DNA of 63,957 bases, counting the filler, from Elsinoe ampelina (taxonomy: Eukaryota), in assembly GCA_010093995.1 (NCBI GenBank). It is 5 parts of 4 records of this genome, joined end to end, with 100 filler letters (N's around TTAATTAATTAA, not from the genome) between each part and the next. Parts side by side here need not be neighbours in the genome. Positions count along the whole stretch, not along the records: positions 10,755 to 41,194 come from ML992515.1; 4 more parts are not named here. The stretch is one strand, 5' to 3'. Each line of letters opens with the position of its first letter. Position 1 is the first letter of the stretch. Both the position numbers and the translations under genes were made by a program. This document shows, one piece after another, positions 1 to 63,957 of the stretch. The notes under the pieces were generated by a model, which was not told the origin of the DNA, made no database searches, and was given only the letters and a program-made list of their open reading frames with translations.

Positions 1-3000
1 GTAGTACTTATTAGCTTATTCTACTATCCGTAACTAGGCAATAGCGAGGTTAGCCTTAGTAATAGCTAGTGCCTCTTCTAGTTGCTTAGTAAGTACGCAG
101 ATGTCGACCTTATTTAGCTTAGCTCTTATTAACGGTACGTCGGAAGGGGGCTAGAAGCTTAGCCTTAGCTTGTATTCTCTAGTGACCTTAAATAGTAATA
201 GCTTAGTACTCTCTAATAGGTTAATATTAGTGGAGAATTCTACGACTAGTAGAACAAGTGTCTAATTGCTAAAGCGTATAGCGTACGAATAGATAACTCG
301 CTTAAACTTACAATTTATAACCTCTAATTAGCTATCTATTTATAGATGCCCTATAGTAGACAGTTTAGTAGTAATCTTTAGGATTTAGTAGAGCCTTTTC
401 TATACGTCGCTAACGAACTAAGGGCCGTAATTCGAGGTAATACTATCTAGTAGACTATATAGTTTCTACATATAGAAGAATAATAGCTTAGTAGTCTCGA
501 ATACTAAAGTGCTACCTTCTCTAAAGAAGTATAGGATTAAATACTATTCCTTAGATAGGTAGTTAATAACATAGAGCACTACGTTATAGCTGTCTACTAA
601 AGGTAGACTAGTAATAAAGTCTATAGTAATGTATTACTATAGTCTTACTAGAATAGACAATAGCGATAGAAGGCTAGCTAGTAAGCTATAGTAAGCCTTT
701 AAGTGCTTATAGTTATAGTAGTTAGCGACGAACCTCTTAACGTTACTATTGTATCTAGGGATATAGAAAGTAGACTTAATTATAGTAGCCGTTTTAGTAG
801 CTCCTACGTGTATATAATTCTTCGATGTATAAACTCCTTAGATAACCTTCGTAGCTATAGAGAAAGGCACGATTAGTCGGCTATCGGCCTATAGTATTCC
901 CTTTTTAATTATAACATTAGTTAATAGTAGCTATTTCCTCTTTAGGAAGGCTTCTATTATATAGTAGATGCTACGAACTGTCTCGAAATTAGAGTCTCGT
1001 AGGTTAGCTTTAGCTACTTCGTCGAAAAGAGGTAAAGGCTCTTCTATAGCTAAGATAGGTGCTACGTAGATGTCTAGTTTAGTAGCTAAAATAGGCGCCG
1101 ATATAGGTAGCGAAATAGGAGGCGAAATAGGAGACAAACTAGATAGCGAACTAGTTTACGAACTAGATACTAAACTAGATCTTAGTTCGGCTCGGATTAG
1201 TAATCTAGTTTAGATGCGACCTAGATTTAGTTTGTCAATAATACGCTAATCTAGCACCTTATATAGTAGTAGCGTCTAGTATAGATTAGAGTCTTCTTTC
1301 GAATGTAGTATATCTTTATTTCTCCTTATAAGTGCGTCGGCTTTGCCGTTAGTAGCGCTAGGCCTATATATAATCTTAAAGTTAAACTACGCAAGGTAGA
1401 AGGCCTAGCGTACTTAGCGGTGTAATAGCTTCTAAGTCTTTATAAAGTACATTAAGGATTAGTAGTTAGTAAGGACGTAGATAGCCTTATTAGATTAAGT
1501 ACTTATAAGCTTAGAGGCCTACTCTTTAAAGGCTTAGATAATAGCTAGTAGCTCCTTGTTATAGATAGCGTAGTTACGCTTAGCTTTGTTTATAGACTTA
1601 CTAAAAAAGGTAATAGGCTAGAGAACGTCGGACTTATTATATTATAATAGAATTCCTATAGTAGTAGTGTCGGAAGTGTTAGTCTTAAGAACTATCTACT
1701 TTAAGCAATTAAAATGCGTAAGAATAGGCGTACTTATAATAGTGTACTTTATATAGTTAAAGGCAGTAGTGCATTTATCGTTCTATAGCGTAGTATCCTT
1801 CTTAAGTAGGTCGTTTAATAGCTTAGCAATAGTACTAAATTCCTTAATAAAGTAGTAATAGTAGCTATAGAAACTAATAAAGCTTCTTACCTAAGTAGTG
1901 TTACTAGGAGCTAGTTGTTTCTAGGCTTATATAGCTTCTATCTTCTTTAGATCTATTTTAACTCTATCTTAGCTAATAATAATACTAAGATACTTTACCT
2001 CTATTAGGTAGAACTTACTCTTCTTAATGTTAGTGTTTAGGCCTAATTCGTAGAGCCTCTAGAGCACTAGCTTAATATACTTAGCATACTCTCGGTAGGA
2101 GCTATTTATATAGATAAGAATATTATCTAGGTAGATCGACACGAAGCGCTCTAGTATATTAACAAAGTTGTAATTTATAAACTTCTACTAGACTATAGAG
2201 GCATTAGTAAGGCTAAACGGCATTACTAGCTACTTAAAGTTACTTATGTATATAGAGAACATAGTAAGGTCTTTACTATTAATAGAATTATAAAGGCAAT
2301 AGAAGGCTTAACAAATGTTAATCTTACTAAACTATTTAGCCTTACTTACGCATATAAGTGTTTCTTCGATAAGAGAAAGAGAATAGATGTCTTACTTAGT
2401 TACCTTATTAAGGCTATAGTAATTAACGTAAAGGCGAAGTCTACTACTAGACTTACAAATAAAGAGAATAGGTAAGGAATAGCTAGCTAAGCTCGGCGTA
2501 ATAAAGCCTTTATTAAGGTACTTATAGATAAACTATTCTACTATATCGAGCTCTTCTAGTAATAGGTAGCGTAGAGGTTTAGTGCGTAGTAGTTTAGCTC
2601 TATCCTTAAGTGTAATCTAATTGTTAAAATCTAGCCGATATAAAGGAAGTATATTAGATTACTCTTTAGAGAAGATATTAGTAAACTCTTATAGCTCCTC
2701 TAGGAGAACTACTATAGAATCTAGTTCTAGTTTAGAGGCTATTTAGTAGTAGTCCTTAATATTCTTTACTAAGATTATAAACACCTTATTCTCTTAGTAT
2801 TTAGCTACTAATACGAAGGTAGCAGCGCTAATAAAAGCGATAGTTAGCCTTTCTTACTTAGTGTTACTTACGTAGGTAGATACGTAGAAGAACTTATATA
2901 TTAACTAAGTGCTATAGGAGATTAGCTTAAACTTCTCCTAATTTAGCTTAAAGTTCGACCTAAGAGCTAGTAGTTAATATAGTCTAGTTCGTTCTAACTT

Positions 3001-6000
3001 AGTAGCCGAACTAGAACCTAGTTTATAAGTTGAACTAGAACTAAACTAGTTCTAAACTAGAATAGTAGCTTTACTAAGTTAGATTCCTAGATCTAAGCCG
3101 GGCTTAGATCTAGATCCTAGCTCTTTAATTAGCTACGGCAGCTCCCGCTTAATAATAACTAGTGAAAACTCTTCTTTATATATAACTCGGCTGTGTTTAT
3201 AATTAATAGTGGCCTTATTAGCCTTAAGCTAGCTAAGGCCAAGAATAATGTTAAATTAGCTAATATCTATAATACAAAAGGTAGTAAGGTTATTTAGCTT
3301 ACTAGAAATAGTAGTAGTAAGAGAAACGCTATATGTAACTTACTCTATTAGAACACCGTTATAGACTTAAAGCTAAATAGGACTAGCTAGTGCCACGGGG
3401 TAGCCGAAGCTCTTTAGCTTATTAAGAACGTTGTAATTAACTACGGCGCTAATAAGCGTACTAGTGTCGATAAAGGCTTAAAGTGTAATAGTGTAAGAGT
3501 AGTTATAAGGGTTATAAATAGTAATAGGAGTTATAATAGCGGGGATATAGTAGCTAATAATGCTATTTAGTAACTATATATCTCCGAATCTATCTCGAAT
3601 TACCCTTGTTCTACTAGAGAATAAGACTTGTTCTCTAGCTACTCGTTTCTCTAGCTAGATAGGTTAGTAGACTTATAATCTATTTCGGGGTTAAACTAAG
3701 GCTAAGCTAGATCTAGTTCGTAAGCTAAACTAGTATTAACTTAGTTACTTAATTTAGCTAAGCAATCCTAGAGCTATTATATCTCTTCTATAGCGCTAAT
3801 ACATGTAGGGCATATAGCAGCGTAAGTAGCCTTCTCTAAGGCGCTAGCTATACACTTAGTAGAGATATAGCTAGGCTTACTATATACATAATAGGTAAGT
3901 ACTAGAGCCGGACAAAAAGGCTATAGAGCACCTCTAGTAATAGAGCGGAAGGTAGGTAGAGCTATAGGCGCGAAGGTAGAATAAGATACGTAAGTAGGTA
4001 TAGTAGTAGTATAGCTTATAGCTAGTATAGAACGTAAAGCCTAAGTGCGCTTAGTGATAAGGTTATTCTATTAAATATTATAGTTAGTAGCGTAGGCCTT
4101 AGTAATAAAGGCAGTAAGATTATTAGTGTCGTAGTTAACTAGAGCATTACGTAGCTTATTAGATATCTTCTAATAGATTTAGTATAGCTACTCCTCTTTA
4201 GCGATCTTAGTGCAAAGGGCGTACTTATTAAACTCGCTAATAAAGGAGTTAAATGTACTATTATACTAGAAGAGGTTAGCGAACTAAGTATATATAGTAG
4301 CTCTATAGTTAGAATCCTCGAAGCGCTAGGCTAGGAGAGTAAGGACCTCTTCGATACTAATAACGTTATTACTAGCTAAGTCTATAATAAGAGTATAGGC
4401 TTCTCTAGAGAGGCGTAAGTATAGATAGGTAAACTAGGTATTCCTTATAGAGAAACGATCTACGTTAGTACATATCTTATTCCTTATCTAGTGCTTAAAG
4501 ACCTCGAACTACTCTAGTGTACCTATGCTAAAGATAGTAGAGTCTAGTATCTTTTCTAACAAGGTAGAGCTACGTATAGAAAGAGCTAGTATACTACGCT
4601 CTATCTCGTTTCTTAGTTAGTTTACCTTAGCCTTAAGCTCTTAGATTTTGTCTAGGTAGTAAGTAGCTTAGGTAGTAACGCTATTAGTATAGAACTAAGA
4701 TACGTCTAGTTTAGATTAGAGGTTACTAAGCTAGGCCTAAGTAGTATCTAACTTNNNNNNNNNNAATAGGCGTACTTATAATAGTGTACTTTATATAGTT
4801 AAAGGCAGTAGTGCATTTATCGTTCTATAGCGTAGTATCCTTCTTAAGTAGGTCGTTTAATAGCTTAGCAATAGTACTAAATTCCTTAATAAAGTAGTAA
4901 TAGTAGCTATAGAAACTAATAAAGCTTCTTACCTAAGTAGTGTTACTAGGAGCTAGTTGTTTCTAGGCTTATATAGCTTCTATCTTCTTTAGATCTATTT
5001 TAACTCTATCTTAGCTAATAATAATACTAAGATACTTTACCTCTATTAGGTAGAACTTACTCTTCTTAATGTTAGTGTTTAGGCCTAATTCGTAGAGCCT
5101 CTAGAGCACTAGCTTAATATACTTAGCATACTCTCGGTAGGAGCTATTTATATAGATAAGAATATTATCTAGGTAGATCGACACGAAGCGCTCTAGTATA
5201 TTAACAAAGTTGTAATTTATAAACTTCTACTAGACTATAGAGGCATTAGTAAGGCTAAACGGCATTACTAGCTACTTAAAGTTACTTATGTATATAGAGA
5301 ACATAGTAAGGTCTTTACTATTAATAGAATTATAAAGGCAATAGAAGGCTTAACAAATGTTAATCTTACTAAACTATTTAGCCTTACTTACGCATATAAG
5401 TGTTTCTTCGATAAGAGAAAGAGAATAGATGTCTTACTTAGTTACCTTATTAAGGCTATAGTAATTAACGTAAAGGCGAAGTCTACTACTAGACTTACAA
5501 ATAAAGAGAATAGGTAAGGAATAGCTAGCTAAGCTCGGCGTAATAAAGCCTTTATTAAGGTACTTATAGATAAACTATTCTACTATATCGAGCTCTTCTA
5601 GTAATAGGTAGCGTAGAGGTTTAGTGCGTAGTAGTTTAGCTCTATCCTTAAGTGTAATCTAATTGTTAAAATCTAGCCGATATAAAGGAAGTATATTAGA
5701 TTACTCTTTAGAGAAGATATTAGTAAACTCTTATAGCTCCTCTAGGAGAACTACTATAGAATCTAGTTCTAGTTTAGAGGCTATTTAGTAGTAGTCCTTA
5801 ATATTCTTTACTAAGATTATAAACACCTTATTCTCTTAGTATTTAGCTACTAATACGAAGGTAGCAGCGCTAATAAAAGCGATAGTTAGCCTTTCTTACT
5901 TAGTGTTACTTACGTAGGTAGATACGTAGAAGAACTTATATATTAACTAAGTGCTATAGGAGATTAGCTTAAACTTCTCCTAATTTAGCTTAAAGTTCGA

Positions 6001-7990
6001 CCTAAGAGCTAGTAGTTAATATAGTCTAGTTCGTTCTAACTTAGTAGCCGAACTAGAACCTAGTTTATAAGTTGAACTAGAACTAAACTAGTTCTAAACT
6101 AGAATAGTAGCTTTACTAAGTTAGATTCCTAGATCTAAGCCGGGCTTAGATCTAGATCCTAGCTCTTTAATTAGCTACGGCAGCTCCCGCTTAATAATAA
6201 CTAGTGAAAACTCTTCTTTATATATAACTCGGCTGTGTTTATAATTAATAGTGGCCTTATTAGCCTTAAGCTAGCTAAGGCCAAGAATAATGTTAAATTA
6301 GCTAATATCTATAATACAAAAGGTAGTAAGGTTATTTAGCTTACTAGAAATAGTAGTAGTAAGAGAAACGCTATATGTAACTTACTCTATTAGAACACCG
6401 TTATAGACTTAAAGCTAAATAGGACTAGCTAGTGCCACGGGGTAGCCGAAGCTCTTTAGCTTATTAAGAACGTTGTAATTAACTACGGCGCTAATAAGCG
6501 TACTAGTGTCGATAAAGGCTTAAAGTGTAATAGTGTAAGAGTAGTTATAAGGGTTATAAATAGTAATAGGAGTTATAATAGCGGGGATATAGTAGCTAAT
6601 AATGCTATTTAGTAACTATATATCTCCGAATCTATCTCGAATTACCCTTGTTCTACTAGAGAATAAGACTTGTTCTCTAGCTACTCGTTTCTCTAGCTAG
6701 ATAGGTTAGTAGACTTATAATCTATTTCGGGGTTAAACTAAGGCTAAGCTAGATCTAGTTCGTAAGCTAAACTAGTATTAACTTAGTTACTTAATTTAGC
6801 TAAGCAATCCTAGAGCTATTATATCTCTTCTATAGCGCTAATACATGTAGGGCATATAGCAGCGTAAGTAGCCTTCTCTAAGGCGCTAGCTATACACTTA
6901 GTAGAGATATAGCTAGGCTTACTATATACATAATAGGTAAGTACTAGAGCCGGACAAAAAGGCTATAGAGCACCTCTAGTAATAGAGCGGAAGGTAGGTA
7001 GAGCTATAGGCGCGAAGGTAGAATAAGATACGTAAGTAGGTATAGTAGTAGTATAGCTTATAGCTAGTATAGAACGTAAAGCCTAAGTGCGCTTAGTGAT
7101 AAGGTTATTCTATTAAATATTATAGTTAGTAGCGTAGGCCTTAGTAATAAAGGCAGTAAGATTATTAGTGTCGTAGTTAACTAGAGCATTACGTAGCTTA
7201 TTAGATATCTTCTAATAGATTTAGTATAGCTACTCCTCTTTAGCGATCTTAGTGCAAAGGGCGTACTTATTAAACTCGCTAATAAAGGAGTTAAATGTAC
7301 TATTATACTAGAAGAGGTTAGCGAACTAAGTATATATAGTAGCTCTATAGTTAGAATCCTCGAAGCGCTAGGCTAGGAGAGTAAGGACCTCTTCGATACT
7401 AATAACGTTATTACTAGCTAAGTCTATAATAAGAGTATAGGCTTCTCTAGAGAGGCGTAAGTATAGATAGGTAAACTAGGTATTCCTTATAGAGAAACGA
7501 TCTACGTTAGTACATATCTTATTCCTTATCTAGTGCTTAAAGACCTCGAACTACTCTAGTGTACCTATGCTAAAGATAGTAGAGTCTAGTATCTTTTCTA
7601 ACAAGGTAGAGCTACGTATAGAAAGAGCTAGTATACTACGCTCTATCTCGTTTCTTAGTTAGTTTACCTTAGCCTTAAGCTCTTAGATTTTGTCTAGGTA
7701 GTAAGTAGCTTAGGTAGTAACGCTATTAGTATAGAACTAAGATACGTCTAGTTTAGATTAGAGGTTACTAAGCTAGGCCTAAGTAGTATCTAACTTGTAG
7801 TAGTAGTAGAGAGCGTTAGTATAAGTGCCTTTTACCTACGTAGTCTACTTATTATAGAAGGACTTAACATAGTTAAATACGTCTCTTAGTGCCTATATAC
7901 TATACTCTTCCTATAGCTTCTTAAGGAGTATAGCGTTAGAGAGGGTAAAAAGATTATAGTAGGGAGAGTAGATAGAGGCGTTATTATTGT
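1..7990 (-). mobile_element. RIP-degraded Ty3/Gypsy LTR retrotransposon, family A (copy A1; integrase to gag, 3' end outside window)
   Basis: Reverse complement is colinear with the + strand copy at 41295-47357. RT YLDD is readable at ~2115-2135 (atctacctagataatattctt), the protease AFIDT at ~3460-3480. Stops are TAG/TAA from C>T and G>A changes. Contains the artefactual 3 kb duplication and is interrupted at 7991 by a Copia LTR. Confidence 0.9.
1723..7796. repeat. Exact tandem duplication 1723-4754 = 4765-7796 around a 10-N gap (assembly artefact)
   Basis: Both 3032-bp copies start aataggcgtacttata and end gtagtatctaactt and appear identical, including RIP mutations. They are separated by exactly 10 N. 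Confidence 0.9.
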
Positions 7991-8193
7991 TGTTAAGAAT
8001 ATAGCTCTCTCTAGATAATTAGGCTATAAAGTTATATAACCTTAAGTTATATCATGCTAAGGCCTAGAGATTTATAGCTGTTCTTTCTTCTAGTAGATAG
8101 ACTTCTTTTAATTAACTAACTCGTCTATTACCTAACTAGTGTACGATTAGTTCTATATAATATTCTACCCCCGAACGTGCCTTCTACTTAATA
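7991..8193 (+). repeat. 5' LTR of Copia element 1 (RIP'd)
   Basis: Starts tgttaagaat and ends ...cttaata. It is followed by ggttataagcc (8194-8204), the RIP'd form of the CAACA|GGTTATGAGCC junction common in fungal Copia elements. Confidence 0.7.
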
Positions 8194-10654
8194 GGTTATA
8201 AGCCTAGAGCTATAGTACAAGTATAGGATTATATATACCGTAGTTAAGTATCTACATTATTAAAATTAGGCCGGATTCTATTAGTATTCTCCTCTATTTC
8301 CTCTCTATTATCTTAATCCTAGACAGATTAGTAGAGGCAGTATAAAGCGTAAAAGACTAGTTGCTTAGTGCATTAAGTAGGACGTATTAAGACGTCTACT
8401 ATAGATTTATTTCTATAATTGCATAATAGCTACTATTTATTAGCTGTAAATAACTAAACAATATTTGTTTTATTACTGTTTTCTCTCTTAAGATTAAGTA
8501 CCTATTAATCTTATTAACAATTATCTAGTTAAGACTAGTATAGAGATCTTAACACCTAGAAGAATTAACTTAAAGGTTATTAACCTCCGGATCTTAACCT
8601 TTATCTATTTATTTATAAAATTCTCTTCTACTCTAGAATGTATCTTTAGCTATAGAAGACAATAATACCTAATTAAGGCAGCTAGTGCCTATACTCTCTA
8701 AAGACAACTATAAGAAGTAGTTCTAATAAATAGAGCTTTAGCTTACATTAAAGAAGGTATTATAGACCCTTACTTCCCTTACTAAACTATTAGTAATAAC
8801 TCTAAGTTTATTATTAACTTCCTTATTTAACTTCTAGTATTCTTCTTTATTAGTAGAGAAGAATAGTACTGCCCTTTACTAGATCTATAGATATATCTCT
8901 AAGAAAGATTAAGAGATAATTTAGGAATAGTAGTAGGCTAAACTAGCTTAGAAGAAGCTAAAGAGTAAGTACATAAAGTAGATAAGTATATAGGTAAGAC
9001 AACTTTAGAAAGAGTTTATAATATACACTATAGGTAATAATATAACTATCTTAGATGCTTAGTTATACCTAACTATATTAGGAAGGAGAATTAATAGATC
9101 TTTAGAGATTAAGTAATACTCCTTACTAATAATAAAAATTTAAAGACTACTTAGTGCTTTTCTAGCTTTATAGTTAACTATAAGAGATGCCTTAGATACT
9201 TAACTATACCTTAGTATAGATAAGATCTATAATATTCTTAAAGAAAAGAAAGTATAGAAGGGAGAAGAGGAATCTACTATATTTATAAGAGGTAGACTAT
9301 AATAAGGAACTAGTAGGAGCTTAAATTATATATATATCTTATATAAGGAACCTAGATACTCTATATTAAGGTGTCCTTATCTCTAATAAGCTAAGAAGCA
9401 TGTCTAGCTATCCTATAGAGTTACTAAAAGGAGTAGCTCTATAAGAAGGTAGTTACCTAAGCACTAGGAACTACTTAAACTTATAAGATAGCTTACTAAG
9501 AAAATAGACTCTCTTAAAGTAGCTAAATTAAGAAGGAGAGGCAAAGCCTATCTAGCTACTAAGAGAGGTTTATTATTAATATCTCTATCTCTACTACTAG
9601 AAGTTCTATCTAGGGATAAAGAGCTTAAAACTATAAGTTCTATATTAGAGGTTTAAGATAAGCTTCTACATTATTAGTAGATACTTAACTCTAGAGTATC
9701 TAACTATATAATAGATAAGCTAACTCTCTTTAGAGGCCTATTAAGCAAGATTTACACTTAATAGATCTAGGTTAGGGAGAGTTACCTTTAGTTATAGTTA
9801 ATAGGAACTACAATTATTAAGACTAAGAAGGGAGATAAGATAAAGATATAGGCTCTCTATATACCTAATCTTAGTATTAATTTAGTCTTCTATTACAAGC
9901 TATATGTAGATTTAGGCGTTTCTAGAGCTATTAATTTAAATTCTTTTCTTGTCCTTAATTAGTAGAAGCGACTATTACTTAAAGCTAAGATTTAAGGAGA
10001 GGTATATATAATCTAATCCCTCTTTAAGTTATTACTTTAGCTAGCTAATTAGAGGCCGCTTTCTAGATCTAAACCCGGCTCGGATCTAGGATTAGCTAAT
10101 TAGGATTTAGTATTCTATATAACTTATAAGGTGTCCCTTCTAGATATCTAACCTAAGCTTATACATCTAACCTAGGATAAGTAATATAAGGATCTTATTA
10201 ACTTAGGACCTAACAACTCTAAGATAGAGTATTAGCTCTAGTATAGGAGATTTACTTACCTTAGGATTAAGAAGCTTAAGGATCTTTATAAGGTTATAAC
10301 CCTTAAGAAACCTATTAACCTAAACTATAATCTATCTATCTTATATAAGGTCTATTCCCTTACTAAAATAAGGAACAGAAGAGGTAAAACCTTACAAAGA
10401 AGACCTAAAGTTCTTTAGCTTATCTATATAGATATCTATAGTCCTATTAAAGCAAGCAGGGAAGGATTTAGATACTTCCTTAAGCTTATAGATAGCTACT
10501 TAAGGATAATATAGATTATACTACTTAAGATAAGAGATAAAGCTCTATAAAGGCTTATTAAGTAGAAGCTAAGGGTTAAGAAGGAAAGTAATACTAAGGT
10601 TAAGGTTACTAGATTAAATAATACTAGTAAACTTAATAAGATCCTAAAGTAGTA

Positions 10655-10754
10655 NNNNNNNNNNNNNNNNNNNNNNNNNNNNNNNNNNNNNNNNNNNNTT
10701 AATTAATTAANNNNNNNNNNNNNNNNNNNNNNNNNNNNNNNNNNNNNNNNNNNN
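10655..10754. other. Artificial contig linker (44N-TTAATTAATTAA-44N)
   Basis: The same 100-bp construct recurs at 41195-41294, 48383-48482 and 60384-60483. The 12-mer places stops in all six frames. Confidence 0.97.
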
Positions 10755-11493
10755 AAGCTCCTAAAGCTAGGCTTTACTTAGAGCAAAGTAGATCTCTATC
10801 TTCTTATATACTATAATAAGAAGATTATTCTTTTAGTTTATATTAATAACATATTATTTGTAGCATAAAGTAAAGAAAATATCTAGTAGTTTAAGCAAAA
10901 ACTTAGTAAGATCTTTAAGATTAAAGATCTTAGTAAGGTTAATAAAGTTCTTAGGGTTAAAGTTATAAGGGATAGATAATAAAGCACCTTAAGACTTAAT
11001 TAAACCTACTATGTAGATAATATGCTATAGAGGCTTAATATAACCTCTGATAAAGTTACTCTAATAAAGTAGCTAATAGACAATAAGCTCCCTTAAAGAG
11101 CTTAGGAAGATAATATAAGGTTTAGTAGAACTAAATATTTATATACTATTAGAAGCTAGATATACCTTAGTACCCTAATAAGGCTAGATACTACCTTTGC
11201 CTTAGGAAGGCTAAGTTAGTTTATAGCAGATCTAATAGACAGTTATACTATTAAGATAAAGAGGATATTAAGATATATTAGATTAACTAAAGATCTTAGC
11301 ATTGTATTTAGGAGGAATAGAGGTAAGACTCTTAAGAGATACTCTAATTTAGATTATGCCTTAGATAAGTCAGATAGAGTTTCTATCCTTAGATATGTCT
11401 TTATACTTATAGGTAGTTCTATTAGCTAGATAAGTAAGAAGTAGAAGTCTGTTTTAACCTCTACTATAGAGGCTAAATATATAGTAATATACT

Positions 11494-11956
11494 TGTCACG
11501 AACCGTCTAAACATAGCCTACGCTAGTAGTCTAAGCTAAGCTAAGAACGAGGTAGTTCTACTTCTATAGTAGTATAGCACTAAGGTAAGAGTTAGAGAAG
11601 GTATGTCTTATAGATAATAAAGTATAATTAGATAGTATTATAAAGGCTAGCCTTAGCAATACTAGTGTTTACTATCTAGACAAGGTTAACTATAGTACTT
11701 ATATAAGGTAAGGACTACTCCTATATATATGTGTTCTTTACTGTGTACTTTATATGCTCTATATACTTCGTAGCGAGAGTCGGAGGTAACATAAAGTACA
11801 CGTCTACTAGTAACCTACGTGCTCTATAGTCCCTAGGGCAGAGCTACTAGAGAAGATAGAGAACTAGGTAAACGTCGGGCTAGGTCACGTAATAACCTTA
11901 GTAGTTTAATTAGTCCTAACGTCCTTACGCTTTAGCTGTCCTACTAGTTCGTAACA
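11494..11956 (-). repeat. 3' LTR of Gypsy B1 (463 bp)
   Basis: Inverted termini tgtcacgaac...gttcgtaaca. An adjacent polypyrimidine run (ttactctcctctctt) is the PPT on the minus strand. Homologous to 34673-35137. Confidence 0.9.
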
Positions 11957-12030
11957 TTACTCTCCTCTCTTAATCGAGTTGTTCTAATAAGTAAGTATCC
12001 TTCCTTGTCCTTACGCGCTATATACTAAAT

Positions 12031-12579
12031 ATGCCTCCTAGTTGTCGAAGGTATAGTAAATCTAGTATATCTACACGAAAGAATCTCTTAGAGTTTATTA
12101 AATTGTTTAGAACTAACATGCTATAAGCTTGCTCTTGTTGTAAGTTAAAAGGGCTAGACTATAAAGTCTACGTTCGGTTAGGTATTTATAGCTAGTATGT
12201 CGTAAGTAACTACTTAGGTTATAATATTCAGGTAACAAAATCGAAATAGTAGTGTCTCTAGTCTAAGTATATTCGTTTACGAAAGGAATTAGTTATAGCT
12301 AAGGCTACTAGAAAGAAAGCTAAAGAAGCTTATAAAAAGGCAAAAGAGGCTTGTTAAAGAGCTATAGGCAATAAGCTTCGCCTATATAAAGAGATATAAA
12401 AGTTAAAAAACAAGGCGGAGAAAGTAATCTCTCTAGAAGAGACTTATATTTAAGTCTTAGAGTAGGAGGAAATACTATTATCGGTAGATCCCGTCTTACT
12501 ATAGAACTAGTAATTATTTATGCCTAACTCTAATTAGAGTTCCTTACTTAGCAACGATTAAGGTACTTCTATTAGTTAA
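12031..12579 (+). pseudogene. Antisense accessory ORF of Gypsy B1: Zn2Cys6-spaced cysteine cluster plus coiled coil (RIP'd)
   Basis: ATG at 12031 (MPPSCRR...). Reads C-S-C-C-KLKGLD-Y-KVYVRLGI-Y-S*-Y-VVSNYLG-Y, where the TAT/TAC codons are RIP products of TGT/TGC. A K/E/A-rich helix follows. The 3' end is approximate. Confidence 0.7.
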
Positions 12580-15500
12580 GTAATCTTCCTTAGGCATTCT
12601 CGTTTTTGTTTAGTATTTAGAGTGCTAGGTCTATCTAGTTAGTTTACTTAGGATAGGTTCTCGATCTAGTAATCTAGGATTACTTACGAGGTAAGGTACT
12701 TCTCTAGTTCCTATATTACTTTACTATACTAATGTTTCTTCTAGTAAATAAGATAGTAGCGTTTTTCTTTTATAAGTTTATAACGTAAAACCCTTTCAAT
12801 CTTATACTATAGCTCCTATGTTTCTTTATCTAGTTCGATAGGTCCGGGTATAGTATTCTATAGTACTTTCTCTAGTAGTAATATATAAAAGACTAGATAG
12901 ATCCTTATATGTCTTAGTAGTTCTAGTTTGTATATATTCTTGTTTTTCTTTTCTAGGATCTTAAAGGGTCCTAGTTTAGTATAGTTAAGTTTCTTACTTA
13001 GTTGTTTCGTTTTAATGTTTTTACTAAGGAGGTAAACTTTCTCTCCCTCCTATAGAATTAGTTCTACAATTCTCTTCTAGTTAGTAAACCCTATTATTCT
13101 TTATAATATAAATGCTATATCGTAGTATAGCTAGTCGTATAGTTTCTTAATGTTAGCTACTAGTATATTAGTATCCTTAGATATTAGCTTAATTCCGAGT
13201 GTGTTATAGTATAGATCTAGGTATATTCTATAGTTTACGTAGAATAGTAAAATTCTATTCGCTAACTTTCTATTATTAATAGCAAGCTCTACGAGCAGTA
13301 ATAGCGTTACCTATAAGTCTTGCTTATAGTTTAGGTAGCATCGTAGGTACTACTCTAGTACTTAATTTACCTGTTTAGTTTGTCCGTCCGTTTATAGATA
13401 AAAGGAGATTAATAGCTTATATTTAACTCCTAGTAGGTCTATAAATAATTATTAGAATTATAACGTAAATAGCTTATCTCTATTAGTTATTAGGTCTCGT
13501 AGTACTCTATGTTATAAAACAATTATTCGGAGGAAGGTAAAGGCTATATCCTTAGTAGTTACTATTGTCTTATATAGTATAAAGTAGTAATACTTCGTAA
13601 ACCTATCTACTAGAACTAGAATGCTATTATACTTTATACCTATAAGAGGTTCTTCTAATAGTAGTAAAGGTTCTATAAAGTCTATTATAACTAATTGCTA
13701 TAGTTTATCTAGTGGTAGCAAGAGTTATAATAGGCTATATAGCTTATATCGTAAGTGCTTAGACTTATAGCATATATCGTATATAGTAATATATGTTTTA
13801 ATATCGTTTCGGAGTTCTTTCTATAGGTAGTTTTATGTAATAAGTTTAATAGTCTTGTTAATCCCGCTATGCCCTACTATTAGGTTATTATAGTATATTT
13901 AAATAACTTCTTTCTTCTGTTCTTACGTAAGCTCCTAGGTAAAGCTATATAACTACTCTACCTTTAGGTGCTTATAGACTAGAGCGCTATCTTACTACTT
14001 TAGCATAGAGGCCTCTATTATTGTTATATTCTTTAAGTAATCTAGTTGTCGGCTAAGAGCGTCTACTCTACTATTCTCTAATCCCTTAACATAGTAGATC
14101 TAAAAGTTGTAGCTTATAAGTGTTTCTAACTATCGAACCTGTTGTCTATTAAGAACCTTAGTTATTGTCTAATATAATAGGTTCTTATAGTCGGTATAGA
14201 CTTATATAGGTAAGGTTATTCCTTCTAGGTATACTCTCTATTCGCGGAATACCTCTATAATTGTAAGTAACTCTTTATTATATATATTATAGTTAAGTTT
14301 AGGTCTAGTCATTTTTCGTAAGTAGTATATAATTAGATAGCGTTATTCTTCTACGTCCTTCTACGCTAGATACGCTTCTATTATAAAGTCTAAGGCATCC
14401 GTTTCTAGTAGTGCTTATTAGTCTAGGTCGAAGAGTGCTAGGATAGGTACTATTATAAGTCTAAGCTTTAGCTCCTTAAAGGCCTACCTATATTTCTTAT
14501 CGAAGACAAATCTAGTTTCTTTCTTTATAAGGTTAAATATTAGCGTAGCTACCTTAGAGAATCCTTTAACAAACTTGTAGTAGTAGTTAAAGAACTCTAG
14601 TAGCGCTTAAACCTTCTTAACTATAGTAGGTTCTAGCTAGTCGTTTACTAACTTAATCTTTTTTAGGTCGGGTCTAATACTATTAGTAGATATAACATAG
14701 CTTAGAAATTATATCTTGTGTTTATAAAACTTACACTTAGAGAGCTTTACTAATAGGTCTTTTTCTTTTAGTTTCTATAGCACTTTATAAACATGTTCTA
14801 TATGTTTATTATATATCTTTAAGAAGATAATAATATTGTCTAAATATGCTAAGATAAAGTTATTAAGGTATTCTTATAGAGTGTTATTAATTAACTCTTA
14901 GAAGGTTATAGGAGCATTAGTTAACCTAAAGGGCATAACGAGGTACTTATATAAACTCTATTATATTCTAAAAGCTGTCTTCTACTCCTTGCCCTCCTTT
15001 ATTTATACTTAATAATAGGCGTCCCTAATGTCGATTATAGTGAACTATTTAGCTCTAAGTAGTTAGTCTTAAAGTTTATTAATCCTTAGTAGGGGATAGT
15101 AATTCTTCCTAGTAAGTGTATTAATTTTCTAGTAATTAATGTATATTTGTAATATTCTATCCTTTTTAGGTGCAAAAAGCACTCCGTGTGTAATAGGTAA
15201 TTTTAATAGTTATATAAATCCTTTAAGTAAGTACTTGTTGATATAGTTCTTAAGGACGTTCTCCTCTTGTTTCGATAGTAGTATAAGACCTTAATAGTGT
15301 ATCGGGGATTTACCCTCTTTAAAGAGTATTTTGTAATTCTATAGTTTATATTAGAGTAAGGCCGCGATGCCTTCTCTTTCTTTAAATAAGTCCTTAAAGT
15401 CTTTATATTCCGGCGGAAGTACTTAATTGCTTACGCTAGTAATAGCTCTAACTATTAGTTATACCTATACTGTCCTTATAGTTAGTATCTATAGAGCTAA

Positions 15501-17680
15501 TTATGCTCTCTACGTTCTATAATTACACTTAGGGAATTCGAGTGTTTCTTTAATCTAGTCTACGTCTAGATTATGTTATTAAAGCTAGTCTATACTAAGT
15601 ACTATATTATACTATATATTAACTATATCGATTAATTGTTTTTCTATATGTGTTTCGATTTTAATTATAACGTTTCGTAGTTCTTAAGTAACTTTCCTAT
15701 TCTTCCCTATAGAGGTTCTATCCGCTATAGTAAGTAGGTAAGGTAACTCCTTCTAGTGTTAATAAGGCTTAAGCTAATTAGCAACTGTTATAGAGACGTA
15801 GCTATAGTTAGCTCCTAAATCTATTATTGCTCTTACCTTACTCTCTTATATTTCGACTTCTAGTATAAAGTAGTTTAACGTATAGATCTTTATTATATTA
15901 AGGCTTTAGCTAGTATTATTATCTTGCCTTATTAGGTAACAACTAGCTAGTTTTTTGTTATTGTAGCTTCTTAGATAAGTAGCTAATCCCTTTCTATATA
16001 TATCTACTATTAGTACTATATCTATTAGGTAAGTTGTGTTTTGTCGCTATTTAATATAGTAAGGTAAACTTCTAGCGCCTAAGTTCCTTAGTGACTATAA
16101 AGTCCAATAATTCTCTACTAGTTACACTAAGTAGTGTTATACACCTATATTAGTATAACTATTCCTTCCGGGTGTAGCTAGGTATTAGCATTAAAGACGA
16201 AAACAGGTTATATAGATTTGTCTTGTCGTGTCCTATTCTAGTAGTAGGTGTATATTATTATATAATTCCTCTATATCCCTATAAGGTATGCTTTAAGTTG
16301 TCCGCCTAGTAGTAGTACATCGTTGTCGTTATTATTGTTAGATAAGTCCTTATCTATATTATTATATTATAGTTATTCGGTGTATTCTTCGTTGTATTTC
16401 TCTTCGTTGCTACTGCCCCTAGTATAGTTATAGTTAGTAAGGCTATACTAAGTATATTCTCTTACTTAGCTATAGGGGATAGTACTACCTATTTCGATTA
16501 CCGAGAAGTCTATAGTGTATTTAAGACTAATAGCATCTTCTCTAAGTACATCGTGTAAGTAGATAGTATAGTACTATTCGTAATCTAGATTTATACATTT
16601 CTAGAGCGATATATAATATACCTTTCCTTATAGTGCGCCGTAAGGGCTAAAGGTAAGGCTACTATATTATTATATAGCACTTACGTCCTAATACTTCGTC
16701 TCGATAATCGTATATTAGTAATTATTACTAACTACCTTCTATAGTTAGTTACTGTTACTACTAATTATAGAAAGCCCTTCTAGGTCGGGTTCCTAGTCTA
16801 GCTATTTCGTTAGTTGCCTACGCTTAGATAGCTTATATAGGAACTAACTAGATCCCTGCTTATCTAATAAGTGAATATAATAAGAGTTATTATAATATGC
16901 TATCTATAATAGTGTTACGTGTTAGCTTTGTTATTTACGGTCGGTTATAGAGATATTAAGTGTAACATCTAGAGAGAATTCTACTACCTCTCGAGTTATT
17001 ATAGACTCCTTCTATATTTCCTTACCTACGCTAAAGGTCGTTAGGTCTTCTATAGTAGTGTTAGCCTTTTTCTCTACTAGCCTAGTAACTATTATATATA
17101 ATCTATCGGCTAGCGCCTCTTATTAGTAGTCTCTAGCTCGATGCCTAGGTCTTTTACACTTAAAACATAGGTTGTCTTATCTATACTTCTCTCTCTCTTT
17201 TCTACTAAGGAACTTTCTTCTATAGCTATAGCCTTATACCTATAAGGGGTAGCCTTCGCGTATAGTATTAAGTTCTATAGAGTCTCTATAGTTTCGGAAG
17301 AAACGCGTATATCTAGTGTTTACCTTATATCCTCTACGACGTTCTATATGTTATTTGTAAAGTCTATTATTAATAGCAATTGTAGTGTCTACTAGTTTCT
17401 AAAGGCTGTTAGGCGGCTCGAGTATTATTTAGTCTTTAACTAAGTCGCTTAGTCCTTAATAGAATACTAAGTGTTTAGTACTATTGTCCTAGTCTAGATA
17501 TATTACGAGTTATTAGAACTAGGAATAGTACTAGGCTATAGACCTATATTATTATAGTTATTAGATCTTCGTTATAGTAACGCATTCCTTATTAGATATA
17601 TTAAAGACTTACTTAATCTTTGCCTAGAAGATGCTAAAGCTCTTAAAGATAGCCTTTATATCTAGGCCTAGTTATCTATC

Positions 17681-18360
17681 NNNNNNNNNNNNNNNNNNNN
17701 NNNNNNNNNNNNNNNNNNNNNNNNNNNNNNNNNNNNNNNNNNNNNNNNNNNNNNNNNNNNNNNNNNNNNNNNNNNNNNNNNNNNNNNNNNNNNNNNNNNN
17801 NNNNNNNNNNNNNNNNNNNNNNNNNNNNNNNNNNNNNNNNNNNNNNNNNNNNNNNNNNNNNNNNNNNNNNNNNNNNNNNNNNNNNNNNNNNNNNNNNNNN
17901 NNNNNNNNNNNNNNNNNNNNNNNNNNNNNNNNNNNNNNNNNNNNNNNNNNNNNNNNNNNNNNNNNNNNNNNNNNNNNNNNNNNNNNNNNNNNNNNNNNNN
18001 NNNNNNNNNNNNNNNNNNNNNNNNNNNNNNNNNNNNNNNNNNNNNNNNNNNNNNNNNNNNNNNNNNNNNNNNNNNNNNNNNNNNNNNNNNNNNNNNNNNN
18101 NNNNNNNNNNNNNNNNNNNNNNNNNNNNNNNNNNNNNNNNNNNNNNNNNNNNNNNNNNNNNNNNNNNNNNNNNNNNNNNNNNNNNNNNNNNNNNNNNNNN
18201 NNNNNNNNNNNNNNNNNNNNNNNNNNNNNNNNNNNNNNNNNNNNNNNNNNNNNNNNNNNNNNNNNNNNNNNNNNNNNNNNNNNNNNNNNNNNNNNNNNNN
18301 NNNNNNNNNNNNNNNNNNNNNNNNNNNNNNNNNNNNNNNNNNNNNNNNNNNNNNNNNNNN
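17681..18360. other. Sequencing gap (680 N)
   Basis: Run of N. Confidence 0.99.
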
Positions 18361-19040
18361 TTAAGTCTATTAATCCTCGTATATACTAACTATAACCTAA
18401 CTTAGTTTAGTAGTAGTTAAAGTCACGACGAGGTTGCTATCTATATTAGGTATTTACGCTAGCTATACTTCTATTATAGAAGTCGCTATAGAGCGATTTA
18501 GTACTTCGCTCCTATACGTAAACTAAGTAGTACCTTAATGCGCTATAATAGAGCGTTTAGCCTTAATTAGACACTCTTCTTAATCTATTAGTATTAAACT
18601 TAAGAAGCTAATAGGAGAATCGAGCTTACCTCTTAAAAGGTGCTTAGTAGAAGCATTTCGTACCGGTGCTATATAATAGCTATTACCCCCGCTATTAGGC
18701 CCGTTATTATATACCTAACTTCTCTATAAGTTAGTTTAAAGTTAGGTAGGCCGAACTAAAACGAGAAGGTATATACGTACCTTTCCCTCGTATCCTCTCT
18801 ATCTAATAGTCCCTCTATAGTATTAGCGTAAAGAGATATATTTAACACTACTACTATAACGGTAAGTCTATTCCTCTCGACGTACTTAGTAAAGCTAAGT
18901 TTTAGCTAATAAAGAATAAGAACCTATCTTAGGCTAATCTACGCTAGGAAGTTATTCTAAATACTTAGTCAAATATAATTAAGTTCTAAAGGTTCTATGC
19001 GTTTAAATACTAGCGTTCCCTTAGGTAAGTAGGACTTAAC
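18361..19040 (+). pseudogene. RIP'd intron-containing gene remnant, unknown product
   Basis: A short GTAAGT...TTTTAG intron-like segment lies at ~18862-18905 in coding-like sequence. No recognisable domain. Boundaries approximate. Confidence 0.35.
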
Positions 19041-19209
19041 TCTATTTACTCGCTTAACTAAGAGTATATAAATCGTTACTAGAAGGGAGAAAATAAGAAA
19101 GAGTATTAGTTTGTTAAAGTAATAGCAAGTGCTAGCTATTATAGCTAAGCCTACACGTCTAACAAAGGCTACTTAGAAGGCTTTATATATTAAAGGACTC
19201 CTAAAGCGT

Positions 19210-19975
19210 TTACGCTACTATATATAAGTAATTAATTAATAAGTACATCTAGCGCGTACTAAATCGCCGTCCTTGCATTAGTACTTTCTTTCCTCTAGTA
19301 GCCTACGTACCTAATTCGGTAGCTCGCTATTCTCTAGCCCCTTAGCTAGCTATTCGTAGTAGAGTATCTTACTTACTATTCGTATAATGTTATTATAACT
19401 ATAGCAGAGCGCCTCTCGGAGCTATATATATGTTAATAAGTAATTAGCTTTAGCTACGTAACTTACCTTACTAGCTATAACTATAAAAGGATATTCGCCT
19501 ATAGTCCTCTATAGATAAAGTACTAGTAGCTAGTTACGGACTAAGCGCTAGTACTGTATAATTCGTAGGAGTAGCTATTAATTGTCTAATATTAGTAATA
19601 TCGTATTATAATCTACTCTAATAGCTATACTTATACGTAGATTATTACGCACCGCCTTAAAAATGTCGAGATACTAGTTTAGTATATTCTATTGCCTCTG
19701 CTTTACTATCTTAACTAGCGTAGAGACTAACGTTAGGCTATTCTCGTCGGGTTATAGCTCCCTTAAACTCGGATTAAGAGTAGTAATATCTAATTTATGT
19801 CTTCTTTTTTGTCTTTAATGTTATATTTATAGCCTACATAGTTAGCTTAGTCTCCCTTAATGCTAAAGCCTTACTCTGCTTTATTCTAGTTAAAATAACC
19901 TAAATTGTTATCTTCGAAATACTTATTAGTCTTATAGTCCGAGCTATATAGGCGCCGACGTGCCTAAGACATCTT
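19210..19975 (-). pseudogene. RIP'd intron-containing gene remnant, unknown helical protein
   Basis: The frame reads DITTLNPSLREL*PDENSLTLVSTLVKIVKQRQ*NILN*YLDIFKAVRNNLR...PFIVIASK, then a 45-bp GTAAGT..AG intron (19422-19466), then LREALCYSY...GLENSELPN*VRRLLEERKY. Stops are only TAG/TAA. Confidence 0.5.
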
Positions 19976-20849
19976 AGTTTATAATAGTTCTAATAAAGAG
20001 ATATATAGGTATAAGAGAGTTAGTAAGGTAGGCCGGAATAATACATGCTATAAGGGGGATAGATAGTTATCTTATATGCGTTATAGTGACTTAGTGTTAG
20101 TTCAAGTTAGATAATAGCTTAGTTAGGTGTTTAAAGTGTACAACTTTCTTCTAATTAGAATTAGTTATATCCGCCTATACCCTAAGGTAATCTTAACTAG
20201 TAAGAGTATTAAATTAGACTTATAGCTAGGTCTAACTTACGGAGTGCTAATCGCTAGAAGCTAAACTAAAAAAGAAAGCTACTTAAACTTACTCGGACTA
20301 AATACTCGAACTAAATATAGTATTTGTTGTTAGGTTAAGCAACAATTAGAGTAGAAATATGTAGAGAGAAATTGTAGATTAAACTTAGACTAAGTAATTA
20401 TATACTAATTCGAAAGACTATAGGAACTAGCTATTATATATGTAGATAGGTAGTATAATTTATATAGTAGCTCCCTTATTAATTACGTTAGTAGTCCCCT
20501 CTTTACTAAGTAGTATATCTTTTAAGTGCTAAAAGCATTAATTACTTACTATCTCGCTGTCTAGGGTGTCTAAATAAGATACGCTAGATAAAGCGACTTA
20601 TCTTCTACTAATTATGTCGCAATAGGGGGCAGGTGTCGATTAGCTATTAGTAACTATATATAGTAATAGTAGAGTAGCACTATTAGTGTAGCGTCGTGTA
20701 CCCTTGTTTAATCCGAATAAGCCCCTTAATACTCTACTAGTAAGGTCTATAGAGGCAACGCTAAACACGTAAAAAGCTTTACTAATATACTCCCTAAGTA
20801 TATTATTCTCTCGCTAGAGTTATCTAATTAAGCTTACGTTCTTCTCCGC

Positions 20850-22125
20850 TATTAATTATAATTAGCCTACTTCCTGCTAAACAAGTATAATGTCTTCCTC
20901 TAGGAGTTGCTATCTATTAAGCTATTTAGGCTACTAGGTCCTACGTCGCTTTTACTAGCTACTAACGTAATTATACTCTTCTCTATACATATATAGTAGA
21001 GAGCTTCTAATTTAAGCCTCTAGCTAGTTAGGGAGACTATTAGAAGACTATGCTTTTAACACCTAAATAGATAAGAGAAGCTTATATGCTTAATTCTACA
21101 GTCTAGATATTAGCCGCTAGAGAAATAAGGTCGGTGTAATTAATATCTATACTTAGGAGCCTAGCCGAAAGATACTAATAGACCCGACAGATTAATAGTA
21201 GAAGAATAGATAAGTGATTCTAAAGAGCGATTTAGTTAAAAGGCAAGGAAGGATAAAGCGTAGTAAACGAACTAAAACTCTAGGGTTTAGTAGTAGGTAC
21301 GGCTTAGCGTAGATTACCCTACTACTTTTTAGTTCGACTTAGTCTACTACTAGACTATTCTCCTTTATGCTTACTTTGGCCTAATACTTTCCTTGATCTC
21401 GTTGCCTTATTAGGATATAAAGAGGTAAACTATGTAATATCTTAGACAAGATAACGGCCTTAAACTAGATAGTATTCTCTATTATAGCGAAATGCAGCGT
21501 TCTATTGTCCTTCTAACCTATAACATCGCTTTGCTTGTTATATATATAGTAGTCCGTTATAATTGATATTACCCTTAGCTAATCGAACTTAATATCTATA
21601 TCCTTCTTAGATATAGTAGTTATAGCTTTATAACGTATAAGTAGAAGATCTCTAATTAAGTAGATAGGACATATCTCTCTATTCTTATAAACTACTAATA
21701 GCATATCGTCTAGTCGATTAGAGAGTAAAGGCGCTTATAATTATAATTAGCAATCCGAGGATTTATTCGAGGTAAGCGTATTAGCACTATTCTACACTCC
21801 TCTAGGCTTATATAATCTTAAGTGTAACTATACCTACTAACGTCTAAAATTAGTACTTATCTTATAGATAAGAGTATAGAAGGCAGCTTAACTGTCGCTA
21901 CTCTCTAAGAGCTCTATTATACGCCGAAATATACACCGAATGTTATTACTATCTAGTGCTACTAGAAGTACCTCCTTCTCTAACCTTCTCCTATTAGAAA
22001 TCGACCTAAATGTTCTTCTAACTATGCCTTTACCTATTATAATATCCTCTAAGAGACTATATAAGTCTCTATAGCCTTTATTGTCGAGGGTAAGGGCTTG
22101 CTTAATAGCTTTAATTAAGCATATT
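20850..22125 (-). pseudogene. RIP'd gene remnant, unknown product
   Basis: About 250 codons are readable by eye in one frame (LIKAIKQALTPRQ...LEKEVLLVALDSNNIRCIFRRIIELLESS...DIDIKFD*LRVISIITDYYIYNKQSDVIG*KDNRTLHFAIIENTI*FKAVIL). A pyrimidine-rich leader lies on the minus strand at ~22160-22200. Confidence 0.45.
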
Positions 22126-22396
22126 ACTAGTTAATAAGAAGCAAATATAGGTATAGCTATAGAGGAGAGAAGAGAGAGGAGAGAGAGAGTAGAGGTAGAA
22201 GGGTAGCAGTATAGGTAGCAATTCGGTGCAAGTGTTACTTGTAATAGATAAGCCTTAGATCTTAGTTTACTTATAAGAGAGGCATACTAGAATTGTGCTT
22301 AGTTATAATTAGTTAGCCTAAACTAACACTCGTAGAACTACAAAGTTTAACGCGCTAAACTTTATCTCCTCTTAGTTTTATTATATGCTTATTACG

Positions 22397-23195
22397 TAGC
22401 GATATAACTATATTATAAATACGATTTGTAATAACGCCTTAGTTCGCGCTCTCTACTTACACTAACCTAAACATAGGCGTTAGCGTCCCTAGTATAACCT
22501 TTTCTCTCCTCTCTATCTAACCTTAATAATAGCTAGCTATCTATTATAGTAGATTCCCCGCCTAGTACACTATAATTATCTATTGCTATATATACAATAG
22601 CAACTCTAATATTTACTCCCGCCTCGCTATCGCTGCTACTTCTAATAGTATTCTCTACACCGGCTGTGTCGTATTTATAGAATTAACTACCGCTAGTACC
22701 TAGTAGTTACGCTAGAGTAAATCTATTATAGTATACCTCTCTATCTTGCCTACTACGCCGCTATAGGCTTAAGAGTGCATAAGGAGACTCCGACACCTCT
22801 TTCTCTCTCCTCGCTACTACTACTCTCTATAGCTTCCTTTACACTAGCTATATATTATTAGTAGGATTAGCTACTATCTCTACCTAGTAGCTATAACTAA
22901 GCGAATCTATTACAGAGTATCTCTCGATCTTATAGATAGCGCTACTAGGAGTTCTAGCGTACGCGAAGAGGGTAGAGAAGCTAGTATCTACTAGGAATTA
23001 CCTACCTTATAGTATAAGAATATTAAGGAGAGAATTACGGAGGAACAACTAGTATAACAAAGAGGAAGAGATAGAGACATATCGTAGGCAAAGATACATC
23101 TGCTACCTCCTGCTAGATAGTAGCTTACTATAGAGAGCGTTATAGACGGAGCTATATTAGTAGTATTTTCTTTTATAATTGCTTTTATAGCGGAG
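22397..23195. repeat. ~800-bp direct repeat, copy 1
   Basis: Colinear with 29659-30457 at a constant offset of 7262 bp. The differences are almost all transitions. Confidence 0.9.
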
Positions 23196-23949
23196 TTTCG
23201 TTATTAGTAGCGCTTTATTATAACTTCCTTACGTTAGCAATATACTTCTTTCTACGTAGATTGTATATCTATCGCTTTAATCTCCCTTCTCTAACTAGTG
23301 AACAAAATCTCCTTATCTAATATATATAAGTATACTATATATCTTTCTTTATTTCTTATTATTTATCTTGTCTCCTGTCTACTATAAAGATATTAAGGTT
23401 GTTACTTTACACGATAATGCTCTTTATTCAATAGTTTACTAGCTATTTGAAGCATATATAACTTTGTATATAGTACTAACATGTAAGTGTTTAGTATAGT
23501 TAATTACTTTAACACTAATTTTCTACGATAATTAGCACTTATAATATCCTCCGATAGCTGTGTTTTGTTTGCTTACCTAATTTATACTCTATAATATTTG
23601 TTAGTAGTAAACTAACTTATTTACTTTTAGTTCTAGTATCGACCTAATATTAGTAATTGTTACGTGTTACTATTAGTACATACAAAACATAGACTTAATT
23701 AACTTAGTTTACTTTTAGGTTAAGGCCCGAACTAGATCTTAGTTATAAGTATACTACTTACTTCGGTATACTATCTTAAATACAAATTTTATTATATTTA
23801 AGAAGTTACTATCTACTTTCCGTATAGTATTTTAATATTATACTAGGTAGTAGATATTTATAATTACTACCGTTTACTCTATAGCGCTTAACTTACTACG
23901 CTTAGTTCTTAGCTATATAATCTTAACCCCTCTAACCTTACCTATCTTA

Positions 23950-25290
23950 TATAACGCCTTTACTAGTAGACATTCTTACACTTATTAAATACACATAATA
24001 GCACTATACTACTAAAGACGAAGAAGCTAAAGGTCGCTACTAAACCTATAGAAAAGATTCTACTTAATAACCTTACGCTAGCTCTTGTTAAGAATATGCT
24101 TCGCAATAATAATGTTAGTAAGAAATCTATCTAATTCTTCTTTAATTAGGACGACTAGTAATACTCTACTACGTTTATAAGGATAAAGGAAATAATCTTA
24201 AAAGTCTTTATAGAATCTAATATTAAAATTAAGAAACAAGATAGAAGCGAGTTACGTAATTCTAAGGTGCTTAAAGCACGCCTTAAAATTGAAACTAGGC
24301 TACTAAATAGCACGCCTAACAATTTCTAGCTCTTTGTCGACCGACTAGATCGGAAAGATCTAGACTAGTTTAAGGAGAACTTATAGACTATAGTTAATAT
24401 TAACAAGATAAAAGCTATATAGCGATTATTCCGAAATACTATATAATTAATAAGGGCAAATCTCCTATTAGTTAAAAGGGAAAGAATAACGTTACTAGGC
24501 GAAGAAGGCACCTAGAGTCTATATTCTTTAACTACCTCGTCTGTATAGATACTAACGCTCTCCTAAGTAAGAATACTATCCTTAGAGAGACATATAACTC
24601 GTATAAAGACAGGTAATAAGAGATTAAATTTGTATATATAGCCTCGTTATAGAATGTTTAGCTTTAACTAGGGGCTAGCGTCTAATTGTGTCTAGATTAA
24701 CATTAAATTCGCTACGATCTAGATTATAGAGGTTATCGAAGTAGACACTATCTCGTATCTAACATTAAGAAAGAACATTCGCGTCTACGACTTAATAAAG
24801 CCTAGTACTAGTAAGGACAAGAATTGTTACGTTAATTACTACATTAGTAAGCTTAGATAGATCCTTAACATTAGAGGTAATTACCTCTAACTCTACTAGC
24901 TTAATATATATAACTCCGTATAAGTCTTCGCTATTAAAGACTCTTTCGATCTAGACACTACTATTACTAAGTATATTATAACTCTTATCCCCGGTGCCTA
25001 CGAGATCTTTCTCTATCTTACTCCTTCTATAGTATCTATTAAAGATCTTCTCGACTTTATATAAAGTAAGTTTACCTCTTCCCTATTTATCTATATATAC
25101 TAACACTTATAGATAACTCTTATTAATATTGTAGTAGCTAGCAACTACTTCCTATAGCCGAGGCTACTATAGAAGAGAACTTAGAAGTGTTTCTTACTCC
25201 TAAGAAGCTTTGCTTTATAGACATTAACACTAACAAGAAGCGTAAAGGAAATTAGTAGAAAGAGGATATTATAATATAGAACGTTTAATA
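23950..25290 (+). pseudogene. RIP'd gene paralogous to the N-terminal part of the SNF2 pseudogene
   Basis: Shares blocks with 31357-32500: FFN*DD (~24138 vs ~31483) and IFLYLTPS vs IFVYLTPS. A 47-bp phase-1 intron (25066-25112) is followed by NSY*YCSS*QL. The start is approximate. Confidence 0.65.
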
Positions 25291-27099
25291 CCCGCGATAG
25301 TGACTAAACTACTAAAGGCAAGAGCGGCGATGCTACTATGTTTTATTTACTATTATATTATTCATAAAACTATTTAGTTCTTAACTAATAAAGTTTTATT
25401 TAGCTCGTTCTACCCCTAAGAGGCTATAGCCCCTATAAATCCTACAATTTCTATTATTATTATTAGAAGTAAACTTGCTTAATAGTTCTACGACTATAGC
25501 TAGACAGATTCTAACTAACCTAGTAACTTAGTTCGGAGTATAGTCTTACTTTATATAGTTTTAGAAGAATATAGCTCCTTCTCCTCCGCTAGAAGAACAT
25601 AGCCTGTTTAGACTATAGTATATACTACCGAGGCGCTATCTATGTTTCTACTACTTTAATAGCTTAAAGGATATTATATAAGCTACTATACACCTAAGGC
25701 CGGCTATTTATCTAGATAAATATAATCTCTCGGAGCTCTCTAATACCTCTCCTAAGTTCTACTTTGTTACTAGTGACTTTCTATAGCCTACCTAGCACGC
25801 TATAACGTATTAGAGTAAAGAGAGCAAGTTCGAGAAGATAACAACTTACTTCTACTAATATAAGATTGACATTAGCATTAAAAAAGTAATATATTCTTAA
25901 TATTATTAATAATAGAAACGAAGTAATGCTACTATAGATACAATAGACTAGAGCGTTTAATAATAAGTAAAATAAGTTAGCGGGATAGAATCTTGTCCCC
26001 TATTATAGTAGAAGCAATAGTACAAGTTTTAGTTCTATGCCGAACTTAGAGTTAACTAAATTAAATAAGAATAGTATAGTGCTATAAAGGAGCGCGTAGG
26101 CGTTACTACTAATATAGTTATTAGGCTTTACTCTCGTATACTAGCGAGGTTTATACGTAGCATGCTTAGAAGTTAATAAAGAATTCCTGCCGACTATTAT
26201 TAGTTCTAGCTACTACCTCCTAACAAATAGCAGTAACGCTTTAGGTTAGGTTACGCCTCCTAACTAAGTACAAACTTAAGTTAGTTTAGTTAGCCTAAAA
26301 CTAGGGACGAACTTATTTTATATTAGGGTAGATAAGTTCTTTAAGGGAATACTATAACGCCTAGCTGTCTTATGCCTCTCCTTGTTAGGTAATTACTACC
26401 CGGCATTAGTATAGCTTTACTAACTATATACGTAGGTTTAGTATTAAGCTTAATATTTAATATAAGGTCGATTACACTAAGAGAAAGAGATTAGATACCT
26501 ACTACTTAACGAAGGCAGCTTCGATATAGTAGAGCTAGTCTCTATCTATAGGCGGCAAAGACATACCTATTACAAAGAATAAGAGAGAATAAACTAGATA
26601 CGATTTAACTTAATATTGCTATATAATATAATAAGAGGCAGCTCTCTGCCTATACGAAGGTAATATAAGAATAGTTAAAGCCTATTATAGCCCCCTTTTC
26701 GTAAATATAATAGTCACTTCTTGTTTCTAGTTCGAAATCTTTATATTAGTCCCTATATAGATAGCTAGACTTCTATTTATTCCTCTTAACATGTATCTTA
26801 ACCTAATTATAAAACATCTAGTAGCTACGCCTACTTTTATGTCTTATTAGGTTCGAGATATTCCTAACTAGAACTTTAAAGTTTTAATCGAGGATAGATA
26901 TCTTATTTCTTTAGTAGCACCGTATATATAAATCGCTTTATATATAGGGGAGTATACCTTAACTATAATTATAGAGACGCTATATAGGAGAGAGTAGCAC
27001 GGGATAATATCTATATTTAATAAGCAAAAGGAACCTAGAGGTAATTATACCAGATATTGTCGTAAGCTTACTTTATTTACTCTACTGTCCTGCTAGTAT

Positions 27100-29150
27100 A
27101 AGAAGAGTAATAACATCGACCGACATTATAGTAGGGGCTATAGACACTCCTTAGACTTTGTACCCCGAGCCGAAGTAGTAGATAAGTATATAGCTAGCAC
27201 TACGCTAGATTAGAAATATAAGGCCTTTATATTATTATCCCTAAGATTATAGAATAGAAAGCCTATAGTTAGAAGACTAAGAGGTAGTAAGGGATTATTT
27301 GTGCGTATAACTCTATAGCGCTAGCGGTAGCTATAGTAGTTAGTTCGACTTAGTTAGTCTAGTTTAGTTGTTACTAATAAGAGAGCTATATCTACGATAA
27401 CTTAAGAGAATCCCGAATAGCTAAGCTATTAGGATTAGCAAGAGCAATAAAGTCGTTATTGTCAATTGTAGAGAGAAGTCTATAGTAAGCTACGTAGGCA
27501 TTATTAGAGTAGCTATATCGAAGTAAACTTACTTCGAGAAAGCTACGCTAGTTAGTTCGTAACTAGGAATAGTATATAGTCCTATAACAAGTAGAGTACT
27601 AGTGCTTCTACCTTAATAGTATAACTTTGCTTAACACGAAGTTAGTATATAGATCTAATTATTATAGTAGGCTTCTAATAGTGCCTTAGAGAATATAACA
27701 TTCGCTAGCGTAGATGTAATAATAGCGTTTATGCTTAAGCTAACTATACTATCCTATTAGCTAAAGAAGTAGGTTAACTATAGCTATAATACACCGACGA
27801 TAATATAGAAGGTTATATAAGACAATATAGCAAAGCGGACAAACTAAAAGCGTAGTTGTTTAAACTAATAGAGGAGTAATAGTAAATTATTAGTTTATCC
27901 TTGTTAAGATTAGTTAAGGGAACGCCTGCAATTTTTACCTAAAAAGCGCTAGTTTTAGTTTAGTAAACTAATCGACTTTCCCTAATAGATTAACTATAGG
28001 CATAAACGACCTAACGTTATATAGCCGAGGCATCTTCGTATACTGCTATTACTATTTTTTTGTAGAGGCTATTTATAACTAACTTATTATAATACTAGTA
28101 ACAAGTTAAGACACGAGATAGTAAGAGCTATAAATCGTTTACTAGCTAAAATTATTATGCCTACGTAGCACTCTCTGTTTTATAATTACTATAAAAGCCT
28201 CTACTAAGGACAATAGCGTAACAATAGCTAATTAAGTATAGTATTTAACATTGTCCTTAAGTAAGGAATAGCTAACAAACTCTATCGCCTAGATATATTA
28301 GAGTAAACTCTATCTTAATATGTCTAGTACTATAGCGTAGATACAATTTTAGCTTTAGTCCGCTAACGCTATATAATAGCTTAGTCCTATTAGCTCTACT
28401 ACGAATTATAGTAAATAAGAACTAAACTAAGTAACGAGGTAGAAATAATAGCCTATAGCTAGCGTAGAGTGTCCTTCCCCCTTTGCCTACTATATAGTAT
28501 AGCATAGCGGATAATCCTCTTAGTCTCTTTACTAACCTTAACTCTCGACCTCTAGTATATAGAACAGATAGTAATAGTAATAGTAGGCTCGATAGCGACG
28601 TACACGAGGAAGAGAAGGGCATAGACAAAGTTATAATAGAAGACATATATAAGGAAGAGTAAGTAATTACAGTAAGTATAACTAGTAGTACGTCTATAGA
28701 GTAAAGTACTAGGAGGTTGTCCTTATCTAGTAGAGCTATATCTAATTATACTACGTTCGAGATAGTAACTAGTATACTAGCTAGCAGCGAGGAGTTAGTA
28801 ATAGACATAGTTTATCCTTAGTTTACGTTAACTAATCTTATCTAGATCTCTCTAAGTCTATAACATATCCTTTGCCCCGAGCGATTAATAAGATATAGCT
28901 TAGCTAGGGACCCTCGGCTCGGCGCTCTAATATTTAATAAAAGGTAAGCTACTAACTTAGATAGATAATTTTAATTTAAGTTAGGTCGTTATAGTAGAAG
29001 CGCCTTCTAGTAGGATATACTCGCTAGCCTCTATATAATATTCTAACAAATCTACTTCTACCTATGTAAGGGTACTAAAGATATATCTAAGTTATATATG
29101 CGAAGGCTATAGTAGTCTAACTAACAGTAAAATAGTGTTTACTAGTAGGA
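27100..29150 (+). pseudogene. RIP'd long gene remnant, unknown product
   Basis: Extended coding-like frames (YTDDNIEGYIRQYSKADKLKA*LFKLIEE...), an acidic stretch at ~28570-28660 and an intron-like GTAAGC..CTAAC..TTAG at ~28943-28984. Boundaries approximate. Confidence 0.4.
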
Positions 29151-29231
29151 AGCTTACTTAGCTTAAATTTAGTAGTGTAAATTGTCGCTTTACTCTATCT
29201 CTAGCATGTTATATATAGCGGTAGTAGAGAG

Positions 29232-29531
29232 TAGCTAGCAGGGGACAGCTAGTAGTTTATTATGTCGAACTAATAATTTCTTAGTTCTCTCTCTCGAAGT
29301 TTAAAGATGACCTAAAATTTCGACCTAACTATAGCTAGCAGGGGATAGCTAGTAGTTTATCGCGTCGAACTAATAATTTCTTAGTTCTCTCTCTTGAAGT
29401 TTAAAGATAACCTAAAATTTCAACCTAACTACGGCTAGTAGGGGATAGCTAGTAGTTTATTACATCGAACTAACAATTTCTTAGTCCTCTCTCTCGAAGT
29501 TTAAGGATGACCTAAAATTTCGACCTAACTA
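29232..29531. repeat. Tandem repeat, 3 x 100 bp
   Basis: The unit tagctagcaggggacagctagtagtttat...cctaaaatttcgacctaacta starts at 29232, 29332 and 29432. Copies differ by transitions. Confidence 0.92.
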
Positions 29532-29658
29532 GATTAAGCACTCCTCGGAACTTAATTATATAATGCTATTTAATTATGTTCTTCTCTAAAGTTAAGTATT
29601 GTATATTTAGAGACTTATAATCTTTATAGCATTATAAACGCGTTATAAACCCTGTTTA

Positions 29659-30457
29659 TAGCGACACAACTATATTATAGATACGATTTACTATAACACC
29701 TTAGTTCGCGCCCTCTACTTATACCGACCTAAACGTAGGCGTTAGCGTCTCTAGTATAACCTTTTCTCTCTTCTTTATCTAATCTCGATAATAGCTAGCT
29801 ATCTATTATAGTAGATCCCTCGCCTAGTATACTATAATTATCTATTACTATATATACGATAGCGACTCTAATATTTACTCCTACCTCGCTGTCGCTACTA
29901 CTTCTAATAGTATCCTCTACACCGGCTATATTATATTTATAGAATTAACTACTACTAGTATCTAGTAGTTACGCCGGAGTAAATCTATTGTAGTATACCT
30001 CTCTATCTTGCCTACTACGCCGCTATAGGCTTAAGGGTGTATAAGGAGACTCTAATATCTCTTTCTCTCTCCCCGCTACTACTACCCTCTATAGCTTCCT
30101 TTACACTAGCTACGTATTATTAGTAGGACTAGCTACTGTCTCTATCTAGTAGCTACGACTAAGCAAATCTATTGCGGAGCATCTCCTAATCTTATAGATA
30201 GCGCTACTAGAGGTTCTAGCGTACGTAAAGAGAGTAGAGAAGCTAGCGTCCACCGGGGATTACCTACCTTATAGTATAAGAATGTTAAGGGGAGAATTAT
30301 AGAGGAATAACTAGTATAATAAAGAGAAAGAGATAGAGGAATATCGCGGGCAAAGATACGTCTACTACCTCCTACTAGATAGTAGCTTACTATAGAGAGC
30401 GTTATAGGCGGAGCTATACTAGTAGTGTCCTCTCTCGCTATTGCCTTTCTAGTAGAG
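29659..30457. repeat. ~800-bp direct repeat, copy 2
   Basis: Colinear with 22397-23195. Confidence 0.9.
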
Positions 30458-31356
30458 CTAGGCGAGGAATAAAGCGCATTTATAATTATATAGAATGTAC
30501 TATTAACTACCCGTTCCGTAGAATGTATAGCCTTTACTCTACTCTACTACTTAATTCCGCATATAGCAATTATAAAGTCTAGATAATTAGATAGTAGTAT
30601 ATTACTTTCTTTATTCCTTTACTAGTATCTATAAGCTATACTATACGCTATATATACTATGCCCTTTATTCCGCTATAGGCTACTAACTACCTTCTATTT
30701 ATGTTCTATTACTATTATCCTTTATATACGAATACTAGTTTCGCTATTAAAATATTATTTAATTATTTTACGTTAACTACTACTATATTCCCTCTATTTA
30801 TTAGACTATTATCCCTTAAGATCTACCCTAAACACGACAATAGTATCCTTAGTATATATAGCATATAAAATAAAAGGTAACTAAGTACACAGACTATAGT
30901 TACTCTTAGTTTAGTATCTAAACTAAGTAATCTACTATTACATGTACACTGTATCTAGTATACTACTACGTGCTTAGTTTAGGGCCCAACCTAAGTCGAC
31001 TAAATTTAGGTTACTCCTCTCCTTAATTGCTTTAGTTTACCTTTATTTATACTCTCTTATATATAAACAAATAACTTATATAGCTCTCTAGTATTTCTTT
31101 AACCTCTTTAACCTCTCTTTTAAGCGCTCTTTACTTAAATATCTCCTCTTTAGTTAAGTCTTAGTTAGGTATATATTATAAAGTACATAGACTCGCTACG
31201 TTAATAAATTCTTTTCTTAATTCTTCTAAACTTATAAATACGTAACACCTTTATAGAATCTCTTCTTCAATATCTACTATACCTACTTAACCTATTTACT
31301 AGATATTATTCTAAGCTTTATTTATAGCATATACTAAGCTTATAGACGTATGTAAT

Positions 31357-34300
31357 ATGTCTAAGAATTAGCCTAATAGCGCTAGTATAGCTACTAATAA
31401 CATTCTACTCTATAAAAGACCTCCTATAGAAATTTAAGTATAGCTTAATAAAAACCTTAAGATTAAGGGATTCTTCCTTAAATTTTTTAACTAGGACGAC
31501 GACTAGTACGCTACTACACGTATAAGAGCGTAGGAAGAATATAAGAATGCCTACATAGTTCTAGAACTTAAATATAAGGAACCTTAGGACAGCAACGTTA
31601 ATATAACTACGATTATAGACAACATCGAAACTTTCCTACGATACTCTTAGAATAACTATACAAAGATCTTCTTTTAAAGACTATACTATTAAGACTAAGA
31701 CTAGTTTAAGAGGAACGTTAGAAACTATAATAATATATCTAGTTATAATGTTATTAAAGATTTTGTCCTTACTATTAAGGCGTAAGAGCTTAGGAATAAG
31801 AAGAATTAGACTAAAGTAGACAAGAAGGCTTATCCTAAGAAGCATATTAGAAAGCACCCCTCCGCTACCTAGTCTAATAGTAGACTCTCCGAAAGATTAG
31901 AGACTTCTATACTTAGTAGCAGACTCGTAGGTATAGATATTAATTACTACACTAGTTAGCCTATACATTAGTAGTAAATGCTAGAGGACATGTCTTATCT
32001 AGTCTAGAGTATTATCGATAAAACTATTATTAACTTTATAATTATTAAGTAATTAGACATTAGCCTAGGTATAATTATAAAGAGAGAATATTTGCGTCGT
32101 CTATAGGCGTTTAGTCTAAGAATTTTAAGGTTATATCTAGGGAATTATAATTCGAACGTATATAGCCTTAATAACATTAAGCTATTCCTAAAGGAGAAGA
32201 AGTTAGTTAGTAATAACATTATCCTTATATAGATAGATTATATAGAGCTATATAACATCCTACCTATCTTAGATAACTATAACTTACGTGCTGCTATAAT
32301 TAACTATATTAACTCCCTAGTCGAAGGTAGTAATATAATCTTCGTCTATCTTACGCCTAGCACGGATCTAGTTAAGAAGCTCTCTAAAGAAGTACTTTAT
32401 AAGTTTAACACTTAGTTCGACTTAGGTGTATACTAATATACTTAGTTAACTCTCTTTAGTATTGTAATAGTTAGAAGCTATCGACTCTAGTCTAGGAGGA
32501 AGAGGAAGAAGAACCTCTAGCCCCTTTATCTCCGGCTAAGTGCCTACTACTATATAAACCTACCCCTAAGAAGCAACCTAGCCCTCTACTACCTAACGAG
32601 GATAATACTACTATTGACTATTGTTCTACTCGGGTAATAGAAGACAAATACTATAAGCAATACCGAGACAGCAATTAGTATCTCTTTATAATTATACCTA
32701 GTAAGAAGCAAGTAAGGTACTATATTCCGTTAGTCCCTAAGACACTATCTATATCTATTCTAGCGCTTATAACTTGCATATTTAATAAGACTCTTAGTAG
32801 CTCGGACTTTGTTAAACTTTATACTATAAACGATAATAAGAACAAGCAAACTAGTAATAATCTAGCTAACTAAAGCTTTATCCCTATAGGCACTAGAATT
32901 GATTACTAGTCCGAAGAGTTCTAGGAGAGAGTCTATAACTTTATAGGCTTTAAGAAAGACATCTACTTACCGAACGCTAGTATATAGTGTTTTAGTTAGA
33001 ATAAGAAGTATCTAGTCGAGGCAGTATAGATATACTTAGCGCTTGTTATACTTAAGAAATACCTTAAAGGCTACCTAGTATTTATATTTACATATAAGAT
33101 AGAATTTAAGAAGACTTCGATAGGACTCTTCTTTCTCTTACTAATTCGGAACTTAAATAAAAAGGTTATCTAGGATGCTAACTATGCTACTATACCTAAG
33201 GACAAATAGAGTAAGTACTAGAAGGCAAAGATACTAGTTAACGAGCTATAGCTAGATATTGCTTCTATAGATACTATTAGCTATAATCTAATTATTAGCG
33301 GATTAAATGTAATAAAATAGTAAGCGTAGAAGATATAGAAGTTTATACCTAATACAAAGGTCGTTCTATACTAGGGGAGAATATTCTAAGCTATATAAGA
33401 AGACAAGTATAGTGACATATATAATATAGACACTTTAATTCGCAAAGAGGATCTACCTATAGGCTACTGCTAATAGGAGTCTTAGCTAATAGATAAGTCT
33501 AGCGAGCCTATCGACACTATTATAGTCTTATAACTAGTCGATATACATAAGTAACACCCCTAGACCTTATAGATAAATAATTAGTTCTTCTTTACTACTT
33601 GTAACACTATAATCTACTACTTCCTTAGTAAGAATAACATAAATACTAAGGATTAGGACTTTGTTCCTAAGGGACAAGAGAGAAAGCCGGAGTCTACGCC
33701 TATAAACTAGGCTACTATTATCTTTAATAAGTTCTATTAGGTTACTAGCTAGAAGACATAGATCTAGTTTTATCTAGGAATACTACTAGGGAGGCCTTTT
33801 ATACTAGGTATAAGCGGGACGCTATTTGTTAAGTGCTTAAACATAGTAGCGTTCTTAATAGCGGCTATATATAAGGACTTTAGATTAGAAAAGCTTAATA
33901 TAAATAGAAGTAGAATAGAAGAATTTAACGAGAACTATATCTATAAATCTAGGTAGGAGCTAACTAAGGCTAAGAATAATAAATGTTAAGTAATACCGAA
34001 GATAACACTAGATAAGACTTAATAAGCTATCGCTAATAAGCTTAACTTCTAAATGGCATTAGACTATACCTTCGTAATTGACAAATAGTATAAGGCGAAT
34101 AACAACTCTAGTAAGTTTAACAAAAAGAAGAGTACGTAGTTTACGGAAGAGATTATAGTAATAGTTAGCAAATAGAGCACTATCCTTACGAATATTCTTA
34201 TTAAGATAAACGTAAACTATATCTAGAAACCTTTCGATACTACTCCCGGTCTACTAGCTATTAGAGTTCTACTATATTCTACCTTTAACCTAGAGATCGC

Positions 34301-34672
34301 TATTAAGGATAAGTATCTTTATAGTCTTATAAATATATAGAAGAAGATCGAACGGGATATAGATAAGAGTATATAAGAGACAATCGACAGGTAAAAGGAC
34401 AAATCTAATAAGCCTAAAGTGACATTAGAGACGATTCTTAATAAGAAGACTAAGGAGTAAATACTAAGCCTAGTTACGCCGCTACTACTTTTCTCTATAT
34501 TTCTCGCTCTTATAGATATATTCTAGAACGATCCTATAGTCGTAGAAGAGTTTAGCAACTTTACTATTAAGTTTACCTACGAAATTATATATAACTCCTC
34601 GGAGATAGCGCTATAGTAGTATATAGACAAGATTTACGCTAGTCCTTAGATAAAGGTCCTTTATAGTGTTAT
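31357..34672 (+). pseudogene. RIP'd SNF2-family (SF2) helicase gene, truncated by Gypsy B2 insertion
   Basis: One frame contains motif I FIFTYKIEFKKT (de-RIP FxFAHEMGFGKT, 33081-33116), motif II IFNKFY (de-RIP IFDEFH, 33720-33737) and motif III LGISGTL (de-RIP LGMSGTP, 33804-33824). These match SNF2 ADEMGLGKT / DEAH / LTGTP. A 47-bp intron lies at 32399-32445 with a RIP'd donor. Confidence 0.75.
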
Positions 34673-35137
34673 TGTTACGAACTGTCTAAACATAGCCTAT
34701 ATTAGTAGTCTAAGCTAAGCTAAGAACGAGGTAGTTCTACTTCTATAGTAGTATAGTACTAAGGTAAGAGTTAGAGAAGGTATGTCTTATAGATAATAAA
34801 GTACAATTAGATAGTATTATAAAGGCTAGCCTTAGTAATACTAGTGTTCGCTATCTAGACGAGGTTAACTATAGTACTTACATAAGGTAAGGACTATTCC
34901 TATATACATGTGTTCTTTACTATATACTCTATATGCTCTATATACTCCGTAGTAGCGCTACTAGAAAAGATAGAGTATACGTCTACTAGTAATTCTATAC
35001 GCTCTATAGTTTCTAGGGTAGAGCTACTAGAGAAGATAGAGAACTAAGTAATTGTCGAGCTAGGTTATATAATAACCTTAGTAGTTTAATTAGTCCTAAT
35101 ATCTCTACGCTCTAGCTTATCCTACTAGTTTGTAATA
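34673..35137 (-). repeat. 3' LTR of Gypsy B2 (465 bp)
   Basis: Termini tgttacgaac...gtttgtaata, PPT complement adjacent, homologous to 11494-11956. Confidence 0.9.
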
Positions 35138-35211
35138 TTACTCTTCTCCTTTAATCGAGTTGTCTTAACGAGTAAGTATTCTTCTCTATCTTTACGCGCT
35201 ATGTACTAAAC

Positions 35212-35760
35212 ATGCCTCCTAGTTGTTAAAGATATAGTAAATCTAGTATATCTACACGAAAGAATCTCTTAAAGTTTATTAAACTATTTAGAACTAATAT
35301 GCTATAGGCTTATTCTTGTTGTAAATCGAAGAGGCTAGACTACAAGGTCTATGTTCGGTCGGGTATCTATAGCTAGTATATTATAAGTAACTACTCGGGT
35401 TATAATATTTAAGTAACAAAATCGGAATAGTAACGTCTTTAGTCTAAGTATATTCGTTTACGAAAGGAATTAGTTATAGCTAAGGCTACTAGAAAGAAAG
35501 CTAAAGAAGCTTATAAAAAGGTAAAAGAGGCTTATTAAAGAGCTATAGGTAATAAGCTTTACCTACGCGAAGTAATATAGAAACTAGAGAATAAGGCGGA
35601 GAAAGTAATTTCCCTAGAGGAAACTCGTATTTAAGTTCTAGAGTAAGAGGAAATACTATCGTTAGTAAATCCTGTCCTACTATAGGATTAGTAATTATTT
35701 ATGCCTAACTCCGATTAGAGTTCCTTATTTAGCAACGATTAGGGTGCTTCTATTAGCTAA
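35212..35760 (+). pseudogene. Antisense Zn2Cys6-like/coiled-coil ORF of Gypsy B2 (RIP'd)
   Basis: ATG at 35212, colinear without indels with 12031-12579. Confidence 0.7.
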
Positions 35761-38700
35761 GTAGTCTTCCTTAGGCATTCTCGTTTTTGTTTAGTGTTAG
35801 TAGCGTCTAGCCTACCTAGTTAGTTTACTTAGGATAGGTTTTTAGTTTAGTAATCTAGGATTACTTACGAAGTAAGGTATTTCTCTAGTTCCTATATTAC
35901 CTTACTATACTAATGTCCTTTCTAGTAGATAAGATAGTAACGTTTTTCCCTTATGAATTTATAATGTAAAACCCTTTTAATCTTATATTATAGCTCCTAT
36001 GTTTCTTTATCTAGTTTAATAGGTCTAGGTACTACGTCCTATAGTACTTTCTCTAATAGTAATACATAAAAGACTAGGTAGATTCTTATATATCTAGGTA
36101 GTTCTAGTTTATATACGTTTTTGTTTTTCTTTTCTAGGATCTTAAAGAGTTCTAGTTTAGTGTAGTTAAGTTTCTTACTTAGTTGTTTCGTTTTAATGTT
36201 TTTACTAAGGAGATAAACCTTCTCTCTCTCCTATAGAATTAGTCCTATAATTCTCTTCTAGTTAGTAAATCCTACTATTCTTTGTAATATAAATGCTATA
36301 TCTTAGTATAGCTAGTTATATAACTTCTTAATGTTAGCTACTAGTCTATTTATATCCTTAGACATTAGCTTAATTCCGAGTATATCGTAGTATAGATTTA
36401 GGTATATTCTATAGTTTATATAGAATAGTAAAACTCTATTTGTTAACTTTCTATTATTAATACTAAGCTCTATAAGTAGTAATAGCGTTACCTATAAGTC
36501 TTACTTGTAGTTTAGGTAGTAGCGTAGGTACTACTCTAGTACTTAATTTGCCTATTTAGTTTGTCTATTCGTTTATAAGTAAAAGAAGGTTAATAGCTTA
36601 TATTTAACTCCTAGTAGGTCTATAAATAATTACTAGAATTATAACATAAATAGCTTATCCCTATTAGTTATTAGGTCTTATAGTACTCTATATTATAAAA
36701 CAATTATTTAGAGAAAGGCAAAGGCTATATCCTCGGTAGTTACTATTGTCTTATATAGTACAAAATAGTAATACTTTATAAACCTATCTACTAGGACTAG
36801 AATACTATTATACTTTACACCTATAAGGAGTTCTTCTAATAGTAGTAGAGGTTCTATAAAGTCTATCGTAACTAATTACTATAGTTTGTCCGGTAGTAGT
36901 AAGGGTTATAGTAGGCTATATAGTTTATATCGAGAGTGTTTAGACTTGTAGCATATATCGCATATAGTAATATACGTCTTAACATTGTTTCGGAGTCCTT
37001 TCTAGAGGTAGTTTTATGTGATAAGTTTAATAGTCTTATTAATCCCGCTATGTCCTATAGTTAAGTTATTATAGTATATTTAAATAACTTCTTTTTTCTG
37101 TTCTTACGTAAGCTCCTAGGTAAGGCTATATAACTACTCTACCTTCGGGTATTTATAGACTAAAGCGCCGTCCTACTACTTTAGCATAGAGGTCTCTATT
37201 ATTATTATGTTTTTTAAGTAATCCGGCCGGCGGCTAAGAGTGTCTACTCTACCGTTCTCTAATCCCTTAACATAGTAGATCTAGAAGTTATAGCTTATAA
37301 GTGTTTCTAACTATTAAACCTATTATCTATTAAGAACCTTAGTTATTGTCTAATATAGAAGGTTCTTATAGTCGGTATAGACTTATACGGGTAAGGTTGT
37401 CTCTTCTAGGTATACTCTCTATTCGTAGAACGCTTCTATAATTATAAGTAATTCCTTATTATATATGTCGTAGTTAAGTTTAGATCTAGTCATTTTTCGT
37501 AAGTAGTATACGATCGAGTAGTGTTATTCTTCTATATTCTTCTATACTAGACACGCTTCTATCGTAAAGTCTAAGGCATCTATTTCTAGTAGTACTTATT
37601 AGTCTAGGTTAAAGAGTGCTAGGACAGGTGCTATTATAAGTCTAAGCTTTAGCTCCTTAAAGGCCTACCTATATCTCTTATTAAAGATAAAGCTAGTTTC
37701 CTTTTTCGTAAGGTTAGATATTAGCGTAGCTACCTTAGAGAATCCTTTAACAAACTTATAGTAGTAGTTAAAGAACTCTAGTAGCGCTTAAACCTCCTTA
37801 ACTATTGTAGGTTCTAGCTAGTTATTTACTAACTTAATCTTCCTTAGATTAGGTCTAATACTATTAGTAGATATAACATAGTCTAGAAATTATATCTTGT
37901 ACTTATAGAACTTATACTTAGAGAGTTTTACTAGTAGGTCTTTCTCTTTTAGTTTTTATAGCACTTTATAAATATGTCTTACATGTTTGTTATACGTCTT
38001 TAAGAAAATAATAATATTATCTAAATATACTAAGATAAAGTTATTAAGGTATTCTTATAGAGTGTTATTAATTAACTCTTAAAAGGTTATAGAAGCATTA
38101 GTTAACTTAAAGAGTATAACGAGGTACTTATATAGACTCTATTATGTCCTAAAAGTCATTTTCTACTCCTTACTCTCCTTTATTTATACTTAATAATAGG
38201 CGTCTCTAATATTAATTATAGTAAACTATTTAGCTCTAAGTAGTTAGTCTTAAAGTTTATTAATCCTTAGTAGAGGATAGCGATTCTTCCTAGTAAGTAT
38301 ATTAAGTTTCTAGTAATTAATGTATATTTATAATATTCTATTCTTTTTTAGTGTAAAAAGCACTCCGTATGTAATAGGTAATTTTAATAGTTGTATAAAT
38401 CCTTTAAGTAAGTACTTATCGATGTAGTTCTTAAGGATATTCTTCTCTTGTTTCGATAGTAGTATAAGACCTTAATAGTATATCGGGAATTTACTCTCTT
38501 TAAAAGGTATTTTATAATTCTATAGTTTATATTAGAGTAAGGCTATAATGTCTTCTCTTTCTTTAAATAAGTTCTTAAAGTCTTTATATTCTAGCGGAAG
38601 TGCTTAATTACTTACGCTAGCGATAGCTCTAACTATTAGTTATACCTATACTATTCTTATAGTTAGTATCCGCGGAGCTAATTATGCTCTCTACGTCCTA

Positions 38701-41294
38701 TAATTATACTTAGGAAATTCGAGTGTTTCTTTAATCTAGTCTACGTCTAGATTGTATTATTAAAGCTAGTCTATACTAAGTACTATATTATACTACATGT
38801 TAACTATATTAATTAATTGTTTTTCTATATATGTCCTAATTCTAATTATAACGTTTTATAGTTCCTAAGTAACTTTTCTATTCTTCCCTATAGAGGTTCT
38901 ATCCGCTATAGTAAGTAAGTAAGGTAACTCCTTTAATATTAATAAGGTTTAAGCTAATTAGTAACTGTTATAGAGACGTAGCTATAGTTAGCCCCCGAAT
39001 CTATTATTGCTCTTACCTTATTTCTCTATATCTAGACTTCTAGTATAAAGTAATTTAATATATAGATCTTTAATATATTAAGGCTTTAGCTAGTGTTATT
39101 ATCTTGCCTCGTTAGGCGACAACTAGCTAGTTTTTTGTTATTATAGCGCCTTAGATAAGTAGTTAATCCCTTCCCGCACGTATCTATTATTAATATTATA
39201 CCTATTAGGCTAGTTATGTCTTATTATTATTTAACATAGCAAGGTAGACTTCTAGTGCTTAAGTTCCTTAATAACTATAAAGTCTAATAATTCTCTATTA
39301 GTTACACTAAGTAGTATTACACACTTATATTAGTATAACTATTCTCTCTAGGTGTAGCTAGGTATTAGCATTAAAGACAAAAGCAGGTTAAGTAGATTTG
39401 TCTTGTCGTGTTCTATTCTAGTAATAGGTATATATTATTATATAGTTTCTCTATATCCCTATAAGGTATACTTTAAGTTGTCTACCTAGTAGTAGTACGT
39501 CGTCGTTGTTATTAGATAAATTATTATCTATGTTGTTACATTATAGTTGTTTAGTATATCCTTTGTTGTATTTCTCTTCGTCGCTACTGCCTCTAGTATA
39601 GTTATAGTTAGTAAGGCTATACTAAGTACATTCCCGTACTTAGCTATAGGGAATAGTACTATCTATTTCGATTACCGAGAAGTCTATAGTGTACTTAAGA
39701 CTAATAGCCTCTTCTCTAAGTACATTATGTAAGTAAATAGTATAGTACTATTCGCAATCTAGATTTATATATTTCTAGAGCGATATATAATATACCTTTC
39801 CTTGTAGTTCGCTATAAGAGCTAAAGGTAAGGCTACTATATTATTATATAGCACTTACGTCCTAATACTTTGTCTTAATAATTATATATTAGTAATTGTT
39901 ACTAACTACCTTCTAAGGTTAGTTAATGTTACTACTAATTATAGGGAGCTCTTCTAGGTTAGGTTCCTAGTCTAGCTATTTTATTAGTTGCCTATGCTTA
40001 GATAGCTTATATAGAAACTAACTAGATCTCTACTTGTCTAATAAGTAAATATAACAAGAGTTACTATAATATACTATCTATAATAGCATTGTATATTAGC
40101 TTTATTGTTTGCTATTAGTCGTAGAGATATTAAGCGTAATATCCGGAGAGGATTCTATTACCTCTTAAGTTATTATAGACTCCTTCTATATTTCCTTACC
40201 TACGCTAAAGATCGTTAGGTCTTCTATAGTAGTATTAGCCTTTTTCTCTACTAGCCCGGTAACTATTATATGTAATTTATTAGCTAGCGCCCCTTGTTAG
40301 TAGTCCCTAGCTTAATACCTAGGTCTTTTACACTTAAAACATAGATTGTCTTATCTATACTTCTCTCTCTCTTTTCTACTAAGGAACTTTCCTTTACGAC
40401 TTTAGCCTTATGCCTATAAGGGGCGACCTTCGCGTATAGCGTTAAGTTCTATAGAGTCTCTATAGTTTCGAGAGGAACGTATATATCTAGTGTTTACCTT
40501 ATATCCTCTATAACGTTCTATATATCGTTCGTAAAGTCGGTTATTAATAGTAATTATAGTATCTACTAGTTCTTAGAGGCTATTAGGCAACTCAAGTATT
40601 ATTTAGTCTTTAACTAAGTCGCTTAGTTCTTAGTAGAATACTAAATGTTTAGTACTATTATCCTAGTCTAGGTACATTACGAGTTGTTAGAACTAGGAAT
40701 AGTACTAGGCTATAGACCTACGTTGTTATAGTTGTTAGATCTTCGTCGCGGCGATACGTTCCTTATTAGATACGTTAAAGACTTACTTAATCTTTGCCTA
40801 GAAGATACTAAAGCTCTTAAAGATAGCCTTTATATCTAGGCCTAGTTATCTATCTAGGTAGCTACTTATATAAGGCTCGAACCACCTAAAGGTAGCGCCT
40901 TTAAGGTGTATTCCGGCATAGAGGACCTTTACTATGTCGTTAGCGTACTTATCTCTCTCTAGGGCGAAGAAGGCTTTAAGTTAAATAAGGAAGCGCCTTA
41001 AGTAGGCGTAGTTCCCGTAGAAGAGTTCTACTTCTAACTTAGGCTTACTCCGTCCTTCCCCTATACTAAGAGACCTTCTATGTTCGCCCGAGGTTAAACT
41101 AGTAATAGACATGTTATTAATAATAAGCTTTCCTAGCTTACTAGCAATCGAAGATGCTAATAGTAACTTAGAGTAAGAGTTACTTATTAACCTTNNNNNN
41201 NNNNNNNNNNNNNNNNNNNNNNNNNNNNNNNNNNNNNNTTAATTAATTAANNNNNNNNNNNNNNNNNNNNNNNNNNNNNNNNNNNNNNNNNNNN

Positions 41295-44200
41295 GTGCTT
41301 TATATACTAGCTTTTCTTCTTCTTCTTCTAAGTCTCGATATCTTAACGAATAGACGCAATTAACCCCCTTGTCTTACTAGTCGTAAACACTATATCGAGA
41401 CTTCGAACGACCGCGACTAAGTAACGAAGCCATTAAATTATCTAGTTATTCTACTACTTACGTAACTACTAACTATCACTTATAAAGAATCGAAGAAGAA
41501 GCTATTATAACTATAGTTCCCGCGTACACTATAATAGATCCTCGCTGCCGCTATGTAGGTTAATACTATAAACCCTAAAGATATAAGAAGAAGGTAATAA
41601 GTCGAGTTATAGACAACTCTTAAAGGAAGTAGGCTACTAGCTAAAAATTTTTAATATTCCCTTTGTTACGCGTTAACTTTTTACACTATTTTATTTACGA
41701 CTAACTATGCTAAGTATAGCTCGCTCTAACTACGGCGAAGATAATTGCCACGTAAGTAAGATTCCTTTACCCCTTACTAATAATAATAATAAACTAGTCT
41801 AGTCGGCCTATTACGACCTTATCTGCCTTAGTAACACTAACCTTAAGAAGAGGCTATAAGAGATAGACGAGATAACTACTCTATATAAGGCCTTTACCTT
41901 TGTTAAGTTCACTTATAACAAATGGGTTACTATATGTAACTTAGTATATACTAACGCTCTCGACCTACGTAACTAGTTAGATAACGCCCTAATAGAACTA
42001 GATACTACTAATAGCACTACCGACAATCTTACCGTCTAAACCGTATACTACCTCGTAGACATTAGCAAACTTAAGGCCGAACTAGCCTAGCTAAGAGCTA
42101 AGATAGGACGTACTATACTAGCTCTCTCTATACGTAGTACTATATTGTTCGAAAAGATACTAGACCCCGCTATCTTCTCTAGTAGCACTCTAGAACAGTT
42201 CGAGGTTTTTAAGCACTAGATAAAGAATAAGATACGCACTAATACTAACTATTTCCCTACCGAGGTAACCTAGTTTACCTATCTCTACTCGCGCCTTTCT
42301 AGCGAAGTATATACTCTTATTATAGACTCCGCCGGCGATAATACTCTCGACGTTAAAGCCGCTCTTAGTATCTTAGCCTAGCGCTTCGAAGACTCTAACT
42401 GTAAGGCTACTATATACGCCTAGTTCGCTAGCCTCTTCTAGTGTAATGCCTCTTTTAACTCCTTTATTAGCGAATTTAACAAGTACGCCCTTCGCGCTAA
42501 GATCGCTAAGGACAAATAGCTCTACTAGTTACGTTAGAAGATATCTAATAAACTACGCGTTGCCCTTGTTAACTTCGACACTAATAACCTCTTTACCTTT
42601 ATCGTAAAGGCCTACGCTACTAACTGTAATATCTAATAGAGTAACCTTATTACTAAGCGTACTTAGGCCTTACGCTCTAGCCTAGCTATAAGCTACGCTG
42701 CTACGGTACTAATCCGTGTGCCTTATTCTACTTCTACGCCTACTGCCTTAGCTACCTTCTACTCTATTACCGGAGGAGCCCTATAGCTCTTCCGTCCGGC
42801 TCTAACACTTACCTATTATATATGCGGTAAGCCTAGCTATATCTCTACTAAGTGCATAGCTAGCGCCTTAGAGAAGGCCGCTTACGCCGCTATATATCCT
42901 ATACGTATTAGCGCCGTAGAAGAGATATAATAGCTCTAGAATCGCTTAGCCGAATTAAGCAACTAAGTTAATACTAGTTTAGCTTACGAACTGGATCTAG
43001 TTTAGCCTTAGTTCGACCCTGAAATGGATTACAAGTCTACCGACCTATCCGGCTAGGGAAATAAGTAGCTAGAGGACGAGTTCTATCCTCTAGTAGAATA
43101 AGGGTAATTCGAGATAGATCCGGAGGTATACGGTTATTAAATAGCGTTGTTAGCTACTACATCTCCGCTATTATAACTCCTATTACTATTTACGACCTCT
43201 ATAACCGCTCTTACACTATTATACTTTAAGCCTTTATCGACACTAGCGCGCTTATTAGCGCCGTAGTTAACTATAACGTTCTCGACAAGCTAAAGAGTTT
43301 TAGCTGTCCGGTGGCACTAGCTAGCCCTATTTAGCTTTAGGCTTACAACGGTGTTCTAATAGAACAAGTCACTTATAGCGTCTCTCTTACTACTACCGTT
43401 TCTAGTAAGCTAAATAACCTTACTACCTTCTACATTATAGATATTAGCTAATTCGACATTATTCTCGGCCTTAGATAGCTTAAGGCTAATAGGGCCACTA
43501 TCGACTATAAGCATAGCTAAGTTATATATAAAGAAGAGTTTTCACCGACGGTTATTAAGTAGAAGCTGCCGTAGCTAATTAAAAGGCTAGAATCTAGATC
43601 TAAGCCCGGCTTAGATCTAGGAATCTAGCTCGGCAAAGCTACTACTCTAGTTCGGAACTAGTTCGGTTCTAATTTAACTCGCAAACTAGGTTCTAGCTCG
43701 GCTACTAAGATAGGACGAACTAGACTATATCGACTACTAGCTCTTAGGTCGAACTTTAAGCTAAATTAGAGAGAGTTTAAGCTAATCTCTTATAGCACTT
43801 AGCTAATGTATAAGTTCTTCTACGTACTTACCTACGTAAGTAACACTAAGTAAGAAGAGCCGACTATTGCTTTTATTAGCGCCGCTGCCTTCGTATTAGC
43901 GGCTAAATACTAAGAGAATAAGGTGTTTACAATCTCGGTAAAGGATATTAAGGACTACTACCGGATAGCTTCTAAGCTAGAACTAGACCCTATAGTAGTT
44001 CTCCTAGAAGAGCTACGGGAGTTTACTAATGTCTTCTCTAAAGAGTAATCTAATATACTTCCTCTATATCGGCCGAATTTCGACAATCGAATTATACTTA
44101 AAGATAGAGCTAAACTACTACGTACTAAACCCCTTTACCGCCTATTACTAGAGGAGCTCGACATAGTAGAGCTATTTATCCGTAAGCACCTTAATAAAGG

Positions 44201-47200
44201 CTTTATTACGCTAAGCTCGGCTAGCTATTCCTTGCCTATTCTCTTTGTTTGTAAGCCTAGTAGCGAACTCCGCCTTTACGTCGATTACTACGGCCTTAAT
44301 AAGGTAACTAAGTAAGACGTCTATCCTCTACCTCTTATCGAAGAAACACTTACGCGCGTAAGTAAAGCCGAATAGTTTAGCAAGATTAACATCTATTAAG
44401 CCTTCTACTGCCTCTATAACTCCGTCGATAGTAAAGACCTTACTATGTTCTCTATACGCATAAGTAACTTTAAGTAGTTAGTAATGCCGTTTAGCCTTAC
44501 TAACGCTCTTATAGTATAGTAGAGGTTTATAAATTATAACTTTGTCGACATACTCGAGCGCTTCGTGTTAATCTATCTTAATAACATTCTTATCTACACC
44601 GATAGTACTTGCCGAGAGCACGCCGAGTATATTAAGCTAGTACTCTAACATCTCTACGATTTAGGCCTAAACGCCGACATTAAGAAGAGTAAGTTCTACC
44701 TAACAGAAGTAAAGTATCTTAGTATTATTGTTAGTCGAGATAGAGTTAAAATAGATCTAAAGAAGGTCGAAGCTATATAAGCCTAGAAACAACTAGCCCC
44801 TAGTAATACTACTTAGGTAAGAAGCTTTATTAGTTTCTATAGCTACTATCGCTACTTTATTAAGGGATTTAGCACTATCGCTAAGCTATTAAACGACCTA
44901 CTTAAGAAGGACACTACGCTATAGAACGATAAGTATACTACTACGTTTAACTATATAAAGTATACTATTATAAGTGTCTCTATCTTAGCGCACTTCGATC
45001 GCTCGAAGTAAGTAGTCGTCGAGACTAACGCCTCTAATACTACTACTACTAGGATCCTGTTGTAATATAACAATTCCGACGTTCTCTAGCCTATTACCTT
45101 CTTTAGTAAATCTATAAGTAAAGCCGAACGCAACTACGTAATCTACGACAAGGAGCTATTAGTAATCGTCTAAGCCTTTAAGGAATAGGCCCCTAAGCTT
45201 ATAAGCACTTAATCCGATAAGGCTATTTACGTCCTTACTAACTACTAATCCTTAATGCATTTTATAAAGACTTAAAAGCTATTACGCCGCTAAGCGCGCT
45301 AGGCCCTTTACCTCGCGTAGTTTAACTTTAAGATTATATATAGGCCTAGCGCCGCTAACGGCAAGGCCGACACACTTATAAGAAGGAATAGAGACGTGCT
45401 ATATTCGAAGGAGGACCCTAATCTACGCTAGACGCTATTAGCGTACAAAGTACTAAATTAGCGCATTATCGACGAACTAAATCTAGGTCGTATCCGAGCT
45501 AGATTGCTAATCTAGGCTAAACTAAGATCCAGTTTAGCACCTATTTCGCCGCCTATTTCGGCTTACGAGCTAGGCACCTATATAGTACCTATCTCTGCCG
45601 TAGAAGAGCCTTTACCCCTTTTCGACGAAGTAGCTAAAGCTAACTTATAAGACCTTAACTTCGAGACAGTTCGCGGCGTCTACTATATAATAGAAGCCTT
45701 CCTAAAGAGGAAATAGTTACTGTCGACCGATATTACGATCGAGAAGAGAATACTATACGCCGCCGGCCGATTAATTATACCTTTCTCTATAGCTGTAAAA
45801 GTTATCTAAGGAGTCTATATATCGAAGGATTATACACACGAAGGGGCTACTAAGACGGCTACTATAATTAAGTCTACTTTCTATATCCCTAGGTGCGATC
45901 CTAACGTTAAGAGGTTTGTTACTAACTGTTACAACTATAAGCGCTTAAAGGCTCGCTATAGCTTACTAGCCGGCCCCCTATCGCTATTGCCTATTCCGGT
46001 TAGGCCCTAGTAATACATTACTATAGACTTCGTTACTAGCCTACCTCTAGTAGATAACTATAACGCGGTGCTATGTGTTATCGATTACTTGTCTAAGGAA
46101 CGACACTTAATCCCTTACTTCTAGGGAGAAGGAGAAACCTCTATATTCGAGATAGCTAAGCTATTATTCTTCTATGTATAGAAACTACATAGCCTACTAG
46201 ATAGTATCACCTCGGATCGTAGCCCTTAGTTCGTTAGCGACGTATAGAAGAGGCTCTACTAAATCCTAAAGATTACTACTAAACTATCTACTATAGGGTA
46301 TCTATAGACAGACGGCTAATTAGAGGTTATAAATCGTAAGTTCAAGCGAGTTATCTATTTATACGCTACACGCTTTAGTAATTAGACCCTTGTTCTACTA
46401 GTTATAGAGTTCTCCGCTAACGTTAACCTATTAGAGAGTACTAAGCTATTACCATTCGAGGTTACTAGAGGATACAAGCTAAGGCTAAGCTTCTAACCCC
46501 CTTCTAACACACTATTAACAAGAGCTAAGCTAAATAAGGTCGACATCTACGCACTTGCTAAACAACTAGAAGAAGCGCTAGTTATTACTAAAGCTAACCT
46601 CGCTATTGCCTAATTACGCATAGTAGAATAAGCTAATAAGCACTACTAGCCGATAGAGTTCGAGGTAGGCGATTTAGTATAGTTATTAACAAAGAACCTC
46701 TAGCTATATAGTAATCTAAAGCTGCTACTAAAACACGTTAGTCCGTATAAGATCCTCGAGAAGTAGTTACTATTAGTATATAAGCTAGATCTACTAGCCG
46801 CGCTATAACAAATCTACCCTATGTTCTACGCTAATCTACTTACTAAGTATCTAAATAACTCTCTACTAGGCTAAGCCTTTAAGGAACCGCCTCCGATAGA
46901 AGTCGACGGTAAAGAGGAATACGAGGTAGACGACGTAGTTAACGTACGTATACTACGTAGTAAACTAGTTACTTGTATAAGCTAGAAGAGCTATCCGGAG
47001 GATCTTACCTAGTAGCTAATTAACAATCTTAAAGGAGTAGCCGACGTGCTACGTAACTATCTAGACTCTTATATAGATAAGCTAAGGCTAAAATAGATTA
47101 ATAAATAATATATAATAGTGTTTAAGAGTAAACGCGCTTAAGAGGGAGAGTAGTAATGCGAGATAGATACGAACTAGATTTAGTTAGAATGTAGTTCAGA

Positions 47201-47357
47201 TTGGTCACGTAATCTCGGCATCGCGGCCCGGGCTTCCGGCCGCTCCGCCCTCGATATCACGCGTGCTTTATATACTAGCTTTTCTTCTTCTTCTTCTAAG
47301 TCTCGATATCTTAACGAATAGACGCAATTAACCCCCTTGTCTTACTAGTCGTAAACA
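41295..47357 (+). mobile_element. Near full-length RIP'd chromoviral Gypsy retrotransposon, family A (copy A2)
   Basis: 5' LTR remnant 41295-41389 is identical to 47263-47357. Domains in order: gag knuckle (~42814-42855), protease AFIDT (~43231), RT IYLNNILIY (de-RIP YLDD, ~44571), RNase H ETNAS and NYVIYDKELL, integrase IDFVTSLP / TSDRSP*F / *TDG*LE, chromodomain EEYEVDDVV (~46914). PPT at ~47141-47153. Confidence 0.95.
47154..47357 (+). repeat. 3' LTR of Gypsy A2 (~204 bp)
   Basis: Follows the PPT agagggagagtag and ends ...gtaaaca. The last 95 bp are duplicated at 41295-41389, and the reverse-complement homolog lies at 60530-60731. Confidence 0.88.
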
Positions 47358-49085
47358 AACAACAAGTTGCTTCCTCTATTTATTAATAGGTTAAGGATCT
47401 AGTTTAGGATGTTAGTATTACTCCTTTTATTCTTTAATAGGGGTAGATAATTATTGTTTATATCTAGGAATTAAAGAGTAGTTAGATATTAGTTGTTTAG
47501 CTTAAGGTTATTTAGCCTAAGTAGTTTATAGATTCTTATAACTAAAGGGTAGTTAATTATAGCTATAGTCTTAATTATAATTACTACTAAATATCTACTC
47601 CCCCTAAAGCTATAAAGCCTTAGGTTATTATACCTATAGGATATATAGCTATTTAATAACTTATGTTACCTAGTCTTTATAGACTATATTCTTATTAAAT
47701 ATTATATAGAGTAATATAATAATCTTTCTCTTCTAGGCTTACTAAGTATAATACTAATAGAGTATCTAGATAAGATAATTAGTTATTAAGTTATTCTATA
47801 TACTAATATACTAACTAAGTAGTACTCTAGCTTAGAATTTGTATAATTTAGAAACATGTTAGTTATAGATATAGGCTCTATAGCTAAAGTGTCTAATATA
47901 AGTTAATAAGACTAGCCTATTATTATTAAGAAGATTCTTTCTTAGCTCTTGTATAAGAATCTTCTTAGTTTTAGTATAGGTAATTCTATTGCTAATATAG
48001 ATTATAAACTCTATAACTATATATTAGAGTTTAAGGGGTGTTTTATAATTAATAAAGATATACCTTATTCTAAGAATAACTACTTTATTAGTAGCCTTAG
48101 ATTTACTATTTTAGTATTAAGTATTAGATATAGAGATATTCTATCTCTACTCTTTAAGATAAATAGCTATTACTAGTTTATAGTTCTTAAATTTACCTCC
48201 TCTATTAGAGATAAAGATAAATAAAAGCTTATTATAGGCCATTTTATTCCTTATATAGATAAGTTTAATTACTACTAGTATATTACTCTTAAGGAAGAGA
48301 ATAGTAATAAACTTATACTTGCTTTTACTATATATTATAAAGAGAAGGTATCTATAGCCCTTACTTAACTATAGTTTAATAGNNNNNNNNNNNNNNNNNN
48401 NNNNNNNNNNNNNNNNNNNNNNNNNNTTAATTAATTAANNNNNNNNNNNNNNNNNNNNNNNNNNNNNNNNNNNNNNNNNNNNTTCCTAACCTTATAGATT
48501 GCCTTAGTGCCTTTACTAGCATCTAGGGCTAGTTCTTTAGGCTTTATAACTACTAGTATCTAGTCGATGTTATAAATTATATATATAAGTATATCCTTTT
48601 TAAGGAGAGCTACCTTAAGGGTTAATCTTTAAGTATTATAGTTACTGCCTCTCTTAAGAATCTAAGTCTCGAGTATTTTTGCTAATCTAGACATAATAAT
48701 AGTAATTAGCTAAAGGCCTATTAATTTAATTAATATAATTAGCTTATTTAAGCCGTTTAAACTGTTTAATTAAAGGGTTAATGTAGGCTACTATAAGTAT
48801 TTATCTTAATGTAGCTAGTCTAGAATTTAGTGTAGGCGGCTTAGTAATCCTTTTAATAATGACACGCTTAATTTGCTATAGCTTTAAGTGCTTTTATAGA
48901 AGCGCCAGGCTTATAACCTGTTATAACTAGCAAATCGGATCGAGAGATGTGTGTTTTATTTAGAGAGTTATAATAACCAATTTATCTACTATGCGTGCGC
49001 TAACTCATTAGTACTAGTTCTTCAGTACTAGAGAAGCTGTACTAGCCTTCCATTACAATACATACCTACTAGTATTGTTCCTACA
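47358..49085 (-). mobile_element. RIP'd Copia remnant (copy 2), split by a linker gap and interrupted by Gypsy A2
   Basis: An integrase N-terminal-like segment (GGSRY-type) lies on the minus strand at ~47590-47640. The LTR/PBS junction ACA|GGTTATAAGCC is on the minus strand at 48908-48921. Confidence 0.7.
48919..49085 (-). repeat. 5' LTR of Copia copy 2 (~167 bp)
   Basis: Termini tgt...aca, adjacent to the ggcttataacc junction motif. It marks the left edge of the gene island. Confidence 0.7.
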
Positions 49086-49463
49086 GCGCCCGTCGTTGTA
49101 CTATAGATCACCTAGCGCATTAGGCAGGTGCGAATGCTAGAGGAGATTAATAGACGCCATCCCGGTCGTTATCTGCATAACTTGACGATCGGCATGGCTG
49201 CCGAATGGCAAACATCTTCCCTGTTTGTGCTAGTCCCTGAGCAGAACCGCCACTTTTTTCGCCATGTGGCTGCGGCTAGATGCGAGATGAGCGAAATTTA
49301 AGCAAACGAGCAAGCAGCCTTGGAAAACCTTGTCCCCGCTTGAAGGGCTTACATAATCTGATGGAGCAGATTTTGGGAATTGAATTTAACAGTGGGGTAA
49401 TTTGTGATGAATAAGCAAGCGCTGTCCTGGATCCAGCATAACCAACTCCATACAGTCCAAAGA

Positions 49464-51933
49464 TCAATATTCCGCCAGCTTCAGTTTCTTTCCCACCTCC
49501 CTCCGCTTGGCCGCTGCTATGGCTGAGCCATTATCCCGATGACCTTCCTCGCCGGATTTGAGTGCTTGCATGAGCATGCCAGCGTCGAAGAAGCCATCTA
49601 CACGTCGTTAGCTGTGTGCGGAGCAGGAGTCGATCGAGATACTCACAACCACCCAGTCCCTCATCGTCACTCGGTGTACCCTCTTCTCTCTTCCCATCCA
49701 CTGTCTCAATTGCCCTTCCTCGGCTCTTCAGTCGACCCTTGCCGCTCTCCTCGGCCTCTCTCACTCTGCTGTTGCCCTTTCCTACGCTCTCGCCCCTCTT
49801 GACAGTCCGGAGTACTCTCCTTATCTCGACAAAGTATGCTTCGATGGCATCGACAAATCGCTTGGTCTGCCTGTGCTTGCTACTGGCACAGATGCTGACG
49901 CTTCCGTCTTTGATGATGTAGCCAATACCGAATCCATCTCCACTTGTGGGACCGAATCCAAAATGCCGTAATGAAGGATTGCCACAATTACTCGTCGATA
50001 GGATTGTGTTGTTTAGCTTGTCCCAACCAGCGTCGGCAAAAAGTGCTGGCATGCTGTGATTGGCAGTGTTTGTTCTCCTCGCAGGGCTGATTTCCTCGTC
50101 CACGCTCATACCGCTGCTGATGGGACTTGAAGCGCCATTTGGACTTGTGCTCGTCGCAACAGAAGATGCTTGACTCTGTATCTCCTGATCCATTTGTCTT
50201 TGCCAGACACAGAACAGGGCGTATAAATGACGGTCTTGTCCTTGCGCTTTTGCAGACTCCTTGGTGATGGCAGTATGCTTCTCGCATGCTTTCCGCAGAG
50301 TGTTGACCTTGTCTTGAGGAGGGTTTTCACCCCAGAAAGTCTTGACAAAGTTGGATGACTCCTGTGTGACAGACCGAATGGCTTCCGTGCGTCCGTGGTA
50401 GTAAATCTTGGTCATCGCAGGTTCGTATGTACACTCCATCCGACCATAAAGGCCGTAGTATGCGGCTTGAAAGGCCATTTGCACAAATGCATCTGGCGAG
50501 AAACCCATGGAGGTCATGAAGTTTTTGCCATAATTCGAGAATTCGAGTGTAGCAAATTCGTTCTGTCCGATCAGATCAGCGAGACGGGTTTCAGCGAAAC
50601 GAAGAGCAGTCGAGACTTCTGGGACCATGTCCCATTCCAATTTGTGAGGCGTGGTAGAAACGTCACCAAACGAGTCTGGGTCTCGCTTGGAAGGATCCGG
50701 GGACATAGTGGTCCAGAGGGATGGTGCTTGACCGTTGATGGTGCGTGCGAAACGAAGGATGGTGTCCGTGTAGACATCGGAGGCGAATCGAAGGACCGTG
50801 TGACCATCCACACCCGTATGTTCGAAGTTGATGCCCGCAGATCCGTTCTTGCAGACGATGATCTGGAGCTTGTCGTACCAGCGATTGGTGCAGGTACCGA
50901 CTTGGATACCCTTCTCAACTTCGGAAGTACCGCAAAGCATGTTCATGCACAGATCGGATGGCGTTTTGGGTTCCGTGTAATCCAGGCACAAAATGAAAAG
51001 GGCGGTGTCTACAATGTCTAGACAATCAGAGTTGTTGCTGCCCTCGTCGCGAGAAAGAACGTCTCTGAGACTAGACCAGACTTTACGGTTCTCTGTCGAT
51101 AGCACACCGACGGCTCCCTTGGCGGCATCTTGGATCGGCGTCTGACTGGCATCATCGATGATTGTCTGGAGATTGATGGAAATATCCTTTTCAGTCATGA
51201 TGAGATCCGAGTTCTCGTCCATCACATCGAACCAGTAGAATTGACCATGAGCCATGACTACGACGTGTTTCGATTCTGAGTCCTGACCTATATGGCATCC
51301 ATTCTCGGTAGGTATCCTGGCGGTGCCAAACATTCTGCTGTATTGGTACATGTCCAAAGGTTGACCTCGAAGGGTATCTGGTGGTAGTTCCTCCTTCCGA
51401 ACTGCTCGGACAAATGACAAGGCCGACACTACCAGCGAAGCGGCTCGTGTGACCTGGTTGTTCCTAGCAGGTGTGGGGTCATCCTCAAGTAAGAAGAATG
51501 GGTTGAGATTGAGTACGACAGGATTGTCAAAGTTGAGATACGAATCATACCAGAACTGCTCGATATAGCTGGTCTTTCCTGCAGCATACTTTTTGAGCTT
51601 GTCTTGCAGTTCCTGTCCTTCACTTCTCAGGAATTCATGGACGGCGGATTCGGTATCGGCATGTTCTCGCGGCGTTTGAAGTGGTTGGAGAGCGGCAAGA
51701 TACTTCTTCATGCTCGACTCCAGCTCCGGGATGGGTAATCGCGGAAGCTTGTCTTGGGCAGCGAATGTAATGCCCGGCTTGGAGGCGCCATTTTTGTGAG
51801 AGGCCAAAGGATTCTTTTCAGCCTTTGAGTATTCGTCGGCGGCATCTTTTGCGGCGGCAGCTGAGCGATCTGATTCTGCACTTGCCATGGTCTCTCCCAT
51901 AGAAGATGGCAGGGTGATTCTTCGTACTGTCAT
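49464..51933 (-). CDS. facC: Carnitine O-acetyltransferase, FacC/Yat1 type; join(49464..49597,49647..51933)
   Basis: Motifs LPRLPIPEL, NRWYDK, catalytic EHTGVDG, SPDAFVQ, YEPAMTK..GRTE, DRHLYAL and LSTSNCG. A 49-bp GTGAGT..CTAAC..TAG intron (49598-49646) restores the conserved end GLGGYGFFDAG...EVGKKLKLAEY*. The start could be a downstream ATG. Confidence 0.92.
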
Positions 51934-52674
51934 GGTAATATGTCAGTCTAGCTGTATAGCGGCGAGACGGCGGTCGCTATGGAAAGCAGACGCAAAGCTG
52001 TGCGGTAGAAATAATGACAGTCGTGGAGGTAAAGGACCTGCATTTGGGCCAATCTGTCCAAGATTGAAATGCAAAGATTCAAGGTCGCGTGGGCGGGGAG
52101 AGTATATGATATGGTCCGCTGAACGTTTGGAACTCCAGGTCTTTGCATGTGATAGAATGCCGAGCCCGGGCTGCTCCACCGTGCTCGGTCGTAAGGATGC
52201 CTCGAATGAAGAACACGAAGGGACTCACCAGTGACTGCCCCGATTGATCCGCGGACAGTGTAGATAGAGTCTCTAGTCCAGCACTCAAGATCAGCAACTC
52301 AGCCGGGGAGATGTACAGTAGTTCTGCGTAACATGCCTTTTGGAACCTGCCCGCTTATGACGTGTGTAGCGCCCCTCTCGGCCGAGGGGATTGCTGGAGA
52401 TGACGGGAACGCTGTGTCTCAAATTGAAAGGTATGAAGGTGGACACTGCAGTGAAGTTCGATTTACCTGTTGCTCAAATAAGTTGCACAGGCACTGTCTG
52501 TCAACAACGAGCATTTTGTATTTTCTCGGTCCTGTGATGACCTCGGGGCCAGCCGATTGACAGGTCCCGGGGAAGCGGAGCAACAGGCAAAGATGTGGGG
52601 GTTCCTTGGCGGTTTGGCACGTATGAGCCTCAGGTCGTTCGTCCAAGCATCTCGATCACGACTCGCAATGCTCT

Positions 52675-54143
52675 ATGACAGACTTGCTCAATGTCGACTT
52701 TGATACGGCAGCCTTCAGTCATGTCGTCCCATCGCTCGAAAAGGCTCTCATCAGCACCAATGACTTGCTCACTCTCGACGCGGTCGAAGTCGCCAAACGC
52801 GCTTCGGTACCATCAGCAGAGATCAGAAGACTGAAGGAGGAATTGGTACTGCATCTACAGTCGCAGCTGAACCATAGTCACCGTCAAGGGCTCAATAGCC
52901 ATGCTTGGTCTACCATATCTACTCTGGATGAAGATCTGGACACTGCACTTGGTGGAGGGTTCCTTTGTGGACATTTGAGCGAAGTCACAGGAGAGAGGTG
53001 AGTCCGTCCCGCGTCCGTCATAGGATAGCTCTGACGCTACCAAGCGCAGCTGGCAAGACCCAGCTCCTGCTCTCGCTCTGCTTGTCGGTTCAACTACCTG
53101 CCCCCTATGGCGTGAACAGGTCGGCGCTTTACATCACAACAGAAGGTCCATTGCAAACGACTCGACTGGCTCAGATCCTTACGACGAATCCAATAGCGAC
53201 CAGTGTAGAAGCCGGACACCAACCGTCGCTCGCCCGCGTCCATGCCATCAAGGTACCAGACCTTGAATCGCAAGAGCATATTCTGCAATATCAGCTTCCA
53301 GTGGCTATTGAGAGGCACAAGATCGGCCTGGTGGTCATCGATTCGATTGCTGCCAACTTTCGAGCCGAATTTGATCGAGGAGATGGGAATGGCGACAATA
53401 TGGACATGATGCAAACACAGAAGAGGGCAACATTTGCAGCACGCACGAGACAGCTCATCGCGTTGGGGACACACTTGCGTTCTTTAGCGCAAAAGTACAA
53501 TCTTGCGGTAGTCGTTGCAAACCAGGTCCTTGATCGCTTCGCACCGCAGATCCTCAATCAGCCTGTCGTGGCATCTCAAGCTGCATCTCAAGCGTCGCAA
53601 ATGTCTAGTCGACAGAGCTCGCAACACTTTTCGCCTCGACCAGTGTCTGCACAGCTACCTGGTCAAAGCTACATGCAGCACCTCGATGGTGCGTCTGAGG
53701 CTGTGCCGGAAGGCGAAGCTATCGAATTGAGCACATCAGACCCGCTCAGTCTCGACCACCAACAGCGGTTCACCACCGGCTGGGGATCCATCTCTCAGTC
53801 CTACATACACTCGCTGTCCTACAGCGACCCCTGTCTCCACGCCGCACACTACCATACAAACAATCTCAAGACACCTTCACTTGGTCAAGTATGGACATCC
53901 CAGCTCTCCGCACGAATCGTCCTCCTCAAAAGTCCTATCTATAAAGACCACGATTACCGTCTCGGCATCCGAGAAATGGAAATCAAAGGTTGGAGCAGGT
54001 ATCTTGCCGTTGTCTTCGCCAGTTGGACAGCCGACGACAGTGGTGAATTAGGCACACCATATGAGATCTGGGAGGGAGGGCTAAGAGTCGTCAAGCTTGA
54101 CAGAACAGACCGAGAAGACACCGAGAATGAAAATGCCAAATGA
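52675..54143 (+). CDS. RAD57: DNA repair protein Rad57 (Rad51 paralog); join(52675..52997,53045..54143), 473 aa
   Basis: A 47-bp GTGAGT..CTGAC..AG intron (52998-53044) restores Walker A GESAAGKT. Also present: Walker B LVVIDSIAANFR, VVVANQV, DLESQEHILQYQLP, LDHQQRF and PSLGQVW. Confidence 0.93.
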
Positions 54144-54874
54144 CCAGACCGCACATGTGCCACGCCCCGTAGCTGTCAGATCCTTGCAGCTTCCAGATCA
54201 AATCTAATCCTGGCAGTGAAATTCCAATATCCAGTCCCAATCTCCTCCTCTTACAGTAGCAGCACACATCGGCCCGATGTTCTCCCAATGATCGCCAACA
54301 GGGCAGCCAACGCGGTTGATCTCCTGTCAAACAAAGCTTGACCCCAGCAAGGCCGCACATCCGTTCTAGCCCTGCGATCGCAAACCCGACCTGTGAAGTG
54401 TGAACCCTAAACGTGTGTGATCCCTGTCGGGACAGCTGCAGCTAGACGTGGTTGAATCTGGCGGATGAAACATGTGGAGTCTTGTGCCTGGGTCGTGAAC
54501 GCACCCCGGACTGGGAAACCGGTACGGTTCCTCACTGTGGAAAGCAGAGTATCATCTTCTTGGGCGACAGGATGTGATGGGAGGGCAGTACGGAGAAGTA
54601 TACCAGTGCAAAGAAAGGCATTCAGAAGTTATGCTAGATTGATTATGTCCCATGAGCAAAGACCGTAAACAACCCTTGTCCCATCCGCGGCATCATGAAA
54701 CAACCTCCCTCCCCACCATGTGGAGATGCAGAGATGAATGGTTGGCCGACTCTCCACTTCGTCTGCGACAGCCCTGGTGCGCTGCGTAGCACGGGTGTGT
54801 CGACATGTGTGATCCTGCTTGTTGAGGATTTGATTTCTGGCTAACCCCTGTTGACGTCCGTCTTGCTCGTGCGG

Positions 54875-54883
54875 TATATATAT
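54875..54883 (+). promoter_or_regulatory. TATA box of expansin-like gene
   Basis: TATATATAT about 95 bp upstream of ATG 54976, in GC-balanced context. Confidence 0.55.
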
Positions 54884-54975
54884 CCTCCTCCAGCCTGGCA
54901 TTCTGATCGAGCAGTATCCATCGCTACCCAAACTTCATCCCGTCACTCGCCAACACCACACCAGTGTCTGCAAAC

Positions 54976-55659
54976 ATGTTCTCCGTCCTCTCCTTGACCT
55001 TGCTGGTCACGTCCCTCCTCCCCTTCACCACCTCCCTCACCCTCGCAACCCGCCAATCCTCCTCCGCCCGCGGGACCTTCTACGGCGGCAACCTCCAAGG
55101 AGGCACCTGCTCCTTCAGCACCTACACCCTCCCCTCGGGCGTCTACGGCACAGCTCTGTCCGGCGCCTCCTGGGCTTCCTCCGGCAACTGCGGCGGATGC
55201 GTCGCCGTCACCGGCCCCAATGGCAAGACCATCACCGCCATGATCGTCGACCAGTGCCCGGAGTGTCCTGCCAACGGGTTGGACTTGTTCCAAAACGCAT
55301 TCGCGCAGTTGGCGGATATTTCCAAGGGGGTGATCAGTCTGAACTGGAAGTACGTCACGTGTCCGATTAGCAGTCCGTTGCAGATCCATCTCAAGTCCGG
55401 GGTGAGTCAGTACTGGTTCTCCGCGCAGGTCGTGAATGGGAAGAGGAGGACCAGCAAGATGGAGGTGTCGACGGATGCGGGCAAGTCGTACAAGGCGGTG
55501 CCGACCAGGCAGACGTATAATTTCTTTGAGCTGTCGAGCGGGTTGGGCAAGACGACGGCGTGGGTGAGGGTGACGAGTGAGACGGGGAGTCAGGTTGTGG
55601 TCAAGGACGTGCCGATGACGGGGGATAAAGTGGTGACTGCTGGGGCAAACTATGCTTGA
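54976..55659 (+). CDS. Secreted expansin-like protein (EXLX; DPBB + CBM63), 227 aa, intronless
   Basis: Signal peptide MFSVLSLTLLVTSLL. Domain 1 motifs GTFYGG..GGTCS, CGGCV and IVDQCPEC...LDL. Domain 2 motifs SQYWFSAQV and TYNFF, as in Bacillus EXLX1/YoaJ and Aspergillus EglD-type proteins. Confidence 0.92.
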   Translation: MFSVLSLTLLVTSLLPFTTSLTLATRQSSSARGTFYGGNLQGGTCSFSTYTLPSGVYGTALSGASWASSGNCGGCVAVTGPNGKTITAMIVDQCPECPANGLDLFQNAFAQLADISKGVISLNWKYVTCPISSPLQIHLKSGVSQYWFSAQVVNGKRRTSKMEVSTDAGKSYKAVPTRQTYNFFELSSGLGKTTAWVRVTSETGSQVVVKDVPMTGDKVVTAGANYA

Positions 55660-55738
55660 TAGCATTGGCAGACAATTGAATGCGTCCAGATGACTTGAGC
55701 TCGTGTTGATGCCGTGGTTGGCAATGTGATGTGTTGTC

Positions 55739-56224
55739 TCATCCGAAGAGATCCTTCCCATCGTTGCCATCGTTTGGTCCCCAGCATCCCCATGCCACTA
55801 CCCTCCAACCCTCGCCACCGTTGCCAACCCAGCCGCCAGCAGCAGCTACCACAGCACTCGCGTCATCTCTCGGAGCTCGTACCCAGACCTCAGGACCCTC
55901 GACCTTGAGGATGTCGAGAGGGATAGCGGTTCCATGAATACCCAAGTATCGTTGCAGCGCTGACTGCAGATGCAGATATGCCGTGACCTCATCCAGACTT
56001 AGTCTCGTAGTTTTGTTCGATCCCTCGACTGCTGCTTGTAGAGAAGCAGGAGTGATCAGCTTCAAGTGGATATATGACCAATCCGGATTGCGAATAGTGA
56101 ATTGAGATATCACTGGGTTTTTGTCCGGCTTGGACTTGCGCTTTTTGGATGCAGCATCATTGGCAGTCTCCTTCTTAAGATCCACAGGGCTCCGACCACC
56201 ATTATCCAAGTTTTCTGTCGACAT
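55739..56224 (-). CDS. POP8: RNase P/MRP subunit Pop8, 161 aa
   Basis: WSYIHLKL...LDEVT..LQSALQRYLGIHGTAIPLDILKV.G..VWVRAP..D matches filamentous-fungal Pop8. ATG at 56224. Confidence 0.8.
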   Translation of the reverse strand: MSTENLDNGGRSPVDLKKETANDAASKKRKSKPDKNPVISQFTIRNPDWSYIHLKLITPASLQAAVEGSNKTTRLSLDEVTAYLHLQSALQRYLGIHGTAIPLDILKVEGPEVWVRAPRDDASAVVAAAGGWVGNGGEGWRVVAWGCWGPNDGNDGKDLFG

Positions 56225-56291
56225 TTCTAGTCGTGTTGAGTGAGGTGCAGTCGCCGGAAGGTTGATATTGGGAAAGCCCCACACAGTCCAT

Positions 56292-56297
56292 CACGTG
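56292..56297. promoter_or_regulatory. CACGTG E-box in the 193-bp divergent POP8/ESS2 promoter
   Basis: TCACGTG sits between ATGs 56224(-) and 56418(+). Cbf1-like bHLH binding is an inference. Confidence 0.4.
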
Positions 56298-56417
56298 CGG
56301 GGTGGAGACTTGAGGAAACCTTGAAAGTGACGTTCATGTTTCTTTCACAATCTCACAAGAACAAGTCAGAATGCAATAACGTCAGCTGGTGAGCTTCAAG
56401 CTCAGTACCAAATCACC

Positions 56418-57866
56418 ATGGAGAGAAACAGTCAATCGAACGCGCTTGCGAAACGCAAAGCAGATGCAGACATGGCTCTAATGCCCCCTCCCCTGCCTCC
56501 GAAGCGAACCAAGAGACCTTCTACAGTGCTGGACGAGGATGTATACACGGACGCGCTCTCTCGAGTCATTGCACGAGACTTCTTCCCTGGTCTGCTCGAG
56601 ATCAAGGCACAGCAGGAGTACCTGGATGCGCTGGATTCCAAGGACGACGAATGGATTCGAGAAGCAGGGAACAATCTCAAAGTGGCCATGACGCCGGATC
56701 CGTACAGATCGAGAAGAGATGGAATGAGAGAAGGGAGCATAGCCCAGACTCCGGCGAGTGTGGCTACCACGGCCACGCCAGGACGGACACCTCTGCAACG
56801 AAGCGATATGCGAGACCCAAGTGCCACGCCTGCTGCGAAAGAAGAGCCAGGTCCACGGCAGCCAAAGGTCGACCTGTCGTTATCCCTCACCGACTTCCAG
56901 TCCAAATACACATCCGAGGACAACGAATCATTCAATGGCGTTTTAGACGCGCAAAATTTGGCCAAAGCGAAGAAATACGCATTTCTTCGGAACAATACCA
57001 ACAAACTCCCATCCAAGCAGCAGATTGCCCAGCAGAAGCTCCTCACAAATGGCGAGTCGACAGTCCTCTCCTCTCCTGCTGTCGCTTCTACTACAATCGC
57101 AAAGCCTACACCAAGGGAACCGCAGACATCTCTCATTCCCCGACCAAGTCAAGACCTCGATGCTCGGCCTGCTTCTGTGGACTCGTTCCCGGTCGTTCAA
57201 GGCGCTAAAAACACCTTCATGTTCTATCCGGAGAGCATCGAGGATGACATGACCACTCTTGCTCAACGAGCAGAAGCTGAGTCTCTCGCGCCACCACGAG
57301 TTACCAATTTCGCCGCCACTCGTATGCCTGGACCAGAAGCTGAGCGACCAGCTGTCCCACCTTCGCCAAGCATGAGCGCCGTCGATGCGGCAATCGCCGG
57401 CAAACCAAGACTTAGCGCTAGCGAAGTCGGTAGCACCATGGGTGACGGCTATTATGGGGCGGAAACACCTCAGGTCAAAGGCTGGAAATTCGTAGACGCT
57501 GAACCGACCAGAGCAGAGGAGATGCTCTATTCTGGCAAAGGGACGGCCATCAGCGATGTAGAAGCACAACGACAAGAACGAGCAGAGATCATGAAGCTCC
57601 TTCCCAAAGCCGAGTCAGGTGGCTTCCAGATGAACGCTACCAGCAGTAGGGATGAGCTGCGTGATCGGATGGTGGAGAAGAATGAGCGGGCGAAGCGGAA
57701 ATCAAGACCCGAGCAGAGAGTTAGGGGTGATCTGACGCCTGCCGGGCGGTCATTAGCAGGCAGGTTAGGTACGCCAGGGAGGACGCCAGGGAGCGGCATG
57801 TTTGGCGGTGGAGGAGGAGCAAGCAAGGCTTGGACGCCCATGAGGACGCCTGGAGTGAAGCGGTGA
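56418..57866 (+). CDS. ESS2: Splicing factor ESS2/DGCR14 (nuclear protein Es2), 482 aa
   Basis: Motifs VLDEDVYTDALSRVIARDFFPGL, LSLTDFQSKYTSEDNESF, NTFMFYPE, TPQVKGWKFV and LTPAGRSL. Confidence 0.9.
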   Translation: MERNSQSNALAKRKADADMALMPPPLPPKRTKRPSTVLDEDVYTDALSRVIARDFFPGLLEIKAQQEYLDALDSKDDEWIREAGNNLKVAMTPDPYRSRRDGMREGSIAQTPASVATTATPGRTPLQRSDMRDPSATPAAKEEPGPRQPKVDLSLSLTDFQSKYTSEDNESFNGVLDAQNLAKAKKYAFLRNNTNKLPSKQQIAQQKLLTNGESTVLSSPAVASTTIAKPTPREPQTSLIPRPSQDLDARPASVDSFPVVQGAKNTFMFYPESIEDDMTTLAQRAEAESLAPPRVTNFAATRMPGPEAERPAVPPSPSMSAVDAAIAGKPRLSASEVGSTMGDGYYGAETPQVKGWKFVDAEPTRAEEMLYSGKGTAISDVEAQRQERAEIMKLLPKAESGGFQMNATSSRDELRDRMVEKNERAKRKSRPEQRVRGDLTPAGRSLAGRLGTPGRTPGSGMFGGGGGASKAWTPMRTPGVKR

Positions 57867-58015
57867 CAGCTGTTGAGGTTCTGACCGTATGGAAATTGCT
57901 TTGATGATCTAGATACCCAACGCCATGAATAACGAATTTCCAGCCTATGTCTACTGATCTTGGAGTCAACCATTTACAACTCTCATCCCCGTGTACTTCG
58001 TGAAGAGATCAGGCT

Positions 58016-59723
58016 TCATTCCTCCTTTTTCTCATCCACCACAACGCCCCACTCATGCTCCTCCCCTCCATACATAATATCGCTCAACCACCCCCTCAAC
58101 AACGCCGCATACTTCCCACTCGCCCCCTCACCAGTCGGCACCCTAATCCTCTCCCCCTTCCACTCAATCAACCCCACCGGCGCCACGAAAAACGCCGTCC
58201 CCGCCGCAAACGCCTCGACCAACCTCCCCTCCCTCTCCGCCTCCACAATCTCCGCCATAGTGTACTTCCTCTCCACCACCTTGACCTCCTCCAACCTCTC
58301 CCTCGCCAACTCCAACAAACTCCCCCTCGTCACCCCCTCCAGAATAACCTTATCCTCCAACCCGGCCGTGACCAACTCCGTCCCCCCCTCCTTCGTCCTC
58401 CACACAACGAAAAAGTTACTCGCCCCAGCCTCCGTCACATACCCTTCACTCCCGAACAACCACAAAATCTGATGAAACCCCCTCTTCCTCGCCTCCCCTT
58501 GCGCCAGCAAACTTGGCCCATAGTTGGCGCCCAGTTTCGCGAACCCGAAACCCCCAGGCCACGCGCGGATCGTATCCTCCTTACTCGCCAACAACCTCAA
58601 CCCCTGCACCCCGTCCTCGTCCCCGCTTCCTCCCCCCAACGCCTTGGGGTCAGACAGATCCGGAAACATGGTCAGAATCACAAACAACAGCGCGCGTTTG
58701 GGCGCCTGCACGCCTAGACTCGGATCATCGGAGATGAGCGTCGGGCGGACGTAGAGGAACTTGCCCTTGCGCGAAGGGGGCAGCCATTTGGGACCGTCGT
58801 GGGCGCAGAGGGCGAGGATCAGTTTCTCGAGTTCGGGGGGGGAGAAGGCCGGGAGGGCGACGCGGGAGGCGGAGCGGGACATGCGGTGGCAGTTGCGGAG
58901 GGGGCGGAAGAGGCGGAGGCGGGAGTCGTGGCCGCGGTAGAGTTTGAGGCCTTCGAAGCATTCTGTTGCTGGGAGGGGGGTTAGTTGGGGGTTTGAGGAG
59001 GGGAGGGGAGTGGTGGGGGGGTGAGTGATGGGGCTGGGAGGGGGAGGGGGAAGAGTGGACGGTGAGACGGAGGTGGGGAAGAGGATGGAGAAGGGAAGGA
59101 TCGTCGGGGGGGAGAGGGAGCGAGGCATTGGCGGGTTTGATGGTGTCGACCATGTCACAGCCAGAAGAGAGCGGAGGGACATAGACGGCAATGTCATGCC
59201 CCTGCCCCTGATCGACACCAAGTCACCCGCCCCTCTCCCGCCCCTCTCCCGCCCCTCTCCCGCCCCTCTCCCGCCCGTATCCCTCCCTTTCCCACTCCTC
59301 CATTCCCCCAATCCCCTTCCCATCCTCCCCCATCCTCCCCAACCCCCATCAACCCACAAAAACGAAGAAAGAGAAGAACCCACCATAATGCAACACCGAA
59401 CTCGTCGGCATCAACTCCAAAGCCCCATAAGCCTTAATCTCCGGCGCCTCCCACCCCCCCTCCTCCGTCCAACTACACGTCAAAAAATGATCGGTGCAAA
59501 CACTGCTCGTCGCCACCACCGGGTCGTCCGGGGCCGGCACCTCGCGGGGGTTGGCGTTGGGTTTGATGACCAGCCGAGACGCGTCCAAGGGAGCGGGGCC
59601 GGGTGGGGCGGACTTGGGGGCCAGAGCCGAAGAGGGGGGGTGGGAGAGGGCGGATTTGGTTAGGGAGGAGGCGGTGGGGGTTGAGGTGCCGGAGGAGGGG
59701 GGGGTTATGGTTGTTGGGGCCAT
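58016..59723 (-). CDS. Branched-chain amino acid aminotransferase; join(58016..58968,59384..59723), 430 aa
   Basis: A 415-nt GT..CTAAC..CAG intron (58969-59383) restores SVLHYATECFEGLK. Also present: LRLFRP, LYVRPT, PLP-lysine RAWPGGFGFAKLGANYGP, TEAGASNFF, ILEGVTR and EAFAAGTA (Bat1/Bat2 family). Confidence 0.93.
59141..59220 (-). other. Predicted structured RNA element inside BCAT intron
   Basis: Outer stem 59141-59150 pairs with 59211-59220 (10 bp). Inner stem 59151-59162 pairs with 59187-59198 (10 of 12). There is a 12-nt G-rich bulge and a 24-nt pyrimidine-rich loop. Confidence 0.5.
59226..59276. repeat. 11-bp tandem repeat (cccgcccctct x4.6) in BCAT intron
   Basis: Directly visible. 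It gives G-runs on the transcribed (minus) strand. Confidence 0.9.
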
Positions 59724-60058
59724 GGTTGGGGAGGGGGGGAGAAGGTCGGAGTGGTGGTCGTGGTAGAGGAGGTGGGTTAGGAGAGATTGGCGAAAGGTGG
59801 CGAGGGCAAAGTCGATGCGGGACTGATGGTGTAGTCTGTAGTGATGGTGCGGGTCCAGCACTAGTCCAGGTCCTGGTGGTCTTCAAGCGGTGTACAGAAT
59901 CCCCTGTCCAATCGTGCAGGAAGTACCCAACTGTCGCTGTGTAGTCTACACAAGTCTTGAGCAAGTCTAAGGAACAAGAAAGAATTGTAACGAATAACAA
60001 GATATTACCAGTCCTTACATCGACCACAATCTGTCCACCACGTCCTTCAACACAAACC

Positions 60059-60134
60059 GAGTCATCTCCAGACTTTTTTCTGGCTCCTCCGGACCGGCGC
60101 CGATCCAGAGCGAAGTCGGAGGTCGAATTGACTC
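60059..60134. promoter_or_regulatory. Two Gcn4/CpcA-like TGACTC sites upstream of BCAT
   Basis: GAGTCA(T) at 60059-60065 and TGACTC at 60129-60134, 335-410 bp upstream of ATG 59723. This fits cross-pathway control of amino-acid genes. Confidence 0.45.
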
Positions 60135-60529
60135 GTGGCACAAAGCAGTTACAGTCGTTTTGAGTTCAACCGAGCCACCCCGGGCTTGGCGTGTTGTACT
60201 CCGCGTCGACCTCTCGTCATCAAATTTGGCTAGCTAGAAGTCTATAGAGAATACCGATAAATTAAAGCTGAAAAAAGGTGTAGTAGTCGCTATACTACTC
60301 TAATTAGGTTGTCACTATTATAGTTAATTATTAGATAGCCAAATTAAAACTAGTAGACGTATAGTTCTTACTTGCTAAAGGGTNNNNNNNNNNNNNNNNN
60401 NNNNNNNNNNNNNNNNNNNNNNNNNNNTTAATTAATTAANNNNNNNNNNNNNNNNNNNNNNNNNNNNNNNNNNNNNNNNNNNNTCCCCCTATAGTTATAA
60501 TCTATTAGACTCTATAGATAACTAGAACC

Positions 60530-62826
60530 TAATTGTAACTAGTAAGATAAGAAGTTAATTACGTCTATTTATTAAGATATCGAGACTTAGAAGAAGAAGA
60601 AGAAAACTAGTATACAAAGTACGCGTAATATTAAGAGTAGAGTAGCTAGAAGTCTAGGCTATAATACTAAAATTATATAACTAATCTAAACTAAATCCTA
60701 ACTAAATCTAGTTTGTATCTATCTTATATTACTACTCTCCCTTTTAAATATATTTACTCTTAAATACTATTATATATTACTTATCGATCTATTTTAGCCT
60801 TAGCTTATCTATATAATAGTCTAGATAGTTACGTAGTATATTAGCTACTTCTTTAAGATTATTAATTAGCTACTAGGTAAGATCCTTAGAATAGCTCTTC
60901 TAGCTTACGTAAGTAACTAGCCTTCTATATAGTATATATATATCTACTATATCTTCTACCTTATACTCTTCTTTACTATTAATTTCTATTAGTAGTAGCT
61001 CTTTAAACACTTAGCCTAGTAGAGAATTATTTAGATACTTAGTAAGGAGGTCTATATAAAACACTAGGTAGATCCTTTATAGTACTAGTAAGAGTTCTAG
61101 CTTATAAGATAGCCTTAACTACTTCTCTAAGATCTTATATAGACTAATATACTTTAGTAGTAGCTTTAGATTACTCTATAGCTAGAGGTTCTTTATTAAT
61201 AACTAAACTAAATTACCTACCTTAAACTCTATTAGTTAGTAGTACTTATTAGCTTATTCTACTATTTATAACTAGGCGATAGTAAGGTTAGCCTTAGTAA
61301 TAGCTAATACTTTCTCTAGCTACTTAGTAAGAGTATAAATGTTAGCTTTATTAAGCTTAGCTTTTATTAATAGTATATTAGAAGAGAGCTAGAAGCTTAT
61401 TCTTAGCTTATATCTCCTACTAACTTTAAATAGCGATAGTTTAGTACTTTCTAAGGAGTTAGTATTAGTAGAGAATTCTATAACTAGTAGAACTAGAGTC
61501 TAGTTACTAAAGTATATTATATATAACTAGATAACTCGTTTAAACTCTTAGTTTATAACTTCTAATTAGTTGTCTATTTAAGAGTAGCTAGTAATAGATA
61601 GCTTAGCTATAATCTTTAGAATCTAGTAGAGTCTCTTCTATACGTCGCTAATAAACTAAGAGCTATAGTTAAAAGTAATACTATCTAGTAGGCTATATAG
61701 TTTCTATACGTAGAAGAAGAATAGCTTAGTTATTTTAAATATAGAGGTTTCTTCTTCTCTAAAGAAGTAAGAGATTAAGTGTTATTCCTTAGTTAGGCGA
61801 TTAATAATATAGAGTACTATATTATATCTATCTACTAGTAGTAGGCTAGTAATAAAGTCTATAGTAATATACTACTAAGGCCTTTCTAGAATAGATAATA
61901 GCGATAGAAGACTAGCTAGTAAGCTATAATAAGCCTTTAAGTACTTATAGTTATAGTAGTTAGTAATAAACCTCTTAATATTACTATCGTATCTAGAGAT
62001 ATAGAAAGTAGACTTAATTATAGTAGCTATCTTAGTAGCTCCTCTATATATATAATTCTTTAATATATAGACTCCTTAGATAACCTTTATAGTTATAGAG
62101 AAGAGTACGATTAATTAGCTAGTAGTATATAGTATCCCCTTCTTAATTATAATATTAGTTAATAGTAACTATTTTCTCTTTAAGAAGACTTCTATTATAT
62201 AGTAGATACTATAAACTATCTCGAAGTTAGAGTCTTATAAGTTAGCTTTAGCTACTTTATTAAAAAGGAGTAAAGACTCTTCTATAGCTAAGATAGGTAC
62301 TACGTATATACCTAGTTTAGTAGCTAAGATAGGTACTAATATAGGTAGTAAAATAGAAGGTAAAAGAGGTAATAAACTAGATAGTAAACTAGATATTAAA
62401 CTAGATCTTAGTTTAGCTTAGGTTAGTAATCTAGTTTAGATATAACCTAGATTTAATTCGTTAATAATATATAGATTAAGCACCTTATATAGTAATAGTA
62501 TTTAGTATAGATTAAAGTCTTCTTTTAAGTATAGTATATCTCTATTTCTCCTCGTAAGTATATTAACTTTACTATTAGTAGTACTAGGCCTATATATAAT
62601 CTTAAGGTTAAACTATATAAGGTAGAGAGCCTAGTATACTTAGTAGTGTAATAGCTTTTAAGTCCTTATAAAGTATATTAGGAATTAGTAGTTAGTAAGA
62701 ATATAAATAGTCTTATTAGATTAAGTACTTATAAGCTTAGAGGCCTATTCCTTAAAGGCTTAAATAATAGCTAGTAGTTCTTTATCGTAGATAGTATAAT
62801 TATATTTAGCTTTACTTATAGATTTA
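60530..62826 (-). mobile_element. Heavily RIP'd Gypsy family A fragment (copy A3: 3' LTR 60530-60731, chromodomain, integrase, end of RNase H)
   Basis: Reverse complement aligns with 45105-47357. Homology stops abruptly after ...cttatagattta (62826). Confidence 0.88.
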
Positions 62827-63957
62827 GTGTAACTATTAGATTAGGGTTAGGGTAGCCGAAGGCTAACCCCGGTGCTAGTATAGAGCTATTCTTAGTAGGT
62901 TAGTACCTAGTGCTAAACTAAATAGCACTAGCTCCGTACTCTACTATATTAGTACTAGTACTAGTACTACGCCGAGCTATACTAGTACTAGTACTATACC
63001 GTAGTTAAGTAAGAATAGTACTATACTATAATAGCGCTATACTACACTACGATAGTACTATACTAAATTAGCACTAGAGTTAAATTCTAGTATTATACTA
63101 TATTATAGTACTATACCTTAGTTAGGCTTTAAGGTAACTATAGTTACTATACTATACTTTAGTATTGTAATAAGTCTATAGAAAGAAAATTTAATAGTCT
63201 AGTCTATATAAAAATACATCTACCTATTTCTTATAGTCTATTCTTATAGTATTATAGAGGAAAGGTCTTACTAATTAGAGAAAGTAAGTAAGTAGTACTT
63301 ATTATAATATTTCCTAGTAAGCTAAAAGTCTTTCTATATAATAGTATAACACTTAGTATAGATAGTGTTAAGATTATAGTCTACTATAGTTGTTAGTATA
63401 AGGTATTATATATTCTAAATACATAGTTAATATACCTTCGAAATATTCTACTAGTATTGCCTTACTTACTTCTTAGAGATACTTAATAGTATCTAGTGTA
63501 AAGTATAAATCTCTACTTATAAGTATTAACTTAATATCTTACGTAATGTTATAAATAACATAGGAGAAAGAGAGCTTATATATAAGAAGTTTAGTTGTCT
63601 TTTAGTAGTAATAAATCTCTCGGAGAGTAATAGCTATACTATATTAGATATAAGACTATAAGAATTTACTATAAGAAACTAACTACCTAGCTTAAACCTA
63701 TAGCTCTTTACCTAGCGAATTTGTCTAGTTAATACTAGTCTAAATTTTATTACGTAACTACCTATAGTAGGCTTTTTAGTAGCGGTTTTCTTAGCGCCTT
63801 ACTTCCTTAGCTTTACCTTTTTTAGAGGTGTTACTTACTTCTTATAAGCTATAGCTATATAAATTTGTTAAATTAATTATTAAAATTTATTTATAAAGGT
63901 AAAGAAGAGTAAGGCAAAAATACTAAGAGTAAGATATTAAGCCTTATTAAGAAATTT
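62827..63957. mobile_element. Unclassified RIP'd element inserted into Gypsy A3 (terminus with hairpin and short subterminal repeats)
   Basis: Sharp junction at 62826/62827. It has (TTAGGG)2 at 62841-62852, a tagcc-GAA-ggcta minihairpin at 62853-62865, and many tagtac/tagcac units at ~62870-63120. No domain was recognised. Confidence 0.5.

What the first reader, a model, noticed from the sequence alone, without database searches (positions are those of the whole stretch)
12031..12579. Gypsy family B carries an antisense ORF reconstructing to a Zn2Cys6-spaced cluster plus coiled coil
Seen: in both copies (12031-12579 and 35212-35760) an ATG-initiated frame of ~180 codons lies between the 3' LTR and the pol end, on the strand opposite gag-pol and without indels. 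Merging the copies and reverting TAT/TAC to TGT/TGC gives C-x2-C-x6-C-x8-C-x2-C-x7-C, followed by a long E/K/A/R helix. Known: this spacing fits the Gal4-type consensus C-x2-C-x6-C-x5-12-C-x2-C-x6-8-C. Antisense accessory genes have precedent in fungal Gypsy elements (brtn of Botrytis Boty). Inference: a retrotransposon-encoded dimeric DNA-binding regulator driven from the 3' LTR. Four of the six cysteines are inferred, not observed.
Basis: partly seen in the sequence, partly recalled or inferred. Interest (0 to 1): 0.72.

Follow-up and report, generated by a model that had tools for sequence, protein, structure and literature searches.

The report
Dead antisense zinc-cluster retrotransposon gene
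The stretch is a mutation-killed copy of a real extra gene that a group of fungal jumping genes carries backwards next to its end repeat; intact relatives encode a small six-cysteine, coiled-coil protein that probably regulates the element itself, but nobody has tested what it does.

Summary
Real gene, dead here. Both window copies (14 and 16 internal stops) are RIP-damaged members of a 7-kb chromoviral Gypsy family; 100 of 112 genomic matches are near full length and none is open. The least-mutated natural copy, read with X at stops, finds an unnamed ascomycete protein family: six Cys kept in 57-60 of 60 chosen homologues, spacing 2-6-8-2-(6-8). In 15 of 19 metagenome loci it sits antisense and tail-to-tail with pol; dN/dS is 0.054 in the one clearly unsaturated pair. 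Helix length varies in whole heptads (44 of 45). It is Gal4-like, not a canonical Gal4 member: the recognition Lys is in 6 of 54, the loop Pro in 0 of 54, fold matches are all Zn2Cys6 but not significant, and a homologue's dimer is predicted antiparallel (0.48 against 0.00). Best guess: an element-encoded LTR regulator (0.45); DNA binding, zinc binding and expression are not shown. The arrangement has precedent (brtn, Retand); homology to BRTN could not be tested. This scan noted the same kind of gene before, on other DNA.

The parts
11494..11956 (-). 3' LTR of copy 1 (463 bp, TG...CA ends); element runs on the minus strand
   Evidence: ends; two 450-460-bp direct repeats about 7.0 kb apart in 4 other genomic copies
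11720..11729 (.). TATA-like site in the LTR; a CTATATA-like site recurs 250-345 nt before the antisense ATG in most relatives
   Evidence: function inferred
11884..11893 (.). RIP-altered E-box-like site in U3; intact in the least-mutated copy; CACGTGA occurs in 10 of 16 related LTR ends
11957..11971 (-). polypurine tract next to the 3' LTR
12031..12579 (+). antisense accessory gene, copy 1: 182 codons, 14 internal stops (RIP pseudogene)
12058..12123 (+). basic N-terminal helix (about codons 10-31), conserved in the family
12130..12222 (+). six-cysteine cluster region, codons 34-64, spacing C-x2-C-x6-C-x8-C-x2-C-x7-C
12244..12465 (+). coiled coil, about codons 72-145; length varies in heptads across the family
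12466..12576 (+). C-terminal tail; acidic and aromatic in intact homologues (candidate activation or partner-binding region)
12576..15962 (-). pol of copy 1 (protease, RT, RNase H, integrase, chromodomain at about 12684-12806), RIP-broken; a pol-frame stop at 12576-12578 overlaps the antisense stop
34673..35137 (-). 3' LTR of copy 2 (465 bp)
35212..35760 (+). antisense accessory gene, copy 2: 16 internal stops (RIP pseudogene)
35868..39142 (-). pol of copy 2, RIP-broken, with a frameshift near 38950

Best explanation
Shown (about 0.97): the stretch is a RIP-killed copy of a third gene of a chromoviral Gypsy element. It is encoded antisense, starts 74 nt inside the 3' LTR and ends tail-to-tail with pol. 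Intact relatives keep it under purifying selection and encode a 150-230-residue protein: basic helix, six-Cys cluster, heptad coiled coil, acidic-aromatic tail. Inferred: the 3' LTR fires an antisense transcript; the six Cys bind two zinc ions in a Gal4-like binuclear cluster; the coil makes a homodimer, predicted antiparallel; the heads bind repeated short sites in the U3 part of the element's own LTRs (candidate GA[G/T]CA, not CGG); and the acidic-aromatic tail recruits the transcription machinery. The element would thus carry its own transactivator. In this genome the gene is dead in every copy found. The confidence given is for the regulator mechanism.
For: Homologues: 86 hits, best E 4e-32, 48% identity; six Cys in 57-60 of 60. 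Context: pol on the opposite strand directly downstream in 15 of 19 loci, 12 of 15 distinct elements; LTR end and polypurine tract upstream in all 16 loci examined. Selection: dN/dS 0.054 for L067/L074 against 0.121 for their integrase-chromodomain region; 0 gap openings in 16,462 aligned bases of the frame against 24 in 15,130 bases on the LTR side, 30 copies. Fold: top 17 of 25 Foldseek rows for the head domain are Zn2Cys6 proteins, local rmsd 1.6-2.6 A over 28-36 residues for four of them. Coil: spacing 2 mod 7 in 44 of 45. Dimer: 0.48, best of 3 controls 0.00; mark reached by 21 of 30 solved homodimers and 0 of 23 single chains; runs agree in at least 88% of contacts, pLDDT 81. Charge: head median +7, last 50 residues negative in 47 of 48, median -7.5, median 4 Trp+Phe. 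LTR: GAGCA 74 against 16.2 expected, GATCA 58 against 9.9, one or the other in 15 of 16 U3 ends.
Against: The Gal4 recognition Lys is in only 6 of 54 and the loop Pro in 0 of 54. No fold match is significant (best E 0.073; best Z 3.1). Zn_clus matches 10 of 61 members at E up to 0.1, best 0.0026. Gal4-type dimers are parallel (recalled); the model is antiparallel. The LTR motif was found after the fact, the loci are related, and I had no control LTRs lacking the gene; LTRs often carry short repeats for host factors. The gene tree follows the integrase tree only weakly (Mantel 0.24, p 0.12, 11 elements). Codons 44 and 53 read Tyr in all 50 copies here, so their Cys rests on homologues alone.
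Confidence: 0.45

Rival explanations
1. Brake or anti-silencing adaptor. The protein is nuclear but dampens the element (copy-number control, as HTLV-1 HBZ opposes Tax; recalled) or shields it from host silencing. It acts through partners bound by the tail and coil, with or without direct DNA binding; the convergent antisense transcript may add RNA-level control.
For: Same anatomy as the best explanation. The canonical base-reading Lys is absent. The gene ends overlap pol or lie within 9 nt of it in 11 of 11 loci measured, which favours transcriptional interference. PMC7264820 (passages) raises both protein and dsRNA roles for such ORFs. Poor tree congruence with integrase fits a swappable conflict module.
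Against: An acidic-aromatic tail is more typical of activators (recalled). No partner or silencing evidence was obtained. RIP still destroyed all copies found here.
Confidence: 0.25
2. DNA bridge. An antiparallel rod with a zinc head at each end (about 100 A apart for a 70-residue coil; my estimate at 1.5 A per residue) ties two DNA sites together: the two LTR ends of the cDNA, or the cDNA and a chromatin target. It is a structural part of integration or targeting rather than a transcription factor.
For: The confident contacts are antiparallel: 88 with 130, 95 with 123, 102 with 116, 109 with 109. The two conserved ends of the helix are the parts that pair, and the variable middle changes in whole heptads, 30 to 65 residues.
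Against: The orientation comes from one model of one homologue, folded without an alignment; the score was calibrated on binding, and on eukaryotic chains with no older solved relative only 1 of 7 passed. A pol-less derivative keeps the gene (L059/L060), and the gene does not track integrase. The acidic tail is unexplained.
Confidence: 0.18
3. RNA-side factor. The basic zinc head binds element RNA (export, packaging or the gag-pol frameshift) rather than DNA.
For: Basic head; kept together with gag in a pol-less 2.4-kb element; Rev-like roles are suggested for such ORFs in PMC7264820 and PMC11963269 (passages).
Against: The nearest folds are DNA-binding Zn2Cys6 domains; no RNA element was looked for.
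Confidence: 0.1
4. No gene: the frame is a chance product of reading RIP-damaged non-coding DNA.
For: Stop counts in the RIP-damaged copies do not favour this frame; no Pfam hit for the window's own reading.
Against: Intact homologues at E 4e-32, the same place in related elements, dN/dS far below 1, and a foreign profile that starts at the ATG.
Confidence: 0.02

Closest known systems
[quoted passage not shown] 2011; original paper not held, seen only through PMC7264820 and 10.1101/2021.04.13.439636 passages)
   Same: Extra ORF, antisense, between pol and the 3' LTR of an ascomycete Gypsy element; function unknown.
   Different: Sequence homology could not be tested: no BRTN sequence was available and no named hit came from Botrytis or Sclerotinia. 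The passages read report no zinc cluster for BRTN.
Gal4-type Zn(II)2Cys6 transcription factors (Gal4, Hap1, Ppr1, Put3, Leu3, Pho7, Cep3; Pfam PF00172)
   Same: Six Cys inside the C-x2-C-x6-C-x5-12-C-x2-C-x6-8-C spacing, two short helices in the model, followed by a dimer helix; nearest solved folds. UniRef names three homologues 'Zn(2)-C6 fungal-type domain-containing protein'.
   Different: No recognition Lys, no loop Pro, fixed 8-residue V-H-x-R-S-G loop, an extra basic helix in front, a long coil predicted antiparallel, too short for the regulatory middle region, and encoded by a retroelement.
Plant antisense aORFs between pol and the 3' LTR (Grande gene23, RIRE2, Retand TRP28/PF04195)
   Same: Position, orientation, presence in most copies, proposed DNA-binding regulatory role (PMC7264820, PMC11963269 passages).
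   Different: No match to PF04195 among the families shown; those are non-chromoviral plant lineages with kilobases between pol and LTR, here the gene fills nearly the whole gap.
HTLV-1 HBZ (antisense bZIP from the 3' LTR; recalled, antisense HTLV genes mentioned)
   Same: Antisense gene from the 3' LTR for a small coiled-coil nuclear regulator: a functional analogue only.
   Different: bZIP, no zinc cluster, animal retrovirus; no homology claimed or tested.

Membership tests
Chromoviral Ty3/Gypsy LTR retrotransposon | pol order protease-RT-RNase H-integrase with C-terminal chromodomain | tested here: met
   RVT_1, RT_RNaseH, Integrase_H2C2, rve, SH3_Tf2-1, Chromo in that order in the least-mutated copy; protease Pfam hits in the 64.5%-identical relative L058
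Chromoviral Ty3/Gypsy LTR retrotransposon | two LTRs with TG...CA ends and a polypurine tract | tested here: met
   paired LTRs in 4 of 5 fetched copies (the fifth is window copy 1, which runs into N)
Antisense additional ORF between pol and 3' LTR (aORF-3R) | antisense, between pol end and 3' LTR, in most copies of the family | tested here: met
   100 of 112 matches near full length; 15 of 19 foreign loci
Antisense additional ORF between pol and 3' LTR (aORF-3R) | conserved like the element's other proteins | tested here: met
   dN/dS 0.054 against 0.121 for integrase-chromodomain in one pair; 0.07-0.12 in 5 near-saturated pairs; 19 of 25 pairs saturated
Antisense additional ORF between pol and 3' LTR (aORF-3R) | antisense transcript from the 3' LTR | not testable with these tools
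   needs stranded RNA from a fungus with an intact relative
brtn / BRTN family | sequence homology to BRTN | not testable with these tools
   paper not held; no BRTN sequence returned by any search
Gal4-type Zn(II)2Cys6 | six Cys spaced C-x2-C-x6-C-x5-12-C-x2-C-x6-8-C | tested here: met
   54 of 60 homologues have 2-6-8-2-(6,7,8); in this family four of six Cys are seen directly in some copy
Gal4-type Zn(II)2Cys6 | binuclear-cluster fold | tested here: inconclusive
   top rows all Zn2Cys6 but best E 0.34 and 0.073; Ppr1 Z 3.0, rmsd 8.8 over 54
Gal4-type Zn(II)2Cys6 | recognition Lys four residues after Cys2 (Gal4 Lys18; feature recalled) | tested here: not met
   Lys in 6 of 54, Lys or Arg in 10 of 54, Gly or Asn in 34 of 54; Gly or Glu/Arg variants in this family's copies
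Gal4-type Zn(II)2Cys6 | Pro two residues before Cys4 (feature recalled) | tested here: not met
   0 of 54; Gly in 47
Gal4-type Zn(II)2Cys6 | significant match to Pfam Zn_clus | tested here: not met
   10 of 61 members at E up to 0.1, best 0.0026, none at 0.001; recalled PROSITE-like pattern fits 7 of 61
Gal4-type Zn(II)2Cys6 | parallel coiled-coil dimer placing two heads side by side (recalled) | tested here: inconclusive
   coiled coil supported; one model of one homologue is antiparallel
Gal4-type Zn(II)2Cys6 | binds two Zn ions and CGG triplets | not testable with these tools
   CGG is not enriched in 16 U3 ends: 81 observed, 70.1 expected

The most novel reading that the evidence does not exclude
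A widespread clade of ascomycete chromoviruses is 'complex' in the retroviral sense. It encodes, antisense from the 3' LTR, its own sequence-specific regulator: a divergent Zn2Cys6 head that reads GA[G/T]CA arrays in U3 instead of CGG, on an antiparallel coiled-coil rod whose length is tuned in heptad steps. The dimer would bridge distant LTR sites. The gene-LTR module is swapped between pol lineages and is kept even by pol-less derivatives.
Probability: 0.2. Interest if true: 0.85.

Novelty: new variant of a known kind. Interest (0 to 1): 0.58.

Why it matters
Fungal LTR retrotransposons are usually treated as gag-pol only, and the role of antisense extra ORFs in LTR elements is stated as unknown in both papers read on them (PMC7264820, PMC11963269). 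This family gives the question a small, intact, easily expressed protein, a candidate target (the U3 repeat arrays) and a sharp structural prediction (antiparallel dimer). If it is a transactivator or brake, it changes how fungal transposon bursts are controlled, and any solo LTR would carry a site for a mobile transcription factor near host genes. It also matters for annotation: some 'Zn(2)-C6' or hypothetical fungal genes are probably retrotransposon genes. The copies in this window are dead.

Tried and rejected
Stop counts as proof of the frame: uninformative in the heavily damaged copies, weakly favourable in the least-mutated one (3.3 per 100 codons, like pol at 3.2; other frames 4.4-9.9). 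Pfam on the window's own readings: nothing useful. Word-index search with the least-mutated copy: 0 of 128 candidates. PDB sequence search with the family profile: best E 0.24, coiled-coil noise. VIA-align on the whole model: generic coiled coils, Z up to 6.8; on the head alone best Z 3.1. ESM Atlas: nearest clusters are unnamed Ascomycota proteins; Zn(2)-C6 clusters appear by structure only under the bar. IMG/VR scans for the gene and for a related integrase: none confirmed, so I have no control elements lacking the gene. Intact or domesticated host copy: none; the 66 matches to an intact homologue all hold stops. Strict co-inheritance with pol: not supported. CGG sites in the LTR: not enriched. 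Literature: searches returned 0 papers; others listed none that describes a zinc-cluster gene in a fungal LTR element (judged from listings). PMC3248453 has no occurrence of 'antisense', 'zinc' or 'GAL4'. PMC2864245 draws an 'add. ORF of unknown function' in some fungal elements; its .doc supplements were not read and may bear on novelty, as may the subscription paper on brtn.

Full report
OBSERVATION. The two stretches are parts of one repeat, 11493-17680 and 34672-40854, 88.5% identical. The region is AT-rich, with TpA/ApT near 1.8-2.4 and depleted CpA/TpG. Among 31 copies, 1706 of 1712 differences in the frame are transitions. This is the signature of repeat-induced point mutation (RIP). 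Both stretches begin with ATG, run 182 codons and carry 14 and 16 internal stops, with no indel between them. Pol lies on the other strand and has RT, RNase H, integrase and chromodomain matches. The 3' LTRs are 11494-11956 and 34673-35137, followed by a polypurine tract; the ATG is 74 nt inside. Four other genomic copies show two LTRs about 7.0 kb apart.

COPIES IN THE GENOME. A protein search gave 112 matches, 100 near full length, all with stops. One copy (L031) has only 5 stops. Over 50 ungapped copies (51 examined; L050 dropped for a 22-base gap; L009 and L010 read alike; two are cut by N after codon 112), Cys is seen at codon 34 in 5, at 37 in 10, at 56 in 6 and at 64 in 2. Codons 44 and 53 read Tyr in all 50, and His is seen at none of the six. 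Codon 47 reads His once, and His is the homologues' residue there (37 of 60), so the tally can tell His from Cys. Against the frame: stop counts do not single it out in the damaged copies (16.2 against 15.2-21.8). For it: 0 gap openings in 16,462 aligned bases, against 24 in 15,130 on the LTR side and 0 in 24,672 at the pol end (30 copies).

HOMOLOGUES. L031 read with X at its stops gave 86 hits among 1.84 billion representatives, best E 4e-32. Six are unrelated long or repetitive proteins and were dropped. Of the other 80 I aligned 60; the 20 left out were mostly fragments or looked RIP-damaged themselves, several with Tyr at Cys positions, so the counts below lean towards intact genes. Cys is found in 58, 59, 58, 57, 60 and 59 of 60 at the six positions; 54 have spacing 2-6-8-2-(6, 7 or 8). 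A profile of 19 intact homologues hits the window only at 12031 and 35212. Named members come from Hortaea, Aulographum, Friedmanniomyces, Oleoguttula, Sporormia and Thyridium, as hypothetical or 'Zn(2)-C6 fungal-type' proteins. Atlas clusters are unnamed and mostly Ascomycota.

CONTEXT OF INTACT RELATIVES. One metagenome scan gave 19 loci (its pattern selects the closer subfamily). In 15, pol lies directly downstream on the opposite strand; two have under 250 bases downstream; two (L059, L060, one element) lack pol. That element is 2.4 kb, has 330-bp LTRs and holds only gag and this gene. Counting near-identical loci once, 12 of 15 elements show pol. All 16 loci examined have an LTR end and purine tract within about 110 nt of the ATG. 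The gene end overlaps the pol end by up to 185 nt or lies within 9 nt of it in 11 of 11 loci measured; L065 and L069 have a 4-nt stop overlap, the geometry also seen at 12576-12579, though RIP makes the true pol stop uncertain there. L058 is the closest relative (pol 64.5%; gene 40%, E 5e-44).

SELECTION AND HISTORY. For L067/L074, dN is 0.026 and dS 0.481 (ratio 0.054) against 0.121 for integrase-chromodomain. Five more pairs give 0.07-0.12 with dS above 2, and 19 of 25 pairs are saturated. The gene tree and integrase tree agree only weakly (Mantel 0.24, p 0.12, 11 elements; L056 and L066 change sides). This suggests swapping of the 3' module, but support in the gene tree is modest and I ran no topology test.

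PROTEIN. The AlphaFold2 model of the best homologue (pLDDT 86) shows a helix at 17-31, two short helices in the Cys region, one helix at 75-158 and a loose tail. All 21 Foldseek rows shown are Zn2Cys6 proteins by title or my recall, best E 0.34. For the head alone the top 17 of 25 rows are, best E 0.073; VIA-align is inconclusive. Pfam Zn_clus matches 10 of 61 members weakly. The Gal4 recognition Lys is in 6 of 54 and the loop Pro in 0 of 54 (features recalled). The distance between the two conserved helix anchors is 30, 37, 44, 51, 58 or 65 in 44 of 45 homologues, and 44 in this family; an alignment-free measure agrees in 26 of 27. That is good independent evidence for a coiled coil. A homodimer of residues 12-160 of P0003 scores 0.48 against a best control of 0.00; the mark was reached by 21 of 30 solved homodimers and 0 of 23 single chains, the runs agree in at least 88% of contacts, and pLDDT is 81. 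The model supports binding and does not show it; a coiled coil may pass by likeness to solved ones. Its contacts are antiparallel. The head is basic (median +7) and the tail acidic and aromatic.

LTR. In 230 nt of U3 from 16 loci, GAGCA occurs 74 times (16.2 expected), GATCA 58 (9.9), CACGTGA 24 (1.0, 10 loci) and CGG 81 (70.1). The E-box is probably a host bHLH site (inference). GA[G/T]CA is my candidate for the encoded protein; it is post hoc and uncontrolled.

HOW IT MOST LIKELY WORKS. Shown: a conserved antisense gene, six Cys, coiled coil, selection. Inferred: antisense transcription from the LTR, zinc binding, dimer, binding to U3 repeats, activation through the tail (0.45). Rivals: brake or anti-silencing adaptor (0.25), DNA bridge (0.18), RNA factor (0.10), no gene (0.02).

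WHAT IS KNOWN. Antisense ORFs at this place are known from Boty (brtn) and plant elements, function unknown (PMC7264820, passages; 10.1101/2021.04.13.439636, passages; PMC11963269, passages). The brtn paper is not held, so homology is open. PMC2774666 (passages) notes extra genes in a clade of fungal chromoviruses, citing dUTPase. PMC2864245 (passages and section 5) draws an additional ORF of unknown function; its supplements were not read. PMC3248453 (passages) says nothing on the matter. Nine searches listed no paper on a zinc-cluster gene in a fungal LTR element; subscription journals are mostly missing from that library. The protein works like a Zn2Cys6 regulator but fails three membership features, so I file it as Zn2Cys6-like. 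This scan noted the same kind of gene before, in this genome and others; those are unchecked notes and were not counted as support.

VERDICT. New variant of a known kind; interest 0.58.

Noticed in passing
L059:4674-7086 (same element in L060:7551-9964): A 2.4-kb element with 330-bp LTRs (95% alike) that holds only gag (Retrotrans_gag, CCHC knuckle) and the antisense zinc-cluster gene, with pol absent: a non-autonomous derivative that kept the accessory gene.
   Followed up: partly
U3 ends of L056-L074 and L031; window 11720-11956: Arrays of GAGCA/GATCA and a CACGTGA E-box-like palindrome between the TATA-like site and the LTR end, strongly above shuffles. No control LTRs.
   Followed up: partly
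L031:4184-4215; window copy 2 at 34812-34843: A 32-bp imperfect palindrome inside the LTR, seen in several copies.
   Followed up: no
L056 and L066: Antisense gene and integrase fall on opposite sides of their trees, suggesting recombination of the gene-plus-LTR module between pol lineages.
   Followed up: partly
L031 (G000:C86), 1-4356: One copy of the family is far less RIP-damaged (GC 39-49%, 5 stops in the frame) than the roughly 100 others; it lies on a 6.5-kb contig.
   Followed up: yes
L031:5557-6292: Nested inverted repeats of 59-155 bp beside the element, possibly a small DNA transposon remnant.
   Followed up: no
window 1-4637, 4765-7796, 42070-46994, 60538-62826: A second RIP-damaged Gypsy family (pol about 32% identical to L058); the family profile found no antisense homologue in it at iE under 1, though RIP lowers sensitivity.
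   Followed up: partly
window 1723-4754 and 4765-7796: A 3032-bp tandem duplicate that is 100% identical across a short N run, in otherwise heavily RIP-diverged repeats: probably an assembly artefact.
   Followed up: no
window 49531-59386: GC-balanced host gene island; by my reading of the ORFs (not checked by search): carnitine acetyltransferase, a Rad51/Rad57-like fragment, an expansin-like secreted protein (54976-55659), Pop8-like, Ess2-like and a branched-chain aminotransferase.
   Followed up: no
window 29232-29531: Three tandem copies of a 100-bp unit, about 90% alike.
   Followed up: no

Follow-up and report, generated by a model that had tools for sequence, protein, structure and literature searches.

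A RIP-mutated multi-copy block in Elsinoe ampelina, possibly left by an unclassified family of long repeats

Relics degraded by RIP fill a large part of genomes with AT-rich isochores, and mosaics of degraded transposons are the usual make-up of such isochores. Helicase-bearing repeats are known from subtelomeres, namely the Y' elements of yeast and the telomere-linked RecQ helicase genes of fungi. For L. maculans, Table 4 of the published account gives RLx_Ayoly as an unclassified LTR family of 10.4 kb with 217-bp LTRs, and the table footnote describes 935 kb of 'telomeric repeats' that include a Penelope-like element and a RecQ telomere-linked helicase (PMC3105345). Starships described so far are 27–393 kb in length, and the most active of them is reported with 0–4 copies (PMC9156397).

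The window, i.e. the whole 63,957-nt stretch of E. ampelina DNA that was analysed (GCA_010093995.1; parts of four records joined with filler), contains a block at 18361–34671 that is defined by its RIP indices and diverged contigs and is free of Pfam, Rfam and PDB matches. The block is bounded on the left by a gap of 680 N (17681–18360) and on the right by a Ty3/Gypsy retrotransposon on the minus strand (34672–41194; RVT_1, RT_RNaseH(_2), Integrase_H2C2, SH3_Tf2-1 and gag), which cuts or ends it. A second copy of the same Gypsy in the same orientation (11493–17680, minus strand) runs into the gap. Both ends are hidden, as an earlier note on this DNA had stated. Across every 1-kb bin of the block TpA/ApT is 1.74–2.16 and (CpA+TpG)/(ApC+GpT) is 0.14–0.34; the flanking retroelements have equal indices, in agreement with the earlier description of the block as being as TpA-saturated as they are. 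The corresponding values in the gene island at 49–60 kb are 0.41–0.78 and 1.05–1.39. The block resembles RLx_Ayoly and the 'uncharacterized repeats' of L. maculans (PMC3105345): it is AT-rich, TpA-saturated and multi-copy, has no assignable superfamily, and is nested with Gypsy beside a GC-rich gene island. It differs from RLx_Ayoly, with its 217-bp LTRs and 10.4 kb, in that its sole long direct repeat is 794 bp in length, the two copies are 7.26 kb apart and at least 16.3 kb is repeated.

Copy number was judged from contigs of two public runs (X1 and X2) of one sample, at a likeness of at least 80%. On 18361–38360 there are 20490 contigs in X1 and 14023 in X2, and each of the 24 depth bins with a start below 34369 carries many diverged contigs. 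Summed X1 contig depth, which is not equivalent to copy number, is 6.8k–16.8k in these 24 bins (mean about 10.7k, CV about 0.18) and 53k–148k in the six Gypsy-dominated bins; depth jumps at the Gypsy junction, the block being 5–15 times lower and even along its length. The individual contigs listed have depths of 124–367, which suggests that the copies of the block number in the tens. Differences between the X1 contigs and the window comprise A>G 375, C>T 466, G>A 394, T>C 366 and 45 transversions of all types, i.e. 1601 of the 1646 differing places (about 97%) are transitions. The alternative letter occurs in 2–19 X1 contigs at each of 32 listed block positions, and diverged contigs also cover the centre of the block, about 8 kb from either edge. 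With many transition-differing contigs on every bin, the block is multi-copy over its whole length; the earlier note had argued for this, and against RIP leakage. The block carries both marks of RIP, the index pair and multiple copies that differ by C:G-to-T:A transitions. The joints listed inside the block are small gaps or products of the 794-bp pair, and, judged by the best-supported of those listed, the other copies seem to keep the order of the window. Tens of copies are not readily explained by a segmental duplication, which had been put forward earlier as an alternative. A multi-copy question of this kind can be settled without an assembly by means of contig pile-ups from public runs.

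We favour, with about even confidence, the reading that an unclassified family of long repeats, whose source was most likely a transposable element, reached tens of copies and was then inactivated by RIP, the block being a relic of it. 'Transposable element' is here drawn from copy number and structure, because no transposition protein was found. Its units may once have encoded a large plus-strand protein whose gene had one short intron or more. Copying probably took in the entire arrangement, at least 16.3 kb, as a single piece, because the depth is even and, at 60% identity, neither unit can draw in contigs of the other. A repeat of this sort, unclassified and degraded by RIP within an AT-rich isochore, would be ordinary. 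The block would matter more if its copies had defined ends and all contained the full arrangement of 16 kb or more; it would then be a large unit, mobile or spread by recombination, with tens of copies. As a point against the relic of one repeat family, even depth could in principle be produced by several families coinciding.

That possibility leads to the alternative that survives best, although we consider it unlikely: the block as a mosaic of several unrelated, old, RIP-degraded transposon fragments of similar abundance. The left 4 kb of the block (segment S0, 18361–22396) shows no recognizable similarity with either of the units described below or with other parts of the window. A phmmer comparison of S0 with unit 1 and unit 2 in six frames gave no match at E ≤ 0.01, a RIP-tolerant Smith–Waterman comparison scored at the control level, and the contig depth of S0 equals that of the remaining block. 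The dissimilarity of S0 would suit a mosaic, as would the position of the block among nested Gypsy copies. Known families could also hide in the block, given that Pfam is empty on a Copia-like stretch at 7797–10652. What speaks against a mosaic is that depth is even over 24 bins (CV about 0.18, X1) and then rises 5–15-fold at the Gypsy junction, and that the copies look collinear with the window among the joints listed; unrelated repeat families usually differ much more in depth. The stretch at 7797–10652 itself reads by eye like the start of a Copia element, yet has no Pfam match.

To the right of S0 the block contains two old head-to-tail copies of a unit of ∼7.3 kb with about 60% identity. 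Each unit opens with a near-identical 794-bp repeat, followed by about 0.75–0.8 kb and then by at least 3 kb of homologous, coding-like periodic sequence. The repeat copies (copy A at 22397–23190, start of unit 1; copy B at 29659–30452, start of unit 2; both plus strand) correspond to an 800-bp direct repeat reported in the earlier note. They are 7262 bp apart, have sharp ends and enclose about 6.5 kb. A comparison of copies A and B gave 696 identical positions, 94 transitions and 4 transversions, with R/Y identity over 782 bp; this near-identity points to a recent common origin, whether as LTR-like terminal repeats, as a shared leader or through gene conversion. Copy A holds an inner 184-bp duplication, visible as an offset-184 signal in a purine/pyrimidine scan. 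The 3 × 100-bp array noted earlier was also recovered, using TRF, just upstream of copy B (29232–29531; period 100, 3.0 copies, 90% matches). No further direct or inverted repeat was found in the block in R/Y letters; for inverted repeats of at least 34 R/Y-identical bases the only hit was a self-overlapping palindrome (26859–26896), the ends of the block being missing. The homologous stretches, identified by phmmer, DNA alignment and collinear pieces, are stretch A in unit 1 (23934–26916), which is coding-like in several frames, and stretch B in unit 2 (31270–34331), from which the coding-like signal continues to the Gypsy junction at 34671. Residues read from 23934–25202 match those from 31270–32535 with a phmmer i-E of 8e-14, the DNA alignment of the stretches has 153 identical positions, 54 transitions and 47 transversions, and further collinear pairs are 25115–25486/32448–32804 and 26725–26916/34140–34331. 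Both stretches were provisionally placed on the plus strand, solely from the intron-like signal and an A>T skew.

The 794-bp pair is a long direct repeat pair of the kind that is identical at insertion in LTR elements. The arrangement is like tandem LTR-internal-LTR-internal arrays of LTR retrotransposons or their non-autonomous, LARD-like derivatives in its sharp direct repeats, its RIP-type differences and the related internal region after the second repeat. It is unlike LTR elements in that the block lacks gag, RT, RNase H and integrase, while two neighbouring Gypsy families were detected, and in that the internal regions are just about 60% identical despite the near-identical repeats, with unrecognizable termini and target-site duplication. 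Between the 794-bp copies no gag, protease, RT, RNase H or integrase was found using Pfam or using phmmer against two Gypsy pol regions. The first two letters of the repeat are TA, possibly a TG before RIP; its far end is not clearly CA or TA, and its flanks do not match. TG..CA ends and a target-site duplication are not visible. Near-identical leaders joined to bodies of 60% identity are also not expected where a single LTR element has simply been repeated in tandem, an observation that tells against the repeat-relic reading.

Coding potential was assessed from composition. Three-base R/Y periodicity gave χ2 values of 14–20 at 31201–32400 and 15–17 at 33601–34800, stop counts at 31201–32400 differ between frames (27 against 66–69), and stretch B has stop-poor frames. 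Stop-density maps show frame heterogeneity, but a plus frame ties with a minus frame and the strand is thus not given. Transversions between the units are even over codon phases (114/101/96) and unit-versus-unit frame-pair scores are alike (229, 229, 220 and 200), so there is no sign of divergence under protein-level selection and the strand is left unsettled by these two measures. An R/Y dicodon coding model trained on the gene island was dropped because its discrimination was poor for the Gypsy control as well.

The block has 28 strings of the GT..branch..AG type, which is the chance rate (32.9 ± 6.2 in Markov simulations). The earlier note had listed five short introns. Two of these are 47-nt intron-like sequences on the plus strand in corresponding places: 25066–25112 in stretch A (GTAAGT...ACTAAC...TAG) is the position-matched, equally long partner of 32399–32445 in stretch B (ATAAGT...ACTAAT...TAG). 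At 32399–32445 the low-stop frame shifts from class 1 to class 0, the change expected of an intron of 47 nt. Directly behind this sequence, from the first base onwards, the predicted frames again resemble stretch A, but the score is weak (54; null 45.8 ± 5.7). It is plausible that this pair represents one spliceosomal intron. The listing therefore stands in part: 32399–32445 is retained by the frame test and 25066–25112 by homology only, the frame test being neutral for it and for 18862–18905, while 19422–19466 and 28943–28984 failed.

A block of subtelomere type, spread among chromosome ends by recombination and containing a tandem, diverged, RIP-mutated large gene such as a telomere-linked helicase, is in our view quite unlikely. 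Tens of copies of at least 16 kb, tandem diverged coding-like units and a short tandem array do resemble subtelomeric repeats, and like the helicase-bearing ones the block has many sites, a length of at least 10 kb, tandem partial copies, a long ORF-like stretch and short arrays. By analogy only, and with an unproven copy estimate, about 65 copies of 16 kb would be of the order of the 935 kb given for L. maculans in the table footnote (PMC3105345). The block is unlike such repeats in having neither a helicase domain nor a telomere repeat: no TTAGGG/TTARRR array or RIP-degenerate relic of one was found in it, Pfam gave no DEAD, Helicase_C or RecQ match, and Gypsy copies flank it on both sides. 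Alignments were performed by Smith–Waterman with a RIP-aware substitution matrix (0.39 bit per position). The best score against E. coli RecQ (58.9, z 3.3) lies outside the candidate stretch and in a non-helicase part, and neither RecQ nor RapA gave a signal within that stretch. An unrelated control, the membrane protein RarD, scored higher (z 6.8); scores are thus dominated by composition, which leaves this test with little power. A SNF2 helicase proposed in the earlier note is unsupported within this limited sensitivity. Neither a SNF2 ATPase nor Helicase_C was found by Pfam in 32448–34671 (plus strand, the frame most likely meant) or in other frames, PDB and a set of 1.84 billion proteins gave none, and alignment to E. 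coli RapA was at the shuffle level (z = −0.18). When RIP-mutated DNA is read by motif, too many genes are readily called, 'SNF2' and the introns being cases in point.

Protein scans used six read-through frames with X at stops; Pfam and other searches are weak on RIP-mutated DNA, and negatives are correspondingly soft. On the block Pfam gave 0 families at E ≤ 0.1, with no RT, integrase, transposase or tyrosine recombinase, in accord with the earlier reading of the motifs; as a control, 4–6 Pfam domains were recovered from the pol frame of each Gypsy copy, and gag from one of the copies. A PDB search of the block frames and an HMMER search of 32448–34671 against 1.84 billion proteins found no match, and phmmer showed no likeness of the block to the Gypsy proteins or to anything else in the window. 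A profile of the two paralogous read-throughs returned just two chance-level rows from PDB (E 0.14–0.15). A word-indexed search with the exon-1 pair profile returned no near-length or longer protein; the Copia-like read-through (7797–10652), run as a control, also returned none, so this search is uninformative on RIP-mutated sequence or the Copia reading is wrong. Within these soft negatives, the block carries no recognizable cellular gene, and the six to seven degraded genes of cellular type, on both strands, of the earlier note were not confirmed, no stretch being assignable to a protein family in Pfam, PDB or the 1.84 billion proteins. Rfam 15 gave 0 matches on the block (cmscan, E ≤ 1), neither rRNA nor another family, which excluded an rDNA repeat (SSU, 5.8S and LSU rRNA).

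A unit of at least 16 kb without recognizable transposition machinery, with tandem ∼7.3-kb modules, a shared 794-bp leader and an intron-bearing gene, that rose to tens of copies until RIP silenced it, might instead represent a kind of large mobile element not yet described in fungi, or a Starship-like element beyond the low-copy regime; we regard this as improbable. Highly improbable is the relic of a giant cargo-carrying element, Starship-like or undescribed, with a cargo of cellular genes that was RIP-mutated because the element was duplicated. The block is like Starships (PMC9156397) in being long, in more than one copy, free of RT, integrase and classical transposase and in a Pezizomycotina-type RIP-active genome; it has one plausible spliceosomal intron, and with both ends hidden the element may be larger and a captain gene could lie outside. 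It is unlike them in that the part between the hidden ends shows no DUF3435 captain, TIR, TSD or cargo gene, and in its tens of copies rather than the 0–4 of the most active Starship; the described sizes of 27–393 kb were also counted against this reading (PMC9156397). The earlier note had likewise seen no DUF3435 captain, and Pfam, weak as it is on RIP-mutated DNA, found none in the six block frames, in 34673–41193 (three minus frames), in 41295–47362 (three plus frames) or in 7797–10654 (six frames). The Starship-like proposal is thus left without positive support: no DUF3435, no terminal inverted repeats within the block and tens of copies.

RIP can spread a limited distance into adjoining unique DNA, but leakage from the flanking Gypsy copies into ordinary single-copy genes is barely credible here, being contradicted by many distinct transition-differing contigs everywhere, including the block centre, and by the lack of a recognizable gene in the block. 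The two flanking Gypsy copies are 88.5% alike over 6194 bp (blastn).

The RIP-mutated block at 18361–34671, with a 680-N gap on its left and a Gypsy element on its right, is most likely a repeat degraded by RIP, ordinary apart from its unusual length. With roughly even confidence, we take it for what remains of an unclassified long repeat, inactivated by RIP and carrying LTR-like or leader repeats, that probably came from a transposable element. The RIP indices of 18361–34672 are the same as those of its flanks, in line with the TpA saturation described in the earlier note, and the whole block is multi-copy, as had been inferred there: it is covered by many diverged contigs from X1 and X2, two public sequencing runs of one sample, which differ nearly only by transitions. 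Contigs were placed on 18361–38360 at a likeness of at least 80% (X1, n = 20490; X2, n = 14023). The differing sites in X1 comprised 375 A>G, 466 C>T, 394 G>A and 366 T>C transitions and 45 transversions of all kinds. Words sampled from 23200–33199 were present in the two runs at 59% and 47%. A letter other than that of the window was carried by 2–19 X1 contigs at each of 32 listed block positions and by 19–53 at eight listed Gypsy positions. Summed contig depth, which is not a copy number and therefore restricts the claim to 'tens of diverged copies', some 5–15-fold fewer than for the Gypsy, was 6.8k–16.8k (X1) and 9.0k–22.5k (X2) in the 24 block bins and 53k–148k in six Gypsy-dominated bins; the depth of individual listed contigs was 124–367. 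Depth is even across the 16 kb (CV of about 0.18) and steps sharply at 34.4–34.7 kb, an indication that the block moves as a unit.

The direct repeat, previously put at 800 bp, was confirmed as 794 bp, with copies at 22397–23190 and 29659–30452 that are 87.7% identical and differ by 94 transitions and four transversions. Homology was also found between 23934–25202 and 31270–32535 (phmmer i-E 8e-14; best DNA piece with 153 identical positions, 54 transitions and 47 transversions), and further collinear pieces pair 25115–25486 with 32448–32804 and 26725–26916 with 34140–34331. The block therefore contains two units of about 7.3 kb each, arranged head to tail: unit 1 at 22397–29658 and unit 2 from 29659 onward, truncated at 34671. 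Both open with the 794-bp repeat; some 0.75–0.8 kb further on, related sequence begins and extends over 3 kb or more. These unit bodies, at about 60% identity, are old paralogues, whereas RIP alone separates the two 794-bp leaders. This inner structure, beyond the 794-bp pair, is new to this analysis. Since 60% lies below the 80% threshold, the units cannot recruit each other's contigs. Each thus has its own copy set, a further hint that the entire arrangement was multiplied in one piece. A patchwork of unrelated old transposons is the strongest of the alternatives considered, and we regard it as unlikely.

The left segment, 18361–22396, resembles neither unit, and no additional direct or inverted repeats were found in the block, even in purine/pyrimidine (R/Y) letters, which are unchanged by RIP transitions. 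The 3 × 100-bp array described earlier was confirmed at 29232–29531. Just upstream of it lies the only block bin with clearly raised summed depth, 28366–29032 (16.8k in X1 and 22.5k in X2, compared with about 10k and 12.5k), at the same place as the part of the block poorest in stops (28164–28970).

Five introns had been proposed. Strings of the form GT[AG]NG[TC]..branch..[CT]AG numbered 28 in the block versus 32.9 ± 6.2 simulated; being no commoner than simulated, the pattern alone proves nothing. A frame test was passed by 32399–32445, where the frame low in stops is class 1 before the sequence and class 0 after it (10 stops per 200 codons in each), precisely the shift expected from a 47-nt intron; it was neutral for 18862–18905 and 25066–25112, and 19422–19466 and 28943–28984 failed it. 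The matched partner of 32399–32445 in the homologous stretch is 25066–25112, likewise 47 nt, with GTAAGT, ACTAAC and TAG in register; after it, read-through likeness restarts at the first base in the predicted frames, although weakly (54 versus a null of 45.8 ± 5.7). One intron, present in two paralogous copies, is plausible. For the + strand, the only pointers are the intron-like signal and a slight excess of A over T. Counted for a coding origin were R/Y three-base periodicity at 31.2–32.4 and 33.6–34.8 kb (χ2 of 14–20) and stops strongly uneven between frames (27 versus 66–69). Counted against it were the transversions between units, level over the three phases (114/101/96), and a unit–unit alignment equally good in all frame pairs; the unit divergence thus holds no trace of protein-level constraint.

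The six frames of the block were translated straight through, with X at stops. No Pfam family was found in these frames at E ≤ 0.1, or in the ten stop-poorest frame pieces at E ≤ 10. Of the 12 pieces into which the read-through frames were divided, P0007 and P0012 were compared with the PDB and gave no match. The Rfam search of the block was empty, and phmmer linked the block to no other part of the window, the two Gypsy pol regions included. With these searches and HMMER empty, the degraded cellular-type genes of the earlier note are unsupported. The same holds for its SNF2 helicase, as 32448–34671 (+ strand) had no match in Pfam or, using HMMER, among 1.84 billion proteins. Helicase-like strings in this stretch presumably do not fit RIP products of canonical SNF2 motifs; for example, it has K at what we take to be the Walker-A T/S position, which C-to-T or G-to-A changes would not produce. 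The search controls were partly sensitive: RVT_1 was detected at 1.5e-10 in one Gypsy and not in the other, and Pfam detected the integrase core in neither, so a modest-score domain could be missed in the block. A domain as strong and long as SNF2 would probably not have gone undetected.

A subtelomere-type block bearing a helicase-like gene is somewhat less probable than the patchwork: block size and the rough copy estimate together resemble the Leptosphaeria maculans 'telomeric repeats' (935 kb in Table 4 of PMC3105345), but neither a telomere repeat in the block nor a RecQ signal was found. A Starship-like relic, as the earlier note proposed, is quite improbable. Starships are given as 27–393 kb in PMC9156397, with 0–4 copies per isolate for Voyager, the most active, and captain, TIR and cargo were all not found. 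The multi-copy part of the original observation thus stands, but its gene, SNF2 and Starship readings lack support. We give almost no credence to a leakage of RIP into unique DNA, which is rejected by the many diverged contigs, the even depth over 16 kb and the step at 34.4–34.7 kb.

The window is isochore-type fungal DNA. Its AT-rich parts (1–49000 and 60000 to the end) have a GC content of 0.25–0.41, TpA/ApT of 1.65–2.54 and (CpA+TpG)/(ApC+GpT) of 0.05–0.37; at 49–60 kb, GC is 0.50–0.61 and the RIP indices are normal. A GC-rich island at 49534–60165 carries intact genes (carnitine acyltransferase, Rad51-like, Es2, class IV aminotransferase and DPBB/Barwin-like); on either side its composition changes sharply to that of RIP-mutated DNA, close to a contig linker in each case. 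Four spacers of the form N44-TTAATTAATTAA-N44, a linker with stops in all six frames (10655–10754, 41195–41294, 48383–48482 and 60384–60483), identify the window as a chain of separately assembled contigs, so adjacency across them, such as that of block and gene island, is no evidence of linkage. Only 10755–41194, which contains the 680-N gap (17681–18360), is contiguous with the block.

On its right, the block adjoins a Ty3/Gypsy element (34672–41194, − strand) with RVT_1, RNase H, integrase zinc domain, SH3 and gag. A second copy left of the gap (11493–17680, 88.5% identity) has the same orientation and, with 34672–40854, brackets the block; the first 284 bp of the two copies are R/Y-identical and are likely an LTR. 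A different Ty3/Gypsy family at 41295–47360 (+ strand; GC 0.37–0.41, strong three-base periodicity) has RNase H, integrase zinc domain and SH3, with RVT_1 not detected, and reverse copies at 1–4637 and 4774–7679. The first + strand frame of 7797–10652 resembles by eye a Copia-type gag, protease and integrase start, with no match in Pfam or a word-indexed protein search, which calls for caution over how sensitive such searches are on RIP-mutated DNA. Two 3032-bp stretches, 1723–4754 and 4765–7796, are 100% identical across a 10-N gap within heavily RIP-mutated DNA, most likely an assembly duplication and not biology.
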